Source: a virus
IMG/VR virus record: IMGVR_UViG_3300029220_000112
Strand: one strand, 5' to 3'
DNA: 64,000 nt
In this document: one piece after another, positions 1 to 64,000 of the stretch
Numbering within the stretch: position 1 is the first letter of the stretch
Layout of the letters: every line of letters begins with the position of its first letter
Translations under genes and position numbers: made by a program
The notes under the pieces: generated by a model
Told to the model about the DNA's origin: nothing
The model's input: the letters and a program-made list of their open reading frames with translations, nothing else
Databases searched by the model: none

Positions 1-28
1 GCCCACTAATACTGGGCGGTAGTAACAT

Positions 29-104
29 TCCTCCTTAGCTCAGTCGGTAGAGCATGCGGCTGTTAACCGCAGGGTCGTTGGTTCGAGTCCAACAGGGGGA
101 GCCA
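29..104 (+). tRNA. tRNA-Asn (anticodon GUU)
   Basis: Cloverleaf readable by eye: acceptor stem TCCTCCT/AGGGGGA (one G-U pair), D-arm GCTCAGTCGGTAGAGC, anticodon loop CUGUUAA, T-arm GTTGG-TTCGAGT-CCAAC, discriminator G and encoded CCA. Confidence 0.85.
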
Positions 105-188
105 TCTCAGAAGCCTTGAGCCTCAACGGGTTCAGGGCTTTTCCCTTTTCTAAAATAGCTCGAAATTCCCATGTGTCTAACGTTTTGT

Positions 189-1343
189 CTAACACGCCTG
201 AGCTAAAGTTTCGCGAATAATTTCAGAGGTCATCTTTTTCCTCGACAAATCAAGGTGTCCATATATATTACAAGTCATCTTTATATCGGCGTGACCCATC
301 CAATCTTGGACGTCCTTGAGCGAACAACCTTTGGCGAGAAGAAGGCTCGCACAACTATGTCTTAGATCGTGGAATCTTATATGCGGGAGATTATATTTTC
401 TCAATAGGTCTCCGAATTTGTGCGATATATATGACGGGTCATACATTGCGCCATTCGCCCATTTGAAGATATAATCATTCTCCACATAGGTGTCTCCAAA
501 GAACTCTCTGTTCTTCTGTTCCTCTTCTTTGAGCTGAAGCAGTAGCTCTCTAATTTCGGGAAACAGCGGAAACGACCGATAACTTGATTTGTTTTTGGTT
601 TTGTCTTTTTCAACAACCTTGGTTGACATAGAGACCGTGTGACGTATAAGGATAGTATTTGTGTCAAAATCAATGCTTTGCCACTGTAGACCCAAAACCT
701 CACTGCGCCGCAGTCCATACATGACTGTAGTTTGGATGAGCGGATGCAAAGGCTCGTCCTTTATGGTCTCAAGCAGAGTGTTAATTTCACTGGCGTTATA
801 CCACTCATACTCCCGTCTCTCAAGTTTTGGGAGCCTCACGAGTTCACAGGGATTAGACCTTATGAGCTTATGCCGCATAGCCTCCTTAAAGGCAAGCTGA
901 AGAACATTCTTGTGCAGACGAAGGGTTTTAGGTGATAGACCGCCATTCCCATCTTTTCTGCCGTGGGTCGCCTTATAGTCAAAATATTGCTGTATATTGT
1001 CAAGGTTGGCATCCACTAATTTTATTTTGTGTTCCTCAAAATACGGTTGAACATGAGAATCGACTATAACCTTATAACCGTCCCACGTTACAGTGTCTAT
1101 GAAGGGTTTCGTCTCCGTGAGCCACTGGTCTAAGTAGTCCGAGATAAGTATATTGGGTTCATAAATCAGCTGAGCACTTTCATACTCGCTAATTATTGAC
1201 CGCATAGCCGCCTCAGCTTTACGCAGATTATTCTTTACTTCATAACCTGTGTAAACCCACTTCTGCTTACGCTTTCCGGTGTTGTCTACGAAATTCAGAA
1301 CGGCATAATATTTGCCGCGTTTTGCTTGCAAGCTTCCTGTCAA
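189..1343 (-). CDS. int: phage integrase, tyrosine recombinase family
   Basis: 384-aa ORF adjacent to the tRNA. C-terminal catalytic region has R..HDLRHS...GHADIKMTCNIYGHL (R-H-R-Y signature of tyrosine recombinases). Confidence 0.9.
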   Translation of the reverse strand: MTGSLQAKRGKYYAVLNFVDNTGKRKQKWVYTGYEVKNNLRKAEAAMRSIISEYESAQLIYEPNILISDYLDQWLTETKPFIDTVTWDGYKVIVDSHVQPYFEEHKIKLVDANLDNIQQYFDYKATHGRKDGNGGLSPKTLRLHKNVLQLAFKEAMRHKLIRSNPCELVRLPKLERREYEWYNASEINTLLETIKDEPLHPLIQTTVMYGLRRSEVLGLQWQSIDFDTNTILIRHTVSMSTKVVEKDKTKNKSSYRSFPLFPEIRELLLQLKEEEQKNREFFGDTYVENDYIFKWANGAMYDPSYISHKFGDLLRKYNLPHIRFHDLRHSCASLLLAKGCSLKDVQDWMGHADIKMTCNIYGHLDLSRKKMTSEIIRETLAQAC

Positions 1344-1842
1344 TTAAATAATCTCCTTTCTGTAGTCCGCTTGCTGTTGTACGGTCATTTTAGCACAACA
1401 GCGCAAAATGTCAACTACCGGCAGAAAGAAAATTTTCAATACTCTTTTTAGTAATTAAGTAGCTTGTACCTATACGAACAGAGGGAATAGTGCCGTTATG
1501 TACAAGGTCATACGCAGCCTTTCTTCCTATTCGCAACATTGTCTGCATCTCTTTAACAGTTACCACATCAGGATAATTGTCAAACAATCAAATCATTCCA
1601 TTCCTATATTTTTTATCAGTGCCCTGCGGAAACTGTCTACTCCTCATCAGTGGAGCGACTTTCTATCCGCAGGGTCTTTTAGTTCCCGCCGCGAGTTCAC
1701 GGCTTCGTAAACCCTACGACTCGTCTACCGCTTATGGTGCGGCGCATCCTCGTAGAATGTAATCAATAACTGCATAACCGCCATTATTGCAGTTTGCAAA
1801 AATATGTAAATTTTCCATTTAAACTCCTGCACCCATAGTTAA

Positions 1843-1876
1843 TGGCGAGATGGACAGTCTATCTCGCCATTTTTAA
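1843..1876 (+). terminator. rho-independent terminator-like hairpin (plus strand)
   Basis: Perfect 9-bp stem TGGCGAGAT / ATCTCGCCA with 9-nt loop, followed by TTTTT. Confidence 0.4.
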
Positions 1877-1978
1877 GTCCCTACTTACGGCAAGAGATTT
1901 CCGCTTTTTTTAAGTCCCAACTTACGGTATGGGATAACCGCTTTTTTAAGTCCTGCTTTTACGGCGCAGGATCTCCGC
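1871..1978. repeat. three tandem imperfect ~36-bp direct repeats (TTTTAAGTCC-N-ACTTACGG-N9-WCCGC)
   Basis: Seen directly. Copies at 1871-1906, 1907-1942 and 1943-1978, between int and the HU gene. Confidence 0.7.
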
Positions 1979-2120
1979 TTAGACGTGGGTGACAGAAGTA
2001 TCGTTATATCACGCCGAGGCTCGCGAGCAGCTGGATAATTGCCACAATAGCAATACCACCAGTGAGAGCAAAGACGTTTAAAAAGTTGTAGATCAATGCA
2101 ATCAGCATAATATCTCTCCT

Positions 2121-2411
2121 TTACAGGTCGGCGTAGTCGGGCTCAGTGCTCGGGAAGAACGCTATACCCGGCACGAACTTAATAACATCCGACGGCTCCG
2201 GCACACACATCTCTCCCGTTACCGGGTGTCGGTAAGGCTTCGGCTTACGCCTGACCTTCTGAAATGTACCAAAACCATATATTGACAGCTTATCTCCGTC
2301 ATTAACGACCTTGGAGATAGCGTTGCACACTGCATTAATGCAGAACTCTGAATCACCGAGGGTGAGAGAGTTATCTTTCGCCACAAGTCTTATAAGTTCC
2401 TTGCGATTCAA
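2121..2411 (-). CDS. HU/IHF-like DNA-binding protein (bacterial histone-like)
   Basis: Translation NRKELIRLVAKD...GDKLSIYGFGTFQKVRRKPKPYRHPVTGEMCVPEPSDVIKFVPGIA matches the HU/IHF fold signature (GFGxF, R-x-G-R-NP-x-TGE). Likely TTG start at 2411 preceded by AAGGAAG. The ORF-track extension to 2537 overlaps the upstream gene and is probably not translated. Confidence 0.75.
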   Translation of the reverse strand: MNRKELIRLVAKDNSLTLGDSEFCINAVCNAISKVVNDGDKLSIYGFGTFQKVRRKPKPYRHPVTGEMCVPEPSDVIKFVPGIAFFPSTEPDYADL

Positions 2412-2430
2412 ATTATCTTCCTTTCTTTCC

Positions 2431-3414
2431 TCAAAAGGCGACAAGCTTCGTCGCCGACTCAATGTTATAACCATCTTTATCGAGACACACATAAATACAG
2501 CCCTGCTGCTGAGAGTTAACCAACGCGCCGTCACCATATCTCATTTTCTGTGTCTCACACGCCGCACCCTGCTCATACATAGTGGTGTTTCCGATTTTAT
2601 ATGAACCGAGTCTGTGCGTATGCGCCATTACAAGGCAGTTGAAATCATACCCCTCATTGCGGAACCACAGCACAGCTTTCTCCGCCGTCTTCATAGGTGA
2701 ACTGCTAAAAGCCTTCGGGTGAACAAACATTACATGACCTATCTGTGAAAACCACTCGCCAGTATAAACGACTTCGATATCATCGAATGTCTCACGAAGC
2801 GGCTCAAACCACGTCTTAATATGATTGCGACGGTCGTAATGATAGAAGCCATCAACGAAGATGTAGTCCAGTGCCGTCTCAGGCATAAGCTCCTGAAGGT
2901 CTGAATCGAGGTGGTTGGCGAGATATGCTCCGAGGCGAAGCTCATGGTTGCCGTAGTTTGCGATGACCTTCTTCGGTTTTATGTAGTCAATAAGGTCTAT
3001 AATGTACTGCCGACCCTCAACCAGTTCCTCGATACACGGTATGCGATACGACTTCGAGAATTTGGATATCGACTGACAATCAAATATATCTCCGTTGAGC
3101 TGTAGGATGTCTACACGCCCGACATACTTTGAAAATGTCTCTATAGGCTTTGCGAACGGGAAGTGCAGGTCTGATATAGACAGAACCCTCGTCGCCACGC
3201 CGCGCTCAGCTATCTCACGTTCATAGTTGCGACCGCGATTGAAAGCGGCAAATTCTTTTCGATAAGCACTCTCGCCGAGCGTCTGACCGCTTTCTGTATT
3301 GAGCAACTCGGCTATCTGGTCGCAAGTGAGACCATAAATTTTCTTGTTGTCGAAGAGCCGAACGAAGTAGTCAACATAGGACTCTCCGCTCTGCTTCTTA
3401 GCGAAGTCTTCCAT
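2431..3414 (-). CDS. calcineurin-like metallophosphoesterase with ~90-aa N-terminal extension
   Basis: Motifs SDLHFP, LNGDIFD, YGNHE and AHTHR in the correct order for metallophosphatases. GGAGGTGA RBS 7 nt upstream of the ATG. Confidence 0.7.
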   Translation of the reverse strand: MEDFAKKQSGESYVDYFVRLFDNKKIYGLTCDQIAELLNTESGQTLGESAYRKEFAAFNRGRNYEREIAERGVATRVLSISDLHFPFAKPIETFSKYVGRVDILQLNGDIFDCQSISKFSKSYRIPCIEELVEGRQYIIDLIDYIKPKKVIANYGNHELRLGAYLANHLDSDLQELMPETALDYIFVDGFYHYDRRNHIKTWFEPLRETFDDIEVVYTGEWFSQIGHVMFVHPKAFSSSPMKTAEKAVLWFRNEGYDFNCLVMAHTHRLGSYKIGNTTMYEQGAACETQKMRYGDGALVNSQQQGCIYVCLDKDGYNIESATKLVAF

Positions 3415-3421
3415 CAGCGGC

Positions 3422-3601
3422 TCACCTCCACGGTTCGTGGCGAAGCTTCTTTAGGTAGCGCATCACCTTAAAGCCCTCGGTGCAGTAGTATGTTTTCTTT
3501 CGACTGGGAGCGTAGCGGTTCGTTACCGTTATATGCGTTCCCGGAAACTTCTTTCTAATCTTAAAAGCTTCCTCCTGCGAGATTTTAACTATATAAACCA
3601 T
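3422..3601 (-). CDS. small hypothetical protein (59 aa), translationally coupled to phosphoesterase
   Basis: ATG-initiated ORF MVYIVKISQEEAFKIRKK... Its stop lies inside the RBS of the downstream gene. Below the ORF-track size cutoff. Confidence 0.3.
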   Translation of the reverse strand: MVYIVKISQEEAFKIRKKFPGTHITVTNRYAPSRKKTYYCTEGFKVMRYLKKLRHEPWR

Positions 3602-3768
3602 TCCTTTTTATCAATTTGGAGCGAGTTTTCTTACCCCTCTCCTATTGTAACCGCACGGGACACCCCTAAAATTTGTCGCATAATACGGCTATTTTAAGGG
3701 GTCGTTTATCCCGGTTGGGTCGGATTTTAGCCTATTTTTTGTAAATTTTTGCGTGATTTGTTGTCAAT

Positions 3769-4761
3769 TTACGTGAAATATTTATATCGAGTGTATCTCT
3801 TTCCATATAGCTCAACATCACCCTCGTCGTCTTCTGCGAGCAGTCCGATAGGTTCTGCACCCGCTTCGAGAACCTCATAGAACGAGGTGTTGGGGTAGCC
3901 AAAGAGTATGTTAAATATCTTACGCTGAATCTGAGAATAACGAGGTTCTTCTATCTGGCGCAAGAGGTAGACCATATCGCTCTTGGTGAACGACATATTG
4001 CCCACATACTCTACGCACTCCTGCCTGATATCGCAACACTGCATCTGTTTGACGGAAGATTCTATGTCCGAAGCATATACACTCTTTATCTCATTTGTCA
4101 TGTCTGTTACGGCATTGATGACGCGGGTGACTTTCTCGTACTGTCTACGATGAACATCTATGCCATTACCCACAAGAGCGGAGAAGGGGAGGTACTCCTG
4201 TTTCTTTCCTATCTCTTCTCTCTGAGCCCTGTACGAATTAATACAAGTCTGCACATGATCCATGGTCGTCAAATGCTTCTTGTAATTCTTTCGCTTGCGG
4301 TCATAGTAACCTTTGCCGATATCCTTCGCCTTGAAGAAGTTAGGTTTAATGGCTCTTCCGTCGTCGCCCTCAATCTTATATTTATCACGCAGTCGGCGAA
4401 GCTCCTTAGCATTATTGATATTGAACTCTTTCTTTGCTTTGTCGATTTCAATGCCGCTCATAATATTCAAGATACATACATCTTTATATATTTCCTCAAT
4501 ATCACTATAACTGCCACCACGATTAAGGACATCCCATATGCGGGTATTGAGCTCCTGACTGAGGTTGATGATATCGCCTATAAGATTGTTGCTCGTTTTA
4601 ACATCAAGGTCAACCTGCTCGTCGTGAGTATATCTGCGTTTTTTCTTAACGGACGAGACATCCGGAACTGCTATCAAAAACTTACCTTCGTTCTTAAGCG
4701 CGGCGTTAATAAGGTGAAGATTATCCGTAACAAGCGAGGTGTCTGAATCAAACCTTTGCAC
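3769..4761 (-). CDS. hypothetical protein (330 aa), lysogeny-arm cargo
   Basis: Long ORF with no recognisable motif by eye. It lies between the integrase and the repressor on the lysogeny strand. Confidence 0.5.
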   Translation of the reverse strand: MQRFDSDTSLVTDNLHLINAALKNEGKFLIAVPDVSSVKKKRRYTHDEQVDLDVKTSNNLIGDIINLSQELNTRIWDVLNRGGSYSDIEEIYKDVCILNIMSGIEIDKAKKEFNINNAKELRRLRDKYKIEGDDGRAIKPNFFKAKDIGKGYYDRKRKNYKKHLTTMDHVQTCINSYRAQREEIGKKQEYLPFSALVGNGIDVHRRQYEKVTRVINAVTDMTNEIKSVYASDIESSVKQMQCCDIRQECVEYVGNMSFTKSDMVYLLRQIEEPRYSQIQRKIFNILFGYPNTSFYEVLEAGAEPIGLLAEDDEGDVELYGKRYTRYKYFT

Positions 4762-5181
4762 CCTCGGTTTCCCGATATTTATTAGGGGAGTAGACTATCT
4801 CTTGACGTCGCTACAACGTCCACGGCACTTCCAAAATGCGGATTTTCACCGCATAAGTACAGAGTTCATAGGCGTATCAATAGACTTAGCCCGTATCTCT
4901 TAGTCGTTACACCTTCAGTGATATTTCTACCACTGCTTGGCACGGTATTGTCTTGTGGAGAAGATTTTTATATTAAGCCACTTTAAATGTATACCCCAAA
5001 TAAGGGATGTTGGTTTTTATTGATTTACTTATATGGGTTTCCAAACTTCTTTCAATAAATCTCCTTATTTTTATTCTCCATTTAGATGTTTACCGTTAGC
5101 AGTCGGTGGCTTATTCCGACCACACCCCAGATTTCTGGGTTCACCGTGTTTTTCACCACGCGTTGCCGCGTGGGGCGACCC

Positions 5182-6885
5182 TCATCGATCGCAACCCGAT
5201 AATTCGTTTAAGACATTTTCACCAATACTGTTTATACAGACTATCTCGTTCGTCAGATTAAAGTAGCGGTCGATCTCGCTACACTCCACATTCGTCGGAA
5301 CCCACACATTGCTCATTGAGATATGGGGACTGCGCGAACCTACAAGCCTCTGCCCGTACTCGAACCTCTTCGTATGTATGTTGCCAACACCCAGCACCGA
5401 CACGCCGTCGAACTTGCCGATGCTCGCCTGTAACATCTCAACTGGATTGCCAAACAAGGTTTCGTAATTGCCCTCGACAAGCACATGACCGAGCCTAAGA
5501 TTTTTTGTAAAAGACTTAAGAATATCTATCTTGAAGTCATGATAAAGCTTCGTCTGCGCAAATCTGTCATTGAGACCGAGAAGCTTATATACAACATCAT
5601 TCTTCGACTCAGCAGGGGAGATGTCAAATTCGTCTTCTATCGGATATTTGATATGGTAGCGCAGAACTGCGGGGTCTGTTCTGATAGCTGTCATATAGTC
5701 AAATGTCTCCTTGAGGAACGCCGCCGTCTCAGCCTTGTCCATCTGCAAGCTGTTGAGAAGCTGATAGTGCGTCTGCACCATGCGCCCGTCAAAAAAGTGA
5801 GTCGGCTTATCATACTTAACAACGCCAAAAGTATTGTCGATGTGCTTCATCCAATCGTTTATCGTCCCGAACTTCAGATACTTGATGCTGCTCGGCGTGG
5901 TTACTATCTTTATATCTTCCACACGCTTCGCTTTAGTGTAGCCTTTTAGCTGGCTCACCTCTGTTATGCCGTGGTCGGCAAACCACTGTTGCAAGTTTGT
6001 ATTGAAGCAACAGCATTTAAAGAAGAGATTGCGGAGTAGTATCATGCCCTTATCGCTGTATTTGCCCATAGCTGATATATCTATAAGCCCCTGTCCGTCC
6101 CAGATAGAGTTGGTTATCTGCTCGTCTTTTTCTTCGGCGATTAGGTGGTCGCCATCTTCGCTGACGGACATAACCCTATCGAAGAATTTGCTCTCGTAGT
6201 CGTCTATCACGAGAATGTTCTCAGGGTTTATTTCCAGTATATCAATAATAGAGCTTGACGGCAGAGAGATATATGACTCAAGCGCAGCAAGGTCTACCTC
6301 TTCACCCTCGGCGACTTTCAGTCCACACATCTCCCACTTGTGCATACGAGCATACAGCTTCTCGTCAATAAAGAGACACTTGCCAACGCGAGAACTGCCG
6401 CTTGACCTCTTCCACCTGACATACCTTACTCCATTACACACAAAGCCGTCATTATACAGTGTCCTGCGCAGCTCCGCTGTGCTCTTCAGCGTCTTAGGTG
6501 TTTTGATAAGCGTGTATACGCCACCTTCAAAACCGAAGTATTTACCGAGCACCTCGTCAGATACCGGATATTCCACAGGCTGTCCAAGTATTATTCCCAC
6601 CAGCTCGCCGTCTTTTATAGCCACGCAGTCATTGAAGTTAAGGTCTGAGTCTTTATATCCAAAGCGAATATACCTATTTCTGCCGGCTTTATTAAACTCC
6701 GCCACCGAGTATTTAAAGGTTACATTTATTACACGCGAGGTATACTCTTTCTTTCTTCCGTAAAAGCTGAAGTTAGTGCGGCGGTACACTTTCTCATAAA
6801 CCTCGCGCAGTTTTATCTGATCTAAACTGTAATCGAGTGTGTTGGCGTATCGTCTATAATTGACCTTGCCGTCTTTATCCACCAA
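5182..6885 (-). CDS. hypothetical protein (567 aa), lysogeny-arm cargo; possible PD-(D/E)xK-like core (NPENILVIDDYESK)
   Basis: Long uninterrupted ORF with no clear family. A weak PE...D-x-ExK pattern sits mid-protein; no Walker A motif. Confidence 0.5.
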   Translation of the reverse strand: MVDKDGKVNYRRYANTLDYSLDQIKLREVYEKVYRRTNFSFYGRKKEYTSRVINVTFKYSVAEFNKAGRNRYIRFGYKDSDLNFNDCVAIKDGELVGIILGQPVEYPVSDEVLGKYFGFEGGVYTLIKTPKTLKSTAELRRTLYNDGFVCNGVRYVRWKRSSGSSRVGKCLFIDEKLYARMHKWEMCGLKVAEGEEVDLAALESYISLPSSSIIDILEINPENILVIDDYESKFFDRVMSVSEDGDHLIAEEKDEQITNSIWDGQGLIDISAMGKYSDKGMILLRNLFFKCCCFNTNLQQWFADHGITEVSQLKGYTKAKRVEDIKIVTTPSSIKYLKFGTINDWMKHIDNTFGVVKYDKPTHFFDGRMVQTHYQLLNSLQMDKAETAAFLKETFDYMTAIRTDPAVLRYHIKYPIEDEFDISPAESKNDVVYKLLGLNDRFAQTKLYHDFKIDILKSFTKNLRLGHVLVEGNYETLFGNPVEMLQASIGKFDGVSVLGVGNIHTKRFEYGQRLVGSRSPHISMSNVWVPTNVECSEIDRYFNLTNEIVCINSIGENVLNELSGCDR

Positions 6886-6971
6886 CGAATAACCTGTGTC
6901 GGGGTACAGCTCATTTGTTATGTATATATCCTTAGCATCGATACCCGGTATATATATTGTATTACCTATAG

Positions 6972-7121
6972 TTAATTCTCCTCATCCATATCCGTATTTA
7001 TGGCTTGATTTCCATAGTCTATGTAAGCGACCTCACCCCAACTGCCGTGGCAGGGGTAGTCGTTGTCGTCGTTGCCGCAGCGGTTAATCCACGGGCAACC
7101 CTCACAAAACCCTCTATTCAA
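6972..7121 (-). CDS. small Cys-rich (zinc-ribbon-like) protein, 49 aa, upstream of the 567-aa gene
   Basis: TTG start after AGAAAGAAG. Sequence MNRGFCEGCPWINRCGNDDNDYPCHGSW... has a CxxC-x5-C-x8-CxH pattern. Not in the ORF track (too short). Confidence 0.3.
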   Translation of the reverse strand: MNRGFCEGCPWINRCGNDDNDYPCHGSWGEVAYIDYGNQAINTDMDEEN

Positions 7122-7291
7122 CTTCTTTCTCTAATCCTTTCTGTAAAATGCCGTTCACACCTCTTTCCTAAAATATCAGCCATACTCATTTTCGTTCGAG
7201 TTTTGCTGTCTACATACTATAAACTTTGGTTTAAAGTGTCCCGGTAGGGTAGTTACACCCCACATTTAATATCTTGTCTTTACTGGTTCTT

Positions 7292-8056
7292 TCACGCGCA
7301 TACCATAGGTGCGCCGATAAACCCCTTTTCTACAAGCTTCTTATGAAAGAATTGTTTGCCCTGCGGCGTAAAGAGCACCCTTACCGATACGATATCCGAC
7401 TTAGTGTACCAATCTTTTGTCTCGAATAAGCCCTCGTTGCTCTTCTTTGCGTAAGGACGAAGCTGTTTGGCTGGAGTGCGGTACAGGTACTTTTCATCTA
7501 TCAGAAAGTTAACAAACTTACGCTCAGAGATACCAAGTTCTTTGGCGGTGTCTCGAAGCCCTGTACATTTATTAGGGCTAACAAACGTGTCGTAGAAGTC
7601 CGCCTTCGGCTGAGCGACATCGAGCTTTGATTCCAACACGTTCGTTTTATCGCGCAGTTTAAGAAGCTCTTCTGCAAACGCAAACATAACATTGGGGTCT
7701 TTCTGGCATTTAGCGAGAAGCTCATCGGTCATGTAACCGCCTGTTTTACGAATAGTGGGAAGTATATCGTGTGTAACCCAACGCTTGAAAGCTTTGGCTT
7801 CGGGCTTGCGACTGCGAAGAATGATTGAATACAGCCCAGCTTCGCTTATACAATTCGTTTTTTGCTTTCTACCGTGGGGGTCGATAATATCTACCCCCGA
7901 TTTTTCGTCATCATCCAAGGTGCGCAGAGCATCTTTCAAGTTGCTTACCGCGAGAACTCGAAGAATATCGTTGGCTACAAACCACGGTTCGCCGTCAATA
8001 GTTATGGTGCGGACTTCTCCAAATTCCTCATTGTTAAATACTGTCAGTTCATTCAT
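7292..8056 (-). CDS. phage antirepressor, BRO-N domain plus KilA-C domain
   Basis: N-terminus MNELTVFNNEEFGEVRTITIDGEPWFVANDILRVL is a typical Bro-N domain. The C-terminal half resembles the KilAC domain. ATG at 8056 is preceded by AAGGAGAAAATGAA. Confidence 0.75.
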   Translation of the reverse strand: MNELTVFNNEEFGEVRTITIDGEPWFVANDILRVLAVSNLKDALRTLDDDEKSGVDIIDPHGRKQKTNCISEAGLYSIILRSRKPEAKAFKRWVTHDILPTIRKTGGYMTDELLAKCQKDPNVMFAFAEELLKLRDKTNVLESKLDVAQPKADFYDTFVSPNKCTGLRDTAKELGISERKFVNFLIDEKYLYRTPAKQLRPYAKKSNEGLFETKDWYTKSDIVSVRVLFTPQGKQFFHKKLVEKGFIGAPMVCA

Positions 8057-8338
8057 TTCATTTTCTCCTTTGTTTATAATTAAAATGTCACGAATAATAT
8101 GCAATATTCGGGACAAAGGGGAGTCGCATTTGCGTACCCCCTATACCGTTGTATAGCTATTGCTCATTTTTGAGCGATAGTACCATATCGGCAGTTGAGG
8201 GAGGGCGAACGATTTGAACACCCTTACCGGCGGTTACCATCTTCGTGAGGTTGCGAAAATGGTCTGTATCTTTATACTCAAGGTGGGCATATTCCCATTT
8301 TTGGAACCCGCTCATTTTTGAGCAGGTTCAACTTAACC

Positions 8339-8641
8339 TCACTTCTCTGCCCTGTACTTCGCTAACGCCGCCGTCGCCTTGCGTTTCTGTTCTTCGGAAA
8401 TGCTTCGAGCGGCGTTCTTTCTTATAGTAACTGCGGAAGGGATAGCCTTTAGAATCATCCCGCACACAGTGCCGTCGTCGTAAACCGTCTGTTCTATAGG
8501 TGTCCAACCCTTACGCAGCGCGGCATTGAAGTCTTTCGGAACGGTGCTGTCCATTACCCAGCCGTCGCCACTTCTATATATGTGCGTCTCTCGCTCACTC
8601 ACAGATATCTTACTCGTAATCGTCTTCGTCTTTATCGCCAT
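8339..8641 (-). CDS. hypothetical small protein (about 100 aa) downstream of the NTPase
   Basis: ORF overlaps the 3' end of the NTPase gene. No motif recognised. Confidence 0.35.
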   Translation of the reverse strand: MAIKTKTITSKISVSERETHIYRSGDGWVMDSTVPKDFNAALRKGWTPIEQTVYDDGTVCGMILKAIPSAVTIRKNAARSISEEQKRKATAALAKYRAEK

Positions 8642-9845
8642 TCTGAACCCTCTCCATCCAATCTTTTAAAAGTGTCCTCATTCTTCTGCTCGGCACATAC
8701 AGCCATATCTCTTCTCCACGCCTTATAGCCGATCTCCATATCCACTGTAACATAGTTGAAAGGGCGTACATATCTTGGTCTACCTCTACACCAAATTTCT
8801 CATACACACGCCTCTCCGCGACATTCATAAACAGGTTGACGGCGTAGGCGAGATACCTCTTGTTGATATATGAGTTAGTAGCCCTCTCGTTGAAGACGAC
8901 ATAACCCTTGGTGTAACCTCTGCCTTTCACCTTGTTGCAAGCGCTCTTATAGGTTCCCCACATACGCTCGTCCGCCTTGCACCCGCGCCATATATTGTTG
9001 TAGCAGTTGAATATATGGTCTTTTACTGTCTTAAGTTCGCCGTCCTCACCAGCCTTGCGCCTTTGATACCAGTTCATAGACAGCGCATGGGGTGGGTCGC
9101 CTATACGGTTGAGCTTTGGCGACTCTATTATATGTATAAGATCTTTGATGTGTTTAGTGTATTCCGGCACATAATCAACGCTGTCCGAGAAGCGATAAAC
9201 TCCGTCCCTTAGCGACACACCTATATAGGTATAGGGGATTTTATTGGCTTTCATAAAATAGCAAAGGCTTTGCCCGCCGAACAGATAGGTCAGTATAAAC
9301 ACCTCATCAAACGAGGTAAGCAACTCAGGCGACAGCGCCCAATAATAAAGCTTCTCCTTTGACCCATTGTTGAGGCTTATAATGCTATGAGAACGAAGCA
9401 TCTTCATTTCTTCGGAGAACTTACCCTCGTCATACCATTTACCCGTTGGCAAATATACGCCATTGTCATTCGTCAAAAAGCCTGTAGCCTTGAGCATTTT
9501 TACATCAATAGGCTTCAACTGGCTTTCAACAAGAACCTCTAAGCTCTCATCTATAATAAGGGTATACCCGAGTTCCTTTATCTTAGCCAAGGTCTCTCTG
9601 GAGTAGCTCTTGAAAGCCACATGAGTAGTGGTAATATTGCACCCCTTTTCAACAAGAGCAGCCGTATGCTCCGTTTTTCTAAAATGGTATTCACCCAGCT
9701 TGTTGCTCGGTTCAACGAAGCGCAGCTCCGGACACCCCTCTTTAATACGATTGCTCTCCGCCAGATACGGCGTTACATAAATAAATTTCTTCTCCTTGTG
9801 TTCGTTCATATAGGTAATGGCAGCTTCGGTTTTACCAGCACCCAT
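8610..9845 (-). CDS. P-loop NTPase (Walker A MGAGKTE at the extreme N-terminus, Walker B/DExx LIIDES), helicase/translocase-like
   Basis: GxGKT at residues 2-7, YVTPYLAES (motif Ia-like), hhhhDES. No specific family assignable by eye. Confidence 0.5.
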   Translation of the reverse strand: MGAGKTEAAITYMNEHKEKKFIYVTPYLAESNRIKEGCPELRFVEPSNKLGEYHFRKTEHTAALVEKGCNITTTHVAFKSYSRETLAKIKELGYTLIIDESLEVLVESQLKPIDVKMLKATGFLTNDNGVYLPTGKWYDEGKFSEEMKMLRSHSIISLNNGSKEKLYYWALSPELLTSFDEVFILTYLFGGQSLCYFMKANKIPYTYIGVSLRDGVYRFSDSVDYVPEYTKHIKDLIHIIESPKLNRIGDPPHALSMNWYQRRKAGEDGELKTVKDHIFNCYNNIWRGCKADERMWGTYKSACNKVKGRGYTKGYVVFNERATNSYINKRYLAYAVNLFMNVAERRVYEKFGVEVDQDMYALSTMLQWIWRSAIRRGEEIWLYVPSRRMRTLLKDWMERVQNGDKDEDDYE

Positions 9846-9899
9846 AATCGCATCGCATACTTTGACGCTAATAATGTTTTCCTCCCTATTTTTTGATTT

Positions 9900-11200
9900 T
9901 AAAACTTCAAATGTCTTAAAGATTTCTACACCCTTTGTATATCAAGGCATCTGAGCACCCCCTTGTCATAAAAACAATATATGTTATGTGAAGGTCACAA
10001 GTCCACTAACGTGTCCTTGCTCGTCACATAATTCCGTCTACGGAGTAGGCGGGAGGCTACGCTATACCACCTCGGGAGAAGTTCTCTTCGCAAGCTTCGC
10101 TAACTTCTCTTCGGAGATACCGCTGACGCCTCCCTCAAACATCTCCGTAGGCGGGTGGAAGGCTTCGCCTTATTTCTAAAGGAAGACTGCATCCTCGGTT
10201 CGCTCCATCTTGAGGCGAACTCAGCAAGCCTTTAACTGCGCTGCGCTCCGTTTCCGTTCGCCTTATTAGTGTCGCTCACCTCGGATTTGCCTTGAAACGG
10301 CTTACGCCGTAGCCTATACCACTATGTTATGTATATACCTTACACCCGAGGTTGGCTGATTTACCAAAATCTGAAGGTTAAATTTATGAATAAATTATTA
10401 ACAGAAGTAGAGGGTAGAAGCTTAGCGCATAGCGATAAACATAAATAAAAAAACGCGCCCTTCGGCGCGTAAGACGATCGTATATATATATATAGAACTT
10501 GTAGAAGCTTTCCTCGAAGATGTCAGCCTGTACATACCAACCCTGATGGGTCTATAGGCTTATACCACGAACGAAAGACCGCTCGTAAGGTAGACTTTAG
10601 GGATTTTAGCCTGTACCACATCTTTATCTCGGATGCTCGTAGGGGTAACTTTGTGCGTAGAGCGGGCTTTTACCAGTTTTTTTAAAATTTTAAAAAGCAC
10701 CAATCTACCTGACCCGTAGAAGATACCCTCTACTATGGGCGGGATTTGTGTAGTTCTGAGGGTCTATTTTGACGACGTGTGAGTGGGGTTGATTAACTAA
10801 GCGGTTTTTCACGATTATTTTTCTGCTATAGGTTTAAAATAGCCCCCCTTACGGGGAATAATCTATAAAGGCGTATTTTATGGATTATTATACCTATATA
10901 GTCGAGGTATACAAGCTATGATATTTTAGTGTTATATAAGCATTATTTTTTGTTGTATTTACAACGCCGTCTACACGTCAGCGTCAACACTGCATAATAT
11001 CACCGTCAACACGTCAATTACATCTTATATGCTAAAATAAAAAAATACCTATGCATCAAAAAATAAATTCCGATGTGTATAGGTATTATATTATATATTA
11101 TATAGGTAGGTATATATGCCTATAATGTCGGGACGGCTACACCGTCCCCATCGGCGGCACTTGTGCCGCCTAATAGACGCGCGAACATCTATTATTCTGC
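9900..11200. other. 1.3-kb ORF-free segment with locally GC-rich, repeat-bearing sequence (candidate structured ncRNA or iteron array)
   Basis: No ORF over 65 aa on either strand. The octamer TATACCAC occurs at 10064, 10315 and 10561 (~250-nt period). GTAGGCGGG-like motifs at 10046, 10148 and 10737. Paired hairpins at 11134-11182. Confidence 0.4.
10446..10470 (-). terminator. rho-independent terminator (minus strand)
   Basis: ACGCGCC-CTTC-GGCGCGT hairpin preceded on the plus strand by AAAAAAA (a U-tract on the minus strand). Confidence 0.6.
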
Positions 11201-11207
11201 GCAAGAA

Positions 11208-11564
11208 TTATTTATCGTTGATTGGTAGGTGCAGCACGGCGCGGAGTGCATCGGGGGATATATGCGCGGCGGCGGCTACTACTGACACCGCCGTGTTCAG
11301 GTTGGGCGGCTCAGGTGTAGCGGGCGCGGGGCGTTCGAGTAGTGTATCTATAGATATATTTAAATAATCGCATATACGGGCGAGGGTTTTATAGTTTGGG
11401 GTTTTGTCGTATTTGTGCATTTGTTGTACTGTATCCTTGCCTATGCTTAATTCTTGTAACATAGTTTTAATCGTGATATTTTGCCGCATACACTCTTTTT
11501 TAATCTTTTCTGCAATAATAGCATTATCGTAATTGTTAGTATTGCACAAGTTCATCAGCTCCAT
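11208..11564 (-). CDS. XRE-family HTH transcriptional regulator (CI-like prophage repressor candidate)
   Basis: IKKECMRQNITIKTMLQELSIGKDTVQQMHKY...TLARICDYLNISIDTL is a canonical Cro/C1-type HTH. It is divergent from the plus-strand early operon across a long AT-rich switch region. The C-terminal tail is low-complexity. Confidence 0.7.
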   Translation of the reverse strand: MELMNLCNTNNYDNAIIAEKIKKECMRQNITIKTMLQELSIGKDTVQQMHKYDKTPNYKTLARICDYLNISIDTLLERPAPATPEPPNLNTAVSVVAAAAHISPDALRAVLHLPINDK

Positions 11565-12443
11565 TGTATAGGTTTATTGTGTATATGTTACAAAGATGCG
11601 TAAAATCTGCAAAAAAATGCTTATTATTCTTTTTAGAGTATATAATGCTGCAATCGCATGCTATAATGTGCTTGCACTTGAGGGACAAGCCCCGACGGAC
11701 AAGCCGCCGACGATGAGCTACTGAGCCACGCGGACAAGGCGCGCGGGGTATCCCAAAAGTACAATCATCCGAATATACACCATTATATAATAGGGGGTCT
11801 AAAAAGTCAAGCGCGGTCAAGCGCACTATTCAAGCGGCTTGCTATCCGTTCAAGGGTAAAAAGACGGAAAACGGAACACATAATTATTGAATATAGCCTT
11901 GCAATACTTTGATATTGCTATCACGCTTTGACGGCTTTTTATAGCTATCAGCCAGAGGCGGCGCGTGCCGTGACGCGCTCCCGATTTTTCAATAATGCAA
12001 AATACCTTGCAAGCTATTTATATAGCTATTATCGCGTTTATTAAATTTTTCGGTTGCAAGGGTGACGCGCGGTCAGAGGGCGCGGAAAGATTTAGAAAAT
12101 TTTCGGAGGGGGCTAAAACCTCCCGCCGCGTATGGTGCGTATGTGTTCGGACGCCGCAAAAGCCACGATAAAAAATAACCTATTCATTAATGTTATAAAG
12201 ATATTTTAGCTTTACACTGCCCGCGCTATTTCTCAGGAAATACGGACAACGGACAGTAATTTTTATTCTTAGGAATAAATATTTACTGTAAAGTAAAGAT
12301 ATTAATATTTCATTGAATGAATAATGACGATATATAATTAATTCATTTTTAACACATTTCGAGCGCGTGAGCTGTTATATGTTCGCGCGTTCTTTAATGT
12401 GCTAAAAGCATATAAAAATTTTAAATAAGGACGGTAAAAAATC

Positions 12444-13346
12444 ATGAAAAAGACAACAGAAAAGAAAGCATTACGGAATATTGCGGATATCAGAGCAGAT
12501 CTTGAAACACGCGCCAACGCCTACAACGCGGCAATAAATGCCGACGATACAAAAGCGGCAGAACTCGAAAAGCTCGACAATGAAACATCAGAGCTCGAAA
12601 AAGAGTACACCCGCGCCGCGTTTCATGCGACGGCTCTCGAACTGCTCGACAACCCCGCGCCCATGCTTGCGGCGGCAACGGCTCTGACTTTCGAGACGCT
12701 GAAACACAAAGACAAAGAGGATGAAAACGGCATAAAATCGCGTGAAATTGTCACGGCTGAACGCCCGCTTGACTTTGTCGCGCTTGAATCATTTTTTGTT
12801 GAGCGCGGAAAGAAATTCGGCGCGGAATCTGCATGGGTTTACAAAGTCGCGGCTTTTAATCGTTTGCTCTGCATGAGAACGGCGCAGAGCATCGGCGCGG
12901 ATGTGAAAACAGTCGCGGAAAAGTTCGCTACACCTACACAAGCCCGCGATATCGATCTTGGCAAAACTCCGACAAGCAACACGCAATTGCTCAAACAATT
13001 ACAGATGATAATTGACTCTCTGCTTTATGTAGAGGGCGAAAAGGGCAATATCTATAAAGCAAATTCTCACGATGTCGGTTATCTGTTATCTCTCTACGCG
13101 AAGAAGGGGCGCGGCGTTCTGAGTGTTGCGGCGGCTCGCCCGAAGTATCTCGAAAAGCTTATTGCGGAAATACTTCACCGCATAGTTACCGAAAAGTCCT
13201 ATAATATCGAGTTCAAGGAAAAGAAAGAACGCGCCGCTGGCAAAATAGACCCTAAACCCGCCGGGGCTGTTGAATCCGCGAGAAAATCCGCGAAAAAATC
13301 GAGTGCAAAGGCTCAGACAAAAGCAAAGGCAACAAAAGCGGCATAA
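12444..13346 (+). CDS. hypothetical early protein with Lys/Ala-rich histone-H1-like C-terminal tail
   Basis: First plus-strand gene after the switch. AAGGACGG RBS. Markedly higher GC than neighbours. Tail KSAKKSSAKAQTKAKATKAA. Confidence 0.55.
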   Translation: MKKTTEKKALRNIADIRADLETRANAYNAAINADDTKAAELEKLDNETSELEKEYTRAAFHATALELLDNPAPMLAAATALTFETLKHKDKEDENGIKSREIVTAERPLDFVALESFFVERGKKFGAESAWVYKVAAFNRLLCMRTAQSIGADVKTVAEKFATPTQARDIDLGKTPTSNTQLLKQLQMIIDSLLYVEGEKGNIYKANSHDVGYLLSLYAKKGRGVLSVAAARPKYLEKLIAEILHRIVTEKSYNIEFKEKKERAAGKIDPKPAGAVESARKSAKKSSAKAQTKAKATKAA

Positions 13347-13415
13347 AAAATTTTACGCTCAAAAGTGAAATTAAATCAAAACTAAAAATCTAAATAAGAA
13401 AGGAAATTTAAAATC

Positions 13416-13625
13416 ATGCGCTATTACAAAGTTAAACCGGAATACGATGGGACCCACAAGAACCCACTCATACACAACGGTAACATTTTAATCGGAGGTG
13501 AGCTTTATACGGAATCAGAACGAATTAAGATGCGATTCGTGCCAGATAAGTGTTTCGATGTCGTGGATATCCCACACGACAAAACTAAATTTATATTCGG
13601 CGCAAGATTTGCATTTGGAATCTAA
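13416..13625 (+). CDS. hypothetical small protein
   Basis: ATG preceded by the AGAAAGGAAAT motif. Confidence 0.45.
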   Translation: MRYYKVKPEYDGTHKNPLIHNGNILIGGELYTESERIKMRFVPDKCFDVVDIPHDKTKFIFGARFAFGI

Positions 13626-13646
13626 ATCAGAAAGGAATCGAAAATC

Positions 13647-14099
13647 ATGGTAAACACTATACAGAATGATTATGTCATGCAGGCAAATGAGTTTTCAGAA
13701 CGAAACGGAATTGAAATTAAAATCACTTTTAAGGAGCGAAATTCAAATCCGATGTGGGAGGAAAATTATTTGCGAAACTGCTATTCGGTTTATATCCGAA
13801 ACACAAACAGCGGAGCGGTTATGCGCGTGACATTTTGGGATTCCATATATAACACAACACACAATATCACGCCGACTTGCTACGACATTCTCGCGTGTCT
13901 GACGAAGTATGACCCCGGTGACTATGAGGATTTTTGTTCGGAATTTGGGTATGAAACCGAAACCGAAAACAAATTCGGCAGACTAACGCGAAATCCGAAC
14001 GCTTATAAGATTTGGAAGGCGTGTTGTCACGAATGGGAAGGAGTAAAGCGCGTATTCGGAGAAGATGAAATACTCGAAGAATTAAAGGAAATAAACTAA
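13647..14099 (+). CDS. hypothetical protein (150 aa)
   Basis: ATG preceded by TCAGAAAGGAAT. Confidence 0.5.
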   Translation: MVNTIQNDYVMQANEFSERNGIEIKITFKERNSNPMWEENYLRNCYSVYIRNTNSGAVMRVTFWDSIYNTTHNITPTCYDILACLTKYDPGDYEDFCSEFGYETETENKFGRLTRNPNAYKIWKACCHEWEGVKRVFGEDEILEELKEIN

Positions 14100-14419
14100 A
14101 GAAAATCACTTCGGAAATTGGTAATGAAATTATATTCCCGAAGTGTTTCTATTCTCAAAACATAATCTAAACACTACAAAATCGAAACGAAAATGAAAGG
14201 AGCGAATATTTTACTATTTCATACGAAAAGTTTGTAAAGGGAGTGATATGGAAAGTCGGATTTGAAACGAAAATCCGTTTTGAAAACGACGGCGAAAAGT
14301 ATACGGCATACATAACGGGCGGAATTATTATCTACGGAAATAGCATATCCGCTCTTGTATTGGTGCGCTGGGGCGACGGTCATTCGGCGCGAATAAAATT
14401 AGAGGAGGAAAGGAAATCA

Positions 14420-14599
14420 TGAGCTATAGTACCTATGGGGTCGAAGTTGAAAAGCAAAACGGTTTGGTAATCGGAAAACATTTCGACAATCTCGATGATG
14501 CAATATGTGTAGCCGAACGGGCTGTATATGAGCGCGGCTGCGTGTGGTCGTGCGTATATATGCCTAACGGCGATATTTATGTTGAGTATGAGGCGTGAG
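14420..14599 (+). CDS. hypothetical small protein (59 aa)
   Basis: GGAGGAAAGGAAATC then ATG; sequence MSYSTYGVEVEKQNG... Below the ORF-track cutoff. Confidence 0.4.
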
Positions 14600-14676
14600 C
14601 CGAGTATAGCTTTAACTAATACGAGACGTAAATCAAAATCAAAAATGAAATTAAATTCTGAAAGGAAAATGAAATT

Positions 14677-15507
14677 ATGTCACTTGCACTTGTTAACAAC
14701 GCGAACGAAACTTATGACACCCGCGCTCTTTACATCGAAACAATTTTGCGGAACGTGCCGGAAATCGGCGGGCTGAAATTTGCGGAGATACCGGTTGATC
14801 TGCTGAGTGTTCCCGCGACATATCAGCGCCCGCAGCACGGACACGAAAAGGAAATCGCTAAGCAGTGGAATAAGAAGAAGGCGGGCGCGCTTGTGGTTAG
14901 CTATCGAGACGGACAGCTCTATGTTATTGACGGACAGCACAGGCTTATAGCGGCGCGAATGGTTGGCGAGCAGACAATGCCGTGTCAGATTTATGAGGGA
15001 CTGAGCGAAGCGGAAGAGGCTTTAATTTTCGGAAAGCAGGACGAAAACAAAATCAAATTGAAAACTATAGAGAAAATCTACGCTTTGTTCATCGGCGGTG
15101 ACGCAAAGGCAATAAAGCTCAAGCAGATATGCGACGACTATGGCGTGGTGCTTTTCCCGCAGGACAGCAAGGAAACGAAACCAATGCTTACCGGTCTGCG
15201 CGTGACTCTAACTGCACTCAATGCCTACGGAGAGGACTGCGTGAAATGGATTTTCGATACGATTAAGAAATCGGGTTGGCATCTTGTTCCGGGTGCGTAT
15301 TGTGAAGCGGATATAAATTCACTTCGCAATCTGTATGTCGCTCACAGAAACGAAATCGATAAGGTTCAGGATATCGTTATCAACATTTACAAGCGAACAA
15401 ACTACGACCATATTCAGTCGCTGGCAACCGTGCAGTACCCGGCGAGAACCAAAATCGCATCTCTGACGGCTCTGCTCGAAGCGGCTGTTGAAGAAAATGT
15501 AGCGTAA
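14677..15507 (+). CDS. ParB-like nuclease domain protein
   Basis: LYVIDGQHRLIAARMVG is the ParB/Srx DGQHR motif. Confidence 0.65.
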   Translation: MSLALVNNANETYDTRALYIETILRNVPEIGGLKFAEIPVDLLSVPATYQRPQHGHEKEIAKQWNKKKAGALVVSYRDGQLYVIDGQHRLIAARMVGEQTMPCQIYEGLSEAEEALIFGKQDENKIKLKTIEKIYALFIGGDAKAIKLKQICDDYGVVLFPQDSKETKPMLTGLRVTLTALNAYGEDCVKWIFDTIKKSGWHLVPGAYCEADINSLRNLYVAHRNEIDKVQDIVINIYKRTNYDHIQSLATVQYPARTKIASLTALLEAAVEENVA

Positions 15508-15615
15508 AATTTTAAAAGATTTTGGTAAATAACCGAAGTCGTGATATAAGATAGAGCCGCAGTGAAAGGAAAACCAAACTCGGCTGCTAAATTTAAAATC
15601 AGAAAGGAAATGAAA

Positions 15616-15825
15616 ATGGAAATCAGAGAGGAAACGAAAGACTGGATAGATTTTAGCGAAATACGCTGCGGAGATGTGTTTCGTACCGAGGACGACGATT
15701 ACTATATGAGGGTAAGCGGGTCAGCAAAGTACAACGCTGTTAGAGTTGGTACTGGGCAGTTAGCCTGTTTTGGCGGCGAATTGGTGAGTCCAGTTCACAA
15801 CGCGAAAATGGTGGTTAATTTCTGA
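15616..15825 (+). CDS. hypothetical small protein
   Basis: TCAGAAAGGAAATGAAA then ATG. Confidence 0.45.
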   Translation: MEIREETKDWIDFSEIRCGDVFRTEDDDYYMRVSGSAKYNAVRVGTGQLACFGGELVSPVHNAKMVVNF

Positions 15826-15837
15826 AAGGAGATCAAA

Positions 15838-16032
15838 ATGAAAATCGAAATCAAAACCGGGAACGCTGCTTTCCATGACTGTGACGCGGAAAATGAATAT
15901 GCCGACTACTATGCCACGGCGGCTGAGCTTGACCGAATTTTCGGGCAAATAAGCAGAGCTGTAGCCGAAGGGCGAACAGACGGCAAGGTGATAGACATCA
16001 ACGGAAACATATGCGGAGAGTGGAAAATCTGA
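15838..16032 (+). CDS. hypothetical small protein
   Basis: TGAAAGGAGATCAAA then ATG. Confidence 0.45.
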   Translation: MKIEIKTGNAAFHDCDAENEYADYYATAAELDRIFGQISRAVAEGRTDGKVIDINGNICGEWKI

Positions 16033-16033
16033 A

Positions 16034-16243
16034 ATGAAAATGATTTTTGTTGTGGTTGTCACTGCCGAAAACGGAAAGTATTTCGCCTTCGCCGACACGA
16101 TAGCGACGGGTAATAACTTAATCGCCATACTTAAAAGATATAATGCTGATATATGTCATTTGTGTGAGAGCCGTATAGAGGCGGAGGAACTGGCGCGAAA
16201 ATGGAATGAGTCATATAGGCAAAACGGTACAAACTTATTTTAA
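16034..16243 (+). CDS. hypothetical small protein
   Basis: Tightly coupled to the upstream gene. Confidence 0.4.
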   Translation: MKMIFVVVVTAENGKYFAFADTIATGNNLIAILKRYNADICHLCESRIEAEELARKWNESYRQNGTNLF

Positions 16244-16261
16244 ATCAGAAAGGGAATCAAA

Positions 16262-16465
16262 ATGGAATTGAGATTTGCAATCACAACTGTAATTGAAATT
16301 GCCTTCGTCGTCGCGTTTCTGTATGCGCTGTGGCACGAGGGTAAAATTATAGCTTTCGAGGAACGGATGGAGGATGCCGTAGCTCGATGGCTTGCAAAGA
16401 AAATCATAAACAGAAGGAGGAGAGCCGCGGTTGACAGAAGAAGACAGAATGAAAAGGTTCGTTAA
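16262..16465 (+). CDS. hypothetical small membrane protein (one TM helix, Arg-rich C-terminus)
   Basis: TCAGAAAGGGAATCAAA then ATG. Hydrophobic stretch ITTVIEIAFVVAFLYALW. Confidence 0.45.
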   Translation: MELRFAITTVIEIAFVVAFLYALWHEGKIIAFEERMEDAVARWLAKKIINRRRRAAVDRRRQNEKVR

Positions 16466-16595
16466 ACACAAAATCAAAGTCCTAAAGGAATTGGGCGTGA
16501 GTCTGACAACCGAAGATGAAAAGCGTTTGGCGACGGCTTCCAGTTATATCGCTGTAGATAATATGGCGAGAACGATGATTCAGAAATTAAATTAA
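16449..16595 (+). CDS. hypothetical small protein (48 aa) containing one copy of a 23-bp repeat
   Basis: ATG ORF MKRFVKHKIKVLKEL... It carries AAAAGCGTTTGGCGACGGCTTCC, which recurs at 27971. Confidence 0.3.
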   Translation: MKRFVKHKIKVLKELGVSLTTEDEKRLATASSYIAVDNMARTMIQKLN

Positions 16596-16614
16596 AATTC
16601 AGGAGGAAAATGAA

Positions 16615-16890
16615 ATGAATAAGGTTATCAAGGGAAAGAAATACAACACAGAAACTGCAAAGGAAATTTGCGATAGAACAAGCTACTGCAACGGAACGCC
16701 GAGCAGTTGGACAACTCTTTATCAGAAGAAAACCGGTGAGTTTTTTATAGCTCGAATATCCAGCGGCATGAATTGCTGGGACACGGAAAACAAAATCACA
16801 CCGATCGGTATCGATGAAGCAAAAGTGTTTGCTGAAGAGAACATGGATGCGGATGGCTATGAGTCCGTGTTCGGTGAAGTCGAAGAGTAA
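16615..16890 (+). CDS. hypothetical protein
   Basis: AGGAGGAAAATGAA then ATG. Confidence 0.5.
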   Translation: MNKVIKGKKYNTETAKEICDRTSYCNGTPSSWTTLYQKKTGEFFIARISSGMNCWDTENKITPIGIDEAKVFAEENMDADGYESVFGEVEE

Positions 16891-16914
16891 AGGGAAAGGA
16901 GAATTGAAAATAAA

Positions 16915-17169
16915 ATGAGTCACGGATATAAAGTAGGCGACAGGGTTATAAGCTTGTGTGAACCGGGGATGTTCGCAAAAGCTACGGTTTGTTATACGGG
17001 CGAACTCCCGATAATAGATTGGGATGTAGGGATAGCTTACGATGAACCTATTGGTGTACATAATTGCAGTGGACACTGCGAAGAAGGACATGGGCTTTGG
17101 GTCAGCGAGTCAGGTTTGATACCCGAGCCCTCTAAGAAGGCTTCAGAACGAGAATATATTCAGCTTTAA
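16915..17169 (+). CDS. hypothetical protein
   Basis: AAGGAGAATTGAAAATAAA then ATG. Confidence 0.45.
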   Translation: MSHGYKVGDRVISLCEPGMFAKATVCYTGELPIIDWDVGIAYDEPIGVHNCSGHCEEGHGLWVSESGLIPEPSKKASEREYIQL

Positions 17170-17187
17170 ATCAAGGAGGAAAATAAA

Positions 17188-18765
17188 ATGTATTTCGAAA
17201 ACGAAAATAGGGAATTTTTAGAAAAATACGACAGCGATTCAAAGCAGATAGAATACTATACAAAACAGGTGGAACGGATTTTTCTTGAGGTCGGAATTGA
17301 TAATGATTATACTACGGCAGGAATAGAAGCCAATGTTAGAGAGTGGTTTTATGAGAAGGAAACTCTGTTTCGTATTCTAAGAAATCATCCTATGTGGAAC
17401 GAAGAAGCAAAGGCAATAATATTTCTCCGTGATGAAGTTAGGGGGTCAGACTTATCTGCGTTCAAAAGAGACATTAATGAATTGGTCGTGTATACATCAA
17501 GAAAAATAATTGAAAACGAGCTTGAACAGTCCAAAATGTTTAATGCGGTTATAAGCTTGCTTTCTCAGAGTGCAAGTCGAGAGATAAGCGAACGCGAAGC
17601 GGAGTCGATAAACCGACTCGGGTACTATAAGGAAATGCGTTCCGGAATGAAGCGCAGCCGTGTAATCAATACAGTATTCAAGGAATATCCGATAGGCGAT
17701 GACCGTAAAATTGATGCGACGAAATTCACAGACGGACACGAGGAGGGTGACAGAAATTATTTAAGCTATAACAAGTTGTTTGCAAAAGCCGCAGACGATA
17801 CTAACCCGCTTAAAATAAAAAGAATAACCGTGCTGAGTGTGAACATATGCGATTTTCTTCTGATGTCAAATGGAAATTCGTGGAGCAGTTGTCATTTCAT
17901 TAACTGCTCAGGTGCGTATCAGGGCTGTTATAAGGCAGGGACTCTTAGTTATTCCAACGATGGTACAAGTATGTGTTTCTATACGCTGCCCGAAACATAC
18001 GAAGGAAATCGGTGGTGTATGGAAAAGAAAATCACACGACAGTTGTTCTTTTATGAAAACGGTTTGCTTTTGCAGTCTCGCCTCTATCCGAAGGGCGGCG
18101 ATGCGTCGGGCGAAAGCTATGGAGACTATAGAGCGGTTGTACAGGATATTATAGCAAAATGCATTGAAAAACCGAATTTATGGAAGAAGGTCGATGATGA
18201 TTGGGACAGCTACATAGTCACCCATGAAAACACATTCCATTACCGAGATTACGACGAATATCCTGACGAGTGCGTGTTTACATACAATAAGGAAATGAAA
18301 TCAGAAGCGACATACGGTTTGCATATTGGCGGCGATTCCTATTGTGTTAATTGCGGTGATATGATGGACTCAGATTATGACGACGCGGGAAATTTACAGT
18401 GCTGTAATTGTCTTGATAACCGCTCTTATTGCTATCGTTGCGATTGTGAAATCGACGACGATGACGACGCATATGAAATTGATGGCGAAGTCTATTGCGA
18501 TGACTGCACATTCTACTGCGAATACCATAATGAAAGGGAAGTCGCGTATGATGACTATGGCAATAGTCTTATGGTAGAGAATTACATAGGCGGTGACTGG
18601 TATACAATGTGTAGAGATGCATTTGACGAATCAGTAACGAGATGTTATAAGTGCGATGAGCTTGAATTTGCGGACAATATGGTATATGTAGAGGAAATCG
18701 GTTCGTATTTATGTAAAACTTGCTATGATGAATATATGGAGGAAAAAGAAAATGAAGTTGCTTAA
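17188..18765 (+). CDS. hypothetical protein with C-terminal array of CxxC zinc-ribbon motifs and an acidic DDDDD stretch
   Basis: AAGGAGGAAAATAAA then ATG. The C-terminal 180 aa hold more than seven CxxC pairs. Confidence 0.55.
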   Translation: MYFENENREFLEKYDSDSKQIEYYTKQVERIFLEVGIDNDYTTAGIEANVREWFYEKETLFRILRNHPMWNEEAKAIIFLRDEVRGSDLSAFKRDINELVVYTSRKIIENELEQSKMFNAVISLLSQSASREISEREAESINRLGYYKEMRSGMKRSRVINTVFKEYPIGDDRKIDATKFTDGHEEGDRNYLSYNKLFAKAADDTNPLKIKRITVLSVNICDFLLMSNGNSWSSCHFINCSGAYQGCYKAGTLSYSNDGTSMCFYTLPETYEGNRWCMEKKITRQLFFYENGLLLQSRLYPKGGDASGESYGDYRAVVQDIIAKCIEKPNLWKKVDDDWDSYIVTHENTFHYRDYDEYPDECVFTYNKEMKSEATYGLHIGGDSYCVNCGDMMDSDYDDAGNLQCCNCLDNRSYCYRCDCEIDDDDDAYEIDGEVYCDDCTFYCEYHNEREVAYDDYGNSLMVENYIGGDWYTMCRDAFDESVTRCYKCDELEFADNMVYVEEIGSYLCKTCYDEYMEEKENEVA

Positions 18766-19771
18766 CATATTTAAGTTTTCGCAGGACAAGCTCAAATCGG
18801 CGTTGACTTGTCACTTGAGAGACAAAGGATATTCGCCGATATCGGACGACGGGTTTGTATACGCGGCGGGCGAGGTTCCGGTCTTGCTCGTCGCTCATAT
18901 GGACACCGTACACAAACGGACTCCTGATATCATTTGTATGTCGGAAGATAAAAGTATAATGATGTCGCCGTATGGTATAGGTGGAGACGACAGGTGCGGT
19001 ATCACTATGATTCTCGAAATTATCAAAGAACTGCGGTGTCATGTGCTCTTTACGGAGGATGAGGAAATCGGCGGCGTGGGTGCGGGAAAGTTTTGTGCGA
19101 GTGGAATAAAACCGAAAATCAATTTCATAATCGAATTTGACCGAGCGCACGAAAGGGACGCGGTTTATTATGAGCTTGATAACGAGGTGTTTGCTGAAAC
19201 GGTAGAAAAATACGGATTTAAGCGAGACTACGGTTCTTATTCGGACATAGTGGATATAGCGCCGGTACTCGGGTGCGCTGCCGTTAATTTGTCGTGTGGA
19301 TATTATAGCGCTCACACTCAGCACGAATTTGTTTCTATCCCGCAAATGTACGCACAGGTTGAGAGAGCAAAGAAGCTTATAGCAAATGAGTGTAACAATT
19401 TCTTTGAATGGAAGGAGCTCGTATACGATAGAAGTTGGGATAGCGGAAATTGGTGCTACGGCGGATGGTACGATAATTATGACTACTATGACAGCAAAAA
19501 CAAATCCAAATCTAAGAGTAAAGTCAAGCCTGTGTCCAAGGAAGTGTCACTTATACCAGACGACGCATACCTTCAATCGTCAGACGGTGACTGGATTGAA
19601 GTTGGAGAGGAGATAGATGATTTCTTTGTGGATGATTCGGGAACGGTATATGTATACGACTCCGAATACTTAATGGTAATTCCATTGTTTGAATATGTGG
19701 CGATAAGCGCAAATGGAGTGCCTTGTAAAATGGATCCGGACAACAGTTTTGTGGTTGAGGTTGAAGGATAA
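18752..19771 (+). CDS. metallopeptidase-like protein (M20/M28/M42-type motifs HMDTV, GGDDRCG, EDEEIGG)
   Basis: Motif order His-x-Asp, bridging Asp, Glu-Glu, as in co-catalytic zinc peptidases. GGAGGAAAAAGAAA then ATG at 18752. Confidence 0.5.
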   Translation: MKLLNIFKFSQDKLKSALTCHLRDKGYSPISDDGFVYAAGEVPVLLVAHMDTVHKRTPDIICMSEDKSIMMSPYGIGGDDRCGITMILEIIKELRCHVLFTEDEEIGGVGAGKFCASGIKPKINFIIEFDRAHERDAVYYELDNEVFAETVEKYGFKRDYGSYSDIVDIAPVLGCAAVNLSCGYYSAHTQHEFVSIPQMYAQVERAKKLIANECNNFFEWKELVYDRSWDSGNWCYGGWYDNYDYYDSKNKSKSKSKVKPVSKEVSLIPDDAYLQSSDGDWIEVGEEIDDFFVDDSGTVYVYDSEYLMVIPLFEYVAISANGVPCKMDPDNSFVVEVEG

Positions 19772-19789
19772 AAGGAAAGGAGAGTTAAA

Positions 19790-20422
19790 ATGAATAACGG
19801 TTTAACAATCAAAGATGCAACTGAACGCTGGGTTCACGAAATGAACGCAATCCCGCAGGGCATGATCGAGAAGCTGATGGGAGCAGATATTGATGATTGG
19901 AGAGAAGTTACATTGCCGAGCGTCGGCGATCAGGTATATGCAAATAGCTATGGGTTGGGCGAGGTCGCAGAAGTAACATCAACTGAAGACGGTGTTGTGC
20001 TTGTGGTTGATTTAGATGTGCCACGGAGTGAACAGGTGGAAATTCCTGCGGATGAGGTTGAGATTGAGCGTCTCGAATTACTCCCGATGTGGAGTACAAT
20101 GTGGTCGTTTGGCGACTCCGCAGATGATTGGTGGCTTGAAGAGGACGACGGAATCGAAATCATGTCGGAGTGCGGGTTTAGAATTTATGAATCAGATGAG
20201 TTTGGATATTTCTTCGGCATAGACGGAGCTGGATACAACTTCTATGAGGCACACTGGATTCCGCTCTATAAGGCAAGAGGACTTCAATGGCACGACCCAG
20301 TAGCGGAGCAGGAATACCAAATGTTAAGCAAAGGGTATAAGAAAGAAAAATTGGGCGCGAATACATACTGGATGGACAAAAACAATAATGTAATTGAAGA
20401 AGTAATCAAGGAGGAATTTTAA
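19790..20422 (+). CDS. hypothetical protein (210 aa)
   Basis: AAGGAAAGGAGAG RBS. Confidence 0.5.
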   Translation: MNNGLTIKDATERWVHEMNAIPQGMIEKLMGADIDDWREVTLPSVGDQVYANSYGLGEVAEVTSTEDGVVLVVDLDVPRSEQVEIPADEVEIERLELLPMWSTMWSFGDSADDWWLEEDDGIEIMSECGFRIYESDEFGYFFGIDGAGYNFYEAHWIPLYKARGLQWHDPVAEQEYQMLSKGYKKEKLGANTYWMDKNNNVIEEVIKEEF

Positions 20423-20423
20423 A

Positions 20424-21020
20424 ATGGGATGGACAAGTTATCATGCGTCGTTCTATAAGAACGGCAAAATAGATAGAAAAGCAGAGTGCGACAGCATAAT
20501 GAATTGCGATATGGTAGGCAACAAGGGGAGATATGAAGTGCTCAAATCTGCTATGGTAGGCTCTACTTATTATGCCGCTGTAAAGAAAACCATTTTCAAA
20601 ACGGGAGCTAAGCCCGAAAAGGAAAGTGTTTTTGGAGTGGTGATGCTCACGTCCGTTAACAACAAAGACTATTTTAACTTTTCTTACAAGGATATGGATG
20701 AGAGCGCTGGTCCCGGTTACTATGATTGTCCGAAAGGAATACTTGATGTGCTTACCCCTACGGAGTATGAGTGGGCAAAGGAATGGCGAGAGCGTTGCTA
20801 TGAGAATATAAAAAAGAAAAAGAGTCCAGACGCACTCAGCAATCTGCCAATCGGAAGTGAAATCAAATTTACTCTGTGGGACGGTACTGAAAAACGGTTG
20901 GTAAAGCATCCGGCTGCGTATCAGTTTAGTCGTCCGTTTTGGATGAACTTAAATGAATATACATATGTGCCGGTAAACAGAATCCCTAAAAACTACGAAG
21001 TAATAAGAAGAGGCGCGTAA
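20424..21020 (+). CDS. hypothetical protein (198 aa)
   Basis: AAGGAGGAAT RBS; coupled to the upstream gene. Confidence 0.5.
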   Translation: MGWTSYHASFYKNGKIDRKAECDSIMNCDMVGNKGRYEVLKSAMVGSTYYAAVKKTIFKTGAKPEKESVFGVVMLTSVNNKDYFNFSYKDMDESAGPGYYDCPKGILDVLTPTEYEWAKEWRERCYENIKKKKSPDALSNLPIGSEIKFTLWDGTEKRLVKHPAAYQFSRPFWMNLNEYTYVPVNRIPKNYEVIRRGA

Positions 21021-21065
21021 CCATGTTTGATTATCGATAATATTAATTCAAAAAGGAGAATTAAA

Positions 21066-21638
21066 ATGCCAAATTGGGTAACAAATCGAATTGTGTTTCA
21101 CGGAAATCAGGAGAATATAGACAGGGTTCTTCAGTACATAAAAGGAAATGGGTCTATGATTGACTTCAACAAAATTATCCCAATGCCCGACAACATTTAT
21201 CGCGGTGATTTAGACAAGAGAACGAGGGAACTGTACGGCTCAAATAATTGGTATGATTGGAGTGTGGCGAATTGGGGCACAAAATGGAACGCGCAATGTT
21301 CCTCACTCAACCACAAGAATACGCTGTGGTTTGATACGGCGTGGAGCTGCCCTATACCCGTACTCAATAAGCTTGCAGAAATATGTTGCATAAACGATGT
21401 TAGGTTTGAAGGGGAATGGGCTGATGAGGATTGCGGTTGTAATGTTGGTGTGTTTTGGAGCGACAACTGTGTAGACAAAGACTATGATTTTTATTATAAA
21501 TCCATAGACGACAATACAGACGAAGCATACGACATATATGTAAAAACTCGAGGCGAGAGTGATTGTATGGGTAAGGACGGCGATGGACATTGGATCCGTT
21601 ACGATTGTGATACTTGCCCAAACAAAGACAAATGCTGA
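21066..21638 (+). CDS. hypothetical Cys/Trp-rich protein (NWVTNRI...WGTKWNA)
   Basis: AAAAGGAGAATTAAA then ATG. Confidence 0.5.
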   Translation: MPNWVTNRIVFHGNQENIDRVLQYIKGNGSMIDFNKIIPMPDNIYRGDLDKRTRELYGSNNWYDWSVANWGTKWNAQCSSLNHKNTLWFDTAWSCPIPVLNKLAEICCINDVRFEGEWADEDCGCNVGVFWSDNCVDKDYDFYYKSIDDNTDEAYDIYVKTRGESDCMGKDGDGHWIRYDCDTCPNKDKC

Positions 21639-21672
21639 AACAAAAAATAACAAGCAGAAAGGAGATATAAAA

Positions 21673-22584
21673 ATGAAAACATATAAAGGCTTTGACAAGG
21701 ATTTAAAGTGCAGAGACTTTCAGTATGAAATAGGAAAAAAGTACGAAGAGAAAGAAGCAAAAGCTTGTGAAAAGGGATTCCATGCTTGCGCTAATCCACT
21801 TAATGTACTTCAATATTATCCTCCTTGCCATGAAAATCGATATTGTGAAGTAGAACAAGATGGCGATTTTTCCGAAAACGGTGATGACTCGAAGATTGCT
21901 TCTACAAAAATAGAAATTAGTAATGAGATTAGTCTTGAGGAATTGATACAAGCCGCAATGGACAAAAGTGGCGAAAGTGAAATTTATTCTGTGAATACCG
22001 GCGACCATACGGTGGCGGAAAATGCAGAGAATTGTTCAATAGCATTAAATAAGGGCTGTGGCTCGATAGCGACAAATGCTGGACACTATTCACTGGCAAC
22101 GACTATAAAAAGTTTTACAATAGCAGCAAATACGGGTGATTATTCAGTTGCATGGGGTCAAAAAGCTTATTCAATAGCAGCAAATATAGGCGAAGGTTCA
22201 GCGGCACTGAGTGGTGGATATCGGTCTATAGCAGCGAATACGGGGGGACGTTCTGCTGCCATAAGTTACGGTGAGGATTCAGTAGCAATAAATGTTGGAA
22301 ACCAGTCAACAGCTATAAACAAAGCTGCTAAATCGGTAGCTTTAAATATGGGTGGGCACGCTGAGGCATCAGTAACAGAAGAAGGCTCTATTGCAATAGC
22401 GACAGGTATCCAATCAAGAGCAAAGGGAGGACTTGGTTCAGCAATTGTTCTTGTAGAGAGGACCACTTGGAATGGTTATAGATACCCACTAAATAATATA
22501 AAAGCGGTAATTGTGGATGGAGAAAAAATTAAAGCCGATACTTGGTACACTCTTAGAAATGGCGAATTTGTTGAGTGTGATTAA
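21673..22584 (+). CDS. hypothetical protein with seven ~17-aa tandem SIAxNxG repeats (beta-helix-like)
   Basis: Repeats GSIATNAGHYSLATT, FTIAANTGDYSVAWG, YSIAANIGEGSAALSG, RSIAANTGGRSAAISYG and others are directly visible. Confidence 0.55.
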   Translation: MKTYKGFDKDLKCRDFQYEIGKKYEEKEAKACEKGFHACANPLNVLQYYPPCHENRYCEVEQDGDFSENGDDSKIASTKIEISNEISLEELIQAAMDKSGESEIYSVNTGDHTVAENAENCSIALNKGCGSIATNAGHYSLATTIKSFTIAANTGDYSVAWGQKAYSIAANIGEGSAALSGGYRSIAANTGGRSAAISYGEDSVAINVGNQSTAINKAAKSVALNMGGHAEASVTEEGSIAIATGIQSRAKGGLGSAIVLVERTTWNGYRYPLNNIKAVIVDGEKIKADTWYTLRNGEFVECD

Positions 22585-22605
22585 CAGAAAGGAATTAAAT
22601 TTGGA

Positions 22606-22893
22606 ATGAAATTAAAATTTGATTTAGGAATGCAGGTCATGACGCCGGGTATAGCAAATATACTCGGTGACGGTAAAATTTGCGAGGAGCTGCTCGATGC
22701 TTTCGGGCGATACACAAAGTGCGATTGGGGTGATATCCCCGAAGAGGACAAGGCTTTAAACGACAAGGCGGTTCGGGTAGGCGATGGACGAACGCTCGCC
22801 GCATATAACACAAGTAAGGGCGAGATTTGGATAATCACAGACTTCGGCGACGAGGGTAATGTGACGACCATGCTGTTGCCGGAGGAGTATTGA
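22606..22893 (+). CDS. hypothetical protein
   Basis: CAGAAAGGAATTAAATTTGGA then ATG. Confidence 0.45.
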   Translation: MKLKFDLGMQVMTPGIANILGDGKICEELLDAFGRYTKCDWGDIPEEDKALNDKAVRVGDGRTLAAYNTSKGEIWIITDFGDEGNVTTMLLPEEY

Positions 22894-23291
22894 AAATGAG
22901 AAAAGAAAATGAATCTATGGTTTGCACAGTAAACGAGCTGAGTGATTATCTCGGAGAAAGGGCGCGTAAATGTATTCGTGAGGGTAGTCGATTTCCAGAT
23001 TGTGACTTCGCTGTAATAGACTCTGAGAACGCAAACAAAAGCTTCGACGAGTTGCGCGATGATAATTACGGCTGGTATGGAATAAAGGCTGTAGATACGG
23101 GGTTTGACTCAGCAGACCTAATACTGTTCTCAGATTATTACGGCGGAGGGTGCGCGTCGTTTTGCTCGATATGGGAAGAGTCGTGGTGCTATCAAGACGC
23201 AAGCGAAGCTATTAAGAAAACGATATTAGACACACTGAGGTGCTCTGATGTGGTTATGGGTGACAGTATGCTCATAGCAGATTTTATTTAA
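22890..23291 (+). CDS. hypothetical protein
   Basis: Coupled by an ATGA overlap. Confidence 0.45.
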   Translation: MKMRKENESMVCTVNELSDYLGERARKCIREGSRFPDCDFAVIDSENANKSFDELRDDNYGWYGIKAVDTGFDSADLILFSDYYGGGCASFCSIWEESWCYQDASEAIKKTILDTLRCSDVVMGDSMLIADFI

Positions 23292-23305
23292 GAAAGGAAA
23301 ACAAA

Positions 23306-23533
23306 ATGGAGTATCTTGTACGGTTCAACTATTCAGGACGAGTTGCATATGAGATTGAAGCAGACGACGAAGAGACGGCAAAGAGAGAAGCTGCTAATAG
23401 GTGGTCTGTTTGGGTATCGGCAGACGCGGTGGGACACAATCCCGAGTTTGCGTGTGCGGGTATTAAGTATGACACTATGACGGCTGAACGGCTAATAGAC
23501 GGTGATGTAGCGGAGGTAAATAAAAATGAGTAA
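23306..23533 (+). CDS. hypothetical small protein
   Basis: GAAAGGAAAACAAA then ATG. Confidence 0.45.
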   Translation: MEYLVRFNYSGRVAYEIEADDEETAKREAANRWSVWVSADAVGHNPEFACAGIKYDTMTAERLIDGDVAEVNKNE

Positions 23534-24158
23534 TGAAAACAAAGGCTTACTCATAGATGGCGATACCGTAAATAAGGCATTAGAATCAATAGGGGTTGCT
23601 GCGGCTAACGCTGCTAATACAAATCGTACCCTTGCCGATATACTTAAAGATGTCAATCATCGTTTCGAAGAGCAATTTAATATTGATATAGAAACAAGAA
23701 AAGAAAAAGAGAAAGAGCTTGATGAGATGAGAGCTTCGGGCAAGTTTGTTTCTGTTATGGTTTTTGACCAGACAAATAAGCAGAGAAATTATCAGTATGT
23801 CGGTGAAACTTACTCGGGAGAGACGGTAGTTGGCAGTATCGTTTATGATGAGGGGACTTACATTTATGACCCCAGATATTATATCTATACTTTAGCCAAC
23901 CTTAATACTTCTGCGGGCGGCGAAGTAGACGACCATAATATGCGTAGAGTTGAGGTGCGCCCTGATTCTATTCGTCCGTACACACAGATTGAAAAAATTA
24001 AGGAAGAGCTGCGAAGGGGTCACTGCATAGAGCTTGTTCGTAATCTCTCTGATAGTCTTTCTGATAAGTCAATATGTATTATTGCGAATGAAAAAGAAAT
24101 TCCTTATGAGCTTTGGTTTAGAAAGAAAACTAAAATGAAGAAATTTGGAGGTAAATGA
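23526..24158 (+). CDS. hypothetical protein (210 aa)
   Basis: Overlap-coupled ORF. Confidence 0.45.
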   Translation: MSNENKGLLIDGDTVNKALESIGVAAANAANTNRTLADILKDVNHRFEEQFNIDIETRKEKEKELDEMRASGKFVSVMVFDQTNKQRNYQYVGETYSGETVVGSIVYDEGTYIYDPRYYIYTLANLNTSAGGEVDDHNMRRVEVRPDSIRPYTQIEKIKEELRRGHCIELVRNLSDSLSDKSICIIANEKEIPYELWFRKKTKMKKFGGK

Positions 24159-24403
24159 AAATGAATGGAAGAGATTTAAGCAACCGTCTTCTTTACACGG
24201 GGATGATAAGGGACGCAAGAAAACTGGCGTTTAAAGACAAAATGGCAACAGCGGAAGAGCTTGCACTTATGAGCGAACTGGAAATATGCGATTTAATCGA
24301 GCAAGACTATAATATCATCATGAGCGAAGATGAAAAAGTCCTTTTAATTCCAAAAGATAAAATGGACGAATTTGAGCAAATGGCTGTATATTTATGTCGA
24401 TAA
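24155..24403 (+). CDS. hypothetical small protein
   Basis: Overlap-coupled ORF. Confidence 0.4.
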   Translation: MKMNGRDLSNRLLYTGMIRDARKLAFKDKMATAEELALMSELEICDLIEQDYNIIMSEDEKVLLIPKDKMDEFEQMAVYLCR

Positions 24404-24417
24404 GGAGGAAAACAAAA

Positions 24418-24750
24418 ATGTATAAACTTGACTTTTACACAGCGATATCTGACAAGAACGACCTCAAAGCCCTCAATCACTTCGAGCGGGTTAGCGGTTA
24501 TGGACAGGTAGTAAGAACTCCGCGAGGAAGAGAAATCGAATTTGGTTTTGATAAGCGGAGTGATGGATGGTATGTAACCGATGTTGCTTCCGGTATGAGG
24601 ATTCCTAAAAAATATGACACAAGGATGAAAGCACTCGCAGCCCTTAATGCAGAGATGCTCAGTAAGGTTGACAAGGCAGTAGAGAACGATACATATAAAG
24701 CTGTAGTGAAAGCTCTTAGCGAATTTAAAACAAATTCGGAGGTAGCGTGA
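24418..24750 (+). CDS. hypothetical protein
   Basis: AAGGAGGAAAACAAAA then ATG. Confidence 0.45.
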   Translation: MYKLDFYTAISDKNDLKALNHFERVSGYGQVVRTPRGREIEFGFDKRSDGWYVTDVASGMRIPKKYDTRMKALAALNAEMLSKVDKAVENDTYKAVVKALSEFKTNSEVA

Positions 24751-25434
24751 TATGACGGTGTATGAAGTGTTGGAAACATATTGCAAAAACTGCGCACACA
24801 ACGGTAATTGTTGGAAACCGTGTGCGGCGGCGATATCGGAGGTAATGAGCGACGAAAAGGTGAAAGCAAAGACGGTGGTGAGTTTATGATACTAAACACG
24901 ACATATTGCAGACGAGCTTTTACCGGCGTGTATTGTGAACATATGGACGGAAATGTGTGTGTTAGACAATCCGGCGAGTGTGAGTTTCAGTACGGAGCGG
25001 GTAGACGACAAGAAAATGGAGTCCAGAAGGAATTGGATTCTGATTTAAAAAACGAAAACAAAAGGAGAATGTAAATGAATATCAAAGTAAAAATCTGTGA
25101 TAAAGCTATCGAGCTTATTGATCTGTTGGCTAATATGTCGCTCGCTGATGATGAATTTGTCGATGAGATAATAGACGGTATTCGGTACAACGAGCCGTAC
25201 CGAATAGAAGCAATTAGAGATGAGGTGCAGAATGGCTGAAGAAATATACTATTACATAATGGACAAGCATGGAGTAATCTATGGCAGAAGTACAAGTAAA
25301 ACTCGACTTCAGGAGAAAATGAAAAATAATTTCACCGAAGCTGTTATACGGAAGTTAGGAATAGAAATCGTTGAGGTGTATGATAGCATATGAGCTATCG
25401 TAAGTAAAAAATAATATGGGAGAGGAAGATTAAA

Positions 25435-25770
25435 ATAATTAAGAGAGGAGAAATCTACTTGGTTTCGCTGGACGGAGTGGGGTCTGAACAACGGAACACA
25501 AGACCTGCGATTATAGTGCAAAACGATGTGGGAAACGCCCACTCGCCGACGACGGTTATCGTACCTTTATCGACAAAAATAAAACCGTCTATGGCGACGA
25601 CGCACGTCAAAATAACAAGTGAGCAGGGCGTAAGAGATGAGTCAGAAGCGTTATGTGAACAACTGAGAGTGGTAGACAAATCGAGATTAGGAAGGAGAGT
25701 GGGTAAAATCACCGACGAATCGATTATGACGGATATAACAAGAAAAATAAAAGTAGTGTGCGGCTGTTAA
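25435..25770 (+). CDS. PemK/MazF/EndoA-family mRNA interferase toxin, probable non-AUG (AUA/AUU) start
   Basis: IKRGEIYLVSLDGVGSEQRNTRPAIIVQNDVGNAHSPTTVIVPLSTKIKPSMATTHVKI aligns to the EndoA/NdoA consensus (KRGDVY...GSEQ...RPVLVIQND.GN..SPT.IVA.IT). The conserved N-terminal strand precedes the first canonical start (TTG 25459). The frame is open from 25408 with GGGAGAGGAAG upstream of ATA 25435 / ATT 25438. Confidence 0.7.
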   Translation: MIKRGEIYLVSLDGVGSEQRNTRPAIIVQNDVGNAHSPTTVIVPLSTKIKPSMATTHVKITSEQGVRDESEALCEQLRVVDKSRLGRRVGKITDESIMTDITRKIKVVCGC

Positions 25771-25782
25771 TTGGAGGGGAAA

Positions 25783-26037
25783 ATGGAACATCAAACAGTA
25801 GTAGCAAAAACGAAAAATGGAGATGAGTTTGTGGCTTGTTCCGGTATCGGAAGCAAGCTCTGCTCAATACATAGCTGTGAGTCGTGTCCTAAGATGAAAT
25901 CAATTCGGGACAGCGCAAATAAGCTTGGATATGCCGGAAAAGGAAATGACTTTGCAGAGCTATTAAATTATCTATTCGATAAGGAGTGTGAACAGTTTGG
26001 AAATTATGCTGTTATGGAGGTGTGTATGTCAGATTGA
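25783..26037 (+). CDS. hypothetical Cys-rich protein overlapping the hicA start (candidate noncanonical antitoxin)
   Basis: GGAGGGGAAA then ATG. CSGIGSKLCSIHSCESCP. 16-nt overlap with the HicA ORF. Confidence 0.4.
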   Translation: MEHQTVVAKTKNGDEFVACSGIGSKLCSIHSCESCPKMKSIRDSANKLGYAGKGNDFAELLNYLFDKECEQFGNYAVMEVCMSD

Positions 26038-26219
26038 CTCAATTCAAAGTAAAAGAGTTCAAGAGAATTTTACGGGATAACGGCTATAAGGAGGTGAGGT
26101 GTTGCGGTAGCCATCAAACTTGGAGCAATGGTGCAAGCAAAATTACTTTGCCGACGGTTAAGCTGAGTCCTGTTATAGCGGCTCGACTCATAAAGGAAAA
26201 TGATTTGAGTGTCCGATAA
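26022..26219 (+). CDS. HicA-like toxin (YcfA family mRNA interferase)
   Basis: KEFKRILRDNGYKEVRCCGSHQTWSNGASKITLPTVKLSPVIAARLIKENDL matches the HicA pattern (K.L...G...VRQKGSHH......TVP.H....). Confidence 0.65.
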   Translation: MYVRLTQFKVKEFKRILRDNGYKEVRCCGSHQTWSNGASKITLPTVKLSPVIAARLIKENDLSVR

Positions 26220-26252
26220 AAGTGACAACTTACAACTGGAAAAAATTCCCTG

Positions 26253-26281
26253 TTGACAAGAGAATTTTTTAGGACTATAAT
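26253..26281 (+). promoter_or_regulatory. consensus sigma-70/sigma-A promoter (TTGACA-17 nt-TATAAT)
   Basis: TTGACA at 26253-26258, 17-nt spacer, TATAAT at 26276-26281, about 40 nt upstream of the 26324 ORF. Confidence 0.65.
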
Positions 26282-26323
26282 AAAAAATGTAAACGGAACA
26301 AATGTTCGACTAAAGTTCGATTA

Positions 26324-26719
26324 ATGAAAGGAGAAATTTGTAAAATGGGATTTTTGGGTTCATTTCTTGGTCTGATTGGTGCTTCGGCGGTGTTTGTTGG
26401 AGCCGATGTTAAAGAGCGTTGGGACGAAATAGATAGAGAGCGGCAGCGCATTGCGGCAAATCCCGCACCGCCTGCGGAGATGAGGGGAAATTTAAGAGAT
26501 AAATATGAATCTGAATGGCACAGAGGTGATAACACTCATTTCCCGGAAGAATATCTTCCTGCTCTTGAGAGCGATCCAGAGGTACTTTACTGGTGGATTG
26601 AGCTTCTTGCAGAGCGTGAGATAAGGCGTCAGGGTTATCGCGGTTATCCTATCAGTATTCAGGGCAATTTCAATCGAGTGTATAATGCTTGGAAGGAGCG
26701 TCAGAATTGGGTCAGATAA
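26324..26719 (+). CDS. small membrane protein (N-terminal TM helix), operonic with recombinase
   Basis: GAAAGGAGAAAT RBS. MGFLGSFLGLIGASAVFVGA hydrophobic segment. Stop overlaps the downstream start. Confidence 0.5.
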   Translation: MKGEICKMGFLGSFLGLIGASAVFVGADVKERWDEIDRERQRIAANPAPPAEMRGNLRDKYESEWHRGDNTHFPEEYLPALESDPEVLYWWIELLAEREIRRQGYRGYPISIQGNFNRVYNAWKERQNWVR

Positions 26720-27657
26720 CCAGTGTTGATGTTAATAAAGACATACTTATTGATAGTCTGAAAGCCCAGAACGCAAGACTAAAAAAGCTTCTCCGCGAAA
26801 CAGCAGAAGAGCGAGACAGATATAAATCCTTGTGGGAAACAAATCGGATTCAAAATGAATTTTCAGAAAAGGAGCGAAAAGCAAATCGGCGATTAGAACA
26901 AGAGAAAAAACAAGAGCGGTTGCTGTCCGGTGTAAAATCGGACGGCGTTCCGATAGCTCATGCGGCGGATTCGATTCGTTCCTATGATGAAATGTGTGTT
27001 GTACTGGATAAGCTCAAAAACACAGGACGAATGGGAATACGAAACTGGGCTATGTTCCGTTGCGGCATTTGCTTCGGTCTTAGAGCAAGCGACCTCGTTA
27101 AATTAAAATGGGGTTGGATCATGGACGACGACGGCGAGTTCAGAGACCGTATACCCGTAGTCGAGAGCAAGACATCTAAAATCAATCGGTGTTTCATTTC
27201 AGATGCGATAAAGGAAACGCTTACAGAATATCGCAAGTGGCTCGGCGGACGCAACTGTTCTCCCGATGATTACATCTTCTCGAAGAACAACGGCGGGAGA
27301 CTACAGGAGCAAAGCTATTCACGATATCTCAAAAGCGCGGGAAAGGAAGCGGGGTTGCCGATACACATCTCGTCTCACACCATGAGGAAATCATTTGCCA
27401 ATATAGTGCTGTGTTGTCACGACGGCGGTGCGAATGATTATGCTATGAGAGACTTACAGGGTATGCTCGGACATTCAGATGTAAGAATTACGATGAGCTA
27501 CCTCAAAGACACAATCCTCAGATACGACGAAGCGAGAAAGGCGGTGTCAGATTTCGTCCTCGGAAAGACAGACGTAAACGAGCTGGTTACTTCAAAACAG
27601 GTCTCCAATAATGAAATTTACGAGCTTTGCAAAGAAATGTTTGAAAAAGTTGCGTAA
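26707..27657 (+). CDS. second tyrosine site-specific recombinase (integrase/Xer/Cre-like catalytic domain with coiled-coil N-terminus)
   Basis: LRASDLVKL (Arg I), HTMRKSFA (His-x-x-Arg), LGHSDVRITMSYL (His and Tyr). TTG start after GGAAGGAG; the ORF track has TTG at 26689. Confidence 0.75.
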   Translation: MGQITSVDVNKDILIDSLKAQNARLKKLLRETAEERDRYKSLWETNRIQNEFSEKERKANRRLEQEKKQERLLSGVKSDGVPIAHAADSIRSYDEMCVVLDKLKNTGRMGIRNWAMFRCGICFGLRASDLVKLKWGWIMDDDGEFRDRIPVVESKTSKINRCFISDAIKETLTEYRKWLGGRNCSPDDYIFSKNNGGRLQEQSYSRYLKSAGKEAGLPIHISSHTMRKSFANIVLCCHDGGANDYAMRDLQGMLGHSDVRITMSYLKDTILRYDEARKAVSDFVLGKTDVNELVTSKQVSNNEIYELCKEMFEKVA

Positions 27658-27703
27658 ATTATTTTCATAGTTTTTGGTAAATCAACAAAGTGAGGTGATA
27701 TAC

Positions 27704-27943
27704 TTGACTCGTAAGAACAAGAGAGCACTCGCGAGAGCTGCTCGATACATAAACGATAGGGTCGAATTTGCAAACGACATCTTAGATGACGAAGAGGATC
27801 GACTCGATGGTTGGGCGGAGAATCTGAAAGGTTCTCAAAAACATATGGACGCAGAAGATTTTGTTGAAGATGTTCGCGAACAGTTTGATATAATAACTGA
27901 TGCGGTAGAAGAAATACGGTCTTTGTGCGGAATAGAAGACTAA
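27704..27943 (+). CDS. hypothetical acidic small protein
   Basis: GAGGTGATATAC then TTG. Confidence 0.35.
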   Translation: MTRKNKRALARAARYINDRVEFANDILDDEEDRLDGWAENLKGSQKHMDAEDFVEDVREQFDIITDAVEEIRSLCGIED

Positions 27944-28129
27944 AAAAAAGAAGACTCCCCACGAAAGGGTAAAAGCGTTTGGCGACGGCTTCCCAATTCG
28001 ATGAGGAGGAACGACATTCGTATGCTCTTATACTAAACACTGGCGTGTTTTTATAGGGGCATAGTCCTGCCATTGTCATTATAACACAAGGACGGTTGAA
28101 TGTCAACGAGAAAATAGGAGGAATTTATT

Positions 28130-28402
28130 ATGCAGAAACCTAAAATTGTTTACATTGCTGTTGACGACGACGATTATGAGCTTCCATTTGCTATGGGCGA
28201 CACAATGCGAGAGCTCGCCGAAGAGATTGGCGTCTCTACTTGGGATATATGGAACTGCGTCAAGAATCGGGGGCGCAGTACAACGCCTTTCAATCATACA
28301 TATCGTGTCGAGAAAGTTAGACTTGCCTCTGATATGGAGGACATACTCGACTTTGGCACGGACAGAGACATTTACAACATAACAATTAATGCCTATGTAT
28401 AA
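28130..28402 (+). CDS. hypothetical small protein
   Basis: AATAGGAGGAATTTATT then ATG. Confidence 0.5.
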   Translation: MQKPKIVYIAVDDDDYELPFAMGDTMRELAEEIGVSTWDIWNCVKNRGRSTTPFNHTYRVEKVRLASDMEDILDFGTDRDIYNITINAYV

Positions 28403-29018
28403 GTCAAATTCAAGAATAATAAAAGGTCTTTCGTTTGCTCTGGTGTTGAGCATAGGAGCGTTTCTTATGGTCGGTAATGCCTTGCCGGTAGAAGCTCCGA
28501 GCGCAGAGGTAGTTGAAATCGAAACTGAAAACGAATCGGCTTTGGACTTGAAAACGGAAATTGAATCCGAAACAGAAATCGCCTCTATCACAGAGCAACA
28601 AAGACCCCCCGATTCAAAGACAAAATACGACGAAATAATCGCCGAGATTGCCGAGAAGTACGGTGTCTCGGCGGCTCTTATCAAAGCAATTATTAAGACC
28701 GAGAGCAATTTCAACCCTAACTTAACCAGTAGAACCAATGACTACGGTTTGATGCAAATCAACGCCTGCAATGTGTCGTGGCTTCAAGACGAACTTGGGG
28801 TTACAGATTTGTTCGACCCAGCGCAAAACATCGAGAGTGGAGTTTACATATTGAGTAGATTTCTAAAACGCTACTCCCTTGCAGACGCGCTGATGGCTTA
28901 TAACTGCGGAGAGGGCGGAGCAAAACGTTTATGGGAACAGGGCGTACACTCAACTAACTATACCCGAAAGGTACTAAAAAATCTAAACGAACAACTAACT
29001 ATACCCGAAAGGTACTAA
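28389..29018 (+). CDS. secreted lytic transglycosylase (SLT domain)
   Basis: Signal-peptide-like N-terminus. TESNFNPNLTSRTNDYGLMQIN carries the catalytic Glu-Ser and GLMQ motif of family-1 lytic transglycosylases. Confidence 0.75.
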   Translation: MPMYKSNSRIIKGLSFALVLSIGAFLMVGNALPVEAPSAEVVEIETENESALDLKTEIESETEIASITEQQRPPDSKTKYDEIIAEIAEKYGVSAALIKAIIKTESNFNPNLTSRTNDYGLMQINACNVSWLQDELGVTDLFDPAQNIESGVYILSRFLKRYSLADALMAYNCGEGGAKRLWEQGVHSTNYTRKVLKNLNEQLTIPERY

Positions 29019-29031
29019 AAATCTAAACGAA
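28951..29031. repeat. perfect tandem duplication (41 + 40 nt) spanning the SLT stop codon
   Basis: CAACTAACTATACCCGAAAGGTACTAAAAA(A)TCTAAACGAA repeated back to back. Confidence 0.9.
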
Positions 29032-29045
29032 TTTGGAGGCTAATA

Positions 29046-29282
29046 GTGAATAGACATAGATGTTTTGCGGACAGAGGAAGTTGCTGCGCTGTGCTTACAG
29101 AAAAGCTGTGCGAATATGGCGGGTGTCGGTTCTACAAGACCGAACAGCAACTCTACAACGAAAGGCAGTTTGTAGACAGATACATACAGAAGAAATACGG
29201 AGTTAGCCGTAGGGAATATGTGAGAAGCAAGTATGGCAATGAGCTTTTAAAGTATAGGAGGAGAAGAAATGAGGAAGTCTAA
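29046..29282 (+). CDS. hypothetical small Cys-containing protein
   Basis: TTGGAGGCTAATA then GTG/ATG. Confidence 0.4.
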   Translation: MNRHRCFADRGSCCAVLTEKLCEYGGCRFYKTEQQLYNERQFVDRYIQKKYGVSRREYVRSKYGNELLKYRRRRNEEV

Positions 29283-29487
29283 GCTTCTCACTCTAATAGC
29301 TCACGAGGTTGTGCCTCGGAAATGTGTAAACAACATGAAGCTTGTCGGCTATGTTGCTCGGTGCAGTCAGTGTGGCGAACCAATAGCAATCTACTATAAA
29401 TTCGACGACGAGCTGAGGGTTGCGGTTTTGCCGAGATTCAAAAGATTCGCGGAAGAAATAGAAACGAAAATCAAAGGAGGAATTTAA
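29269..29487 (+). CDS. hypothetical small protein with CxxC
   Basis: AGGAGGAGAAGAA then ATG. Confidence 0.45.
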   Translation: MRKSKLLTLIAHEVVPRKCVNNMKLVGYVARCSQCGEPIAIYYKFDDELRVAVLPRFKRFAEEIETKIKGGI

Positions 29488-30284
29488 TGGACGAGAACAA
29501 AATGACATTATTTACGAACGAAGAGCTTGGAAATGTTAGGGCTTTGGAGATCGACGGCGAGCCGTATTTCGTCGGCAAGGATGTGGCTGTAGCGCTGGGG
29601 TATGCAAAGCCATTAAATGCTCTTGCCACACACATTGATGAAGATGACTCCCTAAAACAGGGACTCATAGATAGCATGGGGAGAATACAAGAAACCATTC
29701 TCATCAACGAGTCTGGTCTTTACAGTCTTATCCTCTCAAGCAAGCTCCCGAAAGCAAAAGAGTTCAAGCATTGGATAACCGCCGAAGTCCTGCCCGTTAT
29801 CCGTAAGACAGGTGGCTATGTAAATGATACGAAGCAGTTCGTCGATTATTACTTTGCGGACTGCAATACATATGGGCGAGAAGCTATTACGCTTATGCTC
29901 AACGAAACAAAACGAATGGCAAATCAGTTAAAAGCTCAGGCTCCGAAGGTGCTGTTCGCTGAGGCTGTAGAAAGCTCGAAGACATCTATTCCAGTCGGCG
30001 ACCTTGCGAAGATTATAAAGCAGAACGGCGTCGATATTGGACAGAATCGTCTCTTCTCGTGGCTGAGAATGAACGACTATCTGATAAAGTCGGGTGACAG
30101 AAAGAACATGCCGACGCAGAAGTCTATGGACTTAGGTCTGTTCGAGGTTAAGATATCGACTTTCTACAGACCCGATGGCACGGTAGATATCACAAAGACG
30201 CCGAAGGTCACAGGTAAAGGTCAGACTTATCTTATTAACAAATTCTTGTCGAGTTTGAAAGGAGCGGCGGCACAAAACCGATAG
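29487..30284 (+). CDS. phage antirepressor, BRO-N plus KilA-C (second copy)
   Basis: MTLFTNEELGNVRALEIDGEPYFVGKDVAVALGY (Bro-N). C-terminal region paralogous to the 7292-8056 protein. AAAGGAGGAATTTA then ATG. Confidence 0.75.
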   Translation: MDENKMTLFTNEELGNVRALEIDGEPYFVGKDVAVALGYAKPLNALATHIDEDDSLKQGLIDSMGRIQETILINESGLYSLILSSKLPKAKEFKHWITAEVLPVIRKTGGYVNDTKQFVDYYFADCNTYGREAITLMLNETKRMANQLKAQAPKVLFAEAVESSKTSIPVGDLAKIIKQNGVDIGQNRLFSWLRMNDYLIKSGDRKNMPTQKSMDLGLFEVKISTFYRPDGTVDITKTPKVTGKGQTYLINKFLSSLKGAAAQNR

Positions 30285-30350
30285 TGTACAAGAGAAAAAA
30301 CAATGATTAATTTAACGCCCGGGCGAAAGTCCGGGCAGAAAGGAAAAATT

Positions 30351-30719
30351 ATGAATTGTAACAAAACGACAAACTTTTTTTCTGAACTTAAAAGACTTTG
30401 TGACTCGCGCACCTCGTGCGAGGCTGGCGCGGAGAACAAAGAGCAATGCCCGCTGTTTGATTTTTGTTTTTGCGAGCGCAGTATTACAACAAGAGACGCC
30501 GAAGAAATTATAAAGGCAATCGAAATTTTGCAAAAATGGAGCGACGAACACCCGAAGAAAACATACGCACAGGACTTTTTTGAAAAGTTCCCAAAAGCAC
30601 CGAAGGACAAAACATTTAAAGAAAAATGTCCTTGGGTGTGTCGAATGGGAATATACGGCGGAGAGTGTCCGAGCGCAGGATGTGTTGAATGCTGGAACGA
30701 GCCAATGAATGACGAATAA
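30351..30719 (+). CDS. hypothetical Cys-rich protein, paralog of 49084-49536
   Basis: Shared EHP..TY..F.KFP and CWNEP/CWNRP segments. Confidence 0.5.
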   Translation: MNCNKTTNFFSELKRLCDSRTSCEAGAENKEQCPLFDFCFCERSITTRDAEEIIKAIEILQKWSDEHPKKTYAQDFFEKFPKAPKDKTFKEKCPWVCRMGIYGGECPSAGCVECWNEPMNDE

Positions 30720-30936
30720 ACACCGAAAGGAGTTAACGAGAGGTAAGAAAATGGATTGCAACAAAAACGGTGATGAAGAGCTTGTAGTCTTGATCCGATA
30801 AAAATAGCGATGTCAAATTACCCGGATATCATCCAGTGTGGCGATGCCTTTCGGGTTAGGGATGATGATTGGAAAATTCCAGACTAAAAGGAATTGGGTT
30901 TTGATTTGAAAAATGAAAATAAAAAGGGGAGATGAA

Positions 30937-31542
30937 ATGGCTCAGGATTGGAGCGGCGATGCAAACTCTGTGTACAAAATTATCGGGGCGTCTAACCACT
31001 CAAATGAAAACAGGGCAGACGACGACTACTACGCGACTGACCCGAAAGCAGTTGAGGAGCTGCTGAAACGAGAGAAATTCTCTCACTATGTGTGGGAGCC
31101 GGCTTGTGGTGGAGGACACATATCAAAAGTGTTGGAAGCTCATGGCTACGACGTTCTGTCGAGTGACATTGTGGATAGGGGTTATCCGAATACATGTGTG
31201 GCGAATTTTTTGAGAACCAAACCTCATCCCACGAAGTATATACCACGCGACATTATCACAAACCCGCCGTACAAATATGCCAAGGAATTTATAGAGAAAG
31301 CCTTAAAGTTATCTATGGATTCAACTAAAATAGCTATGTTCCTCAAGGTTACATTTCTTGAGGGCAAGACAAGACGGGAATTGTTTGATAAAGCTCCACC
31401 GAAATATGTGTATGTATTCTCCGGTAGAGTGAACTGTGCTAAGAATGGCGACTTTAGTAAAGCTGAGTCGAGCGCTGTGGCGTATGCGTGGTTTGTTTGG
31501 GAAAAGGGGTTCAAGGGTGAACCGAAAATTAGATGGATTTAA
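30937..31542 (+). CDS. orphan DNA methyltransferase, (N/D)PPY class (probable N6-adenine)
   Basis: SAM motif WEPACGGGH, followed by catalytic DIITNPPYKY. Confidence 0.65.
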   Translation: MAQDWSGDANSVYKIIGASNHSNENRADDDYYATDPKAVEELLKREKFSHYVWEPACGGGHISKVLEAHGYDVLSSDIVDRGYPNTCVANFLRTKPHPTKYIPRDIITNPPYKYAKEFIEKALKLSMDSTKIAMFLKVTFLEGKTRRELFDKAPPKYVYVFSGRVNCAKNGDFSKAESSAVAYAWFVWEKGFKGEPKIRWI

Positions 31543-31559
31543 ACTAAGGAGGAAATCAA

Positions 31560-32456
31560 ATGATATTTAATATTGTAATGATGGTTATAGCTGCGGTTCT
31601 TGCGGCTGTAGGTGTGATTTTAGCTTACAAAGAGATAGAATACGGAGACGACATTCCGGTGGCAATTCCTATAGTAAGTTTTGTGTTGGCGATATGTCTG
31701 TTTGTACTCTCAGCTTCAGCGGCTATTGTGCCGACCGGATATACGGGAGTGAGGACGACGCTCGGTCAGATAAGCGACCAGCCTGTACATAGTGGTTTCA
31801 ACTGGAAAGTGCCCATTGTTCAGAGCATAAAGCTCGTAAATAACAAACAGCAGGACGCACAGTTCGGCGGCGACAAAATCTGGTCGGAGACTGAAAGCAG
31901 AACAGCAATTTACTACGCAGACGTGACCGTTACTTATCAGATTAACCCCGACAGGTCGGCGTGGATCTACGCTAATGTCTCGGACTACAAGAACTCTCTG
32001 GTGTCCGAAAACATAGTTGCTTCGGCTATTAAATCCAGTAGTAAAGTGCTTAGCGATACCGACGCGACGAACCGCTCAATAGTCGAGCCTCTTATAGCTA
32101 AGAATCTACAGGCTTCAATAGACGAGAAGTACGGCGAGGATGTTGTTGCAATCCTTAAAGTGACGGTAAACGACATTGACTTTGACGAGTCATATCAGGC
32201 AGCGATAGCATCAAAACAACAGGCTCAGCTTGCGGCAGAGCAGCAGGAAATCGAAAATAAAAAGGCTGTGGATAAGGCAAAGGCAGACGCAGAGGCGAAG
32301 CTTATAAAATCTAAGGCTGAAGCTGAAGCAAATGACACTCTTGAGAAGTCCCTGACGGATAAGATTCTTAAAGAAAAATACATAGAGAAGTGGGACGGAA
32401 AGCTCCCGAGTGTGATGACCGGCGACGATGGAAGTTCGATAATGATTCAAAAGTAA
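31560..32456 (+). CDS. SPFH/band-7 (prohibitin/HflKC-like) membrane protein
   Basis: N-terminal TM helices, then VPTGYTGVRTTLGQIS and a C-terminal A/K/E-rich coiled coil typical of SPFH proteins. Confidence 0.6.
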   Translation: MIFNIVMMVIAAVLAAVGVILAYKEIEYGDDIPVAIPIVSFVLAICLFVLSASAAIVPTGYTGVRTTLGQISDQPVHSGFNWKVPIVQSIKLVNNKQQDAQFGGDKIWSETESRTAIYYADVTVTYQINPDRSAWIYANVSDYKNSLVSENIVASAIKSSSKVLSDTDATNRSIVEPLIAKNLQASIDEKYGEDVVAILKVTVNDIDFDESYQAAIASKQQAQLAAEQQEIENKKAVDKAKADAEAKLIKSKAEAEANDTLEKSLTDKILKEKYIEKWDGKLPSVMTGDDGSSIMIQK

Positions 32457-32467
32457 GGAGGGAATGA

Positions 32468-34702
32468 ATGAGGGTATTACTGTTGTTGCGCGGTAGTGCT
32501 GGGTGTGGTAAGTCAACATGGATTGAACAAAATGGACTTGAACCCTATACACTATCCGCCGACGAGATAAGGTTGATGTACGCTTCGCCCACTTTAAATG
32601 TTTGTGGCGAAGAGTGTATAAGTCAGTCGAATGACACTAAGGTCTGGAAGACACTCTTTCAGATTCTTGAGTCTCGAATGGAGCGAGGAGAGTTCACCGT
32701 TATTGACGCGACGAACTCCAAAACTTCCGAGATGAAGCGCTATGCGGAACTTTGTAACCGTTATCGCTATAGGATTTATTGTGTAGACTTTACCGACATT
32801 CCTATTGAGGAAACCAAAAGGCGAAATAAAATGCGACCTATAGTCAAACAGGTTCCTGAAACGGCAATCGACAATATGTACGCTCGTTTCGCTACTCAGA
32901 AAATTCCGTCGGGGATAACCATTATAAAACCGGATGAGCTTTCAAAGGTGTGGTTCAAACCTATGGATGTTTCGGAATACGATGCGGTTCACTTTGTCGG
33001 AGATGTTCATGGCTGCTATACGGCACTCAAAGAAGCAATCGGGGATGTCGCCGAGAAACCTAATGAGCTGTTTGTGTTCTGCGGAGACTATACTGACAGA
33101 GGAATTGAAAATGCAGAGGTAGTAAGGGAGCTTCTTCGCATCTATAAAGAACCGAATGTATATCTCATAGAGGGAAATCATGAGAAACATATGTGGGTTT
33201 GGGCTAATGACGGAACTACCGGGTCAAAAGAGTTTGAGATGCATACAAGAGCTCAGCTTGAAAGCGCTTCTTTTACTAAAAAGGATGTTCGCAAACTTTA
33301 CAGAAGTTTCGGGCAGTGCGCCTATTATATATATCGTGGCAAAACTATATTGGCTACACACGGTGGTCTTAGTACGTTGCCTAACAATCTCACGCTGGTG
33401 GCTACCGACCAAATGATTAAAGGCTCTGGGAATTATAGCGACGCCGATGTTGTTGATCAGTCTTTCTGTGAAAATACTGACGCTTATCAGGTGCATGGGC
33501 ACAGAAATCTTAAAGGAAATCCCATTCAGGCTTGCAGAGCCTTCAATCTTGAGGGGAATGTTGAGTTTGGAGGCTCTATAAGAGTTGTTAGTTTTGTTGG
33601 CAATGAGATAAAGGTGAGCGAGTTTAAAAACAATATATATTTACCGACTGAAGAGAGAATTGATTATACTGCAAAGATAAAAAAGAACGAGTCTGTTGCA
33701 GATGCTATTCTGGCTCTGAGAGGTAATAAGCAGGTAGTCGAGAAGCAGTTCGGTGATATCTCGTCTTTTAACTTCTCAAAACAGGCTTTCTTTGACAAGA
33801 TATGGGATGAGCAGACGATTAGGGCACGAGGTTTGTATATCAACATTCCCAAAGGAAAAATAGTCGCAAGAGGCTATACAAAGTTCTTTAATGTAAACGA
33901 GCGACCGGAGACAAAGTTTGATATGTTACAGCACAAGCTTAAGTTTCCCGTAACTGCGTGTGTTAAAGAAAACGGGTTTCTCGGGTTAGTTTCATATAAC
34001 GAGATAGATGATTCGCTGTTTGTTACAACGAAATCTAATCCGGATGGTAATTATGCATCGTGGCTTAAAGAGATGATAGATAAGAAAATCCCTGTTGATA
34101 CACAGCAGAAAATGAAAGAATTTTCAAGAGAGAACAATGTAACATTTGTGTTTGAGTGTATTGATATGCAGAGAGATCCACACATAATTGATTATCCGGA
34201 AAATCATCTTTTCTTGCTTGATATTGTTTACAACGAGTTGAAGTTCAAAAAGTTCAGTTATGACGAGCTTATAAGTGTTGCAGACAAGTTCGGGCTCGAA
34301 CACAAAGAGCGAGCTGTCGTAATTAATGATTGGCAGACATTCTTCGACTGGTATTATACGGTCACAGCACCTGACTATTTGTATAACAACAGGCATATAG
34401 AGGGATTTGTCGTCGAAGATGCTGACGGTTATATGGTTAAGCTTAAACTTGCTTACTATAATCTCTGGAAATACCTTCGCGGCGTTTCCTACAAGGTTCT
34501 TAGACGCGGACATCTTGATGGCAAGGAAACTTCGTCTCTTACAACGTCATTAATGAATCAGTATTATGCGTGGCTTAAACGAATTTACGCAGAAACAGAG
34601 GATAAAGAGTCGATACCGCGTGATATCTGCTCGCTTAGAAAACTATTCTACGCATCGGACGAGGGAAGAAATTTTACAAAGGAGGAAAACAATAATGATT
34701 GA
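32468..34702 (+). CDS. Pnkp-like polynucleotide kinase-phosphatase with C-terminal ligase-like nucleotidyltransferase domain (RNA/tRNA repair enzyme)
   Basis: N-terminal P-loop LLLRGSAGCGKST. Central calcineurin-like phosphoesterase motifs GDVHG, GDYTDRG, GNHE, THGG, HGHRN. C-terminal region with KENG (a lysine-nucleotidyltransferase motif I-like KxNG). Same domain order as bacterial Pnkp. Confidence 0.65.
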   Translation: MRVLLLLRGSAGCGKSTWIEQNGLEPYTLSADEIRLMYASPTLNVCGEECISQSNDTKVWKTLFQILESRMERGEFTVIDATNSKTSEMKRYAELCNRYRYRIYCVDFTDIPIEETKRRNKMRPIVKQVPETAIDNMYARFATQKIPSGITIIKPDELSKVWFKPMDVSEYDAVHFVGDVHGCYTALKEAIGDVAEKPNELFVFCGDYTDRGIENAEVVRELLRIYKEPNVYLIEGNHEKHMWVWANDGTTGSKEFEMHTRAQLESASFTKKDVRKLYRSFGQCAYYIYRGKTILATHGGLSTLPNNLTLVATDQMIKGSGNYSDADVVDQSFCENTDAYQVHGHRNLKGNPIQACRAFNLEGNVEFGGSIRVVSFVGNEIKVSEFKNNIYLPTEERIDYTAKIKKNESVADAILALRGNKQVVEKQFGDISSFNFSKQAFFDKIWDEQTIRARGLYINIPKGKIVARGYTKFFNVNERPETKFDMLQHKLKFPVTACVKENGFLGLVSYNEIDDSLFVTTKSNPDGNYASWLKEMIDKKIPVDTQQKMKEFSRENNVTFVFECIDMQRDPHIIDYPENHLFLLDIVYNELKFKKFSYDELISVADKFGLEHKERAVVINDWQTFFDWYYTVTAPDYLYNNRHIEGFVVEDADGYMVKLKLAYYNLWKYLRGVSYKVLRRGHLDGKETSSLTTSLMNQYYAWLKRIYAETEDKESIPRDICSLRKLFYASDEGRNFTKEENNND

Positions 34703-34799
34703 CGCATTTCTTTTTAACATTCTTAATCTGATTGGTCTTTATGGTAAAGCAATTCTTGTGTTCATCGAGAAAATACTTGGACTGTAAGGTGGTGAAACT

Positions 34800-35792
34800 A
34801 TGCAGGGCAAAAACATTAAAGTGCACCTTAAAAGAAAAATAGGTGATTGGGTGTCGAGTGTTGATGACGAAGCCATAAAAGATGCTATTAGCGACAATGC
34901 TATTATAACTGGCGGTGCGATTGTGTCACTTCTTCAAGACGAGAAACCGCATGATTATGACGTATATTTCAGAAACGAAAAAGCGTTAATACAGGTGGCG
35001 GAATATTATGTCAAAAAATATACTGAATTTGTCAAGGATAAACTTGATGATAAAGGCGTAAAACCTACTGTACAGAGGTGCTATTGGAACAAATCGTCAG
35101 AGAGATGGACTGTATTAAAAGAAAACGATAAGAAACGAGACGATGAGAGGGTGCGTGTTTTCGTTCGTAGTGTCGGAGCAGTTGGCGTTGACTATATTCC
35201 TCACGAGGAAACTGATGCCCAATATCGCAGAGCGATGGCGTTAATAGGCAACGAGTTGAAGAAGAGCACTAAAATTTCGGTTGACGACTTACCGCCATAC
35301 AGTCCGATATTTATTACAAATAATGCTATTACACTAAAAAATGGAGTTCAGATTGTACTTAGATTTTACGGAGAACCCGAAGAGATACATAAGAACTATG
35401 ATTTCGTCCATTGTACTTCATATTGGACGAGCTGGAATAACGCATTAGTTATGCCGCCGAGAGCTCTTGAGGCTATTATTAACAAAGAACTCTATTACAT
35501 CGGTAGTAAATATCCGCTTTGCTCGGTAATTCGTGCGCGAAAGTTTTTAAAGCGCGGATGGAATATAAATGCAGGACAATATGTCAAAATGATACTACAG
35601 CTTAACGCTCTCGATCTTACTAATCTTCATGTTTTTGAAGAACAGCTTATCGGGGTTGATAGCGCGTATTTTGGCGCTGTTATTAATAAGGTAAACACAC
35701 TACGAGAGGAAGGACAAAAGGTTGATGAGACTTATCTAATAAACCTCATTAACGAAGTGTTTGATGAAGGCGTTGAGGAGAATTACGGTTAA
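34800..35792 (+). CDS. polymerase-beta superfamily nucleotidyltransferase, CCA-adding/poly(A)-polymerase head-domain-like
   Basis: ITGGAIVSLLQDEKPHDYDVYF aligns to the class II tRNA nucleotidyltransferase motif GGAVRDLLLGRPPKDIDI. Confidence 0.5.
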   Translation: MQGKNIKVHLKRKIGDWVSSVDDEAIKDAISDNAIITGGAIVSLLQDEKPHDYDVYFRNEKALIQVAEYYVKKYTEFVKDKLDDKGVKPTVQRCYWNKSSERWTVLKENDKKRDDERVRVFVRSVGAVGVDYIPHEETDAQYRRAMALIGNELKKSTKISVDDLPPYSPIFITNNAITLKNGVQIVLRFYGEPEEIHKNYDFVHCTSYWTSWNNALVMPPRALEAIINKELYYIGSKYPLCSVIRARKFLKRGWNINAGQYVKMILQLNALDLTNLHVFEEQLIGVDSAYFGAVINKVNTLREEGQKVDETYLINLINEVFDEGVEENYG

Positions 35793-35837
35793 AATCCGAA
35801 ATGGTTTTAATAATAAAAATGAAAAGGAGTAAAACAA

Positions 35838-36779
35838 ATGGGATTTCAGAAAGCAAAAAGAGAACAGATTTGGCTTAAGGTGCTACTCGCGGGTCCAAGT
35901 GGAAGTGGTAAGACTTTTTCGGCGCTGAGACTGGCGAAGGGCATAGCCGCCGCTGCGGGTGGTAGAGTTGCCGCAATCGACACGGAGAATGGTCGTATAA
36001 GATATTACGCAAATGAGTTCGACTTCGACGACCTTCAGCTTCAGGCTCCGTATACTCCCGAGAAATACATTCAGGCTATTGAGGATGCGGTTGACGGCGG
36101 ATATAAGGCTCTTGTTATCGACAGCATAACTCATGAGTGGGATTACTGTGTTGATTATCACGACAAGATGCCGGGCAATTCTTATACCAACTGGGGTAAG
36201 GTAACTCCGAGACATGACGCCTTTATGGAAAAGGTTCTTCAGTCTCCCATACATATTATATCCACCGTTAGAGGCAAGGACACTTATGTTCTTGAGGATA
36301 GAAACGGAAAACAGGTTCCTAAGAAAGTCGGTATGGGCTACAAACAGAGAGATAACACGGAGTACAACTACACTCTAACCTTTAATATCGCGCAGGACAC
36401 CCACATAGCGGAAGCTCAGAAAGATAATACACACCTCTTCGAGGGCAGATACGATGTGCTGACCGAGCGCGACGGCAAGGCTCTGTTTGACTGGGCAAAC
36501 GCTGGCGACGCTCCCGCTCCGAAGCCGGTTAATAAATCCGCCGCAGAGGAAGAGCCGGTTGCAGATGTTCCTGTGGCTGAGAAGTCTAAGATAGAAATGG
36601 CTATAGACAGCATTAACAAACTCGCTAAAGAACTTGCAGACAGCGGCGTGGCGAAGAAAACGATTTCAGACACCATCAAGTCAGTTTCGGGTAGTGCAAA
36701 CTATAATAAGATAACTGACTTTGAGGTAGCGACAGATGTTTATAAGGAGCTTGTAGCCCTTAAAAATAAGGAGGATTAA
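35838..36779 (+). CDS. Sak4-like (AAA_24 / RecA-fold) phage recombination ATPase
   Basis: KVLLAGPSGSGKTFSAL Walker A, ALVIDSITH Walker B. Position next to the SSB gene. Confidence 0.6.
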   Translation: MGFQKAKREQIWLKVLLAGPSGSGKTFSALRLAKGIAAAAGGRVAAIDTENGRIRYYANEFDFDDLQLQAPYTPEKYIQAIEDAVDGGYKALVIDSITHEWDYCVDYHDKMPGNSYTNWGKVTPRHDAFMEKVLQSPIHIISTVRGKDTYVLEDRNGKQVPKKVGMGYKQRDNTEYNYTLTFNIAQDTHIAEAQKDNTHLFEGRYDVLTERDGKALFDWANAGDAPAPKPVNKSAAEEEPVADVPVAEKSKIEMAIDSINKLAKELADSGVAKKTISDTIKSVSGSANYNKITDFEVATDVYKELVALKNKED

Positions 36780-36785
36780 TTATTT

Positions 36786-37202
36786 ATGGTAGAGAATAAT
36801 GCAACAATCATCGGTAGACTTACGGGCGACGTAGAAATAAAAACCGCCGGTAACACAGATAACAGAGTGGCGAATTTCACTGTGGCTGTCAATCGTCCCA
36901 AGAGAAAGGACGCAGAAGACGAAGCAGATTTCATTCGTGTCAGGGCGTGGAACTCAACCGCCGACTTTATCGGAAAGTATTTCGGCAAGGGTTCTAAGAT
37001 AGGTGTCAGAGGCTCCATTCGTACAGACTCGTATAAGAACAAGGACGGCGAGAACAGAAGTGTGACATATGTCCTTGTTGATGAGGTCTGCTTTATCGAG
37101 TCTAAGTCAACTTCCAACGGCGGCTCTGAACCGAAAGCGAAGGCGAGCACAAAGAAAGCAAATGTTGATGTCACTACTGACGACGACGATCTGCCGTTCT
37201 GA
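36786..37202 (+). CDS. ssb: single-stranded DNA-binding protein
   Basis: OB-fold-like N-terminus (IGRLTGDVEIKTAGN...ANFTVAVNR) and classic acidic tail DDDDLPF. Confidence 0.85.
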   Translation: MVENNATIIGRLTGDVEIKTAGNTDNRVANFTVAVNRPKRKDAEDEADFIRVRAWNSTADFIGKYFGKGSKIGVRGSIRTDSYKNKDGENRSVTYVLVDEVCFIESKSTSNGGSEPKAKASTKKANVDVTTDDDDLPF

Positions 37203-37963
37203 TGAGACATATGGAAAAATACAGCTTTTCTAAGTTGTCTTCTTTCCATCAGTGTCCGTTGCAATATTGGTATACGTATATAGCTCGTGAGCAGGGAGAA
37301 AATAATGCTTTCGCACAGTACGGAAGTTTCGTTCACTCCCTGCTCGAACGCTGGGGCAAAGATGAACTTGCCGAGTATGAGTTATTGGGTGAATATGAAG
37401 ATAAGTTCTTCGACCGTGTAACTCAGGAATTTCCACCCAACAAATACACCGACTTGAGTAAGAAATATTATGACGACGGCGTACAGTTTTTGTCAAACTT
37501 CGAGGGCGTGGATGCGAAAGAGATACTCGGTATAGAAGAACACTTCGAGGAGCTAATTGCGGCGGCGGACGGAAGAGACAGCTTCATCATTCAGGGCTTT
37601 ATAGACCTTATATACATAGACTCGGCGGGACGGTTGGTAGTTCACGACTGGAAATCAAAAGCAAAATTTAAAAACCCCGCCGAGCAGAAGAAGTATGCGA
37701 GACAGTTATACATATATTCAATTTATGTCAAGCTGAGATATGGTAAGTTTCCCGATCTACTGAGATTCCATATGTTCCGTAATAGCAAAGATGTGGATAT
37801 CAAGTTCAACATTGACGACTATTACGAAGCAATAAACTGGATGCAGGAGACGGTAAAGGAAATCCGGGATTGCGGTGAGTTTGAAAGCCGACCGGATGAT
37901 TTTTATTGCCAATATCTATGCGACATGAGACTAAAATGCTGTGGGGAGACGGCGACGAAGTAA
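37202..37963 (+). CDS. PD-(D/E)xK nuclease, Cas4/RecB-like with C-terminal Cys cluster
   Basis: N-terminal QCPLQYWY, GFIDLIY...DWK core, C-terminal C...C...CC pattern as in Cas4/AddB Fe-S nucleases. Confidence 0.55.
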   Translation: MRHMEKYSFSKLSSFHQCPLQYWYTYIAREQGENNAFAQYGSFVHSLLERWGKDELAEYELLGEYEDKFFDRVTQEFPPNKYTDLSKKYYDDGVQFLSNFEGVDAKEILGIEEHFEELIAAADGRDSFIIQGFIDLIYIDSAGRLVVHDWKSKAKFKNPAEQKKYARQLYIYSIYVKLRYGKFPDLLRFHMFRNSKDVDIKFNIDDYYEAINWMQETVKEIRDCGEFESRPDDFYCQYLCDMRLKCCGETATK

Positions 37964-38045
37964 AGGAGGTTGATGATTTATACAGGTATTAAAAAGCGAT
38001 ATTCAAAGAGCGAAAGAGAAATTAGGGGACAGAAACGCCGAGATT

Positions 38046-39926
38046 ATGGTGGAACTGCTCGGTATTACGAATTGGAACCCCTCAAGAAGAGTCGGGTGTT
38101 GCCCGAACCCCGAACACATAGACAAGAATCCGTCGTGCTCGTATAACCCCAAGACTTATTCTTTTCATTGCTTTGCGTGTGGCTTTACCTGTGACATCAT
38201 AGATGCCTATATCACATCCAAGAAGTGTACTTTTCTTGAAGCGTGTGAGATGCTTTTTGATGAGGCGGGTATACAGTATTCATTCGCAGAGCGCGGAACA
38301 AAAGACAGGGCATACAAATACCCCAAGCCCAAGTACGCCGACAACAAAGAAGAGGTGTATAAGTATTGGCGGAAGAGAAAAATATCACCTGAAACAATAG
38401 ATTATCTGAATATACAGCAGGACGAAAAAGGAAACACCTTGTTCCAGTATTTCGACCTGAATGACGTGCTCGTAATGTGTAAAGTCCGCAAGTCACGCGC
38501 AGTGCCTCACGGTGAACTTAAGATATGGTATCTCGAAAACAGCGATTGCTGTAATGTCCTTTACAACATCAACAAAATAAATACCACTCAGCCGTTGATA
38601 ATATGTACCGGCGAAGGCGACTGTGCCGCACTCATTGAGTGCGGTTTTTACAACTCCGTAAGCATTAACGGCGGCGACCAGAATACGAAGTGGATTGAAG
38701 AGTGCTGGGATTTTCTGCAAGAGTTTGACGAAATCATCCTCGTCCACGACAACGACAGAAGCGGCGAGGAATACATAAAGAAAGTTGCTCCGAGGTTGGG
38801 CGAATATCGCGTCAAGGTTGCAGAAATCCCGTTGTCTCACACCAATGCAGACGGCGAGAAAGTTCGCATAAAAGACATAAACGAACTGCTGTTCTTTGAG
38901 GGGAAAGAGGCGGTCAGAGATGTAATCAATAACGCGAAAGAGTCTGAGATTCCCGCGATAGTCGATTACACCGAAGTAAAGAGATTTGATATGTCGGATG
39001 TCGAGGGGTTTACAACGGGCTTTGAAGATTTGGACGCTGCGCTCGGCAAGAACTATATGGGTTCTACAACGCTCATAACCGGAATAGCTTCTGCGGGTAA
39101 AAGCTCTCTGATATCGACGCTTGTATGCCGATCTATAGAGCAGGGTTATCCTTGTTTTATATACAGCGGAGAGCTTTCAAACCCGTCGTTGAAAAACTGG
39201 ATTGACTTTGTTCACGCAGGACAGCGGGGGCTTGAAGAAGTGCAGGGCGAACACGGCAAGTATTACAGAATCAAGTCTGATGTGTACAGAAAAATCAATT
39301 CCTATTATCGCGGACAGCTTTACTTCTACAAAGATTCGTTCTCACATAAGACTGAAGACCTCCTCGCGACGGCGGAGAGTGCGGTAAGAAGGCTTGGAGT
39401 AAAAACGGTATTCTTCGACAATCTCACATCTGTGGATCTGTCGTGCGACGATAACTCAAAGTGGACTAAGCAGGAAGATTTTATAAGACAAATCATTGAC
39501 TTTGCAAAACGATGGAATGTAGCTTGCTTTGTGGTTATTCACCCGAAGAAAATGGAGCAGGTACGCAAGATGAGCATCTTTGACCTACAGGGCGTTGCTG
39601 CCGCTGCCAACCTTGCACAGCGTGTTATATCGCTGTACCGAGTATCACCTAAAGATAAAAAGGGTGTTGTTGGTAGAAACGGCAAGTTTATTACGCCGCC
39701 CATGAAAGGCAGTGTTGTCCTTGAAGTTCTCAAAGACCGATATGGTAGTGCGAACAACAAGGAATTTGCTCTGTACTACGACAACCCGAGTAAGAGATTC
39801 TACACAACGCCGCAGAATCTTGCCCATGCTTATGGGTGGGAAGTCGCCGACGGCGTGACAAGTGCGGAGTTGCCTTACGGCACTCCTGCTTATGACGAAG
39901 ATATGGACGAGGAGGTGTTTGGTTGA
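38046..39926 (+). CDS. bifunctional primase-helicase (DnaG-like zinc-binding/TOPRIM primase fused to DnaB-like helicase)
   Basis: CHC2 zinc finger CPNPEHIDKNPSCSYNPKTYSFHCFACGFTCDIID. TOPRIM ICTGEGDCAAL...DNDRSGEE. Walker A GIASAGKSSLIST in the C-terminal half. Confidence 0.8.
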   Translation: MVELLGITNWNPSRRVGCCPNPEHIDKNPSCSYNPKTYSFHCFACGFTCDIIDAYITSKKCTFLEACEMLFDEAGIQYSFAERGTKDRAYKYPKPKYADNKEEVYKYWRKRKISPETIDYLNIQQDEKGNTLFQYFDLNDVLVMCKVRKSRAVPHGELKIWYLENSDCCNVLYNINKINTTQPLIICTGEGDCAALIECGFYNSVSINGGDQNTKWIEECWDFLQEFDEIILVHDNDRSGEEYIKKVAPRLGEYRVKVAEIPLSHTNADGEKVRIKDINELLFFEGKEAVRDVINNAKESEIPAIVDYTEVKRFDMSDVEGFTTGFEDLDAALGKNYMGSTTLITGIASAGKSSLISTLVCRSIEQGYPCFIYSGELSNPSLKNWIDFVHAGQRGLEEVQGEHGKYYRIKSDVYRKINSYYRGQLYFYKDSFSHKTEDLLATAESAVRRLGVKTVFFDNLTSVDLSCDDNSKWTKQEDFIRQIIDFAKRWNVACFVVIHPKKMEQVRKMSIFDLQGVAAAANLAQRVISLYRVSPKDKKGVVGRNGKFITPPMKGSVVLEVLKDRYGSANNKEFALYYDNPSKRFYTTPQNLAHAYGWEVADGVTSAELPYGTPAYDEDMDEEVFG

Positions 39927-42900
39927 CAGACAACTTAGTAATTTATCATCTACATAGTGATAACAGTCTGCTGGACAGTTGCACAGGCTACAAGCTGTAT
40001 ATCGACAGAGCCGCTGAACTTGGACAACCAGCTATAGCGTTCAGCGAACACGGAAAACCACTCAACTGGGTCAAGAAAAAGATGTATTGTGATGAAAAAG
40101 GAATTAAATACATCCACGGCGTTGAGATATACCTCACTGAAAGCCTTAATGAAAGGGTCAGAGACAACTACCATACGGTGCTTATAGCTCGAAACGAACA
40201 GGGTGTGAAAGAACTCAACCTTGCAGTGTCGAAATCATGTGATAAAGACCACTTTTATTATGTAAATAGATTGAGTTTTGACGAGTTTCTGAAGCTGTCC
40301 AACAACATTATCACGACGAGCGCGTGCCTTGCAAGTCCTCTAAATAAGCTTCCCGTAGACCATCCGATGTACGAGAGTCTTATTAAGCGATATGACTTCC
40401 TTGAGATTCAGGCTCACGATTGTCAGGAGCAGAGAGACTTTAATGTGCATTTGGCAGAGCTTGCGAAGAAGTACAGTAAGCCGCTGATAGCAGGAACCGA
40501 TACTCACTCGCTTGACAAATATAAAGCTGAGTGCCGCAAGATATTGCTCAAATATAAAAACAAGTCCTACGGTGACGAAGATACATACGACCTCACATAT
40601 AAGTCCCGTGAAGAGTTGGACGCTGCATTTGCAAGGCAGGGTGTTCTACCTCCCGAGCTTTACAGACAGGCTATGGACAACACGCTTGTAATGGCTGATA
40701 TGGTAGAGCCGTTCGAGCTTGATACATCTATTAAATACCCGATACTGTACGGGTCGGCTGAAGAGGATAGCCGAATAGAAGCTGAGCGTGTTGACCGAAT
40801 GTTCAAAGAGAAGCTTGAGACGGGGGTTATACCGCCCGAACAGGAAGAGGGTTTTAGGTCAGCGTTAGTGGAAGAAAGACGAGTTTTTGAGAAGCTTGGT
40901 ATGAGTGGGTTTATGCTCTGTATGAGCGAGTTGATATGTTGGTGCAAAGAAAATGATGTACCGGTTGGTCCCGGGCGAGGTTCTGCGGGTGGTTCGAGAA
41001 CCGCTTTTGTTACAGATATAATTGACTGCAATCCGGAGCAGTGGCATACAGTATTCTCTCGTTTTGCAAACGAAGATAGGAAAGAAATTGGGGACATTGA
41101 CGTCGATGTTAAGAAGACCGACCAACCCAAAGTCTTTAATTACATATATAAGCGTTTCGGGGCTCGTAAGACGTCGAGAGTCCCGTCGTTCGGAACTTTA
41201 CAGAAAAGCGCTGTTATAAAATGTATCGGCAACGCTCTCGCAAAATATTGGGAAGAAGAGAGAACCGGCAAACCTTTTAGACCCGCTGATAAATTTTCGC
41301 CAGACAATCCGTATTCTCTGTCTAATGTAGATAAGATTGCAAGTCAGTTCGCGGCGGATGAGGGCGATACAAGGACTAAATTTCCTAAACTTTTTTACTA
41401 TTACGACGGGCTTTTAGACACGAAAGTTTCTCAGTCGATTCATGCTGCGGGTATAGTAATCAGCCCGTTAACCCTCGATGATACATATGGGGTCTTCGAT
41501 AAGGATGGCGACCCGTGCCTTTTTATAGATATGGACGAGTTGCACGAAGTCGGAGCGGCCAAGTTTGACTTTCTCCCGCTTAGTAATGTTGGAATTATTA
41601 GCGATACCTGTAAACTCGCGGGTATACATTATCCGCGTATGAATGAGATTAATTTTGACGACCAAGCAGTATGGAAAGATATGCTAAGAAGTCCCGTAGG
41701 AATTTTTCAGATGGAATCATCTTTTGCGTTCTCGCTGTTAAAGACGTTTGAGCCCCATTCAATTTTTGATATGGCTTTGGTGACAGCAGCTATTCGACCG
41801 TCGGGAGCTTCGTATAGAGATAGGCTAATGAAAAAAATTCCTAATAAAAACCCGTCAAAGGAAATAGACGAGCTCCTTAAGAATAACTTGGGGTATCTAA
41901 TATTTCAGGAGGATATTATAGCGTTTCTTCAGCAAATGTGTGGGTTGTCAGGTAGCGAGGCTGATAATGTTAGACGAGCTATAGGGCGTAAAGACGCCGA
42001 GAGGTTAGAAAAAGCAATACCAAAGATACTTAACGGGTATTGTGAGCATTCGAGTAAACCAAGAAAAAAAGCAGAAGAGGATGCGAAGGCTTTCTTAAAA
42101 GTAATCGAGGACGCATCTGAGTACAGTTTTGGTTACAACCACGCTGTAGAATATTGTCTTACGGGGTATTTGTGTGCATATCTTCGCAAATATTATCCCT
42201 GTGAATTTATTACGACTTATCTGAATAGAGCTGCCAAAGAAGAGGATGTCGTCAACGGTACTACGCTTGCCGCCGAATATGGATTTAAGGTAACACCTCC
42301 TCGTTTCGGAGCGTCAAGAGATGTCTTCTATTTTAACAAGGATAAAAAAGAAATAGCAAAGGGGTTGACGAGTGTTAAGTATATGTCCGCTGCTCTTGCA
42401 AATGAGCTGTATGACATATACGACGAGGTAAAAGGAAAATCGTTTATGGAAGTTCTCAAAGCTCTCTCGAAGACCTCTATTGATACGCGACAGCTCGACA
42501 TCCTAATTAAAATTGGCTACTTTGAAGAGTTTGGAAATATGGGAGAGCTGTTGAAGCTTGTACAGGTGTACTCGTTCTTTAAGAACGGAACTGCAAAATC
42601 TGTTAGCAAGTCCAAGGTTGTAGGTTTCCTTGCGGATATCATTTCAGATTATGCAACAGATAAAGGCGTTAAGGGGAATGAGCTTAAGTCTTACACAATA
42701 ACCGACATGGACGGGCTTTTAGCTGCCTGTGAAGAGCAAATCAGAAAATCAGATGTTCCGGACTTAACCCTTAAAGTCAAAATACAGAATAGTATCGAGT
42801 ATCTTGGCTATGTTGGTATTCAGACCGGACTGCCCGAAGACAGGAGAAAGCTTTTGATAACAGAAGTATTCCCCATGCGTGGACAGAACGGTGTGCCGTG

Positions 42901-43072
42901 GGGATATAAAGTGAATACGCAGAGTCTGGGTACAGGTAAGCAGTCGTCGTTGACGATACCGGCGAGAATATATGCCGAGAATCAGGTAGCGAAGGGTGAT
43001 ATCGTGTATGCCGAAAACTGCTACAAGAATCCGAAAGGATATTGGTATCTTAATTCCTATAGAAAGATATGA
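39923..43072 (+). CDS. dnaE: DNA polymerase III alpha subunit (DnaE-type, PHP domain)
   Basis: PHP motif YHLHSDNSLLDS...FSEHG. Pol III core motif GPGRGSAGGS. 1049 aa. Confidence 0.85.
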   Translation: MTDNLVIYHLHSDNSLLDSCTGYKLYIDRAAELGQPAIAFSEHGKPLNWVKKKMYCDEKGIKYIHGVEIYLTESLNERVRDNYHTVLIARNEQGVKELNLAVSKSCDKDHFYYVNRLSFDEFLKLSNNIITTSACLASPLNKLPVDHPMYESLIKRYDFLEIQAHDCQEQRDFNVHLAELAKKYSKPLIAGTDTHSLDKYKAECRKILLKYKNKSYGDEDTYDLTYKSREELDAAFARQGVLPPELYRQAMDNTLVMADMVEPFELDTSIKYPILYGSAEEDSRIEAERVDRMFKEKLETGVIPPEQEEGFRSALVEERRVFEKLGMSGFMLCMSELICWCKENDVPVGPGRGSAGGSRTAFVTDIIDCNPEQWHTVFSRFANEDRKEIGDIDVDVKKTDQPKVFNYIYKRFGARKTSRVPSFGTLQKSAVIKCIGNALAKYWEEERTGKPFRPADKFSPDNPYSLSNVDKIASQFAADEGDTRTKFPKLFYYYDGLLDTKVSQSIHAAGIVISPLTLDDTYGVFDKDGDPCLFIDMDELHEVGAAKFDFLPLSNVGIISDTCKLAGIHYPRMNEINFDDQAVWKDMLRSPVGIFQMESSFAFSLLKTFEPHSIFDMALVTAAIRPSGASYRDRLMKKIPNKNPSKEIDELLKNNLGYLIFQEDIIAFLQQMCGLSGSEADNVRRAIGRKDAERLEKAIPKILNGYCEHSSKPRKKAEEDAKAFLKVIEDASEYSFGYNHAVEYCLTGYLCAYLRKYYPCEFITTYLNRAAKEEDVVNGTTLAAEYGFKVTPPRFGASRDVFYFNKDKKEIAKGLTSVKYMSAALANELYDIYDEVKGKSFMEVLKALSKTSIDTRQLDILIKIGYFEEFGNMGELLKLVQVYSFFKNGTAKSVSKSKVVGFLADIISDYATDKGVKGNELKSYTITDMDGLLAACEEQIRKSDVPDLTLKVKIQNSIEYLGYVGIQTGLPEDRRKLLITEVFPMRGQNGVPWGYKVNTQSLGTGKQSSLTIPARIYAENQVAKGDIVYAENCYKNPKGYWYLNSYRKI

Positions 43073-43320
43073 GGTGTAAAATGAAGCCACAATCCAAGAG
43101 AGATAAAAGAGCTCAGATTCTTCACGATGAATTACAGTATTGGGGTTTAATTAGTTATGAGTCGGATATGAGAGCTGTAAAAGCTATTGCTAACGAGTTG
43201 CCTCGAAGAATGTTAGTAAGGGTCATTTCGAAATTAAGAAGGATGCGCGGCGTTGATGGATTCGTTGTACCACGCGGGGTTGCGATGCAGGAAGGAGAGT
43301 CGAATGTTTTTTATGATTGA
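43069..43320 (+). CDS. hypothetical small protein
   Basis: Overlap-coupled (ATGA) to dnaE. Confidence 0.4.
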   Translation: MRCKMKPQSKRDKRAQILHDELQYWGLISYESDMRAVKAIANELPRRMLVRVISKLRRMRGVDGFVVPRGVAMQEGESNVFYD

Positions 43321-43473
43321 ACTAATAGCGGTTATCTTGCAAGTTGCTACATTTATCCCGTTTTATTTAGTTTGGAGAAAAGATTGTAAAGAAATCGACA
43401 AAGACAACTTAGCGGTATCGTTGTACGAGCGTTTTGCTGCGTATATTGTATATGTTCCGTTAGAAAATATGAG

Positions 43474-43791
43474 GTGATGACTATGGATTGGAGAGGACGA
43501 AAATATTACGCGGTTAGCTTCTCCCCGGAGGCGTTAGACATGAGGATTCGGTTTATTAAACTTATAGGTTCGGGTGTTAAAATTCGTTTTAGCACTGATG
43601 TGCCGCGACAGAAAGATGAGCTTGAAGAACGAGGTCGTTATCAATGTCTGATAGGATGCCATTTTGACCAAAGTGAGACAGTAGAGTATGAACTCAAAAA
43701 AGCCGAACGCAATGATTACTATTGTTTTTGGAGAGAGATTAAGGAGGCAAAATCAGAGAAGCTCTTGAAAAGCAGATACGGACTGAACTAA
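43474..43791 (+). CDS. hypothetical protein
   Basis: GAGGTGATGACT then ATG. Confidence 0.4.
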   Translation: MMTMDWRGRKYYAVSFSPEALDMRIRFIKLIGSGVKIRFSTDVPRQKDELEERGRYQCLIGCHFDQSETVEYELKKAERNDYYCFWREIKEAKSEKLLKSRYGLN

Positions 43792-43807
43792 TAGAGGAGG
43801 ACAGCAA

Positions 43808-44032
43808 ATGAAAATCCCAAAATATGTAGATACTGCGCTAAAGCGAAAGACTTTGTATGCCGAAAAACTTAGCAATGCAATGTGTATAGTTGACGAATTT
43901 CTCGACAAGAACAAAATCAAATGTGAAAATTATGATACTCATACAGGCGTAGAAATCTATTGTAATCCTCATGATAGTGAAATGCGAATAAGAAAATGTA
44001 TTGAAGAAGCAGGTGAAGAAGATGATGTATAA
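43808..44032 (+). CDS. hypothetical small protein
   Basis: GAGGAGGACAGCAA then ATG. Confidence 0.45.
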   Translation: MKIPKYVDTALKRKTLYAEKLSNAMCIVDEFLDKNKIKCENYDTHTGVEIYCNPHDSEMRIRKCIEEAGEEDDV

Positions 44033-44304
44033 AGATGTGCTTCGCGAGGTATTGAATCGAGTTTATCGAAACACAGATGATTGTGATGTGAAGCCAGTTA
44101 AGGTAGCGCTTGATAGCGCGGTTATGGTTGTAGGTGATGCGCGTAGCGCCATTGATGTAAGTGCTGCGACATTAACAGATATGGTTGAGTCGGTTAAGAC
44201 AGTTAATGATAAGCTTTATGAGATTGCTTATAAAGACGGTAATCTTGAAATGAAAGAAATAAAATGATGGTTGCGCGCAACTGTAGGAAAGGAGATTAGG
44301 TGGC

Positions 44305-44862
44305 ATGATGATTTATGTGATACCTAAAGACGATGATAAACCTATTAAAATCGTTTTTGAGGGTGGGAAAGGGTCTGGTTCCATAGTAGAAGATGATCAG
44401 GTATATCTCATTGATGAACACCCAAGCCCTGAAGAAGTTGGAAAAGCGTTTAGAATGTTATATGAAAGATTAATGTCTATAGAAGAAGAAGCTCTCGAAA
44501 AGCAGATACCAAAGAAGCCGATAAACGAAGGGTGCTATTACTTATGTCCTTGTTGCCGAGGCGACTTGGGTGTTTCGGATGATGATATTTTTATCTATGA
44601 ACTTTCGATGCCTAAATATTGCAGTAATTGCGGATGTGTGCTTGACTGGACGGAGGTCGACTATTGGCTTAGACAGGGTTATTCTCTTGAAGACACAAAC
44701 GAACTGATAAAAACCAGTACCGTTCTTTCCAAGATAGGTCTGATTGATTCCGCTGAGGCAACTCAGTACCTCACCTCAGCTATTAGCGGTCTCGCTGAAG
44801 GTATGAGTAACGCCGCAAAACTCGGTACGTCTTGCAATGTTGAAGTGGACGGAGGGGATTGA
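44305..44862 (+). CDS. hypothetical zinc-ribbon protein (shares the EEALEKQIPKK plus CxxC module with 46516-46860)
   Basis: GGAAAGGAGATTAGG then TGG..ATG. CPCC...CSNCGC. Confidence 0.45.
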   Translation: MMIYVIPKDDDKPIKIVFEGGKGSGSIVEDDQVYLIDEHPSPEEVGKAFRMLYERLMSIEEEALEKQIPKKPINEGCYYLCPCCRGDLGVSDDDIFIYELSMPKYCSNCGCVLDWTEVDYWLRQGYSLEDTNELIKTSTVLSKIGLIDSAEATQYLTSAISGLAEGMSNAAKLGTSCNVEVDGGD

Positions 44863-45087
44863 ATGAGCTTAGGAAGCGATTATTTAGCTGAATATGCGTT
44901 TGAGCGGGATTATCCACACGGGGTCAACGGCGACGAGTGGAGAGATGCTTGTGGCGTAGTACACAAGCTAAAAGATATGTCGGAGTCATATATTAAAAAT
45001 GTGATGAGGTTTATCGGCAAAGATGACGACTTTTGGTATGCGTGTGAGGCTGAGCTAAATAGGAGACTGGACTATGACAGACATTAA
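44863..45087 (+). CDS. hypothetical small protein
   Basis: Coupled ORF. Confidence 0.4.
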   Translation: MSLGSDYLAEYAFERDYPHGVNGDEWRDACGVVHKLKDMSESYIKNVMRFIGKDDDFWYACEAELNRRLDYDRH

Positions 45088-45358
45088 TGTGGTAAAAGAA
45101 AGAGTGATTGAAGAATTAAAAAAGCAGGGCATAGATGTGTACTTCATCGACTTCTATGTTGACGACGGCGGCGAGCCGTATTTTGTTTACACCTTCGACG
45201 AGTTGATGATAGAAGAAGCGACTGAGTATTATAAAAACAATTGGATAATCGAAGGTGCGTTTGACGATTGGTCTTTTTGGTATGCAGATGAACCGGACGA
45301 TTGGCTTGTCGCAGATATATGTGACACAATCAAACGCAGAATAGGAGGTGAAGAATAA
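45074..45358 (+). CDS. hypothetical acidic small protein
   Basis: Overlap-coupled ORF. Confidence 0.4.
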   Translation: MTDINVVKERVIEELKKQGIDVYFIDFYVDDGGEPYFVYTFDELMIEEATEYYKNNWIIEGAFDDWSFWYADEPDDWLVADICDTIKRRIGGEE

Positions 45359-45780
45359 TGCGTGAGATACTTTTTCGCGGCAAGCGAACAGATAACGGTG
45401 AGTGGGTTGAGGGATATTATTATAAAGCTAAATATTGCAGAACTGATGACAAGCTTTGTGATTATATTACTATTCCGCACCCAAAAGAATACAACGAGCC
45501 GAGTTCGCACTATATTGTAAACGCTGAAACCGTAGGACAGTACACAGGCCTCAAAGATAAAAACGGCACAAAAATTTTTGAGGGCGATATAGTCGATGTC
45601 TTATACGATGTCAACTATATTGGTGTTGCGACAGAGCGAATAGGCGTTTTTGAGGTCGTTCATAACGGGTGTTTCATGGGACAAAAGGGCGGTGTGCGAT
45701 ATTATTTTATCCCGTCCGACGAATGTACGGTCATCGGCAATATCTACGATAATAAGTTGGAGGATTTTAACAATGGCTGA
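45358..45780 (+). CDS. YopX-domain phage protein
   Basis: YIVNAETVGQYTGLKDKNGTKIFEGDIV matches the YopX family consensus. Confidence 0.6.
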   Translation: MREILFRGKRTDNGEWVEGYYYKAKYCRTDDKLCDYITIPHPKEYNEPSSHYIVNAETVGQYTGLKDKNGTKIFEGDIVDVLYDVNYIGVATERIGVFEVVHNGCFMGQKGGVRYYFIPSDECTVIGNIYDNKLEDFNNG

Positions 45781-46132
45781 TGCAGACAGAGAACGACTGA
45801 TTAATTTGATGATTGAAGCTGAAAGAACAGACCCCGAAACAGAAAGTTTTACCGATTACCTTGTAGACTATCTTCTTGAACACGGTGTTGTCATGCTGCC
45901 GTGCAAGGTGGGAGATAGGCTTTACGAAGTAACGGGTCGAAAAACGGTCAGTGTGTATAAAGTTAGAGCCATCCGCGTGGAATTGTTCAGCTTGTTCATT
46001 GAGTGGGACATTGTAGAAGGGTTCGCTTGGCAATCACTGTCAGATATAAACGCCGGTGAAATCGGCAAAACCGTATTTCTCACCCGTGAAGAGGCAGAAC
46101 GAGCATTAAAGGAGCGTGAAGACAATGGCTGA
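45773..46132 (+). CDS. hypothetical protein
   Basis: TTGGAGGATTTTAACA then ATG, overlapping the YopX stop. Confidence 0.4.
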   Translation: MADADRERLINLMIEAERTDPETESFTDYLVDYLLEHGVVMLPCKVGDRLYEVTGRKTVSVYKVRAIRVELFSLFIEWDIVEGFAWQSLSDINAGEIGKTVFLTREEAERALKEREDNG

Positions 46133-46553
46133 ATACATAGAGCGTGAGGCCGTGATTGATGAAATTGAAGGCGCAACTTGGTATCACATAAGTTGTCAAA
46201 AAAAATTAGTTGAAGGAGCTGCGTGTGAAGCTGATGCACTTTATAAAGCCACAGACATTTACAATGTTATAAAGTCAGCTCCCGCCGTAGATGTACAAGA
46301 GATTAAACACGGTGAATGGATTGAGGATAGCTATTACGATATTCCTTGCGTATGTTCATGTTGCGGAGCGGAAGCGCAATATACAAGCACCTTTAAAGAA
46401 ACATTTGACTATGATTGGGAAGAAAACTTATGCCCTACAGGGTACGAAGAAATAAGAGAATATATTAGAACGCCGTTTTGTTCTAATTGCGGCGCGAAAA
46501 TGGACGGAGGTACGAATGATGATAGCAAAAAAAGCGTTAGAGCTTCTGAATGA
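46125..46553 (+). CDS. hypothetical zinc-ribbon protein
   Basis: AAAGGAG-10 nt-ATG. CVCSCCG...CSNCG. Confidence 0.45.
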   Translation: MAEYIEREAVIDEIEGATWYHISCQKKLVEGAACEADALYKATDIYNVIKSAPAVDVQEIKHGEWIEDSYYDIPCVCSCCGAEAQYTSTFKETFDYDWEENLCPTGYEEIREYIRTPFCSNCGAKMDGGTNDDSKKSVRASE

Positions 46554-46860
46554 TGTAGAATTTTCCGAAAAGTATCAAGGCGTACAAGAATATACAGAAA
46601 TGCTTATTGTGTGCAAAGAAGCCCTCGAAAAGCAGATACCGAGAAAGTGTCGCATTAAGAGCACCGCAAAGTTACAAACTTTTTATTGCCCTACTTGCGA
46701 ACAGGTTATTGTATCAAGGATTGAAAATGAGTGGTTAGCAGGGCGATTACAGAAATATTGTGATAGTTGCGGACAGGCGTTAATTTGGGGTGATTATGAA
46801 ACTCCTGACCCTGATGATTATCGCAGCTGCGGAGAATTGAAGGAGGGTGAGACGGAATGA
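46516..46860 (+). CDS. hypothetical zinc-ribbon protein (paralog module of 44305-44862)
   Basis: EALEKQIPRKC...CPTCEQ...CDSCGQ. Confidence 0.45.
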   Translation: MMIAKKALELLNDVEFSEKYQGVQEYTEMLIVCKEALEKQIPRKCRIKSTAKLQTFYCPTCEQVIVSRIENEWLAGRLQKYCDSCGQALIWGDYETPDPDDYRSCGELKEGETE

Positions 46861-47016
46861 AAGCAGAGAACAGAATAAGATTCGAAAGGATAACAGGTCA
46901 GATTGAAGGTTTGTCCTTTTGCATTGAAAACAAGGAAATATCAGGAGCACTGCTTGACATAGCCGAAACGATCGACAGCGTTATCAAAAGCGAAAGTGAG
47001 GACGGAGGGAATAACA

Positions 47017-47301
47017 ATGGCTAATGCAGATAGATGTGTATGTTGCGGAGAAATAGTCCCCGAAGGTCGGCAGATTTGCCCGTCGTGTACGGCAGCATAC
47101 ATAATGACGAGAGATATGGGTAACGGAAGGAATCCCGACAGAATAGACGGCTTTCTTGAAACGCTTGGTCGGGCGTGGAAGAGTGTTCCCGATTGGAGGT
47201 TCTTTCAGCTGATATGCAACATCCAAAGAGCAATGCACTCTGATGGATTTTATTTAGAGGACGGTGACTCCGAGCAGTTTATTAAGGAGATGTTTAAGTG
47301 A
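47017..47301 (+). CDS. hypothetical zinc-ribbon protein
   Basis: GGAGGGAATAACA then ATG. CVCCGEIVPEGRQICPSC. Confidence 0.45.
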   Translation: MANADRCVCCGEIVPEGRQICPSCTAAYIMTRDMGNGRNPDRIDGFLETLGRAWKSVPDWRFFQLICNIQRAMHSDGFYLEDGDSEQFIKEMFK

Positions 47302-47498
47302 AAAAAGAGTTTAATGAGTGCGTTGGATGTCCGCCCGAACTTGGGTGCTTCGGTGACTCGTGTCCACATAGGCGTGTTACTCGATACTTCTGCGACAAGT
47401 GCGGTGAAGAGGAGACGCTTTATTATGTGGACGGCGACGAGCTGTGTGCAGAGTGTGTACTGGACGGGCTTGATATTGTCGAGGGTTCGGACGAATAG
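47298..47498 (+). CDS. hypothetical zinc-ribbon protein
   Basis: CVGCPP...CDKCGEE...CAEC. Confidence 0.45.
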   Translation: MKKEFNECVGCPPELGCFGDSCPHRRVTRYFCDKCGEEETLYYVDGDELCAECVLDGLDIVEGSDE

Positions 47499-47514
47499 AG
47501 AGGAGAGAGATTAA

Positions 47515-47865
47515 ATGGGCAGAATTGAAAATGCAATAATAACCGGCACGATGCTGGGGCGAGAAGACCACGGGATACTGATATGGACAATATATATGGA
47601 GTCCAGATGTTGTGTTTGGGGCGTCGGCGGATATGCGTTGGATGGTTATGATCGAGAGACTAAAAAGAGGGTCTTTAGCGCCAAGTCTATGGAGTCTATT
47701 TCTGAAGTATTAAGGGTAGTCGGCGTAGATAAATGGGAAGATCTTCCGGGCAAATATGTTCGATATGAAGATAATGGGATGGGTTCTTCGGTGACAAAAA
47801 TCGGAAACATCATCTCAGACAAGTGGTTTGATATAGCTGGCTTTTTTAAGGGGGATAGCGAATGA
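47515..47865 (+). CDS. hypothetical protein
   Basis: GAGGAGAGAGATTAA then ATG. Confidence 0.45.
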   Translation: MGRIENAIITGTMLGREDHGILIWTIYMESRCCVWGVGGYALDGYDRETKKRVFSAKSMESISEVLRVVGVDKWEDLPGKYVRYEDNGMGSSVTKIGNIISDKWFDIAGFFKGDSE

Positions 47866-48587
47866 TAAAAATTGAAAATGTTGATGTGTATGGATTTGAA
47901 GCATCCATTAGAGGTATGAGGTCGCCAATGAACTCTTGGGATAAGAGTGACAGTGGCTGGGTTTCGCCTCGTGCGAGTAATCTTTTTCCGACAATTTATG
48001 TCGTGGGGTCTAAAGATTTAGATCTCATGACTCGTCTCCGTAATGCCGGTACTGACCATCGTAAGTTTATGAGAATGGTTACGGTATATGTGGATGTTAC
48101 AGCTCCACTCTACTGGTGGAAGGAATTTGATACTTACAAGGTGGGTACGGTTGCTAATTCATGTTCTACCATGCACAAGATTCATGCAAAAGAGTTTACG
48201 CTGGAGGATTTTTCACAAGAACACCTATTAGATGGAAGAGGACTTAAAGTTTCTCATGAGGATAATTGTACGCCCGATGAATCAGATTCCGGCTTTAGAC
48301 TATCAGGGAAAGAGCTTCTTAAAACCACCGTTAATACTTTAAATTATTATCGAAGAATTTTTCTTGAAACCAAAGATAAAAAATACTGGTGGCAACTTAT
48401 TCAGCTTCTTCCGTCCTCTTACAACCAGCGCCGCACTGTAATGCTAAACTACGAAGTGCTCGCCAACATATACAAGTCTCGGAAAGGGCATCGTTTGGAC
48501 GAATGGCGTACATTCTGCGATTGGATTGAGGGGTTGCCTTATAGTGAACTGATTACTGGGAAGGAGAAGAATGATGAAAGTATCTGA
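47862..48587 (+). CDS. hypothetical protein (241 aa)
   Basis: Overlap-coupled ORF. No diagnostic motif. Confidence 0.5.
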   Translation: MIKIENVDVYGFEASIRGMRSPMNSWDKSDSGWVSPRASNLFPTIYVVGSKDLDLMTRLRNAGTDHRKFMRMVTVYVDVTAPLYWWKEFDTYKVGTVANSCSTMHKIHAKEFTLEDFSQEHLLDGRGLKVSHEDNCTPDESDSGFRLSGKELLKTTVNTLNYYRRIFLETKDKKYWWQLIQLLPSSYNQRRTVMLNYEVLANIYKSRKGHRLDEWRTFCDWIEGLPYSELITGKEKNDESI

Positions 48588-48745
48588 AATTTGCAAAATT
48601 GTGAATGATTGTGATAGACTTCATGATATTTTGCGCCAAAAAGAGCATAAGCTAATTAGCTCAGAAATTCAGGAAATTCGCAATTTGTTATGGGGTTACA
48701 GAGAAGAACTTATGAAAAAAGAAGTTAAATAAGGAAAGAAGAAAA

Positions 48746-48958
48746 ATGCTGAAAGCCATATGTGATATTTGTGGAATAAGACCTGCTGATAACCATTTTA
48801 AGGTTAAAAAAGAGATAGAAACTGCATTTATTGATATGGGAATCGTATTTCCAAAAAAGGAATGGATTAATGTTGATATTTGTAAAGAGTGTTATCAGAA
48901 ACTACTTTTCAAATCATCAGTAAAGGAGAAAGTAAATGATAAATATGACAATTGCTGA
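48746..48958 (+). CDS. hypothetical small Cys protein
   Basis: AAGGAAAGAAGAAAA then ATG. Confidence 0.4.
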   Translation: MLKAICDICGIRPADNHFKVKKEIETAFIDMGIVFPKKEWINVDICKECYQKLLFKSSVKEKVNDKYDNC

Positions 48959-49083
48959 GCTGAAGAGGCTCATATCAGATCTTCCTGATAATATGCCGGT
49001 AATTATACCAGTTTGGGAGATGCGCTACAATAATGCAAGCAATAGTCTTGTTCATAATGCGGGCGAGGACGAGGAGGACTAAT

Positions 49084-49536
49084 ATGGACGCAGTAGATTA
49101 CCTTAAGACAAAAGAACGAATGTGTGGACAGTCATCTGGTTGCTCCATGTGTACGCTTGCTATGGGCGAACCCTTTGGCTGTGAGACCGTTGAATCTCAG
49201 CACCCCGAAGAGGCTGTAGAGATGGTTGAGAAGTGGGGTGTGGAACATCCGGTAGAAACATACATGAGTGACTTCCTCAAGAAGTTCCCGAACGCGATAT
49301 TTAACAATGATGGCTACCCCTCTGATTGCGTGAGATACCTTTACGGCAACGACCATACTCCACTTGGCGACCGTGGGTGCGCTGGTGTTTCTTGCTCAAC
49401 TTGTTGGAATAGACCCATAAAGAAAGAGAAGTGTGGATATTATAAGGCTAAACACGGAACAAAAGTGTGCATCGGTCAAAAGGGTGAGCCGTCGTGTAAG
49501 TGTGGCGGCGACGTGAATTGCTGTGAGAGAGACTAA
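49084..49536 (+). CDS. hypothetical Cys-rich protein, paralog of 30351-30719
   Basis: GAGGAGGACTAAT then ATG. EHPVETYMSDFLKKFP...CSTCWNRP. Confidence 0.5.
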   Translation: MDAVDYLKTKERMCGQSSGCSMCTLAMGEPFGCETVESQHPEEAVEMVEKWGVEHPVETYMSDFLKKFPNAIFNNDGYPSDCVRYLYGNDHTPLGDRGCAGVSCSTCWNRPIKKEKCGYYKAKHGTKVCIGQKGEPSCKCGGDVNCCERD

Positions 49537-49549
49537 AAGGAGAAGATAA

Positions 49550-49897
49550 ATGGGTTATTACTTTAACAGAGAAGATATTTTAAATGGCGCAAAAGACTGC
49601 GTTTGCAGGAGCAGGGAGGCGGAATACAGCTCGCCTGAGAACAGCTTTACCGCGATAGCAAATTTGTGGACGAGCTATCTCGATGCGGCGTTCCCGGACG
49701 AAAAGGTTTTGCTGACCTGCAAGGATGTCGCCGCCATGATGGTGCTTTTTAAAATGGCAAGGGTGGCGACCGGTAGAGGCAAGGCTGATAACTGGATAGA
49801 CGCGGCGGGGTATGCGGCGTGTGGTGGTGAGACCGAGAAGATAATTCGCCCCGACACAGAAGTCTCGAAGGACACTGACTGTGGGATGGTTGTATGA
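49550..49897 (+). CDS. conserved phage protein (unassigned)
   Basis: AAGGAGAAGATAA then ATG. ANLWTSYLDAAFPDEKVLLTCKDVAAMMVLFKMARVATGRGKADNWIDAAGYAACGGE. Confidence 0.45.
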   Translation: MGYYFNREDILNGAKDCVCRSREAEYSSPENSFTAIANLWTSYLDAAFPDEKVLLTCKDVAAMMVLFKMARVATGRGKADNWIDAAGYAACGGETEKIIRPDTEVSKDTDCGMVV

Positions 49898-50226
49898 GAA
49901 AGAAAGAGCTAAAACGGGAGCTAAATTCTCTACGCACCGACCTCGAAGCCGCTAAGAGCAATGCTGATTTTTGGAAGGGATATACGAAGTTCAGTCAAGA
50001 AAAATTAGAAGATAACAAACAACTCCGTGAGGAGAACTTAAGACTAAACAAGCTGCTCGCAGAGGTGACAAGTGACCTTAACGCACTTCGCCGAAGTAGT
50101 GGATTCGCTCATGCTTACTGCGCTTACGATGAGTGGTTAGACAAAGAATACTGTGACCGTTGCAGAGAGAACGGATATAACGATTGGAAATGGAGAGGAG
50201 TTTTAAAAAATGAAGAGAATCATTGA
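49894..50226 (+). CDS. hypothetical coiled-coil protein
   Basis: Coupled ORF. Confidence 0.4.
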   Translation: MRKKELKRELNSLRTDLEAAKSNADFWKGYTKFSQEKLEDNKQLREENLRLNKLLAEVTSDLNALRRSSGFAHAYCAYDEWLDKEYCDRCRENGYNDWKWRGVLKNEENH

Positions 50227-50638
50227 CGAGATGTTTGACTGGATTACAGCGATAGATGAGGCGATAGAAATAACTGCCAAAAATGAGGCTCATAGCGACC
50301 ACAAGGGTGACGAGCCACAGATACGTACGTGTCCCGCAGACTGTAAGGGAATGCCCAACGCCAACTGGCACTCAATAAAAAAAGTCAGCGACCTGCCCGA
50401 GTACAGTGGTAAATTTATCGTGACGATTGAGGAGCTTTTCTATTCAATCAATTGTATGCACTCAAGACCCCGCAACGAGAGAGCGACCGTTGCAGCGTGG
50501 TACGACGCCGACTCGATGACTTGGGAGATTGACGGCGTGGACGAACCTATAGACGCAGTTGAGGGTGGAAGTATTGACGGTGTGCTCACCTTTGTGGTGG
50601 CGTGGCAGATACTTCCTGAGCCTTACGAGGAGGACTGA
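50210..50638 (+). CDS. hypothetical protein
   Basis: Overlap-coupled ORF. Confidence 0.4.
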   Translation: MKRIIDEMFDWITAIDEAIEITAKNEAHSDHKGDEPQIRTCPADCKGMPNANWHSIKKVSDLPEYSGKFIVTIEELFYSINCMHSRPRNERATVAAWYDADSMTWEIDGVDEPIDAVEGGSIDGVLTFVVAWQILPEPYEED

Positions 50639-50642
50639 TAGG

Positions 50643-50855
50643 ATGATTAATATTCTTAGAAATGGAGCAAGCAAAACACTTGAGTTTAAGTGTTCGACCT
50701 GCGGGTGCGTTTTCGAAGCAGACATAAATAGCTATGTTCTGACGGGAGAGGAGATTGTTCGTGAGTCATACGACGGGGCGCACAAAGTTGTTGTGTATGC
50801 ACCTTATACAATGTCAAAATGCCCGTGCTGCGGACGAGTAGCATACGAGGCTTAA
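50643..50855 (+). CDS. hypothetical zinc-ribbon protein
   Basis: GAGGAGGACTGATAGG then ATG. CSTCGC...CPCCG. Confidence 0.45.
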   Translation: MINILRNGASKTLEFKCSTCGCVFEADINSYVLTGEEIVRESYDGAHKVVVYAPYTMSKCPCCGRVAYEA

Positions 50856-50881
50856 CTTATATATACGGAGGTTTACAAAAC

Positions 50882-51085
50882 ATGAAAGTAATACTGTATA
50901 CGACGCATTGCCCTAAATGCAATGTACTGACGACCAAACTGAAATCGAAGGGAGTGGACTACGAAGAAATTACCGATGTGGATGTTATGAGAGACAAGGG
51001 TTTTATGTCGGCTCCTATGCTTGAGGTTGACGGAAAGACAATGACTTTCGTCGAAGCAATTAAATGGATTAACGAGGTGATGTGA
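50882..51085 (+). CDS. nrdH: NrdH-like glutaredoxin
   Basis: VILYTTHCPKCNVL...GVDYEEI. Sits immediately upstream of nrdD. Confidence 0.7.
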   Translation: MKVILYTTHCPKCNVLTTKLKSKGVDYEEITDVDVMRDKGFMSAPMLEVDGKTMTFVEAIKWINEVM

Positions 51086-51086
51086 T

Positions 51087-52919
51087 ATGGGAAAATACAA
51101 TAACTACGAAAAGTATGCGAAGTATATTAACTTTATAAATAGATATAAAGGAGCTACAAACGCTTCGACTGGAAGCGAAGTAGACTCTAATGCAAATGTG
51201 GAAAGTAAAAATGTCGCCACTATGCAGGGCGAACTAAGCAAAAAAGACATAATCGGAACCAACAGGCTTCTGATGATAAATAAACTGACTTCTATGTACG
51301 ATAAAGAACTCGCGGAAGAATATATCCGACAGCTCGAAAGTCATGAGATATATAAACACGACGAGACAAGTATAATGCCGTACTGCGTGTCTATCACTAT
51401 GTACCCATTCCTTTTTGAGGGGCTTAAGTCAATCGGCGGACTTTCGGATCCGCCCCGCAATCTTGATTCGTTTTGTGGCTCATTTATTAACCTCGTTTTC
51501 GCTATAGCGTCTCAGTTCGCGGGAGCTGTTTCAACCCCGGAGTTTCTAACATATCTTGACTACTTTATCAGAAAAGAGTATGGAGATGATTATTATCGTC
51601 ATGCGGATAAAATTGTCACGACTGGGAGTAGGGAGAAGAGTATAAGCAAGGTTATAGAGGATAAATTTAGTCAGGTTGTCTATTCTTTAAATCAGCCCGC
51701 GGCAGCGAGAAACTTTCAGTCAGTATTTTGGAACATCGCCTATTTCGATCACAATTATTTTAATGGCATTTTTCATGACTTCATTTTCCCGGACGAGACT
51801 GAGCCTAAGTGGGAGAGCGTTAGCTGGCTACAGAAGAGGTTTATGAAATGGTTTAATGCTGAGAGACTTAAGAAGCCGCTCACATTCCCGGTTGAAACAG
51901 TAAACCTTCTTGATGATGGAAGTGCTTATACCGATAAAGAGTGGTTCGACTTTGTGGCTGAAATGTACGCGGAGGGGCACTCGTTCTTTGTATATCGTAG
52001 CGGTAGTGTTGATTCGCTCTCGTCATGTTGCCGGGTTCGCAATGAGCTACAGGATAACACCTTCTCCTTTACGCTCGGTGCAGGTGGTGTGTCTACGGGG
52101 TCAAAGGGCGTTATAACTATCAATATTAACAGACTCGTGCAGAACGCGACCAAGCAGGGTATTGATCTTTCGGAAGCAGTAACAACTCAGGTAGAAAAAA
52201 TTCACTGCTACTTAAAGGCGTTTAATGAGATTATGAAAGATAATTTCAAAGCAAAGTTGCTTCCTGTCTACGACGCGGGGTATATTTCGTTGGACAAACA
52301 GTTTTTAACCATAGGCATTAATGGATTTGTTGAAGGAGCAGAGTTTTTAGGCATAGAAATTAGTCCAAACGATAGGTATTTTGAGTATGGCGAAAAGATT
52401 CTGAAGCCTATATATGATAGCAACAAGAAAGAAAGAACTGATGAATTGATGTGGAATACAGAATTTGTACCAGCGGAAAACTTAGGAGTTAAAAATGCCA
52501 AGTGGGATAGGGCGGACGGACTGTTTGTTCCCCGTGATTGTTACAATAGTTACTTTTATATAGTAGAGGACGAAGCTACGAATACTGTTGACAAGTTTAT
52601 ACTGCATGGTAGCAAACTCACAAAATATTTGGACGGCGGGTCAGCACTTCATGCTAACTTGAACGAACATTTAACTAAGGAGCAGTATAAAACTCTACTG
52701 TTGGATGCCGTTAAAACCGGTTGCTCATACTTCACTTTTAACATTCCTAATACAATATGTAATGTGTGTGGGCATATCAGCAAACGCCGTCTGGATCATT
52801 GCGTAGAGTGCGGAAGTCATGACGTAGACTATTTGACTCGTGTCATAGGCTATCTTAAGAGAGTGTCTGCCTTTTCAGAGGAGAGACAAAAAGAGGCGGC
52901 AAAAAGATACTATGAATAA
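51087..52919 (+). CDS. nrdD: anaerobic ribonucleoside-triphosphate reductase
   Basis: C-terminal Zn site CNVCGH...CVECGS and glycyl-radical motif RVIGYL. 610 aa. Confidence 0.85.
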   Translation: MGKYNNYEKYAKYINFINRYKGATNASTGSEVDSNANVESKNVATMQGELSKKDIIGTNRLLMINKLTSMYDKELAEEYIRQLESHEIYKHDETSIMPYCVSITMYPFLFEGLKSIGGLSDPPRNLDSFCGSFINLVFAIASQFAGAVSTPEFLTYLDYFIRKEYGDDYYRHADKIVTTGSREKSISKVIEDKFSQVVYSLNQPAAARNFQSVFWNIAYFDHNYFNGIFHDFIFPDETEPKWESVSWLQKRFMKWFNAERLKKPLTFPVETVNLLDDGSAYTDKEWFDFVAEMYAEGHSFFVYRSGSVDSLSSCCRVRNELQDNTFSFTLGAGGVSTGSKGVITININRLVQNATKQGIDLSEAVTTQVEKIHCYLKAFNEIMKDNFKAKLLPVYDAGYISLDKQFLTIGINGFVEGAEFLGIEISPNDRYFEYGEKILKPIYDSNKKERTDELMWNTEFVPAENLGVKNAKWDRADGLFVPRDCYNSYFYIVEDEATNTVDKFILHGSKLTKYLDGGSALHANLNEHLTKEQYKTLLLDAVKTGCSYFTFNIPNTICNVCGHISKRRLDHCVECGSHDVDYLTRVIGYLKRVSAFSEERQKEAAKRYYE

Positions 52920-53400
52920 ACTCAAATATATCGGTTATACGATAGTGTTTCAAGAAGTCCCCGACGAGGTAACGCTCGCCGTCAATATAAGTGGTTGCCC
53001 TCACAGATGTGAGGGCTGCCACAGCGAGTACCTGTGGGAGTATAAAGGAAGATATCTTTCCGACGACATCGCCCACTTAATACAAATGTACGAGGACTTA
53101 ATTACTTGCGTCTGCTTTATGGGAGGGGAACAAAACCCAGAGGATTTGGTAAAGTGTCTGCTTATTGCAAAAAGTCAGAATCTAAAAACCTGTGTATATA
53201 GTGGTTGTGATGACATAAAAGTTTTATCACAAAACGGCATCACCCAATATTGTGATTACATAAAAATAGGGCATTACGACAAGAAGCTTGGAGGATTATC
53301 TTCTTCTTCAACTAATCAAAGGTTTTATGCCTTGTCCTCAGATGGATTTATAGATAAGACCTCTCTTTTTAGAAAGGGGGTAAGACCATCTCTCGCTTAA
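52912..53400 (+). CDS. nrdG: anaerobic RNR activating enzyme (radical SAM)
   Basis: CPHRCEGCHS (CxxxCxxC) near the N-terminus. Overlaps the nrdD stop. Confidence 0.85.
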   Translation: MNKLKYIGYTIVFQEVPDEVTLAVNISGCPHRCEGCHSEYLWEYKGRYLSDDIAHLIQMYEDLITCVCFMGGEQNPEDLVKCLLIAKSQNLKTCVYSGCDDIKVLSQNGITQYCDYIKIGHYDKKLGGLSSSSTNQRFYALSSDGFIDKTSLFRKGVRPSLA

Positions 53401-54116
53401 ATCTTACCGGCAGAAGGTTCGGAAAATTAGAAGTAAAAGGTTTAGCATACATCCGCAACAACTCAACTTATTGGAGATGTGTTTGCGATTGCAATCTAAA
53501 TAAAGAGGTTGTTGTTCGCGGGAAATATTTAACTAATGGCGACACGAAATCTTGTGGGTGTCTTGTAATTGAGCGAACCCGACAGACAGGGAAAAATAAT
53601 AAAAAATATAATGAATATCAGCATGATGGAGATGTCGTGCGAGTTAAGTTTTCTAATTGTGCAGAAAGTTTTGTGTGCGACAGGGATGACTGGGAAATAG
53701 CAAAAAGTATTTGCTGGTTCAAGAATAATACTGGCTATGCCAGAGGTTTGGTAAATAAAAGACAAGTGCTGTTTCATAACTATATTTTGGGGGTTGATAC
53801 GACGACTGATATAGAAGTGGATCATATAGATGGAGATAGGCTGAATAACACAAGGTCAAACTTAAGACTTTGTACAAGACGAGAAAATGCTTTCAACAAA
53901 GGAGTGTATAAGAATAATTCTTCTGGTGTGAGCGGAGTTTATTATCAAAAAAAGCCCCAGAAATGGAGCTCGTATATTAATGTGGACAAACACATGATTA
54001 ATATTGGTACTTTTAATAATTTTGAAGATGCGGTAGCGGCAAGACTTGCCGCAGAAAAATTGTATTTTGGAGAGTTCTCCCGAAGCAACAACCAGTATGC
54101 AGAGAAGATAAGTTAA
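53388..54116 (+). CDS. free-standing HNH homing endonuclease with AP2-type DNA-binding domain; start codon uncertain
   Basis: In-frame from 53373: LTGRRFGKLEV...YWRCVCDC...TKSCGC (N-terminal Zn module), DHIDGDRLNNTRSNLRLCTRRENAFNK (HNH), SGVSGVYYQKKPQKWSSYINV (AP2). No ATG/GTG/TTG precedes the conserved N-terminus; the first canonical start is GTG at 53637. Confidence 0.65.
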   Translation: MSRLNLTGRRFGKLEVKGLAYIRNNSTYWRCVCDCNLNKEVVVRGKYLTNGDTKSCGCLVIERTRQTGKNNKKYNEYQHDGDVVRVKFSNCAESFVCDRDDWEIAKSICWFKNNTGYARGLVNKRQVLFHNYILGVDTTTDIEVDHIDGDRLNNTRSNLRLCTRRENAFNKGVYKNNSSGVSGVYYQKKPQKWSSYINVDKHMINIGTFNNFEDAVAARLAAEKLYFGEFSRSNNQYAEKIS

Positions 54117-54125
54117 GGAGGTAAT

Positions 54126-54404
54126 ATGGAAGATAAACTTACTATTAAGTTTGAATTAACGGATGAGAGCGGCTTCACTTGCACGTCGTCGTCAGAATTT
54201 CAGGTATATAGCGATTTCGGAGACACGACCGTTGACTTGATAGGGCAGTACCTTAATACTTTCCTTGTGCAGTGTGGTTATCCGAGACGAGACAATATTT
54301 TTATGGAGTCTCTTACAGACGACGAACTTGAGGCGGTAGCTTACTTTCTTGAGGATTATAGACTGGCTAAAAAGAATAAGGAGAAGAATAATGAAGAAGA
54401 TTAA
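54126..54404 (+). CDS. hypothetical acidic protein
   Basis: AAGGAGGTAAT then ATG. Confidence 0.45.
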
Positions 54405-54822
54405 AATAAAGTATCATGACGCGAATATGGAGCGTCTTCAGAAAATATCACAGGGTGACTGGATAGATCTCAGAGCTGCTGAAACTGTAGAACTTAAGAG
54501 GGGAGAGTTTAAGATTATATCCCTCGGCGTGTCTATGAAGCTACCCGACGGTTACGAGGCTCATGTTGTACCGAGAAGCAGTACATACAAGAACTTTAAG
54601 GTCATACAGGCTAACAGCATGGGAATTATAGATAACAGCTACAGCGGTGACAACGATGTGTGGATGTTCCCTGCGATAGCTCTTGAAGATACAAAAATTG
54701 AAAAGGGTGATAGAATATGCCAGTTTCGCATAGTGAAGTCTATGCCTAAAGTGAGTCTCGACGAAGTAGACCATCTCGACGACCAGTCCAGAGGCGGGTT
54801 CGGTTCTACGGGAGTGAAGTAA
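54391..54822 (+). CDS. dut: dUTP diphosphatase
   Basis: Motifs [18 protein letters not shown] and C-terminal [21 protein letters not shown] then ATG. Confidence 0.85.
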
Positions 54823-55253
54823 TGAAGAATAACAAGCTTTTGTTTTATGTCTTGTCATTCACTTGGGGTTTGCCTATGACGCTTGTCGGCGTGGTCGCCG
54901 CCGCAGTTATGCTGTTGCTCTTCAGGAAGCCGGAGCTGTGTGGCTATTGTATAAGGTTTAGGATTGGCAACGGCTGGGGTGGCGTGTCGCTTGGACTAAC
55001 GATAATTACAGACAACCAGTCAGAGAGCGAGATTACATACCACGAACACGGTCACGCAATTCAGAACACGCTCTATGGTTTCTTTATGCCGGTTTTCGTA
55101 TGTATTCCCTCGATGATACGATATTGGCATAGAGAATACCTTGTGCGGATAAAAGGGTATAGATATAGCTCTTTACCCGCTTACGACGACGCATGGTATG
55201 AGGGACAGGCGACCAGATGGGGCACAGAATTTATGGCAAATCTCGGACGGTAA
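54822..55253 (+). CDS. membrane protein with HExxH (HEHGH) motif, possible small metalloprotease
   Basis: Two predicted TM segments and HEHGH. Confidence 0.45.
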   Translation: MKNNKLLFYVLSFTWGLPMTLVGVVAAAVMLLLFRKPELCGYCIRFRIGNGWGGVSLGLTIITDNQSESEITYHEHGHAIQNTLYGFFMPVFVCIPSMIRYWHREYLVRIKGYRYSSLPAYDDAWYEGQATRWGTEFMANLGR

Positions 55254-55409
55254 TTTTAGCCTACAAGTTAACTCGTGAGATATTTAAACTTCAAGTTTAT
55301 AATCTAAAAACAGTAAAAAGTGGGCTAAAATAAAGAATAACGGTTGACTTCCTTTATTAATGTGGTATAATTCCAGTAGAGAACCTCTTGGTTCCTATAC
55401 ACCTATTTG

Positions 55410-55439
55410 AGAGCGGTTTTGCTTAAGCAAAACCGCTCT
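55410..55439 (+). terminator. strong hairpin (13-bp stem AGAGCGGTTTTGC / GCAAAACCGCTCT), terminator-like
   Basis: Perfect inverted repeat with a weak U-tract. Confidence 0.4.
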
Positions 55440-55455
55440 TGTCCTATAAAAGGTA

Positions 55456-55483
55456 TTGACAATATATTTCTATAAGTTATAAT
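55456..55483 (+). promoter_or_regulatory. consensus sigma-70 promoter (TTGACA-16 nt-TATAAT)
   Basis: TTGACA at 55456-55461 and TATAAT at 55478-55483, about 37 nt upstream of the 55521 ATG. Confidence 0.6.
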
Positions 55484-55520
55484 TAACCTGTAAATAAAAC
55501 AAACGGTAAGGAGGAACTTT

Positions 55521-55766
55521 ATGACTTTAGAGAAGTATTTCGAAAAGACCGGCAAAATTTATGGCGTTTCAAGTAAGTTTGATTTCGGCGAGTGGCATCA
55601 CCGATTAGCCGAGTTTGACAGCTTGGAAGAAGCTTATAAGTGGCTTAACGCTGAAGAGGGCGACTTCTGCACAAGAGAGATTGGGTCGAAGACTCACATT
55701 GCTAAGATTGCCGGTATAACCCCTCAAAAGTTAGACGAAGAACTAAAGCCTTATTTTATGAGATAA
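55521..55766 (+). CDS. hypothetical 81-aa protein in a self-contained promoter-gene-terminator unit (moron-like)
   Basis: AAGGAGGAACTTT then ATG. Flanked by a hairpin upstream and a bidirectional terminator downstream. Confidence 0.55.
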   Translation: MTLEKYFEKTGKIYGVSSKFDFGEWHHRLAEFDSLEEAYKWLNAEEGDFCTREIGSKTHIAKIAGITPQKLDEELKPYFMR

Positions 55767-55773
55767 TTTAGGT

Positions 55774-55814
55774 AAAAAACGCGGGTAGGGATTTCTCCCT
55801 ACCCGCGTTTTTTT
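55774..55814. terminator. bidirectional rho-independent terminator between convergent early (+) and late/lysis (-) transcription
   Basis: AAAAAA-CGCGGGTAGGG-ATTTCT-CCCTACCCGCG-TTTTTTT. Confidence 0.8.
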
Positions 55815-55816
55815 AC

Positions 55817-56134
55817 TTAGCCTTCTTCGTTCTCGTTTGCGTCAGGCTTTACTTCACTCTGTTCTTTAGCATTGCCCTGAGCATGAAGAAACTCGTCCGC
55901 CGCCTGAGCTGCCGCAGTGAAGCTGTTATTCTTCCAGTAGCTGACGACGCCAGTTACGATGGCGAGCACGACACTGACTATTGCGTACAGCTGATTCTCA
56001 TCAAAACTGATGCCCGCAACGCCAAATGCGCCGAGTGTGAGGTTGACAAGAGAGCCTACCATAAGAATAAGGCGAACCCAAGTACCAACCGATACATTAC
56101 TAAGATTCTCAATAATGTCTTTGAATTTTTGCAT
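55817..56134 (-). CDS. holin (two or three TM helices, charged C-terminus)
   Basis: GGGAGGTAAGATT then ATG. Hydrophobic segments WVRLILMVGSLVNLTLGAFGVAGI and AIVSVVLAIVTGVVSYW. Last gene before the terminator in the lysis cassette. Confidence 0.65.
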   Translation of the reverse strand: MQKFKDIIENLSNVSVGTWVRLILMVGSLVNLTLGAFGVAGISFDENQLYAIVSVVLAIVTGVVSYWKNNSFTAAAQAADEFLHAQGNAKEQSEVKPDANENEEG

Positions 56135-56138
56135 AATC

Positions 56139-56423
56139 TTACCTCCCGAATATAAATGCGATAAAGGCTGTCATAGCAGCACCGATAAGAGCAGACACAA
56201 TGGTCTCCCAACGCTTGCTGGGGCGGTCTTTTAAATCGTCTATTGCTTGCTGAAGCTTTCCGAGGGTTTCAATAACCGTGTTAAGCTTAGAAGTAACAAC
56301 GCTCTGAGTTTTATCTATATCGTCAACCTCTTTATCAAGAGTGGTGTACTCTTTTTCAAGCACCTCGACGCGCCTTTTGAGGTTCTTTATCTCTGTCTCT
56401 AAGGCGTCCATACTGATTGCCAT
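56139..56423 (-). CDS. XhlA-like holin-associated protein (coiled coil plus C-terminal TM)
   Basis: AAGGAGGTATCGTA then ATG. Coiled-coil N-terminus and C-terminal TM ALIGAAMTAFIAFIFG. Confidence 0.55.
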   Translation of the reverse strand: MAISMDALETEIKNLKRRVEVLEKEYTTLDKEVDDIDKTQSVVTSKLNTVIETLGKLQQAIDDLKDRPSKRWETIVSALIGAAMTAFIAFIFGR

Positions 56424-57436
56424 TACGATACCTCCTTAAGATATTTAACGGCAACCCATGACATGATATCCGAAAGCAGAGCCTCCTTCACGCCACTGTT
56501 TGTTTGAATTTTTGAGACCTTGTGTTTTGTGGGCGCGAGCTGAGCTTTAGGCACAGCCTTACCTCTCGTATTAGAGAGTCCGCCGTAAACTGCCCCAGTC
56601 TTAATTGTTACTGTGGAGCCTACGCCTATTTTTTTTGACGCACTCTTAACCAACGAAAGGTCTGCCGCGTACACCCATGAGTTAATCTCCTTAAGCAAAA
56701 CTTTGTTTCCACTCACAGACTTAACTGTGTGTTTACGGAGCTTAACCCATACAGGAATACTCTGTCCTGTGGCATACTTTTTGCCCGTAATCTTAACGAT
56801 ATCTCCCGCCTTTATGGCAGAAGCGGGCTGGGTAGGAGTGGATGGCGTTGTCGGCGTAACAGCTGGCGCACTCGCTGTTCTCTTCTTAAGTTTATATACA
56901 GAGGCAACCGCGTCGGCTATTGCAATACCGCACTGTTTCTGTCCAGATGCGTTCTCAACGTGTTTACGATCAGAGGTTGTATCAATAAAAACGGTCTCGA
57001 CGAGGAGGCTCTGACATTTAACCTCTCTAACGAAACCAAAGTAGTTTGTGTTATTTTGTACCTTAACTTTTGCGCCACGATTCGGGATGCCGAACTTTGT
57101 AGCAATACTCTTACTAATCGCACCGGCTATTGTCTTACCGGCGTTGTTGCCTACTTTATAGTAAACCTCAGAGCCCGTGCCGTGCGCGGCGTTAAGATGT
57201 ATCTCCATAGCAAGGTCATACTTGCCAGCATTTATAGTCTTGATACGACTATAAAGACTCTTGTCTGCGTCGTAATTTATCAGCGTTACATTACAGCCGT
57301 ACTCACGAAGAGCTGCCGCAGCGTACTTACCGATTTCTCGACCTATCTTAAATTCTTGAAAACCGCCACTACACGCTCCGCTGTCGTAGCCGCCCCTTTC
57401 ATTTTTACCGTGTCCGATAGACATAGCTATGTTCAT
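56423..57436 (-). CDS. endolysin, N-acetylmuramoyl-L-alanine amidase (Amidase_3-like) with C-terminal SH3-like cell-wall-binding repeats
   Basis: MNIAMSIGHGKNERGGYDSGA...DLAMEIHLNAA pattern of MurNAc-LAA. Two repeated VKITGKKYATGQSIP / VTIKTGAVYGG modules. GAGAGGATTAAAC then ATG at 57436. Confidence 0.8.
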   Translation of the reverse strand: MNIAMSIGHGKNERGGYDSGACSGGFQEFKIGREIGKYAAAALREYGCNVTLINYDADKSLYSRIKTINAGKYDLAMEIHLNAAHGTGSEVYYKVGNNAGKTIAGAISKSIATKFGIPNRGAKVKVQNNTNYFGFVREVKCQSLLVETVFIDTTSDRKHVENASGQKQCGIAIADAVASVYKLKKRTASAPAVTPTTPSTPTQPASAIKAGDIVKITGKKYATGQSIPVWVKLRKHTVKSVSGNKVLLKEINSWVYAADLSLVKSASKKIGVGSTVTIKTGAVYGGLSNTRGKAVPKAQLAPTKHKVSKIQTNSGVKEALLSDIMSWVAVKYLKEVS

Positions 57437-57468
57437 GTTTAATCCTCTCTTTCTATGCCATCTCAAAA

Positions 57469-57792
57469 TTATTTATCTTTAGGCGCGAATATCTTCCCGT
57501 AGACGATAGGTGATTTAACAATAAATTTATCGTTTCCCGCTAAAACCTGTATGGCTATCTCGCCGTCTTTCTTTGTTAAAATAGAAGGAACGATATATGA
57601 TAAAAACTCGTCATCTACTTTAATATCGCTAACACTTTTTACAGTGTCGCCCACAAGAAAATCTATAGAATAAAAGTCCGCGCCTTGTAAATCTGGTGTG
57701 AGTTGAAAAATAAGCTTAGTCGCCTCATTTTCTCCGACATAACCCATATTAAAGCGAGAGCTTCTCCATAAATCAATTATTACTTCTCGCAT
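57469..57792 (-). CDS. hypothetical late protein sharing the MRE[VI].I[DN] N-terminal module
   Basis: MREVIIDLWRSSRFNMGYVGENEATKLIFQLTPDLQGADFYSIDF is homologous to the N-termini of 59526-60494 and 60491-61069. Confidence 0.5.
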   Translation of the reverse strand: MREVIIDLWRSSRFNMGYVGENEATKLIFQLTPDLQGADFYSIDFLVGDTVKSVSDIKVDDEFLSYIVPSILTKKDGEIAIQVLAGNDKFIVKSPIVYGKIFAPKDK

Positions 57793-58220
57793 TAGCTCAA
57801 TTCCTCAAAATAAACGCCCACAAGCTGCGACGGTACATAGTGCAGTATAGTACCTTGACCATTGCTGTCGTCTCTTGTGCATCTGTAAATTTTGCCACCG
57901 TCGAGATAATACTTGTCCTTGAAATACCGCATACCAGCGGCAGCGGTTATCGGGTTATCTATCGTGCCGTCCTCGCCGACCGTGATAGGCTCCCAGTGCG
58001 CGGCGGTGTTTTCCGGCAACCATGTCGGATTTGCCGTTATGGCGTTGTAACAGCGATAGAGCCCGCTCGGTCTGCGGACTGTACTGCCGACAGCATAATC
58101 GACATACCCGCTCCAAAGCGGATAAAGCTCTGCATACTCCAAAGCTTCTGCGTCCGTAGTGACCTTCGTCAACACGCCATCTATCTTGTCGCGATAAGCC
58201 TTTGCTTCTGCTCGCGTCAT
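57792..58220 (-). CDS. hypothetical late protein
   Basis: Coupled ORF. Confidence 0.45.
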   Translation of the reverse strand: MTRAEAKAYRDKIDGVLTKVTTDAEALEYAELYPLWSGYVDYAVGSTVRRPSGLYRCYNAITANPTWLPENTAAHWEPITVGEDGTIDNPITAAAGMRYFKDKYYLDGGKIYRCTRDDSNGQGTILHYVPSQLVGVYFEELS

Positions 58221-58420
58221 GTTGCACCTCCTGTGATTATTTCAAGTGCCTCGGAGTCGGATATCTCTTCGCCCGGCGCGTCAATCTCCGCCCAGTTTCC
58301 CGCGCTGTCGTTGACCCCGAGGTGGACGGTCGTCGCGATAACATCGCCTTTTTGCAGTGCCTTACCGTCGTCTGCCGTGAGTATATTACCGTTAATTGTC
58401 ATGCCGTCACCACCGTCCAT
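58217..58420 (-). CDS. hypothetical small late protein
   Basis: Coupled ORF. Confidence 0.35.
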   Translation of the reverse strand: MDGGDGMTINGNILTADDGKALQKGDVIATTVHLGVNDSAGNWAEIDAPGEEISDSEALEIITGGAT

Positions 58421-59526
58421 CCTTTATTTGTCGCCACCGCAAGCGTGGCTTCCGGGATTCCCGCCGTCGCCGCAGGTGTATTCGCCAACGTTATCGTTCT
58501 CGCTGTGCCTGTCGATATATTTGGCAGTGTGTTGAAGAACGCAAGCACTGCATCGGCGTCGAGAGCCGTATGCGCAAGGTTTATGTCCGACGGAAATGCC
58601 GTAAGGCTTTCGCCGCCAGTAAACGTAAGCGTTCTCAAAGAATAGCAGGTGTTTCTAAAAGGATTGCTAAAACTCGTCGCTGTACTTATGTCGCAAGTCA
58701 CTTCTCTTAGATTGTTACAATCGCGAAAAACCTCGTTGTTTGATTCTACCTTAAAGGTGCCTATGATTTTGACAAGCTGCGGCATATACAAGACGGCGTT
58801 AGCTTCGACTTCTCCGCTCGCTGTTGCGATATACTTGACGTGTTTTAAAGATATTGGAATACCTTTGTCAAAAGTGTAGAAATATAGACAGCCTCGCTGC
58901 GTAGCGTTCTGACTAAAGTTAACGTAGTGTTCCGAGTTAATCGCTTTTAGAATGATGTCTAACACACCGTGATTATCGAGCCATCCGTCGCCGTAAAATG
59001 TAATCCTTTTAAGTGTATCTGTTGTGTTTACTTTGATTACTATCTGTTTTGTACCGTCACTCATAGCAGTGTTATAGTCAGCAAAATTAAAGGTTCTTTC
59101 AGCTTTCACGTATTCATTACCATTTCCGGCAACAGTGACTGTGTCGTCGTTCTCAAACGGCACAAACTCGCCGTTGGAAACTGTCCCTGCGGTTATCGTG
59201 CATGAGCCGTTAGTGCGCAAAGCTATGCGGATATTATTTTTTCCGCTGGGGTACAAAGCGAGCAAAAAGTAAGCCGTGTTATCCGTGATTTTGTCATAAT
59301 CCGGCAGTCTAAGCCACTCGGCAGGGCGTGTCCCCTGATAAACTTCGCGCGGGTCAGACTCCGGCGCGGAAGAGCCGCCTGTTATAGCGTCAACCGCATC
59401 ACCAAAGCCTTTGGCTGAGTCCCATGCTATCTGGTCTGTGCCGCCTGTCTTGTTGCGGATGCGGTTAGCCGTGTAGGTTATAGCGGCATCAAGCGCGGCA
59501 GAGTCAACTACCTTGTCATATGCCAT
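58399..59526 (-). CDS. tail fiber / receptor-binding candidate with leucine-rich-repeat-like C-terminal region
   Basis: FRDCNNLREVTCD...FRNTCYSLRTLTF repeats resemble BspA-type LRRs. Late operon position. Confidence 0.5.
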   Translation of the reverse strand: MAYDKVVDSAALDAAITYTANRIRNKTGGTDQIAWDSAKGFGDAVDAITGGSSAPESDPREVYQGTRPAEWLRLPDYDKITDNTAYFLLALYPSGKNNIRIALRTNGSCTITAGTVSNGEFVPFENDDTVTVAGNGNEYVKAERTFNFADYNTAMSDGTKQIVIKVNTTDTLKRITFYGDGWLDNHGVLDIILKAINSEHYVNFSQNATQRGCLYFYTFDKGIPISLKHVKYIATASGEVEANAVLYMPQLVKIIGTFKVESNNEVFRDCNNLREVTCDISTATSFSNPFRNTCYSLRTLTFTGGESLTAFPSDINLAHTALDADAVLAFFNTLPNISTGTARTITLANTPAATAGIPEATLAVATNKGWTVVTA

Positions 59527-60494
59527 CAGTAATTACCTCCCGTCCATGTTGGCAGGGCGGCAAGCGTGTCGTTGACTATCTCCGCCTTGTCTGATTCTGT
59601 CCAGTAGTCAGTACCTTTGACCGGAGTCTTGCCATTTGTACCATCTTTGCCGTCTGCGCCGTCCGCACCTTTATCACCTTTGAGTCCGACATCGGAGCCA
59701 TTGTAGCGAAGTTTGCCGTCAACCGCTGATATCAGATCAAGCACAGATTTGTTGTCGTGCTCGTGCGCCTTAAACATCGCCGGAAAGACAAAGCCATCTA
59801 AGATACGCTGCAAATCCATACTTACTGTTTCTCCACTGCCTGATTGCAGATTGCAGCTAATATACTTTGCAAACATACCCGCAAGCGCATAATACATTGC
59901 GACATCAAGTCCGCTTTTAACTGTGTCAGACTTAAGCTCAATATCCGGGAAAGTGGTTTGAACATCTTCTGACAGCGTGTAGCTGATGTCCTCTGCCGTT
60001 GATGCGCCACCGCCTAAAGCCTTACCGTCATAGGTCGGCTTGCCGTCTTTTGACTCGGCAAACTTATCCAAGACAGCCTTATTGCTGTGGCTGTGTTTAG
60101 CCGCCATCAGTTGTTCAACTTTTGTCGAGATATCTGTGGGGGTATTAGAAGCTACTTCAGTAGAATCCAGCAAGCTACTTCCAATATAAGCCTCTACTAT
60201 TGGGGATTTAATAATGTTCTCTCCATTGTTTCCTATAACCTGAATACCCATAACGGACTCTATTATAGGCATTAGTGTGATGTCCTGCGGAATGGCATAG
60301 TTAATTACGCCGTTACTTGCAGTTACTGTGTTCGACGCGATTACCTTTCCGCAGGTACTAAACTCTATCTTGTAAGAGGTTGCGTCTTTGAGGTCGGGCG
60401 ATAAAGCGATTATAAGCTTGGTGGCTTTATGCTCGCCAATATATCCTATGTTTACTTTAACAGGACGCTGTAAATCTATATATACTTCTCTCAG
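59526..60494 (-). CDS. tail fiber-like protein with collagen-like G-x-y repeats; probable CTG start
   Basis: GLKGDKGADGADGKDGTNGKTP collagen-like triplets. In-frame upstream extension REVYIDLQRPVKVNIGYIGEHKATKLIIALSPDLKDATSYKIEF is homologous to the N-termini of two neighbouring genes. A CTG sits exactly where those paralogs have ATG and overlaps the upstream stop (CTGA). The ORF track begins at ATG 60272. Confidence 0.5.
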   Translation of the reverse strand: MREVYIDLQRPVKVNIGYIGEHKATKLIIALSPDLKDATSYKIEFSTCGKVIASNTVTASNGVINYAIPQDITLMPIIESVMGIQVIGNNGENIIKSPIVEAYIGSSLLDSTEVASNTPTDISTKVEQLMAAKHSHSNKAVLDKFAESKDGKPTYDGKALGGGASTAEDISYTLSEDVQTTFPDIELKSDTVKSGLDVAMYYALAGMFAKYISCNLQSGSGETVSMDLQRILDGFVFPAMFKAHEHDNKSVLDLISAVDGKLRYNGSDVGLKGDKGADGADGKDGTNGKTPVKGTDYWTESDKAEIVNDTLAALPTWTGGNY

Positions 60495-61069
60495 ATTAAG
60501 TCACCATCCTTACTTTTAATTATTAAAATCAAGACGGGCGTCTTGACTACTTGTTCATTTGCAACGAGTAGAACGCTATCAGTTGCAACCCACTCCACCC
60601 CGTACTTAGCTTCTACGGCATATGCTCCGTCATTAATCTTAAATTTGAGCGTCCATATATCATAATTTTCAAACTCATCAACAGATAGAACCCTTGAGTC
60701 TTTTTTCGCCAAAGTGATAGTTTGCGAGCTTATCACAAGTCTGATTTTCTCTGCTGACTTAGGGGCTTTTACTTTATACACACCCGTCGTCGCCGTTTTA
60801 GGGCTAACTCCGACGACCTGTATTTTCAGTCGTCCGCCGACAGCTAAACTTTTTGTAAGCAACACAGAACACACACCGTCGGTTGCCGTCGCACCAACAG
60901 ATAACTCTTTGTTGAAAGCGTCTTTAAAATGAATCGTGTAATTGAATTTCTCCCCGACCATAAAATCGGGGAGTTTTATTTTTAGGTCTGCACTATTGTT
61001 TTCGCCATCGTACCCCCACACCACTTCTTGCGTGTTGGGATATTCGGCGTTTATGTAGATTTCACGCAA
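60491..61069 (-). CDS. hypothetical late/baseplate protein sharing the MRE[VI].I[DN] N-terminal module
   Basis: MREIYINAEYPNTQEVVWGYDGENNSADLKIKLPDF. Confidence 0.5.
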   Translation of the reverse strand: MREIYINAEYPNTQEVVWGYDGENNSADLKIKLPDFMVGEKFNYTIHFKDAFNKELSVGATATDGVCSVLLTKSLAVGGRLKIQVVGVSPKTATTGVYKVKAPKSAEKIRLVISSQTITLAKKDSRVLSVDEFENYDIWTLKFKINDGAYAVEAKYGVEWVATDSVLLVANEQVVKTPVLILIIKSKDGDLI

Positions 61070-61082
61070 ATAGCATCAATCC

Positions 61083-61457
61083 TCAATCCTCTTCAATAAA
61101 GTCATAGATTGCGGCTATGTCGTCGGGGGAGAGTTCGACTCCATCAAGCTCCGACAAATAAATCTTTGCGTCGGGTATAGCAGCCTCTATCTCGCTAAGC
61201 TCTTTAATGGCGGCGGTACACTCGTCCATCTTGTCCTTTTGGATTTTGTAACCACTACCGCTTATGACGGGTTTGCCACTCTCGTCTTTCTCTCCGTACT
61301 GCTCAATTATCTGAGAGAGACGCTCTGTATAGAAATCAGCGTCGTCCTTCAGGGCGCTGTACAGCTTTGAGATTTTGTATGCCGTTTTAGCGGGCATAGC
61401 ATTACAACTTATTTTATTAAGAGCCGCACGGGCTCTGTAAGCATTTTCTATTGTCAT
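61083..61457 (-). CDS. hypothetical late protein
   Basis: 124-aa ORF upstream of the baseplate/fiber genes. Confidence 0.45.
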   Translation of the reverse strand: MTIENAYRARAALNKISCNAMPAKTAYKISKLYSALKDDADFYTERLSQIIEQYGEKDESGKPVISGSGYKIQKDKMDECTAAIKELSEIEAAIPDAKIYLSELDGVELSPDDIAAIYDFIEED

Positions 61458-61486
61458 TTATATAAGCTCCTTTTATTCGTGTTGGG

Positions 61487-63979
61487 TTATACACCTATAA
61501 TCTTGCGCAGAACAAACTTTTGGGGTGTAGACTGTATGCCGCCAATAGTGGCGTCGGCAGTATTTAGCGAGATTCCCAAAACCTCGTTATCCCAAACATA
61601 TATATATTTAAGTGCTACATATTTAAAGCTTGCACTTCCAGCAAGAAATACCGACACGCCATCTCCATTTCGATTTTTAACGTGTTCTTTAGGAATGAAA
61701 GTGTAATTCCAGCAATAATCTTCTGCTTTGTCTGTATACGCACTCCACACAAGAACAATCCCGTTAGGCATAGCTGAAACATTTTGGGCTAAGGAAGCTC
61801 TTTGGTCTCCGCCCATAAATGATCCAGAACTCGTCCAAAGCTCAGGGTACGAACCTATTTCTACCCCCTTAACATAAACACCCGATGTCGCTTTCAGAAC
61901 CCCCGTTTTGATAGCGGGGTTAATCTCCCACAAGGCATTAATTTTATTATAATTAATTTTTCCTGTATTGGCTGTGGTTTCACCTTCGCAAGTTACATTA
62001 AAACCGTTAGGGCAAGAAATTGTTACCCTTCCACCCTTTGCGGTTTTATTACTCGTAAATCCGAGAGATTGAATTACTATATTATTTGTCGCCTGTATAC
62101 TTAAATAACCTGTACTCTGTAATAATAGATTATTAGCAAAATTACTATCGCTGCTTGTTGCGCCGATTACTATTGTTTCCCCGGCTATAGCTACGCAAGT
62201 ATCTCCGGAGGTATCTTCATAAAGGACAACTCTGCCATTAGTATCTGAACCATCTGTCTTGGTTAAATAAAGACCAACCTCTGTTTCTCCATCTGCCGTT
62301 TCACTCTTCAGCCACACGTCGTAGTTAGCGCCCTTAACCCTAACCGTACCCGTGAGCTGCGCGTCACCGGTATCAAGGTTAATATAAGTCTCGCCGTCTT
62401 TTGATTTAAGCAACCCCGCAGTTATTTCACCCGCAGAAGCTCTACGAACCTCAAGGTTGTTAACTGCGTACCAACCCGCAGTAACATTAGTCTTAGTAGA
62501 GGTGTCTTTGACAAATGTAGCTATGGCAATAGAGAAATTTACCGGAGTAAGCGAAGTGCTCCCGAGACTTTTAGTGTCGATAGTGACGGTGCTGTTGAGC
62601 GTCGTATAGCCACCGTTTGAAAGCGGTACTTTATCGGAATATATGTTTTTCTTGCTCTCTACGCCTTGGGCGTTACGCACGGTAACAACAAGAGCAATCT
62701 TAACATCCAACGAATTATTGTGATACGCTCGGCTATACACGTTACCTGTAATTCTGAATGAGTCGCCAATCTTACACGGATATGATTTACTGATATAAAT
62801 GAAGTACGGCGAAGCGGTAGGGTAGGAGATAGGAGTAAGCCAACGCTCATTTATGTACGCCTTATGAGCTGCTTGGGCGGCGTACTCGGCGGCAGACTTA
62901 AACCCGTACACATCAGCAGTTTCTTTGCTTAGGTTAATATAATTTGTGTAGTCACCGACTGCAATGGAGTCTATGGACAAACTACCCGTAGCCACAATAC
63001 TGCCGTCCAAATACATCTGTCCGTCTTCCACGCCGAACACTTTCTTGCCGTTCGGGTCTTTAATAAGAATATTACCGTTGTTAATCGCAAGTCCTTTATC
63101 ATCTATAGTTACACTGTAGTCTCCGTTTTCTTCAGAACCACCAGCTATAATGAGGTTGTTACCGGCTATAATCTTACCTATAATGACATCTCCGGCTACG
63201 CCGTACTTGTAAACATCATTGCCGCTTTTGTCTTTCCCGAGATACAGTTTGCCAACAGCCGTTTTAGCTGTCTCCCACCCATCGTCAGTAAAGACTATGC
63301 AATTGTTAACAATGCGGAGCTGTTCACCGTCATATATAGGATTACCCTGTGAATCCGTAAGAAAGATAGGGTTGCCGTCGGCGTCGAGAGCATCCATACC
63401 CTGCGCGTCCTTTTGTGTTTTACGCAAGCGACCGAGATATCCGCCGTCGTCTATGATAACTTCTTGATTTTTAGCCGAGAGAGCTTTGTCTTTTGTAAGT
63501 ATCAGAGCCTCGTCGATCCACTTGGAAGCATCGCTGACCTGCTTAGACATATCTTCGACTATGCCTGTGACGTACTGCAAGGTAGCCTTTGACTTTGATA
63601 CATCGCCAAACACATCCTCAAACAACGACCTCGGGTCATACTGATTGTATTTGTTACCAAATGTTAGAGATATGGTTTTGGACTCAAAATCTATGTCTAT
63701 AGTGAGCAAGTGCAGTTGCTCAAATTGGTCGTCGTCCACTTCTGCGGTCACTATACAGCCGCTCTCAAGTTGCGAAGTAAATGAGGAAAATTGCTGTGAG
63801 AAAATAAACGAACGAGTTGTGACTTCAAACTTTCTGTTAGGTGTTGAAATTTTAGAAAGCTGAGTTTTGGCTCGTTTCATAAGCTCAACACACCAGTCAA
63901 ATATCTCATCCTGAGACATAATATCCGTCTTAGTGATATTGTCGTCGGTGTAGTCGGCTTGCTTTATATAGGCGGACAA
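61487..63979 (-). CDS. large phage tail protein (tail-associated lysin / distal tail-baseplate type); N-terminus beyond window
   Basis: The frame stays open to the window edge; the M at 63979 is only the first in-window start. Long beta-rich Gly/Thr/Ser/Asn-rich sequence typical of siphovirus Tal/tail fibre proteins. Confidence 0.6.
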   Translation of the reverse strand: MSAYIKQADYTDDNITKTDIMSQDEIFDWCVELMKRAKTQLSKISTPNRKFEVTTRSFIFSQQFSSFTSQLESGCIVTAEVDDDQFEQLHLLTIDIDFESKTISLTFGNKYNQYDPRSLFEDVFGDVSKSKATLQYVTGIVEDMSKQVSDASKWIDEALILTKDKALSAKNQEVIIDDGGYLGRLRKTQKDAQGMDALDADGNPIFLTDSQGNPIYDGEQLRIVNNCIVFTDDGWETAKTAVGKLYLGKDKSGNDVYKYGVAGDVIIGKIIAGNNLIIAGGSEENGDYSVTIDDKGLAINNGNILIKDPNGKKVFGVEDGQMYLDGSIVATGSLSIDSIAVGDYTNYINLSKETADVYGFKSAAEYAAQAAHKAYINERWLTPISYPTASPYFIYISKSYPCKIGDSFRITGNVYSRAYHNNSLDVKIALVVTVRNAQGVESKKNIYSDKVPLSNGGYTTLNSTVTIDTKSLGSTSLTPVNFSIAIATFVKDTSTKTNVTAGWYAVNNLEVRRASAGEITAGLLKSKDGETYINLDTGDAQLTGTVRVKGANYDVWLKSETADGETEVGLYLTKTDGSDTNGRVVLYEDTSGDTCVAIAGETIVIGATSSDSNFANNLLLQSTGYLSIQATNNIVIQSLGFTSNKTAKGGRVTISCPNGFNVTCEGETTANTGKINYNKINALWEINPAIKTGVLKATSGVYVKGVEIGSYPELWTSSGSFMGGDQRASLAQNVSAMPNGIVLVWSAYTDKAEDYCWNYTFIPKEHVKNRNGDGVSVFLAGSASFKYVALKYIYVWDNEVLGISLNTADATIGGIQSTPQKFVLRKIIGV

Positions 63980-64000
63980 CTCACGAAGAAGCTCGTCCGT

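Follow-up and report, generated by a model that had tools for sequence, protein, structure and literature searches.

A putative one-protein RNA repair enzyme and a Gad2-like nucleotidyltransferase are independent accessory cassettes in a gut phage

Two neighbouring genes of a gut phage, one encoding a 744-aa kinase-phosphatase-ligase fusion and the other a 330-aa nucleotidyltransferase (NTase), are independent accessory cassettes of known kinds, and their pairing is incidental. The best explanation, in which we have moderate confidence, is that two unrelated accessory genes, for an RNA repair enzyme and a Gad2-family NTase, became adjacent by chance. Both were studied within a window of 64,000 nucleotides (IMG/VR virus record IMGVR_UViG_3300029220_000112), the whole stretch of DNA analysed; the closest IMG/VR relatives of this phage are ~92 kb. 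The phage bears an integrase, and the locus is a variable stretch in an early same-strand gene array with the following features:

31560..32456, + strand: SPFH/Band 7 membrane protein (PF01145, 6.5e-20); constant left flank, kept in all near-identical phages
32455..32461, + strand: AAGGAGG repeat (ribosome-binding site); left edge of the 2,224-bp kinase-phosphatase-ligase cassette
32468..32917, + strand: domain 1 of the 744-aa protein (aa 1-150), P-loop polynucleotide 5'-kinase (PF13671 AAA_33, 7e-19)
32960..33652, + strand: domain 2 (aa 165-395), binuclear metallophosphoesterase of the lambda-phosphatase/CthPnkp type (PF00149, 5e-17)
33695..34702, + strand: domain 3 (aa 410-744, stop codon included), ATP-dependent RNA ligase of the Rnl1/Trl1 type (PF09511, 6e-44)
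34679..34685, + strand: AAGGAGG repeat; right edge of the fusion cassette and ribosome-binding site for the 30-aa ORF
34695..34787, + strand: 30-aa hydrophobic ORF (MIDAFLFNILNLIGLYGKAILVFIEKILGL), conserved, between both cassettes
34800..35792, + strand: Gad2-family nucleotidyltransferase, 330 aa; ~1.0 kb cassette with edges TAA|AATCC
35838..37963, + strand: recombination module, by profile matches; constant right flank in most relatives
35838-36779, + strand: AAA_24 ATPase of the recombination module
36786-37202, + strand: SSB (a 136-aa homologue in the L084 relative is annotated PF00436 SSB)
37202-37963, + strand: PD-(D/E)XK nuclease of the recombination module

Independence is seen among near-identical phages (93-100% identity in both genes), eight of which carry both genes, 14 only the fusion and two (L010 and L014) only the Gad2-like gene. 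The segment missing from L010 and L014 is exactly the 2,224 bp between both AAGGAGG copies, while the Gad2-like gene is cleanly absent from 12 of the 14 fusion-only phages, although these 12 absences may represent few deletion events because the genomes concerned are near-identical. Cassette junctions are clean and lie at ribosome-binding sites and stop signals, and the 30-aa ORF, the start of which overlaps the stop of the 744-aa gene, is kept in both L089 and L010, each of which lacks one of the two cassettes. Distant relatives gave the same picture. A Gad2-like gene lay within 8 kb in none of 63 distant fusion loci, which were collected with an alignment query (a single-protein query reached near-identical phages only), and a complete fusion was found in none of 144 distinct Gad2-like loci, as judged with domain HMMs derived from relatives of 60% identity or more, by which other Pnk or Rnl families would be missed. 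Three weak single-domain matches, one of them to the ligase, occurred in isolation in three different loci of the 144. The neighbours at these loci were instead SSB (49), DUF1351 (37), MBL-fold (34), SMC-like ATPase (32), ERF (21) and ERCC4 (17) genes, and in unbiased clustering of neighbours none of the annotated recurrent clusters matched an RNA-repair Pfam family. Gad2-like genes travel in the company of phage recombination genes rather than of RNA repair genes.

This distribution bears on the proposal of an earlier note on this DNA that the two genes form a tRNA-repair module, in which the fusion would mend anticodon-loop breaks and the NTase would rebuild the 3' CCA or replace excised nucleotides. 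The NTase head and neck fold does resemble that of CCA-adding enzymes, homologues are annotated as tRNA nucleotidyltransferase in some database records, the two genes lie next to each other on one strand and are here probably transcribed together, and GajA-related OLD-family nucleases are able to cut tRNA. Pol-beta NTases (RlaP) and CCA-adding enzymes are, in addition, known to accompany phage RNA ligases, a precedent that makes functional synergy possible in this phage. With the two genes gained and lost separately in near-identical phages, and with no co-occurrence in distant relatives, we nevertheless regard a functional module as highly improbable. A promoter and terminator scan gave no excess over chance, with none detected between the two genes, and a PADLOC scan of both proteins and their neighbours gave no match.

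Both open reading frames and every motif quoted in the earlier note were confirmed in the sequence. Its description of a kinase, phosphatase and ligase in a single polypeptide was borne out, as PF13671, PF00149 and PF09511 were all matched and all catalytic motifs are intact. In the kinase domain the P-loop, D32, R35, R119 and R123 are invariant, and in structure the domain most resembles the kinase of C. thermocellum Pnkp (4jt2/4gp6, TM 0.71-0.76, 26% identity). The phosphoesterase domain, with all five metal-ligand motifs invariant, resembles lambda phosphatase (1g5b, TM 0.68; phmmer 1.3e-7). The ligase domain scores 150.9 bits for PF09511 (RNA_lig_T4_1), above the Pfam gathering threshold of 28.3, has invariant motifs I (K500ENG), III (FVFE563), IV (E645GFVV) and V (K658xK660), and finds its best match in sequence and structure in the fungal Trl1 ligase domain (9qw7; phmmer 4e-16; Foldseek 2e-15, TM 0.67), followed by T4 Rnl1 (9do4; Foldseek 2.6e-10). 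The label 'Pnkp-like' therefore holds for the kinase (TM 0.76 to 4jt2) and phosphatase domains but not for the ligase, for which Trl1/Rnl1 structures were retrieved instead: the match to TIGR04075 (bacterial Pnkp), for which the cut-off is 750 bits, reached 64.6 bits and covered residues 4-301 only, and the CthPnkp ligase was absent among the best 50 Foldseek matches listed for the 744-aa protein. The match to TIGR02308, the T4 RnlA equivalog, was likewise below equivalog level (28.8 bits versus a cut-off of 242.25). On these comparisons, the protein is a CthPnkp-like 5'-kinase joined to a lambda-phosphatase-like phosphoesterase and an Rnl1/Trl1-type RNA ligase, not a bacterial Pnkp ligase. 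The neighbours on either side also agree with the earlier observation that Hen1 is missing: downstream lie the 30-aa ORF and the Gad2-like, AAA_24, SSB and PD-(D/E)XK genes, and an upstream 209-aa protein has a sub-threshold Dam match alone (E 0.079, 13.1 bits versus a cut-off of 28.1). No Hen1 partner is expected, since the ligase is not of the Pnkp type.

The earlier note held that a single-polypeptide phage Pnkp paired with a CCA-like enzyme would be unusual; as a fusion the enzyme is not, for it belongs to a large, annotated phage family. The 744-aa protein matches phrog_8238 ('RNA ligase') over its full length (9e-221), more than 3,300 relatives have all three domains, and at least 113 isolated phage records carry the fusion (≥80% coverage), annotated as RNA ligase or polynucleotide kinase. 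Members of phrog_8238 from Staphylococcus phage Twort (ORF008), K-like phages and the SPbeta-like phages (SPbetaL8/L2/L3, Goe11/12) are 38-44% identical to the 744-aa protein over 95-99% of its length, and their architecture is identical to that of the gut-phage member described here. A biochemical study or specific description of this fusion was not found in the searchable literature, the coverage of which does not extend to Burroughs and Aravind 2016, reportedly a survey of RNA repair in which RlaP was defined.

Compared with known systems, the fusion has the domain order of bacterial Pnkp (C. thermocellum; TIGR04075), whose kinase is the closest solved relative of its own, but differs in its PF09511 ligase, in the lack of a Hen1 partner and in being phage-borne. 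Its expected chemistry, 5'-kinase activity, 3'-end healing and Rnl1-family sealing, would be that of T4 Pnkp plus Rnl1 and of fungal Trl1. In T4, however, the work is split between two proteins and the phosphatase is of the HAD type, and Trl1, although also a single trifunctional polypeptide, has the order ligase-kinase-CPD and a 2H phosphodiesterase, whereas a calcineurin-type phosphoesterase sits between kinase and ligase here. The best reading of the 744-aa protein, as the earlier note had suggested, is a heal-and-seal RNA repair enzyme directed against host RNases. Its kinase domain would phosphorylate 5'-OH ends, its metallophosphoesterase domain would clear 2',3'-cyclic or 3'-phosphate ends, and its ligase, adenylylated on K500, would then seal the break. 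In this way the enzyme would restore tRNAs, or RNAs of other kinds, after cleavage by anticodon nucleases or HEPN-type RNases of the host. T4 Pnkp and Rnl1 do likewise against PrrC, in the repair of tRNA-Lys.

The enzyme could instead serve the phage's own metabolism, in RNA or tRNA processing or splicing, or in the repair of DNA nicks with 5'-OH/3'-phosphate ends. Related fusions often adjoin phage tRNA gene arrays (15 of 35 fusion loci have tRNA genes no more than 8 kb away), and Trl1 ligases, the closest likeness, are tRNA-splicing enzymes. We consider such a role improbable, however, as the 744-aa gene is cleanly absent from the near-identical phages L010 and L014 and is therefore not needed for core functions, and as the window holds one tRNA gene only, a tRNA-Asn at 29-104 adjoining the integrase. 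Moreover, by our reading of cluster representatives, the recurrent neighbours of related fusions resemble orphan methyltransferases, with a PemK/MazF-like gene also nearby, and these look like a typical conflict-gene context.

The 330-aa protein is, by homology, a distant member of the Gad2 anti-Gabija family (PF26128). Precomputed PF26128.2 assignments were present on a 99%-identical representative (P0001) and on 120 of the 120 homologues listed, and a 75%-identical homologue (P0005) has a 'PF26128:Gad2' match at E ≤ 1e-5. BLASTP aligned the 330-aa protein with SPbetaL6 Gad2 in two colinear segments (5e-8 and 1e-7), hhalign related its family to Gad2 (97.3%, E 1.8e-11), PHROG matches were reciprocal, and the motifs GGAI..L...DxDxYFR and YDF..C are common to both; these alignments span Gad2 residues 16-85 and 86-193 only, and the 330-aa protein ends ~40 residues past the aligned core, leaving the full-length 400-aa Gad2 architecture unmatched. 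The 330-aa protein itself had no match at E ≤ 0.1 when scanned against NCBIfam and against a Pfam set that was without PF26128, in which bona fide Gad2 likewise has no relevant match. A literature search for PF26128 returned no papers; Gad2 itself, which has a predicted NTase domain and for which published work gives no mechanism, was validated in knockout experiments and by co-expressing a homologue. Homology to Gad2 makes anti-defence the most likely role of the 330-aa protein, which would act through some nucleotidyl-transfer reaction. Although its NTase core is homologous to that of Gad2 (SPbetaL7/L6), and both are phage- or prophage-borne accessory genes, ~180 C-terminal Gad2 residues are missing, there is a ~100-aa insertion (residues ~83-184) relative to Gad2, and the two fall in different PHROGs (4400 here, 18122 for Gad2), such that anti-Gabija activity may not transfer to the 330-aa protein.

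The earlier likening of this protein to CCA-adding enzymes was right as regards the head domain. It belongs to the Pol-beta superfamily of NTases and its head is like that of class II CCA/PAP enzymes, with the head-domain motif A (GGxxxD...DxD) and the head/neck fold of that class, and the Gad2-family fold adjoins those of CCA-adding enzymes, poly(A) polymerases and TENT5. Identity as a CCA-adding enzyme was considered and rejected: there was no HMM match to PF01743 (PolyA_pol), the one profile proposed for it, or to RlaP, EDxxR is not conserved, and alignments to CCA enzymes of 329-517 aa extend over only ~170-185 residues. PDB searches with the protein (phmmer) or its family profile gave no meaningful match and no NTase, and an hhalign comparison of the family with E. 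coli CCA covered motif A alone (probability 0.2%). In class II CCA enzymes EDxxR (motif D) is the protein template that selects CTP and ATP. At no column of the family alignment do more than 2 of the 50 members have EDxxR, and its position is occupied by a conserved SKYPLC (G-S-K-Y-P-L-C-S versus G-E-D-P-L-R-V in E. coli CCA, a colinear pattern rather than a structural superposition). The head and neck (GG...D52xD54) are intact-looking for catalysis in a protein without the CTP/ATP-selecting motif, and the tRNA-binding body and tail, judged by size, are probably missing. Relative to class II tRNA nucleotidyltransferases/PAP and RlaP, the protein is without an evident body or tail, and also without a genomic tie to RNA ligases. 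Some database records label its homologues tRNA nucleotidyltransferase.

It is also conceivable, but unlikely, that the NTase is a recombination or replication accessory, for example one that modifies DNA or RNA 3' ends or nucleotidylates a recombination protein. Across numerous unrelated phages and prophages, Gad2-like genes lie between or beside genes for SSB, ERF, DUF1351, SMC-like ATPase, ERCC4 and MBL proteins, the 330-aa gene is directly 5' of AAA_24, SSB and PD-(D/E)XK, and the many invariant polar residues of its family suggest an active enzyme. Near-identical phages with these same recombination genes can, however, do without the 330-aa gene, its validated relative Gad2 shows an anti-defence phenotype, and early regions often hold anti-defence genes too. 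Anti-defence remains the role we prefer. As to how it might be exerted, Gad2 proteins could be template-independent terminal nucleotidyltransferases from the class II CCA/PAP lineage; they would modify a 3' end (of tRNA, other RNA or phage DNA) or make a nucleotide product, and so overcome OLD-family (Gabija-type) defences. We hold this proposal to be improbable. Since P2 OLD cuts tRNA, the Gad2-like and heal-and-seal cassettes could, on this proposal, represent two answers to RNA or tRNA damage in one anti-defence hot spot.

In sum, a tempting mis-annotation is corrected, in that the label 'tRNA nucleotidyltransferase', which phage records sometimes give to Gad2-family genes, only looked convincing here because the 330-aa gene adjoins an RNA ligase gene. 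The fusion of a kinase, a lambda-type phosphatase and an Rnl1/Trl1-type ligase is a very common phage enzyme and would be a natural one-protein means of RNA repair, for which Hen1 should be unnecessary. Hypotheses for Gad2 are narrowed by a CCA/PAP/TENT5-like fold without the nucleotide-selecting motif and by genes that travel with recombination modules; the terminal-nucleotidyltransferase proposal, if true, would provide a first mechanistic handle on this family. In this phage group the interval from SPFH to AAA_24 is a hot spot of cassette exchange, which makes it useful in the search for further counter-defence genes.

The gene for the 744-aa kinase-phosphatase-ligase fusion and its downstream neighbour, which encodes a 330-aa Gad2-like protein, are best read as two accessory cassettes, independent of each other, at a hot spot of cassette exchange. 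Both genes belong to known kinds; what is new is these members. The two ORFs were confirmed at the coordinates proposed in the earlier note, and every motif quoted there was found.

Features of the cassette region
31560-32456, plus strand: SPFH/Band 7 protein (hydrophobic segment at the N-terminus), directly preceding the cassettes
32455-32461 and 34679-34685: AAGGAGG ribosome-binding sites flanking the fusion cassette (2,224 bp)
32468-34702, plus strand: 744-aa ORF (fusion)
34695-34787, plus strand: conserved 30-aa hydrophobic ORF (MIDAFLFNILNLIGLYGKAILVFIEKILGL) with its own AAGGAGG ribosome-binding site
34785-34792 and 35790-35797: TAA/AATCC junctions flanking the Gad2-like cassette (~1.0 kb)
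34800-35792, plus strand: 330-aa ORF (Gad2-like)

The fusion comprises, in order, AAA_33 kinase (residues 4-142, 7e-19), Metallophos (175-345, 5e-17) and RNA_lig_T4_1 (453-664, 6e-44) domains in Pfam, and matches the phage family phrog_8238 (‘RNA ligase’) along its full length (9e-221). Its catalytic residues, including the ligase motif I lysine K500ENG, are invariant in an alignment of 20 sequences, as are ligase motifs III, IV and V. By sequence, the nearest solved structures are the C. thermocellum Pnkp kinase (4gp6, 5e-5), lambda phosphatase (1g5b, 1.3e-7) and, for the ligase, fungal Trl1 tRNA-ligase domains (9qw7, 4e-16). A Foldseek comparison of an AF2 model (pLDDT 76.5) with the PDB agreed, matching Trl1-LIG (2e-15, TM 0.62-0.67), then T4 Rnl1 (2.6e-10), the CthPnk kinase (TM 0.71-0.76, 26% identity) and lambda phosphatase (TM 0.68); the CthPnkp ligase domain was absent among the 50 matches listed. 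The bacterial Pnkp equivalog TIGR04075 aligned only with residues 4-301, at 64.6 bits, below its cut-off of 750. On the TIGR04075 and Trl1/Rnl1 matches, the earlier description of the fusion as Pnkp-like holds for the kinase and phosphatase modules but not for the ligase: judged from sequence and model, the sealing module is of the Rnl1/Trl1 type. No Hen1-like gene was found around the fusion gene in the window (ORFs and Pfam), in line with the earlier remark that none follows it; this absence is expected here, because Hen1 is a helper of the Pnkp-type ligase, while the ligase of the fusion is of the other type. The gene product would be an autonomous heal-and-seal RNA repair enzyme, acting on substrates that we infer.

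Relatives of the fusion are numerous (more than 3,300 at E <= 1e-10); each of the 120 best-scoring ones shares the three-domain layout and a length of ~740 aa. In isolated phages it occurs in at least 113 records (coverage 80% or more), including those of Staphylococcus phage Twort, K-like phages and SPbeta-like Bacillus phages, where it is usually labelled ‘RNA ligase’ or ‘polynucleotide kinase’. Neighbours of distant fusion genes, labelled by eye from cluster representatives, resemble orphan DNA methyltransferases, an HD protein and a PemK/MazF-like gene. tRNA genes lie within 8 kb of the fusion in 15 of 35 such distant loci scanned, a raw count, some beginning shortly past the gene; distant fusions often have tRNA arrays beside them, which fits a tRNA-centred role. 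Arrays of up to 13 genes occur in the related phage loci L151 (65-1736), L164 (1975-5326), L154 (10308-10555) and L109 (10519-10611); L154 has Leu, Leu and Lys tRNAs starting ~125 bp past the end of the fusion gene. On two large phage contigs (L156, 2166-2258; L161, 1672-1763), ARAGORN reports a ‘tRNA-???’ with a two-base anticodon beside tRNA-Ser(tga); these could be artefacts or else tRNAs of an unusual or suppressor-like kind.

The 330-aa protein had no match in local Pfam and NCBIfam libraries. The precomputed domain PF26128, whose family is named Gad2, is present in all 120 homologues listed, one of them a cluster representative with 99% identity. Gad2 (‘Gabija anti-defence 2’) is a 400-aa protein of phage SPbetaL7 with a nucleotidyltransferase domain predicted by AlphaFold; its knockout left SPbetaL7 fully Gabija-sensitive, and a Brevibacillus prophage homologue blocked Gabija (Yirmiya et al., bioRxiv 10.1101/2023.05.01.538930). 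According to a February 2026 review, its mechanism is not yet elucidated (PMC12904381). Compared directly with the annotated Gad2 of SPbetaL6, the 330-aa protein aligned in two colinear BLASTP segments (5e-8 and 1e-7) and its family profile in hhalign at 97.3% probability (E 1.8e-11); Gad2 matched PHROG 4400, that of the 330-aa protein (8e-27), and the 330-aa protein matched PHROG 18122, that of Gad2 (4e-19). Unlike validated Gad2, it lacks ~180 C-terminal residues and has a ~100-aa insertion (residues ~83-184), partly of low confidence in the model. It is best read as a Gad2-family nucleotidyltransferase; homology to Gad2 makes an anti-defence role probable, a transfer of function made uncertain by the missing C-terminal region.

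The earlier note had instead proposed a CCA-adding-like nucleotidyltransferase. PF01743 had no match in the protein, and a profile search of the PDB with its family found no nucleotidyltransferase. Against E. coli CCA, hhalign aligned a 21-column GG...DxD motif alone, at 0.2% probability. The EDxxR motif, which in class II enzymes serves CTP/ATP selection, is conserved in no column of the family alignment (at most 2 of 50 sequences), and the colinear position reads GSKYPLCS versus GEDPLRV in E. coli CCA. A CCA-adding enzyme is therefore rejected at the family level in favour of Gad2. An HMM scan gave no match to RlaP, an ‘RNA-ligase-associating’ nucleotidyltransferase family known from phages (PMC7824862).

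Linkage was tested both ways, from the 330-aa protein and then from the fusion. Among 79 IMG/VR loci retrieved with the former, only 8 near-identical phages have the fusion; in L010 and L014 (97-98% identical) it is wholly missing, and SPFH, the small ORF and the Gad2-like gene follow one another. No kinase, phosphoesterase or ligase domain lies within 6 kb of ~70 more distant Gad2-like loci. With 71 loci from bacterial genomes added (144 distinct), one weak kinase, one phosphoesterase and one weak ligase match were found, at three different loci. Conversely, of 22 near-identical phages (93-99% identity) retrieved with the fusion, 8 have the Gad2-like gene and 14 lack it; AAA_24 follows ~125 bp after the ligase gene in 12 of these, and in the other two (L088 and L093) the slot is taken by another recombination module. 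No Gad2-like gene turned up within 8 kb of the fusion in any of 63 distant loci. The cassettes come and go independently, and the unusual paired repair module suggested earlier is unsupported. In L088 (10361-11511) and the same slot of L093, 162-aa and 221-aa proteins replace the Gad2-like, AAA_24 and PD-(D/E)XK proteins. The 221-aa protein resembles a single-strand annealing protein and retains the last ~65 residues of AAA_24, presumably a docking segment, with SSB perhaps as partner.

Junctions are clean on both cassettes, and their boundaries fall on translational signals, which suggests gene exchange via microhomology at ribosome-binding and stop sites. The 30-aa ORF, possibly encoding a small membrane peptide, stays put in related phages whichever flanking cassette is gone, and it starts with an ATG that overlaps the 744-aa gene's stop codon. 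A promoter and terminator scan between the 744-aa and 330-aa genes gave no signal above chance. Unbiased neighbour clustering placed Gad2-like genes typically within recombination/replication modules, near SSB (49 of 144 loci), DUF1351 (37, just upstream), an MBL-fold protein (34), an SMC/AAA_15-type ATPase (32, just upstream), an ERF annealing protein (21, just downstream) and an ERCC4 nuclease (17). In this phage, AAA_24, SSB and a PD-(D/E)XK nuclease come next after the Gad2-like gene.

Other features of the window
29-104: tRNA-Asn, adjoining the integrase
192-1343, minus strand: tyrosine integrase, at the window start
2434-3414, minus strand: second, separate calcineurin-like phosphoesterase, 327 aa (PF00149, 2e-9), near the integrase
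26689-27654, plus strand: second tyrosine recombinase, mid early region
39923-43069, plus strand: DNA Pol III alpha, 1,049 aa, one ORF
51087-52916: anaerobic NrdD
56426-57466, minus strand: amidase

The window appears to come from a phage with an integrase, probably a temperate one, with tRNA-Asn and the first integrase likely marking the attachment region. Among IMG/VR contigs, its closest relatives reach ~95 kb, and one 75%-identical relative came from a pig-gut metagenome. In 75%-identical L084, Pol III alpha (13684-16257) lies in 391-aa and 312-aa pieces with DNA between, which could reflect an intron, intein, homing element or frameshift. The SPFH/Band 7 gene, unusual for a phage, is constant across all close relatives. 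Between it and a methyltransferase-like gene, L093 has a 367-aa ORF (5833-6936, plus strand) that by sequence looks like a TnpB/IS605 OrfB-type protein; this spacing differs in several other relatives too.

A speculative link between the cassettes runs through Gabija: its GajA belongs to the OLD-family nucleases, and P2 OLD was recently shown to cut tRNA anticodon stems (PMC12445682), so that one can conceive of a Gad2 that resembles CCA enzymes and works on tRNA or RNA ends. No biochemical study of the fusion was found in the searchable literature, outside which lies the Burroughs & Aravind 2016 survey. What interest remains in these genes concerns a one-protein RNA repair enzyme that is abundant yet apparently unstudied, together with clues from structure and context to how Gad2 works.
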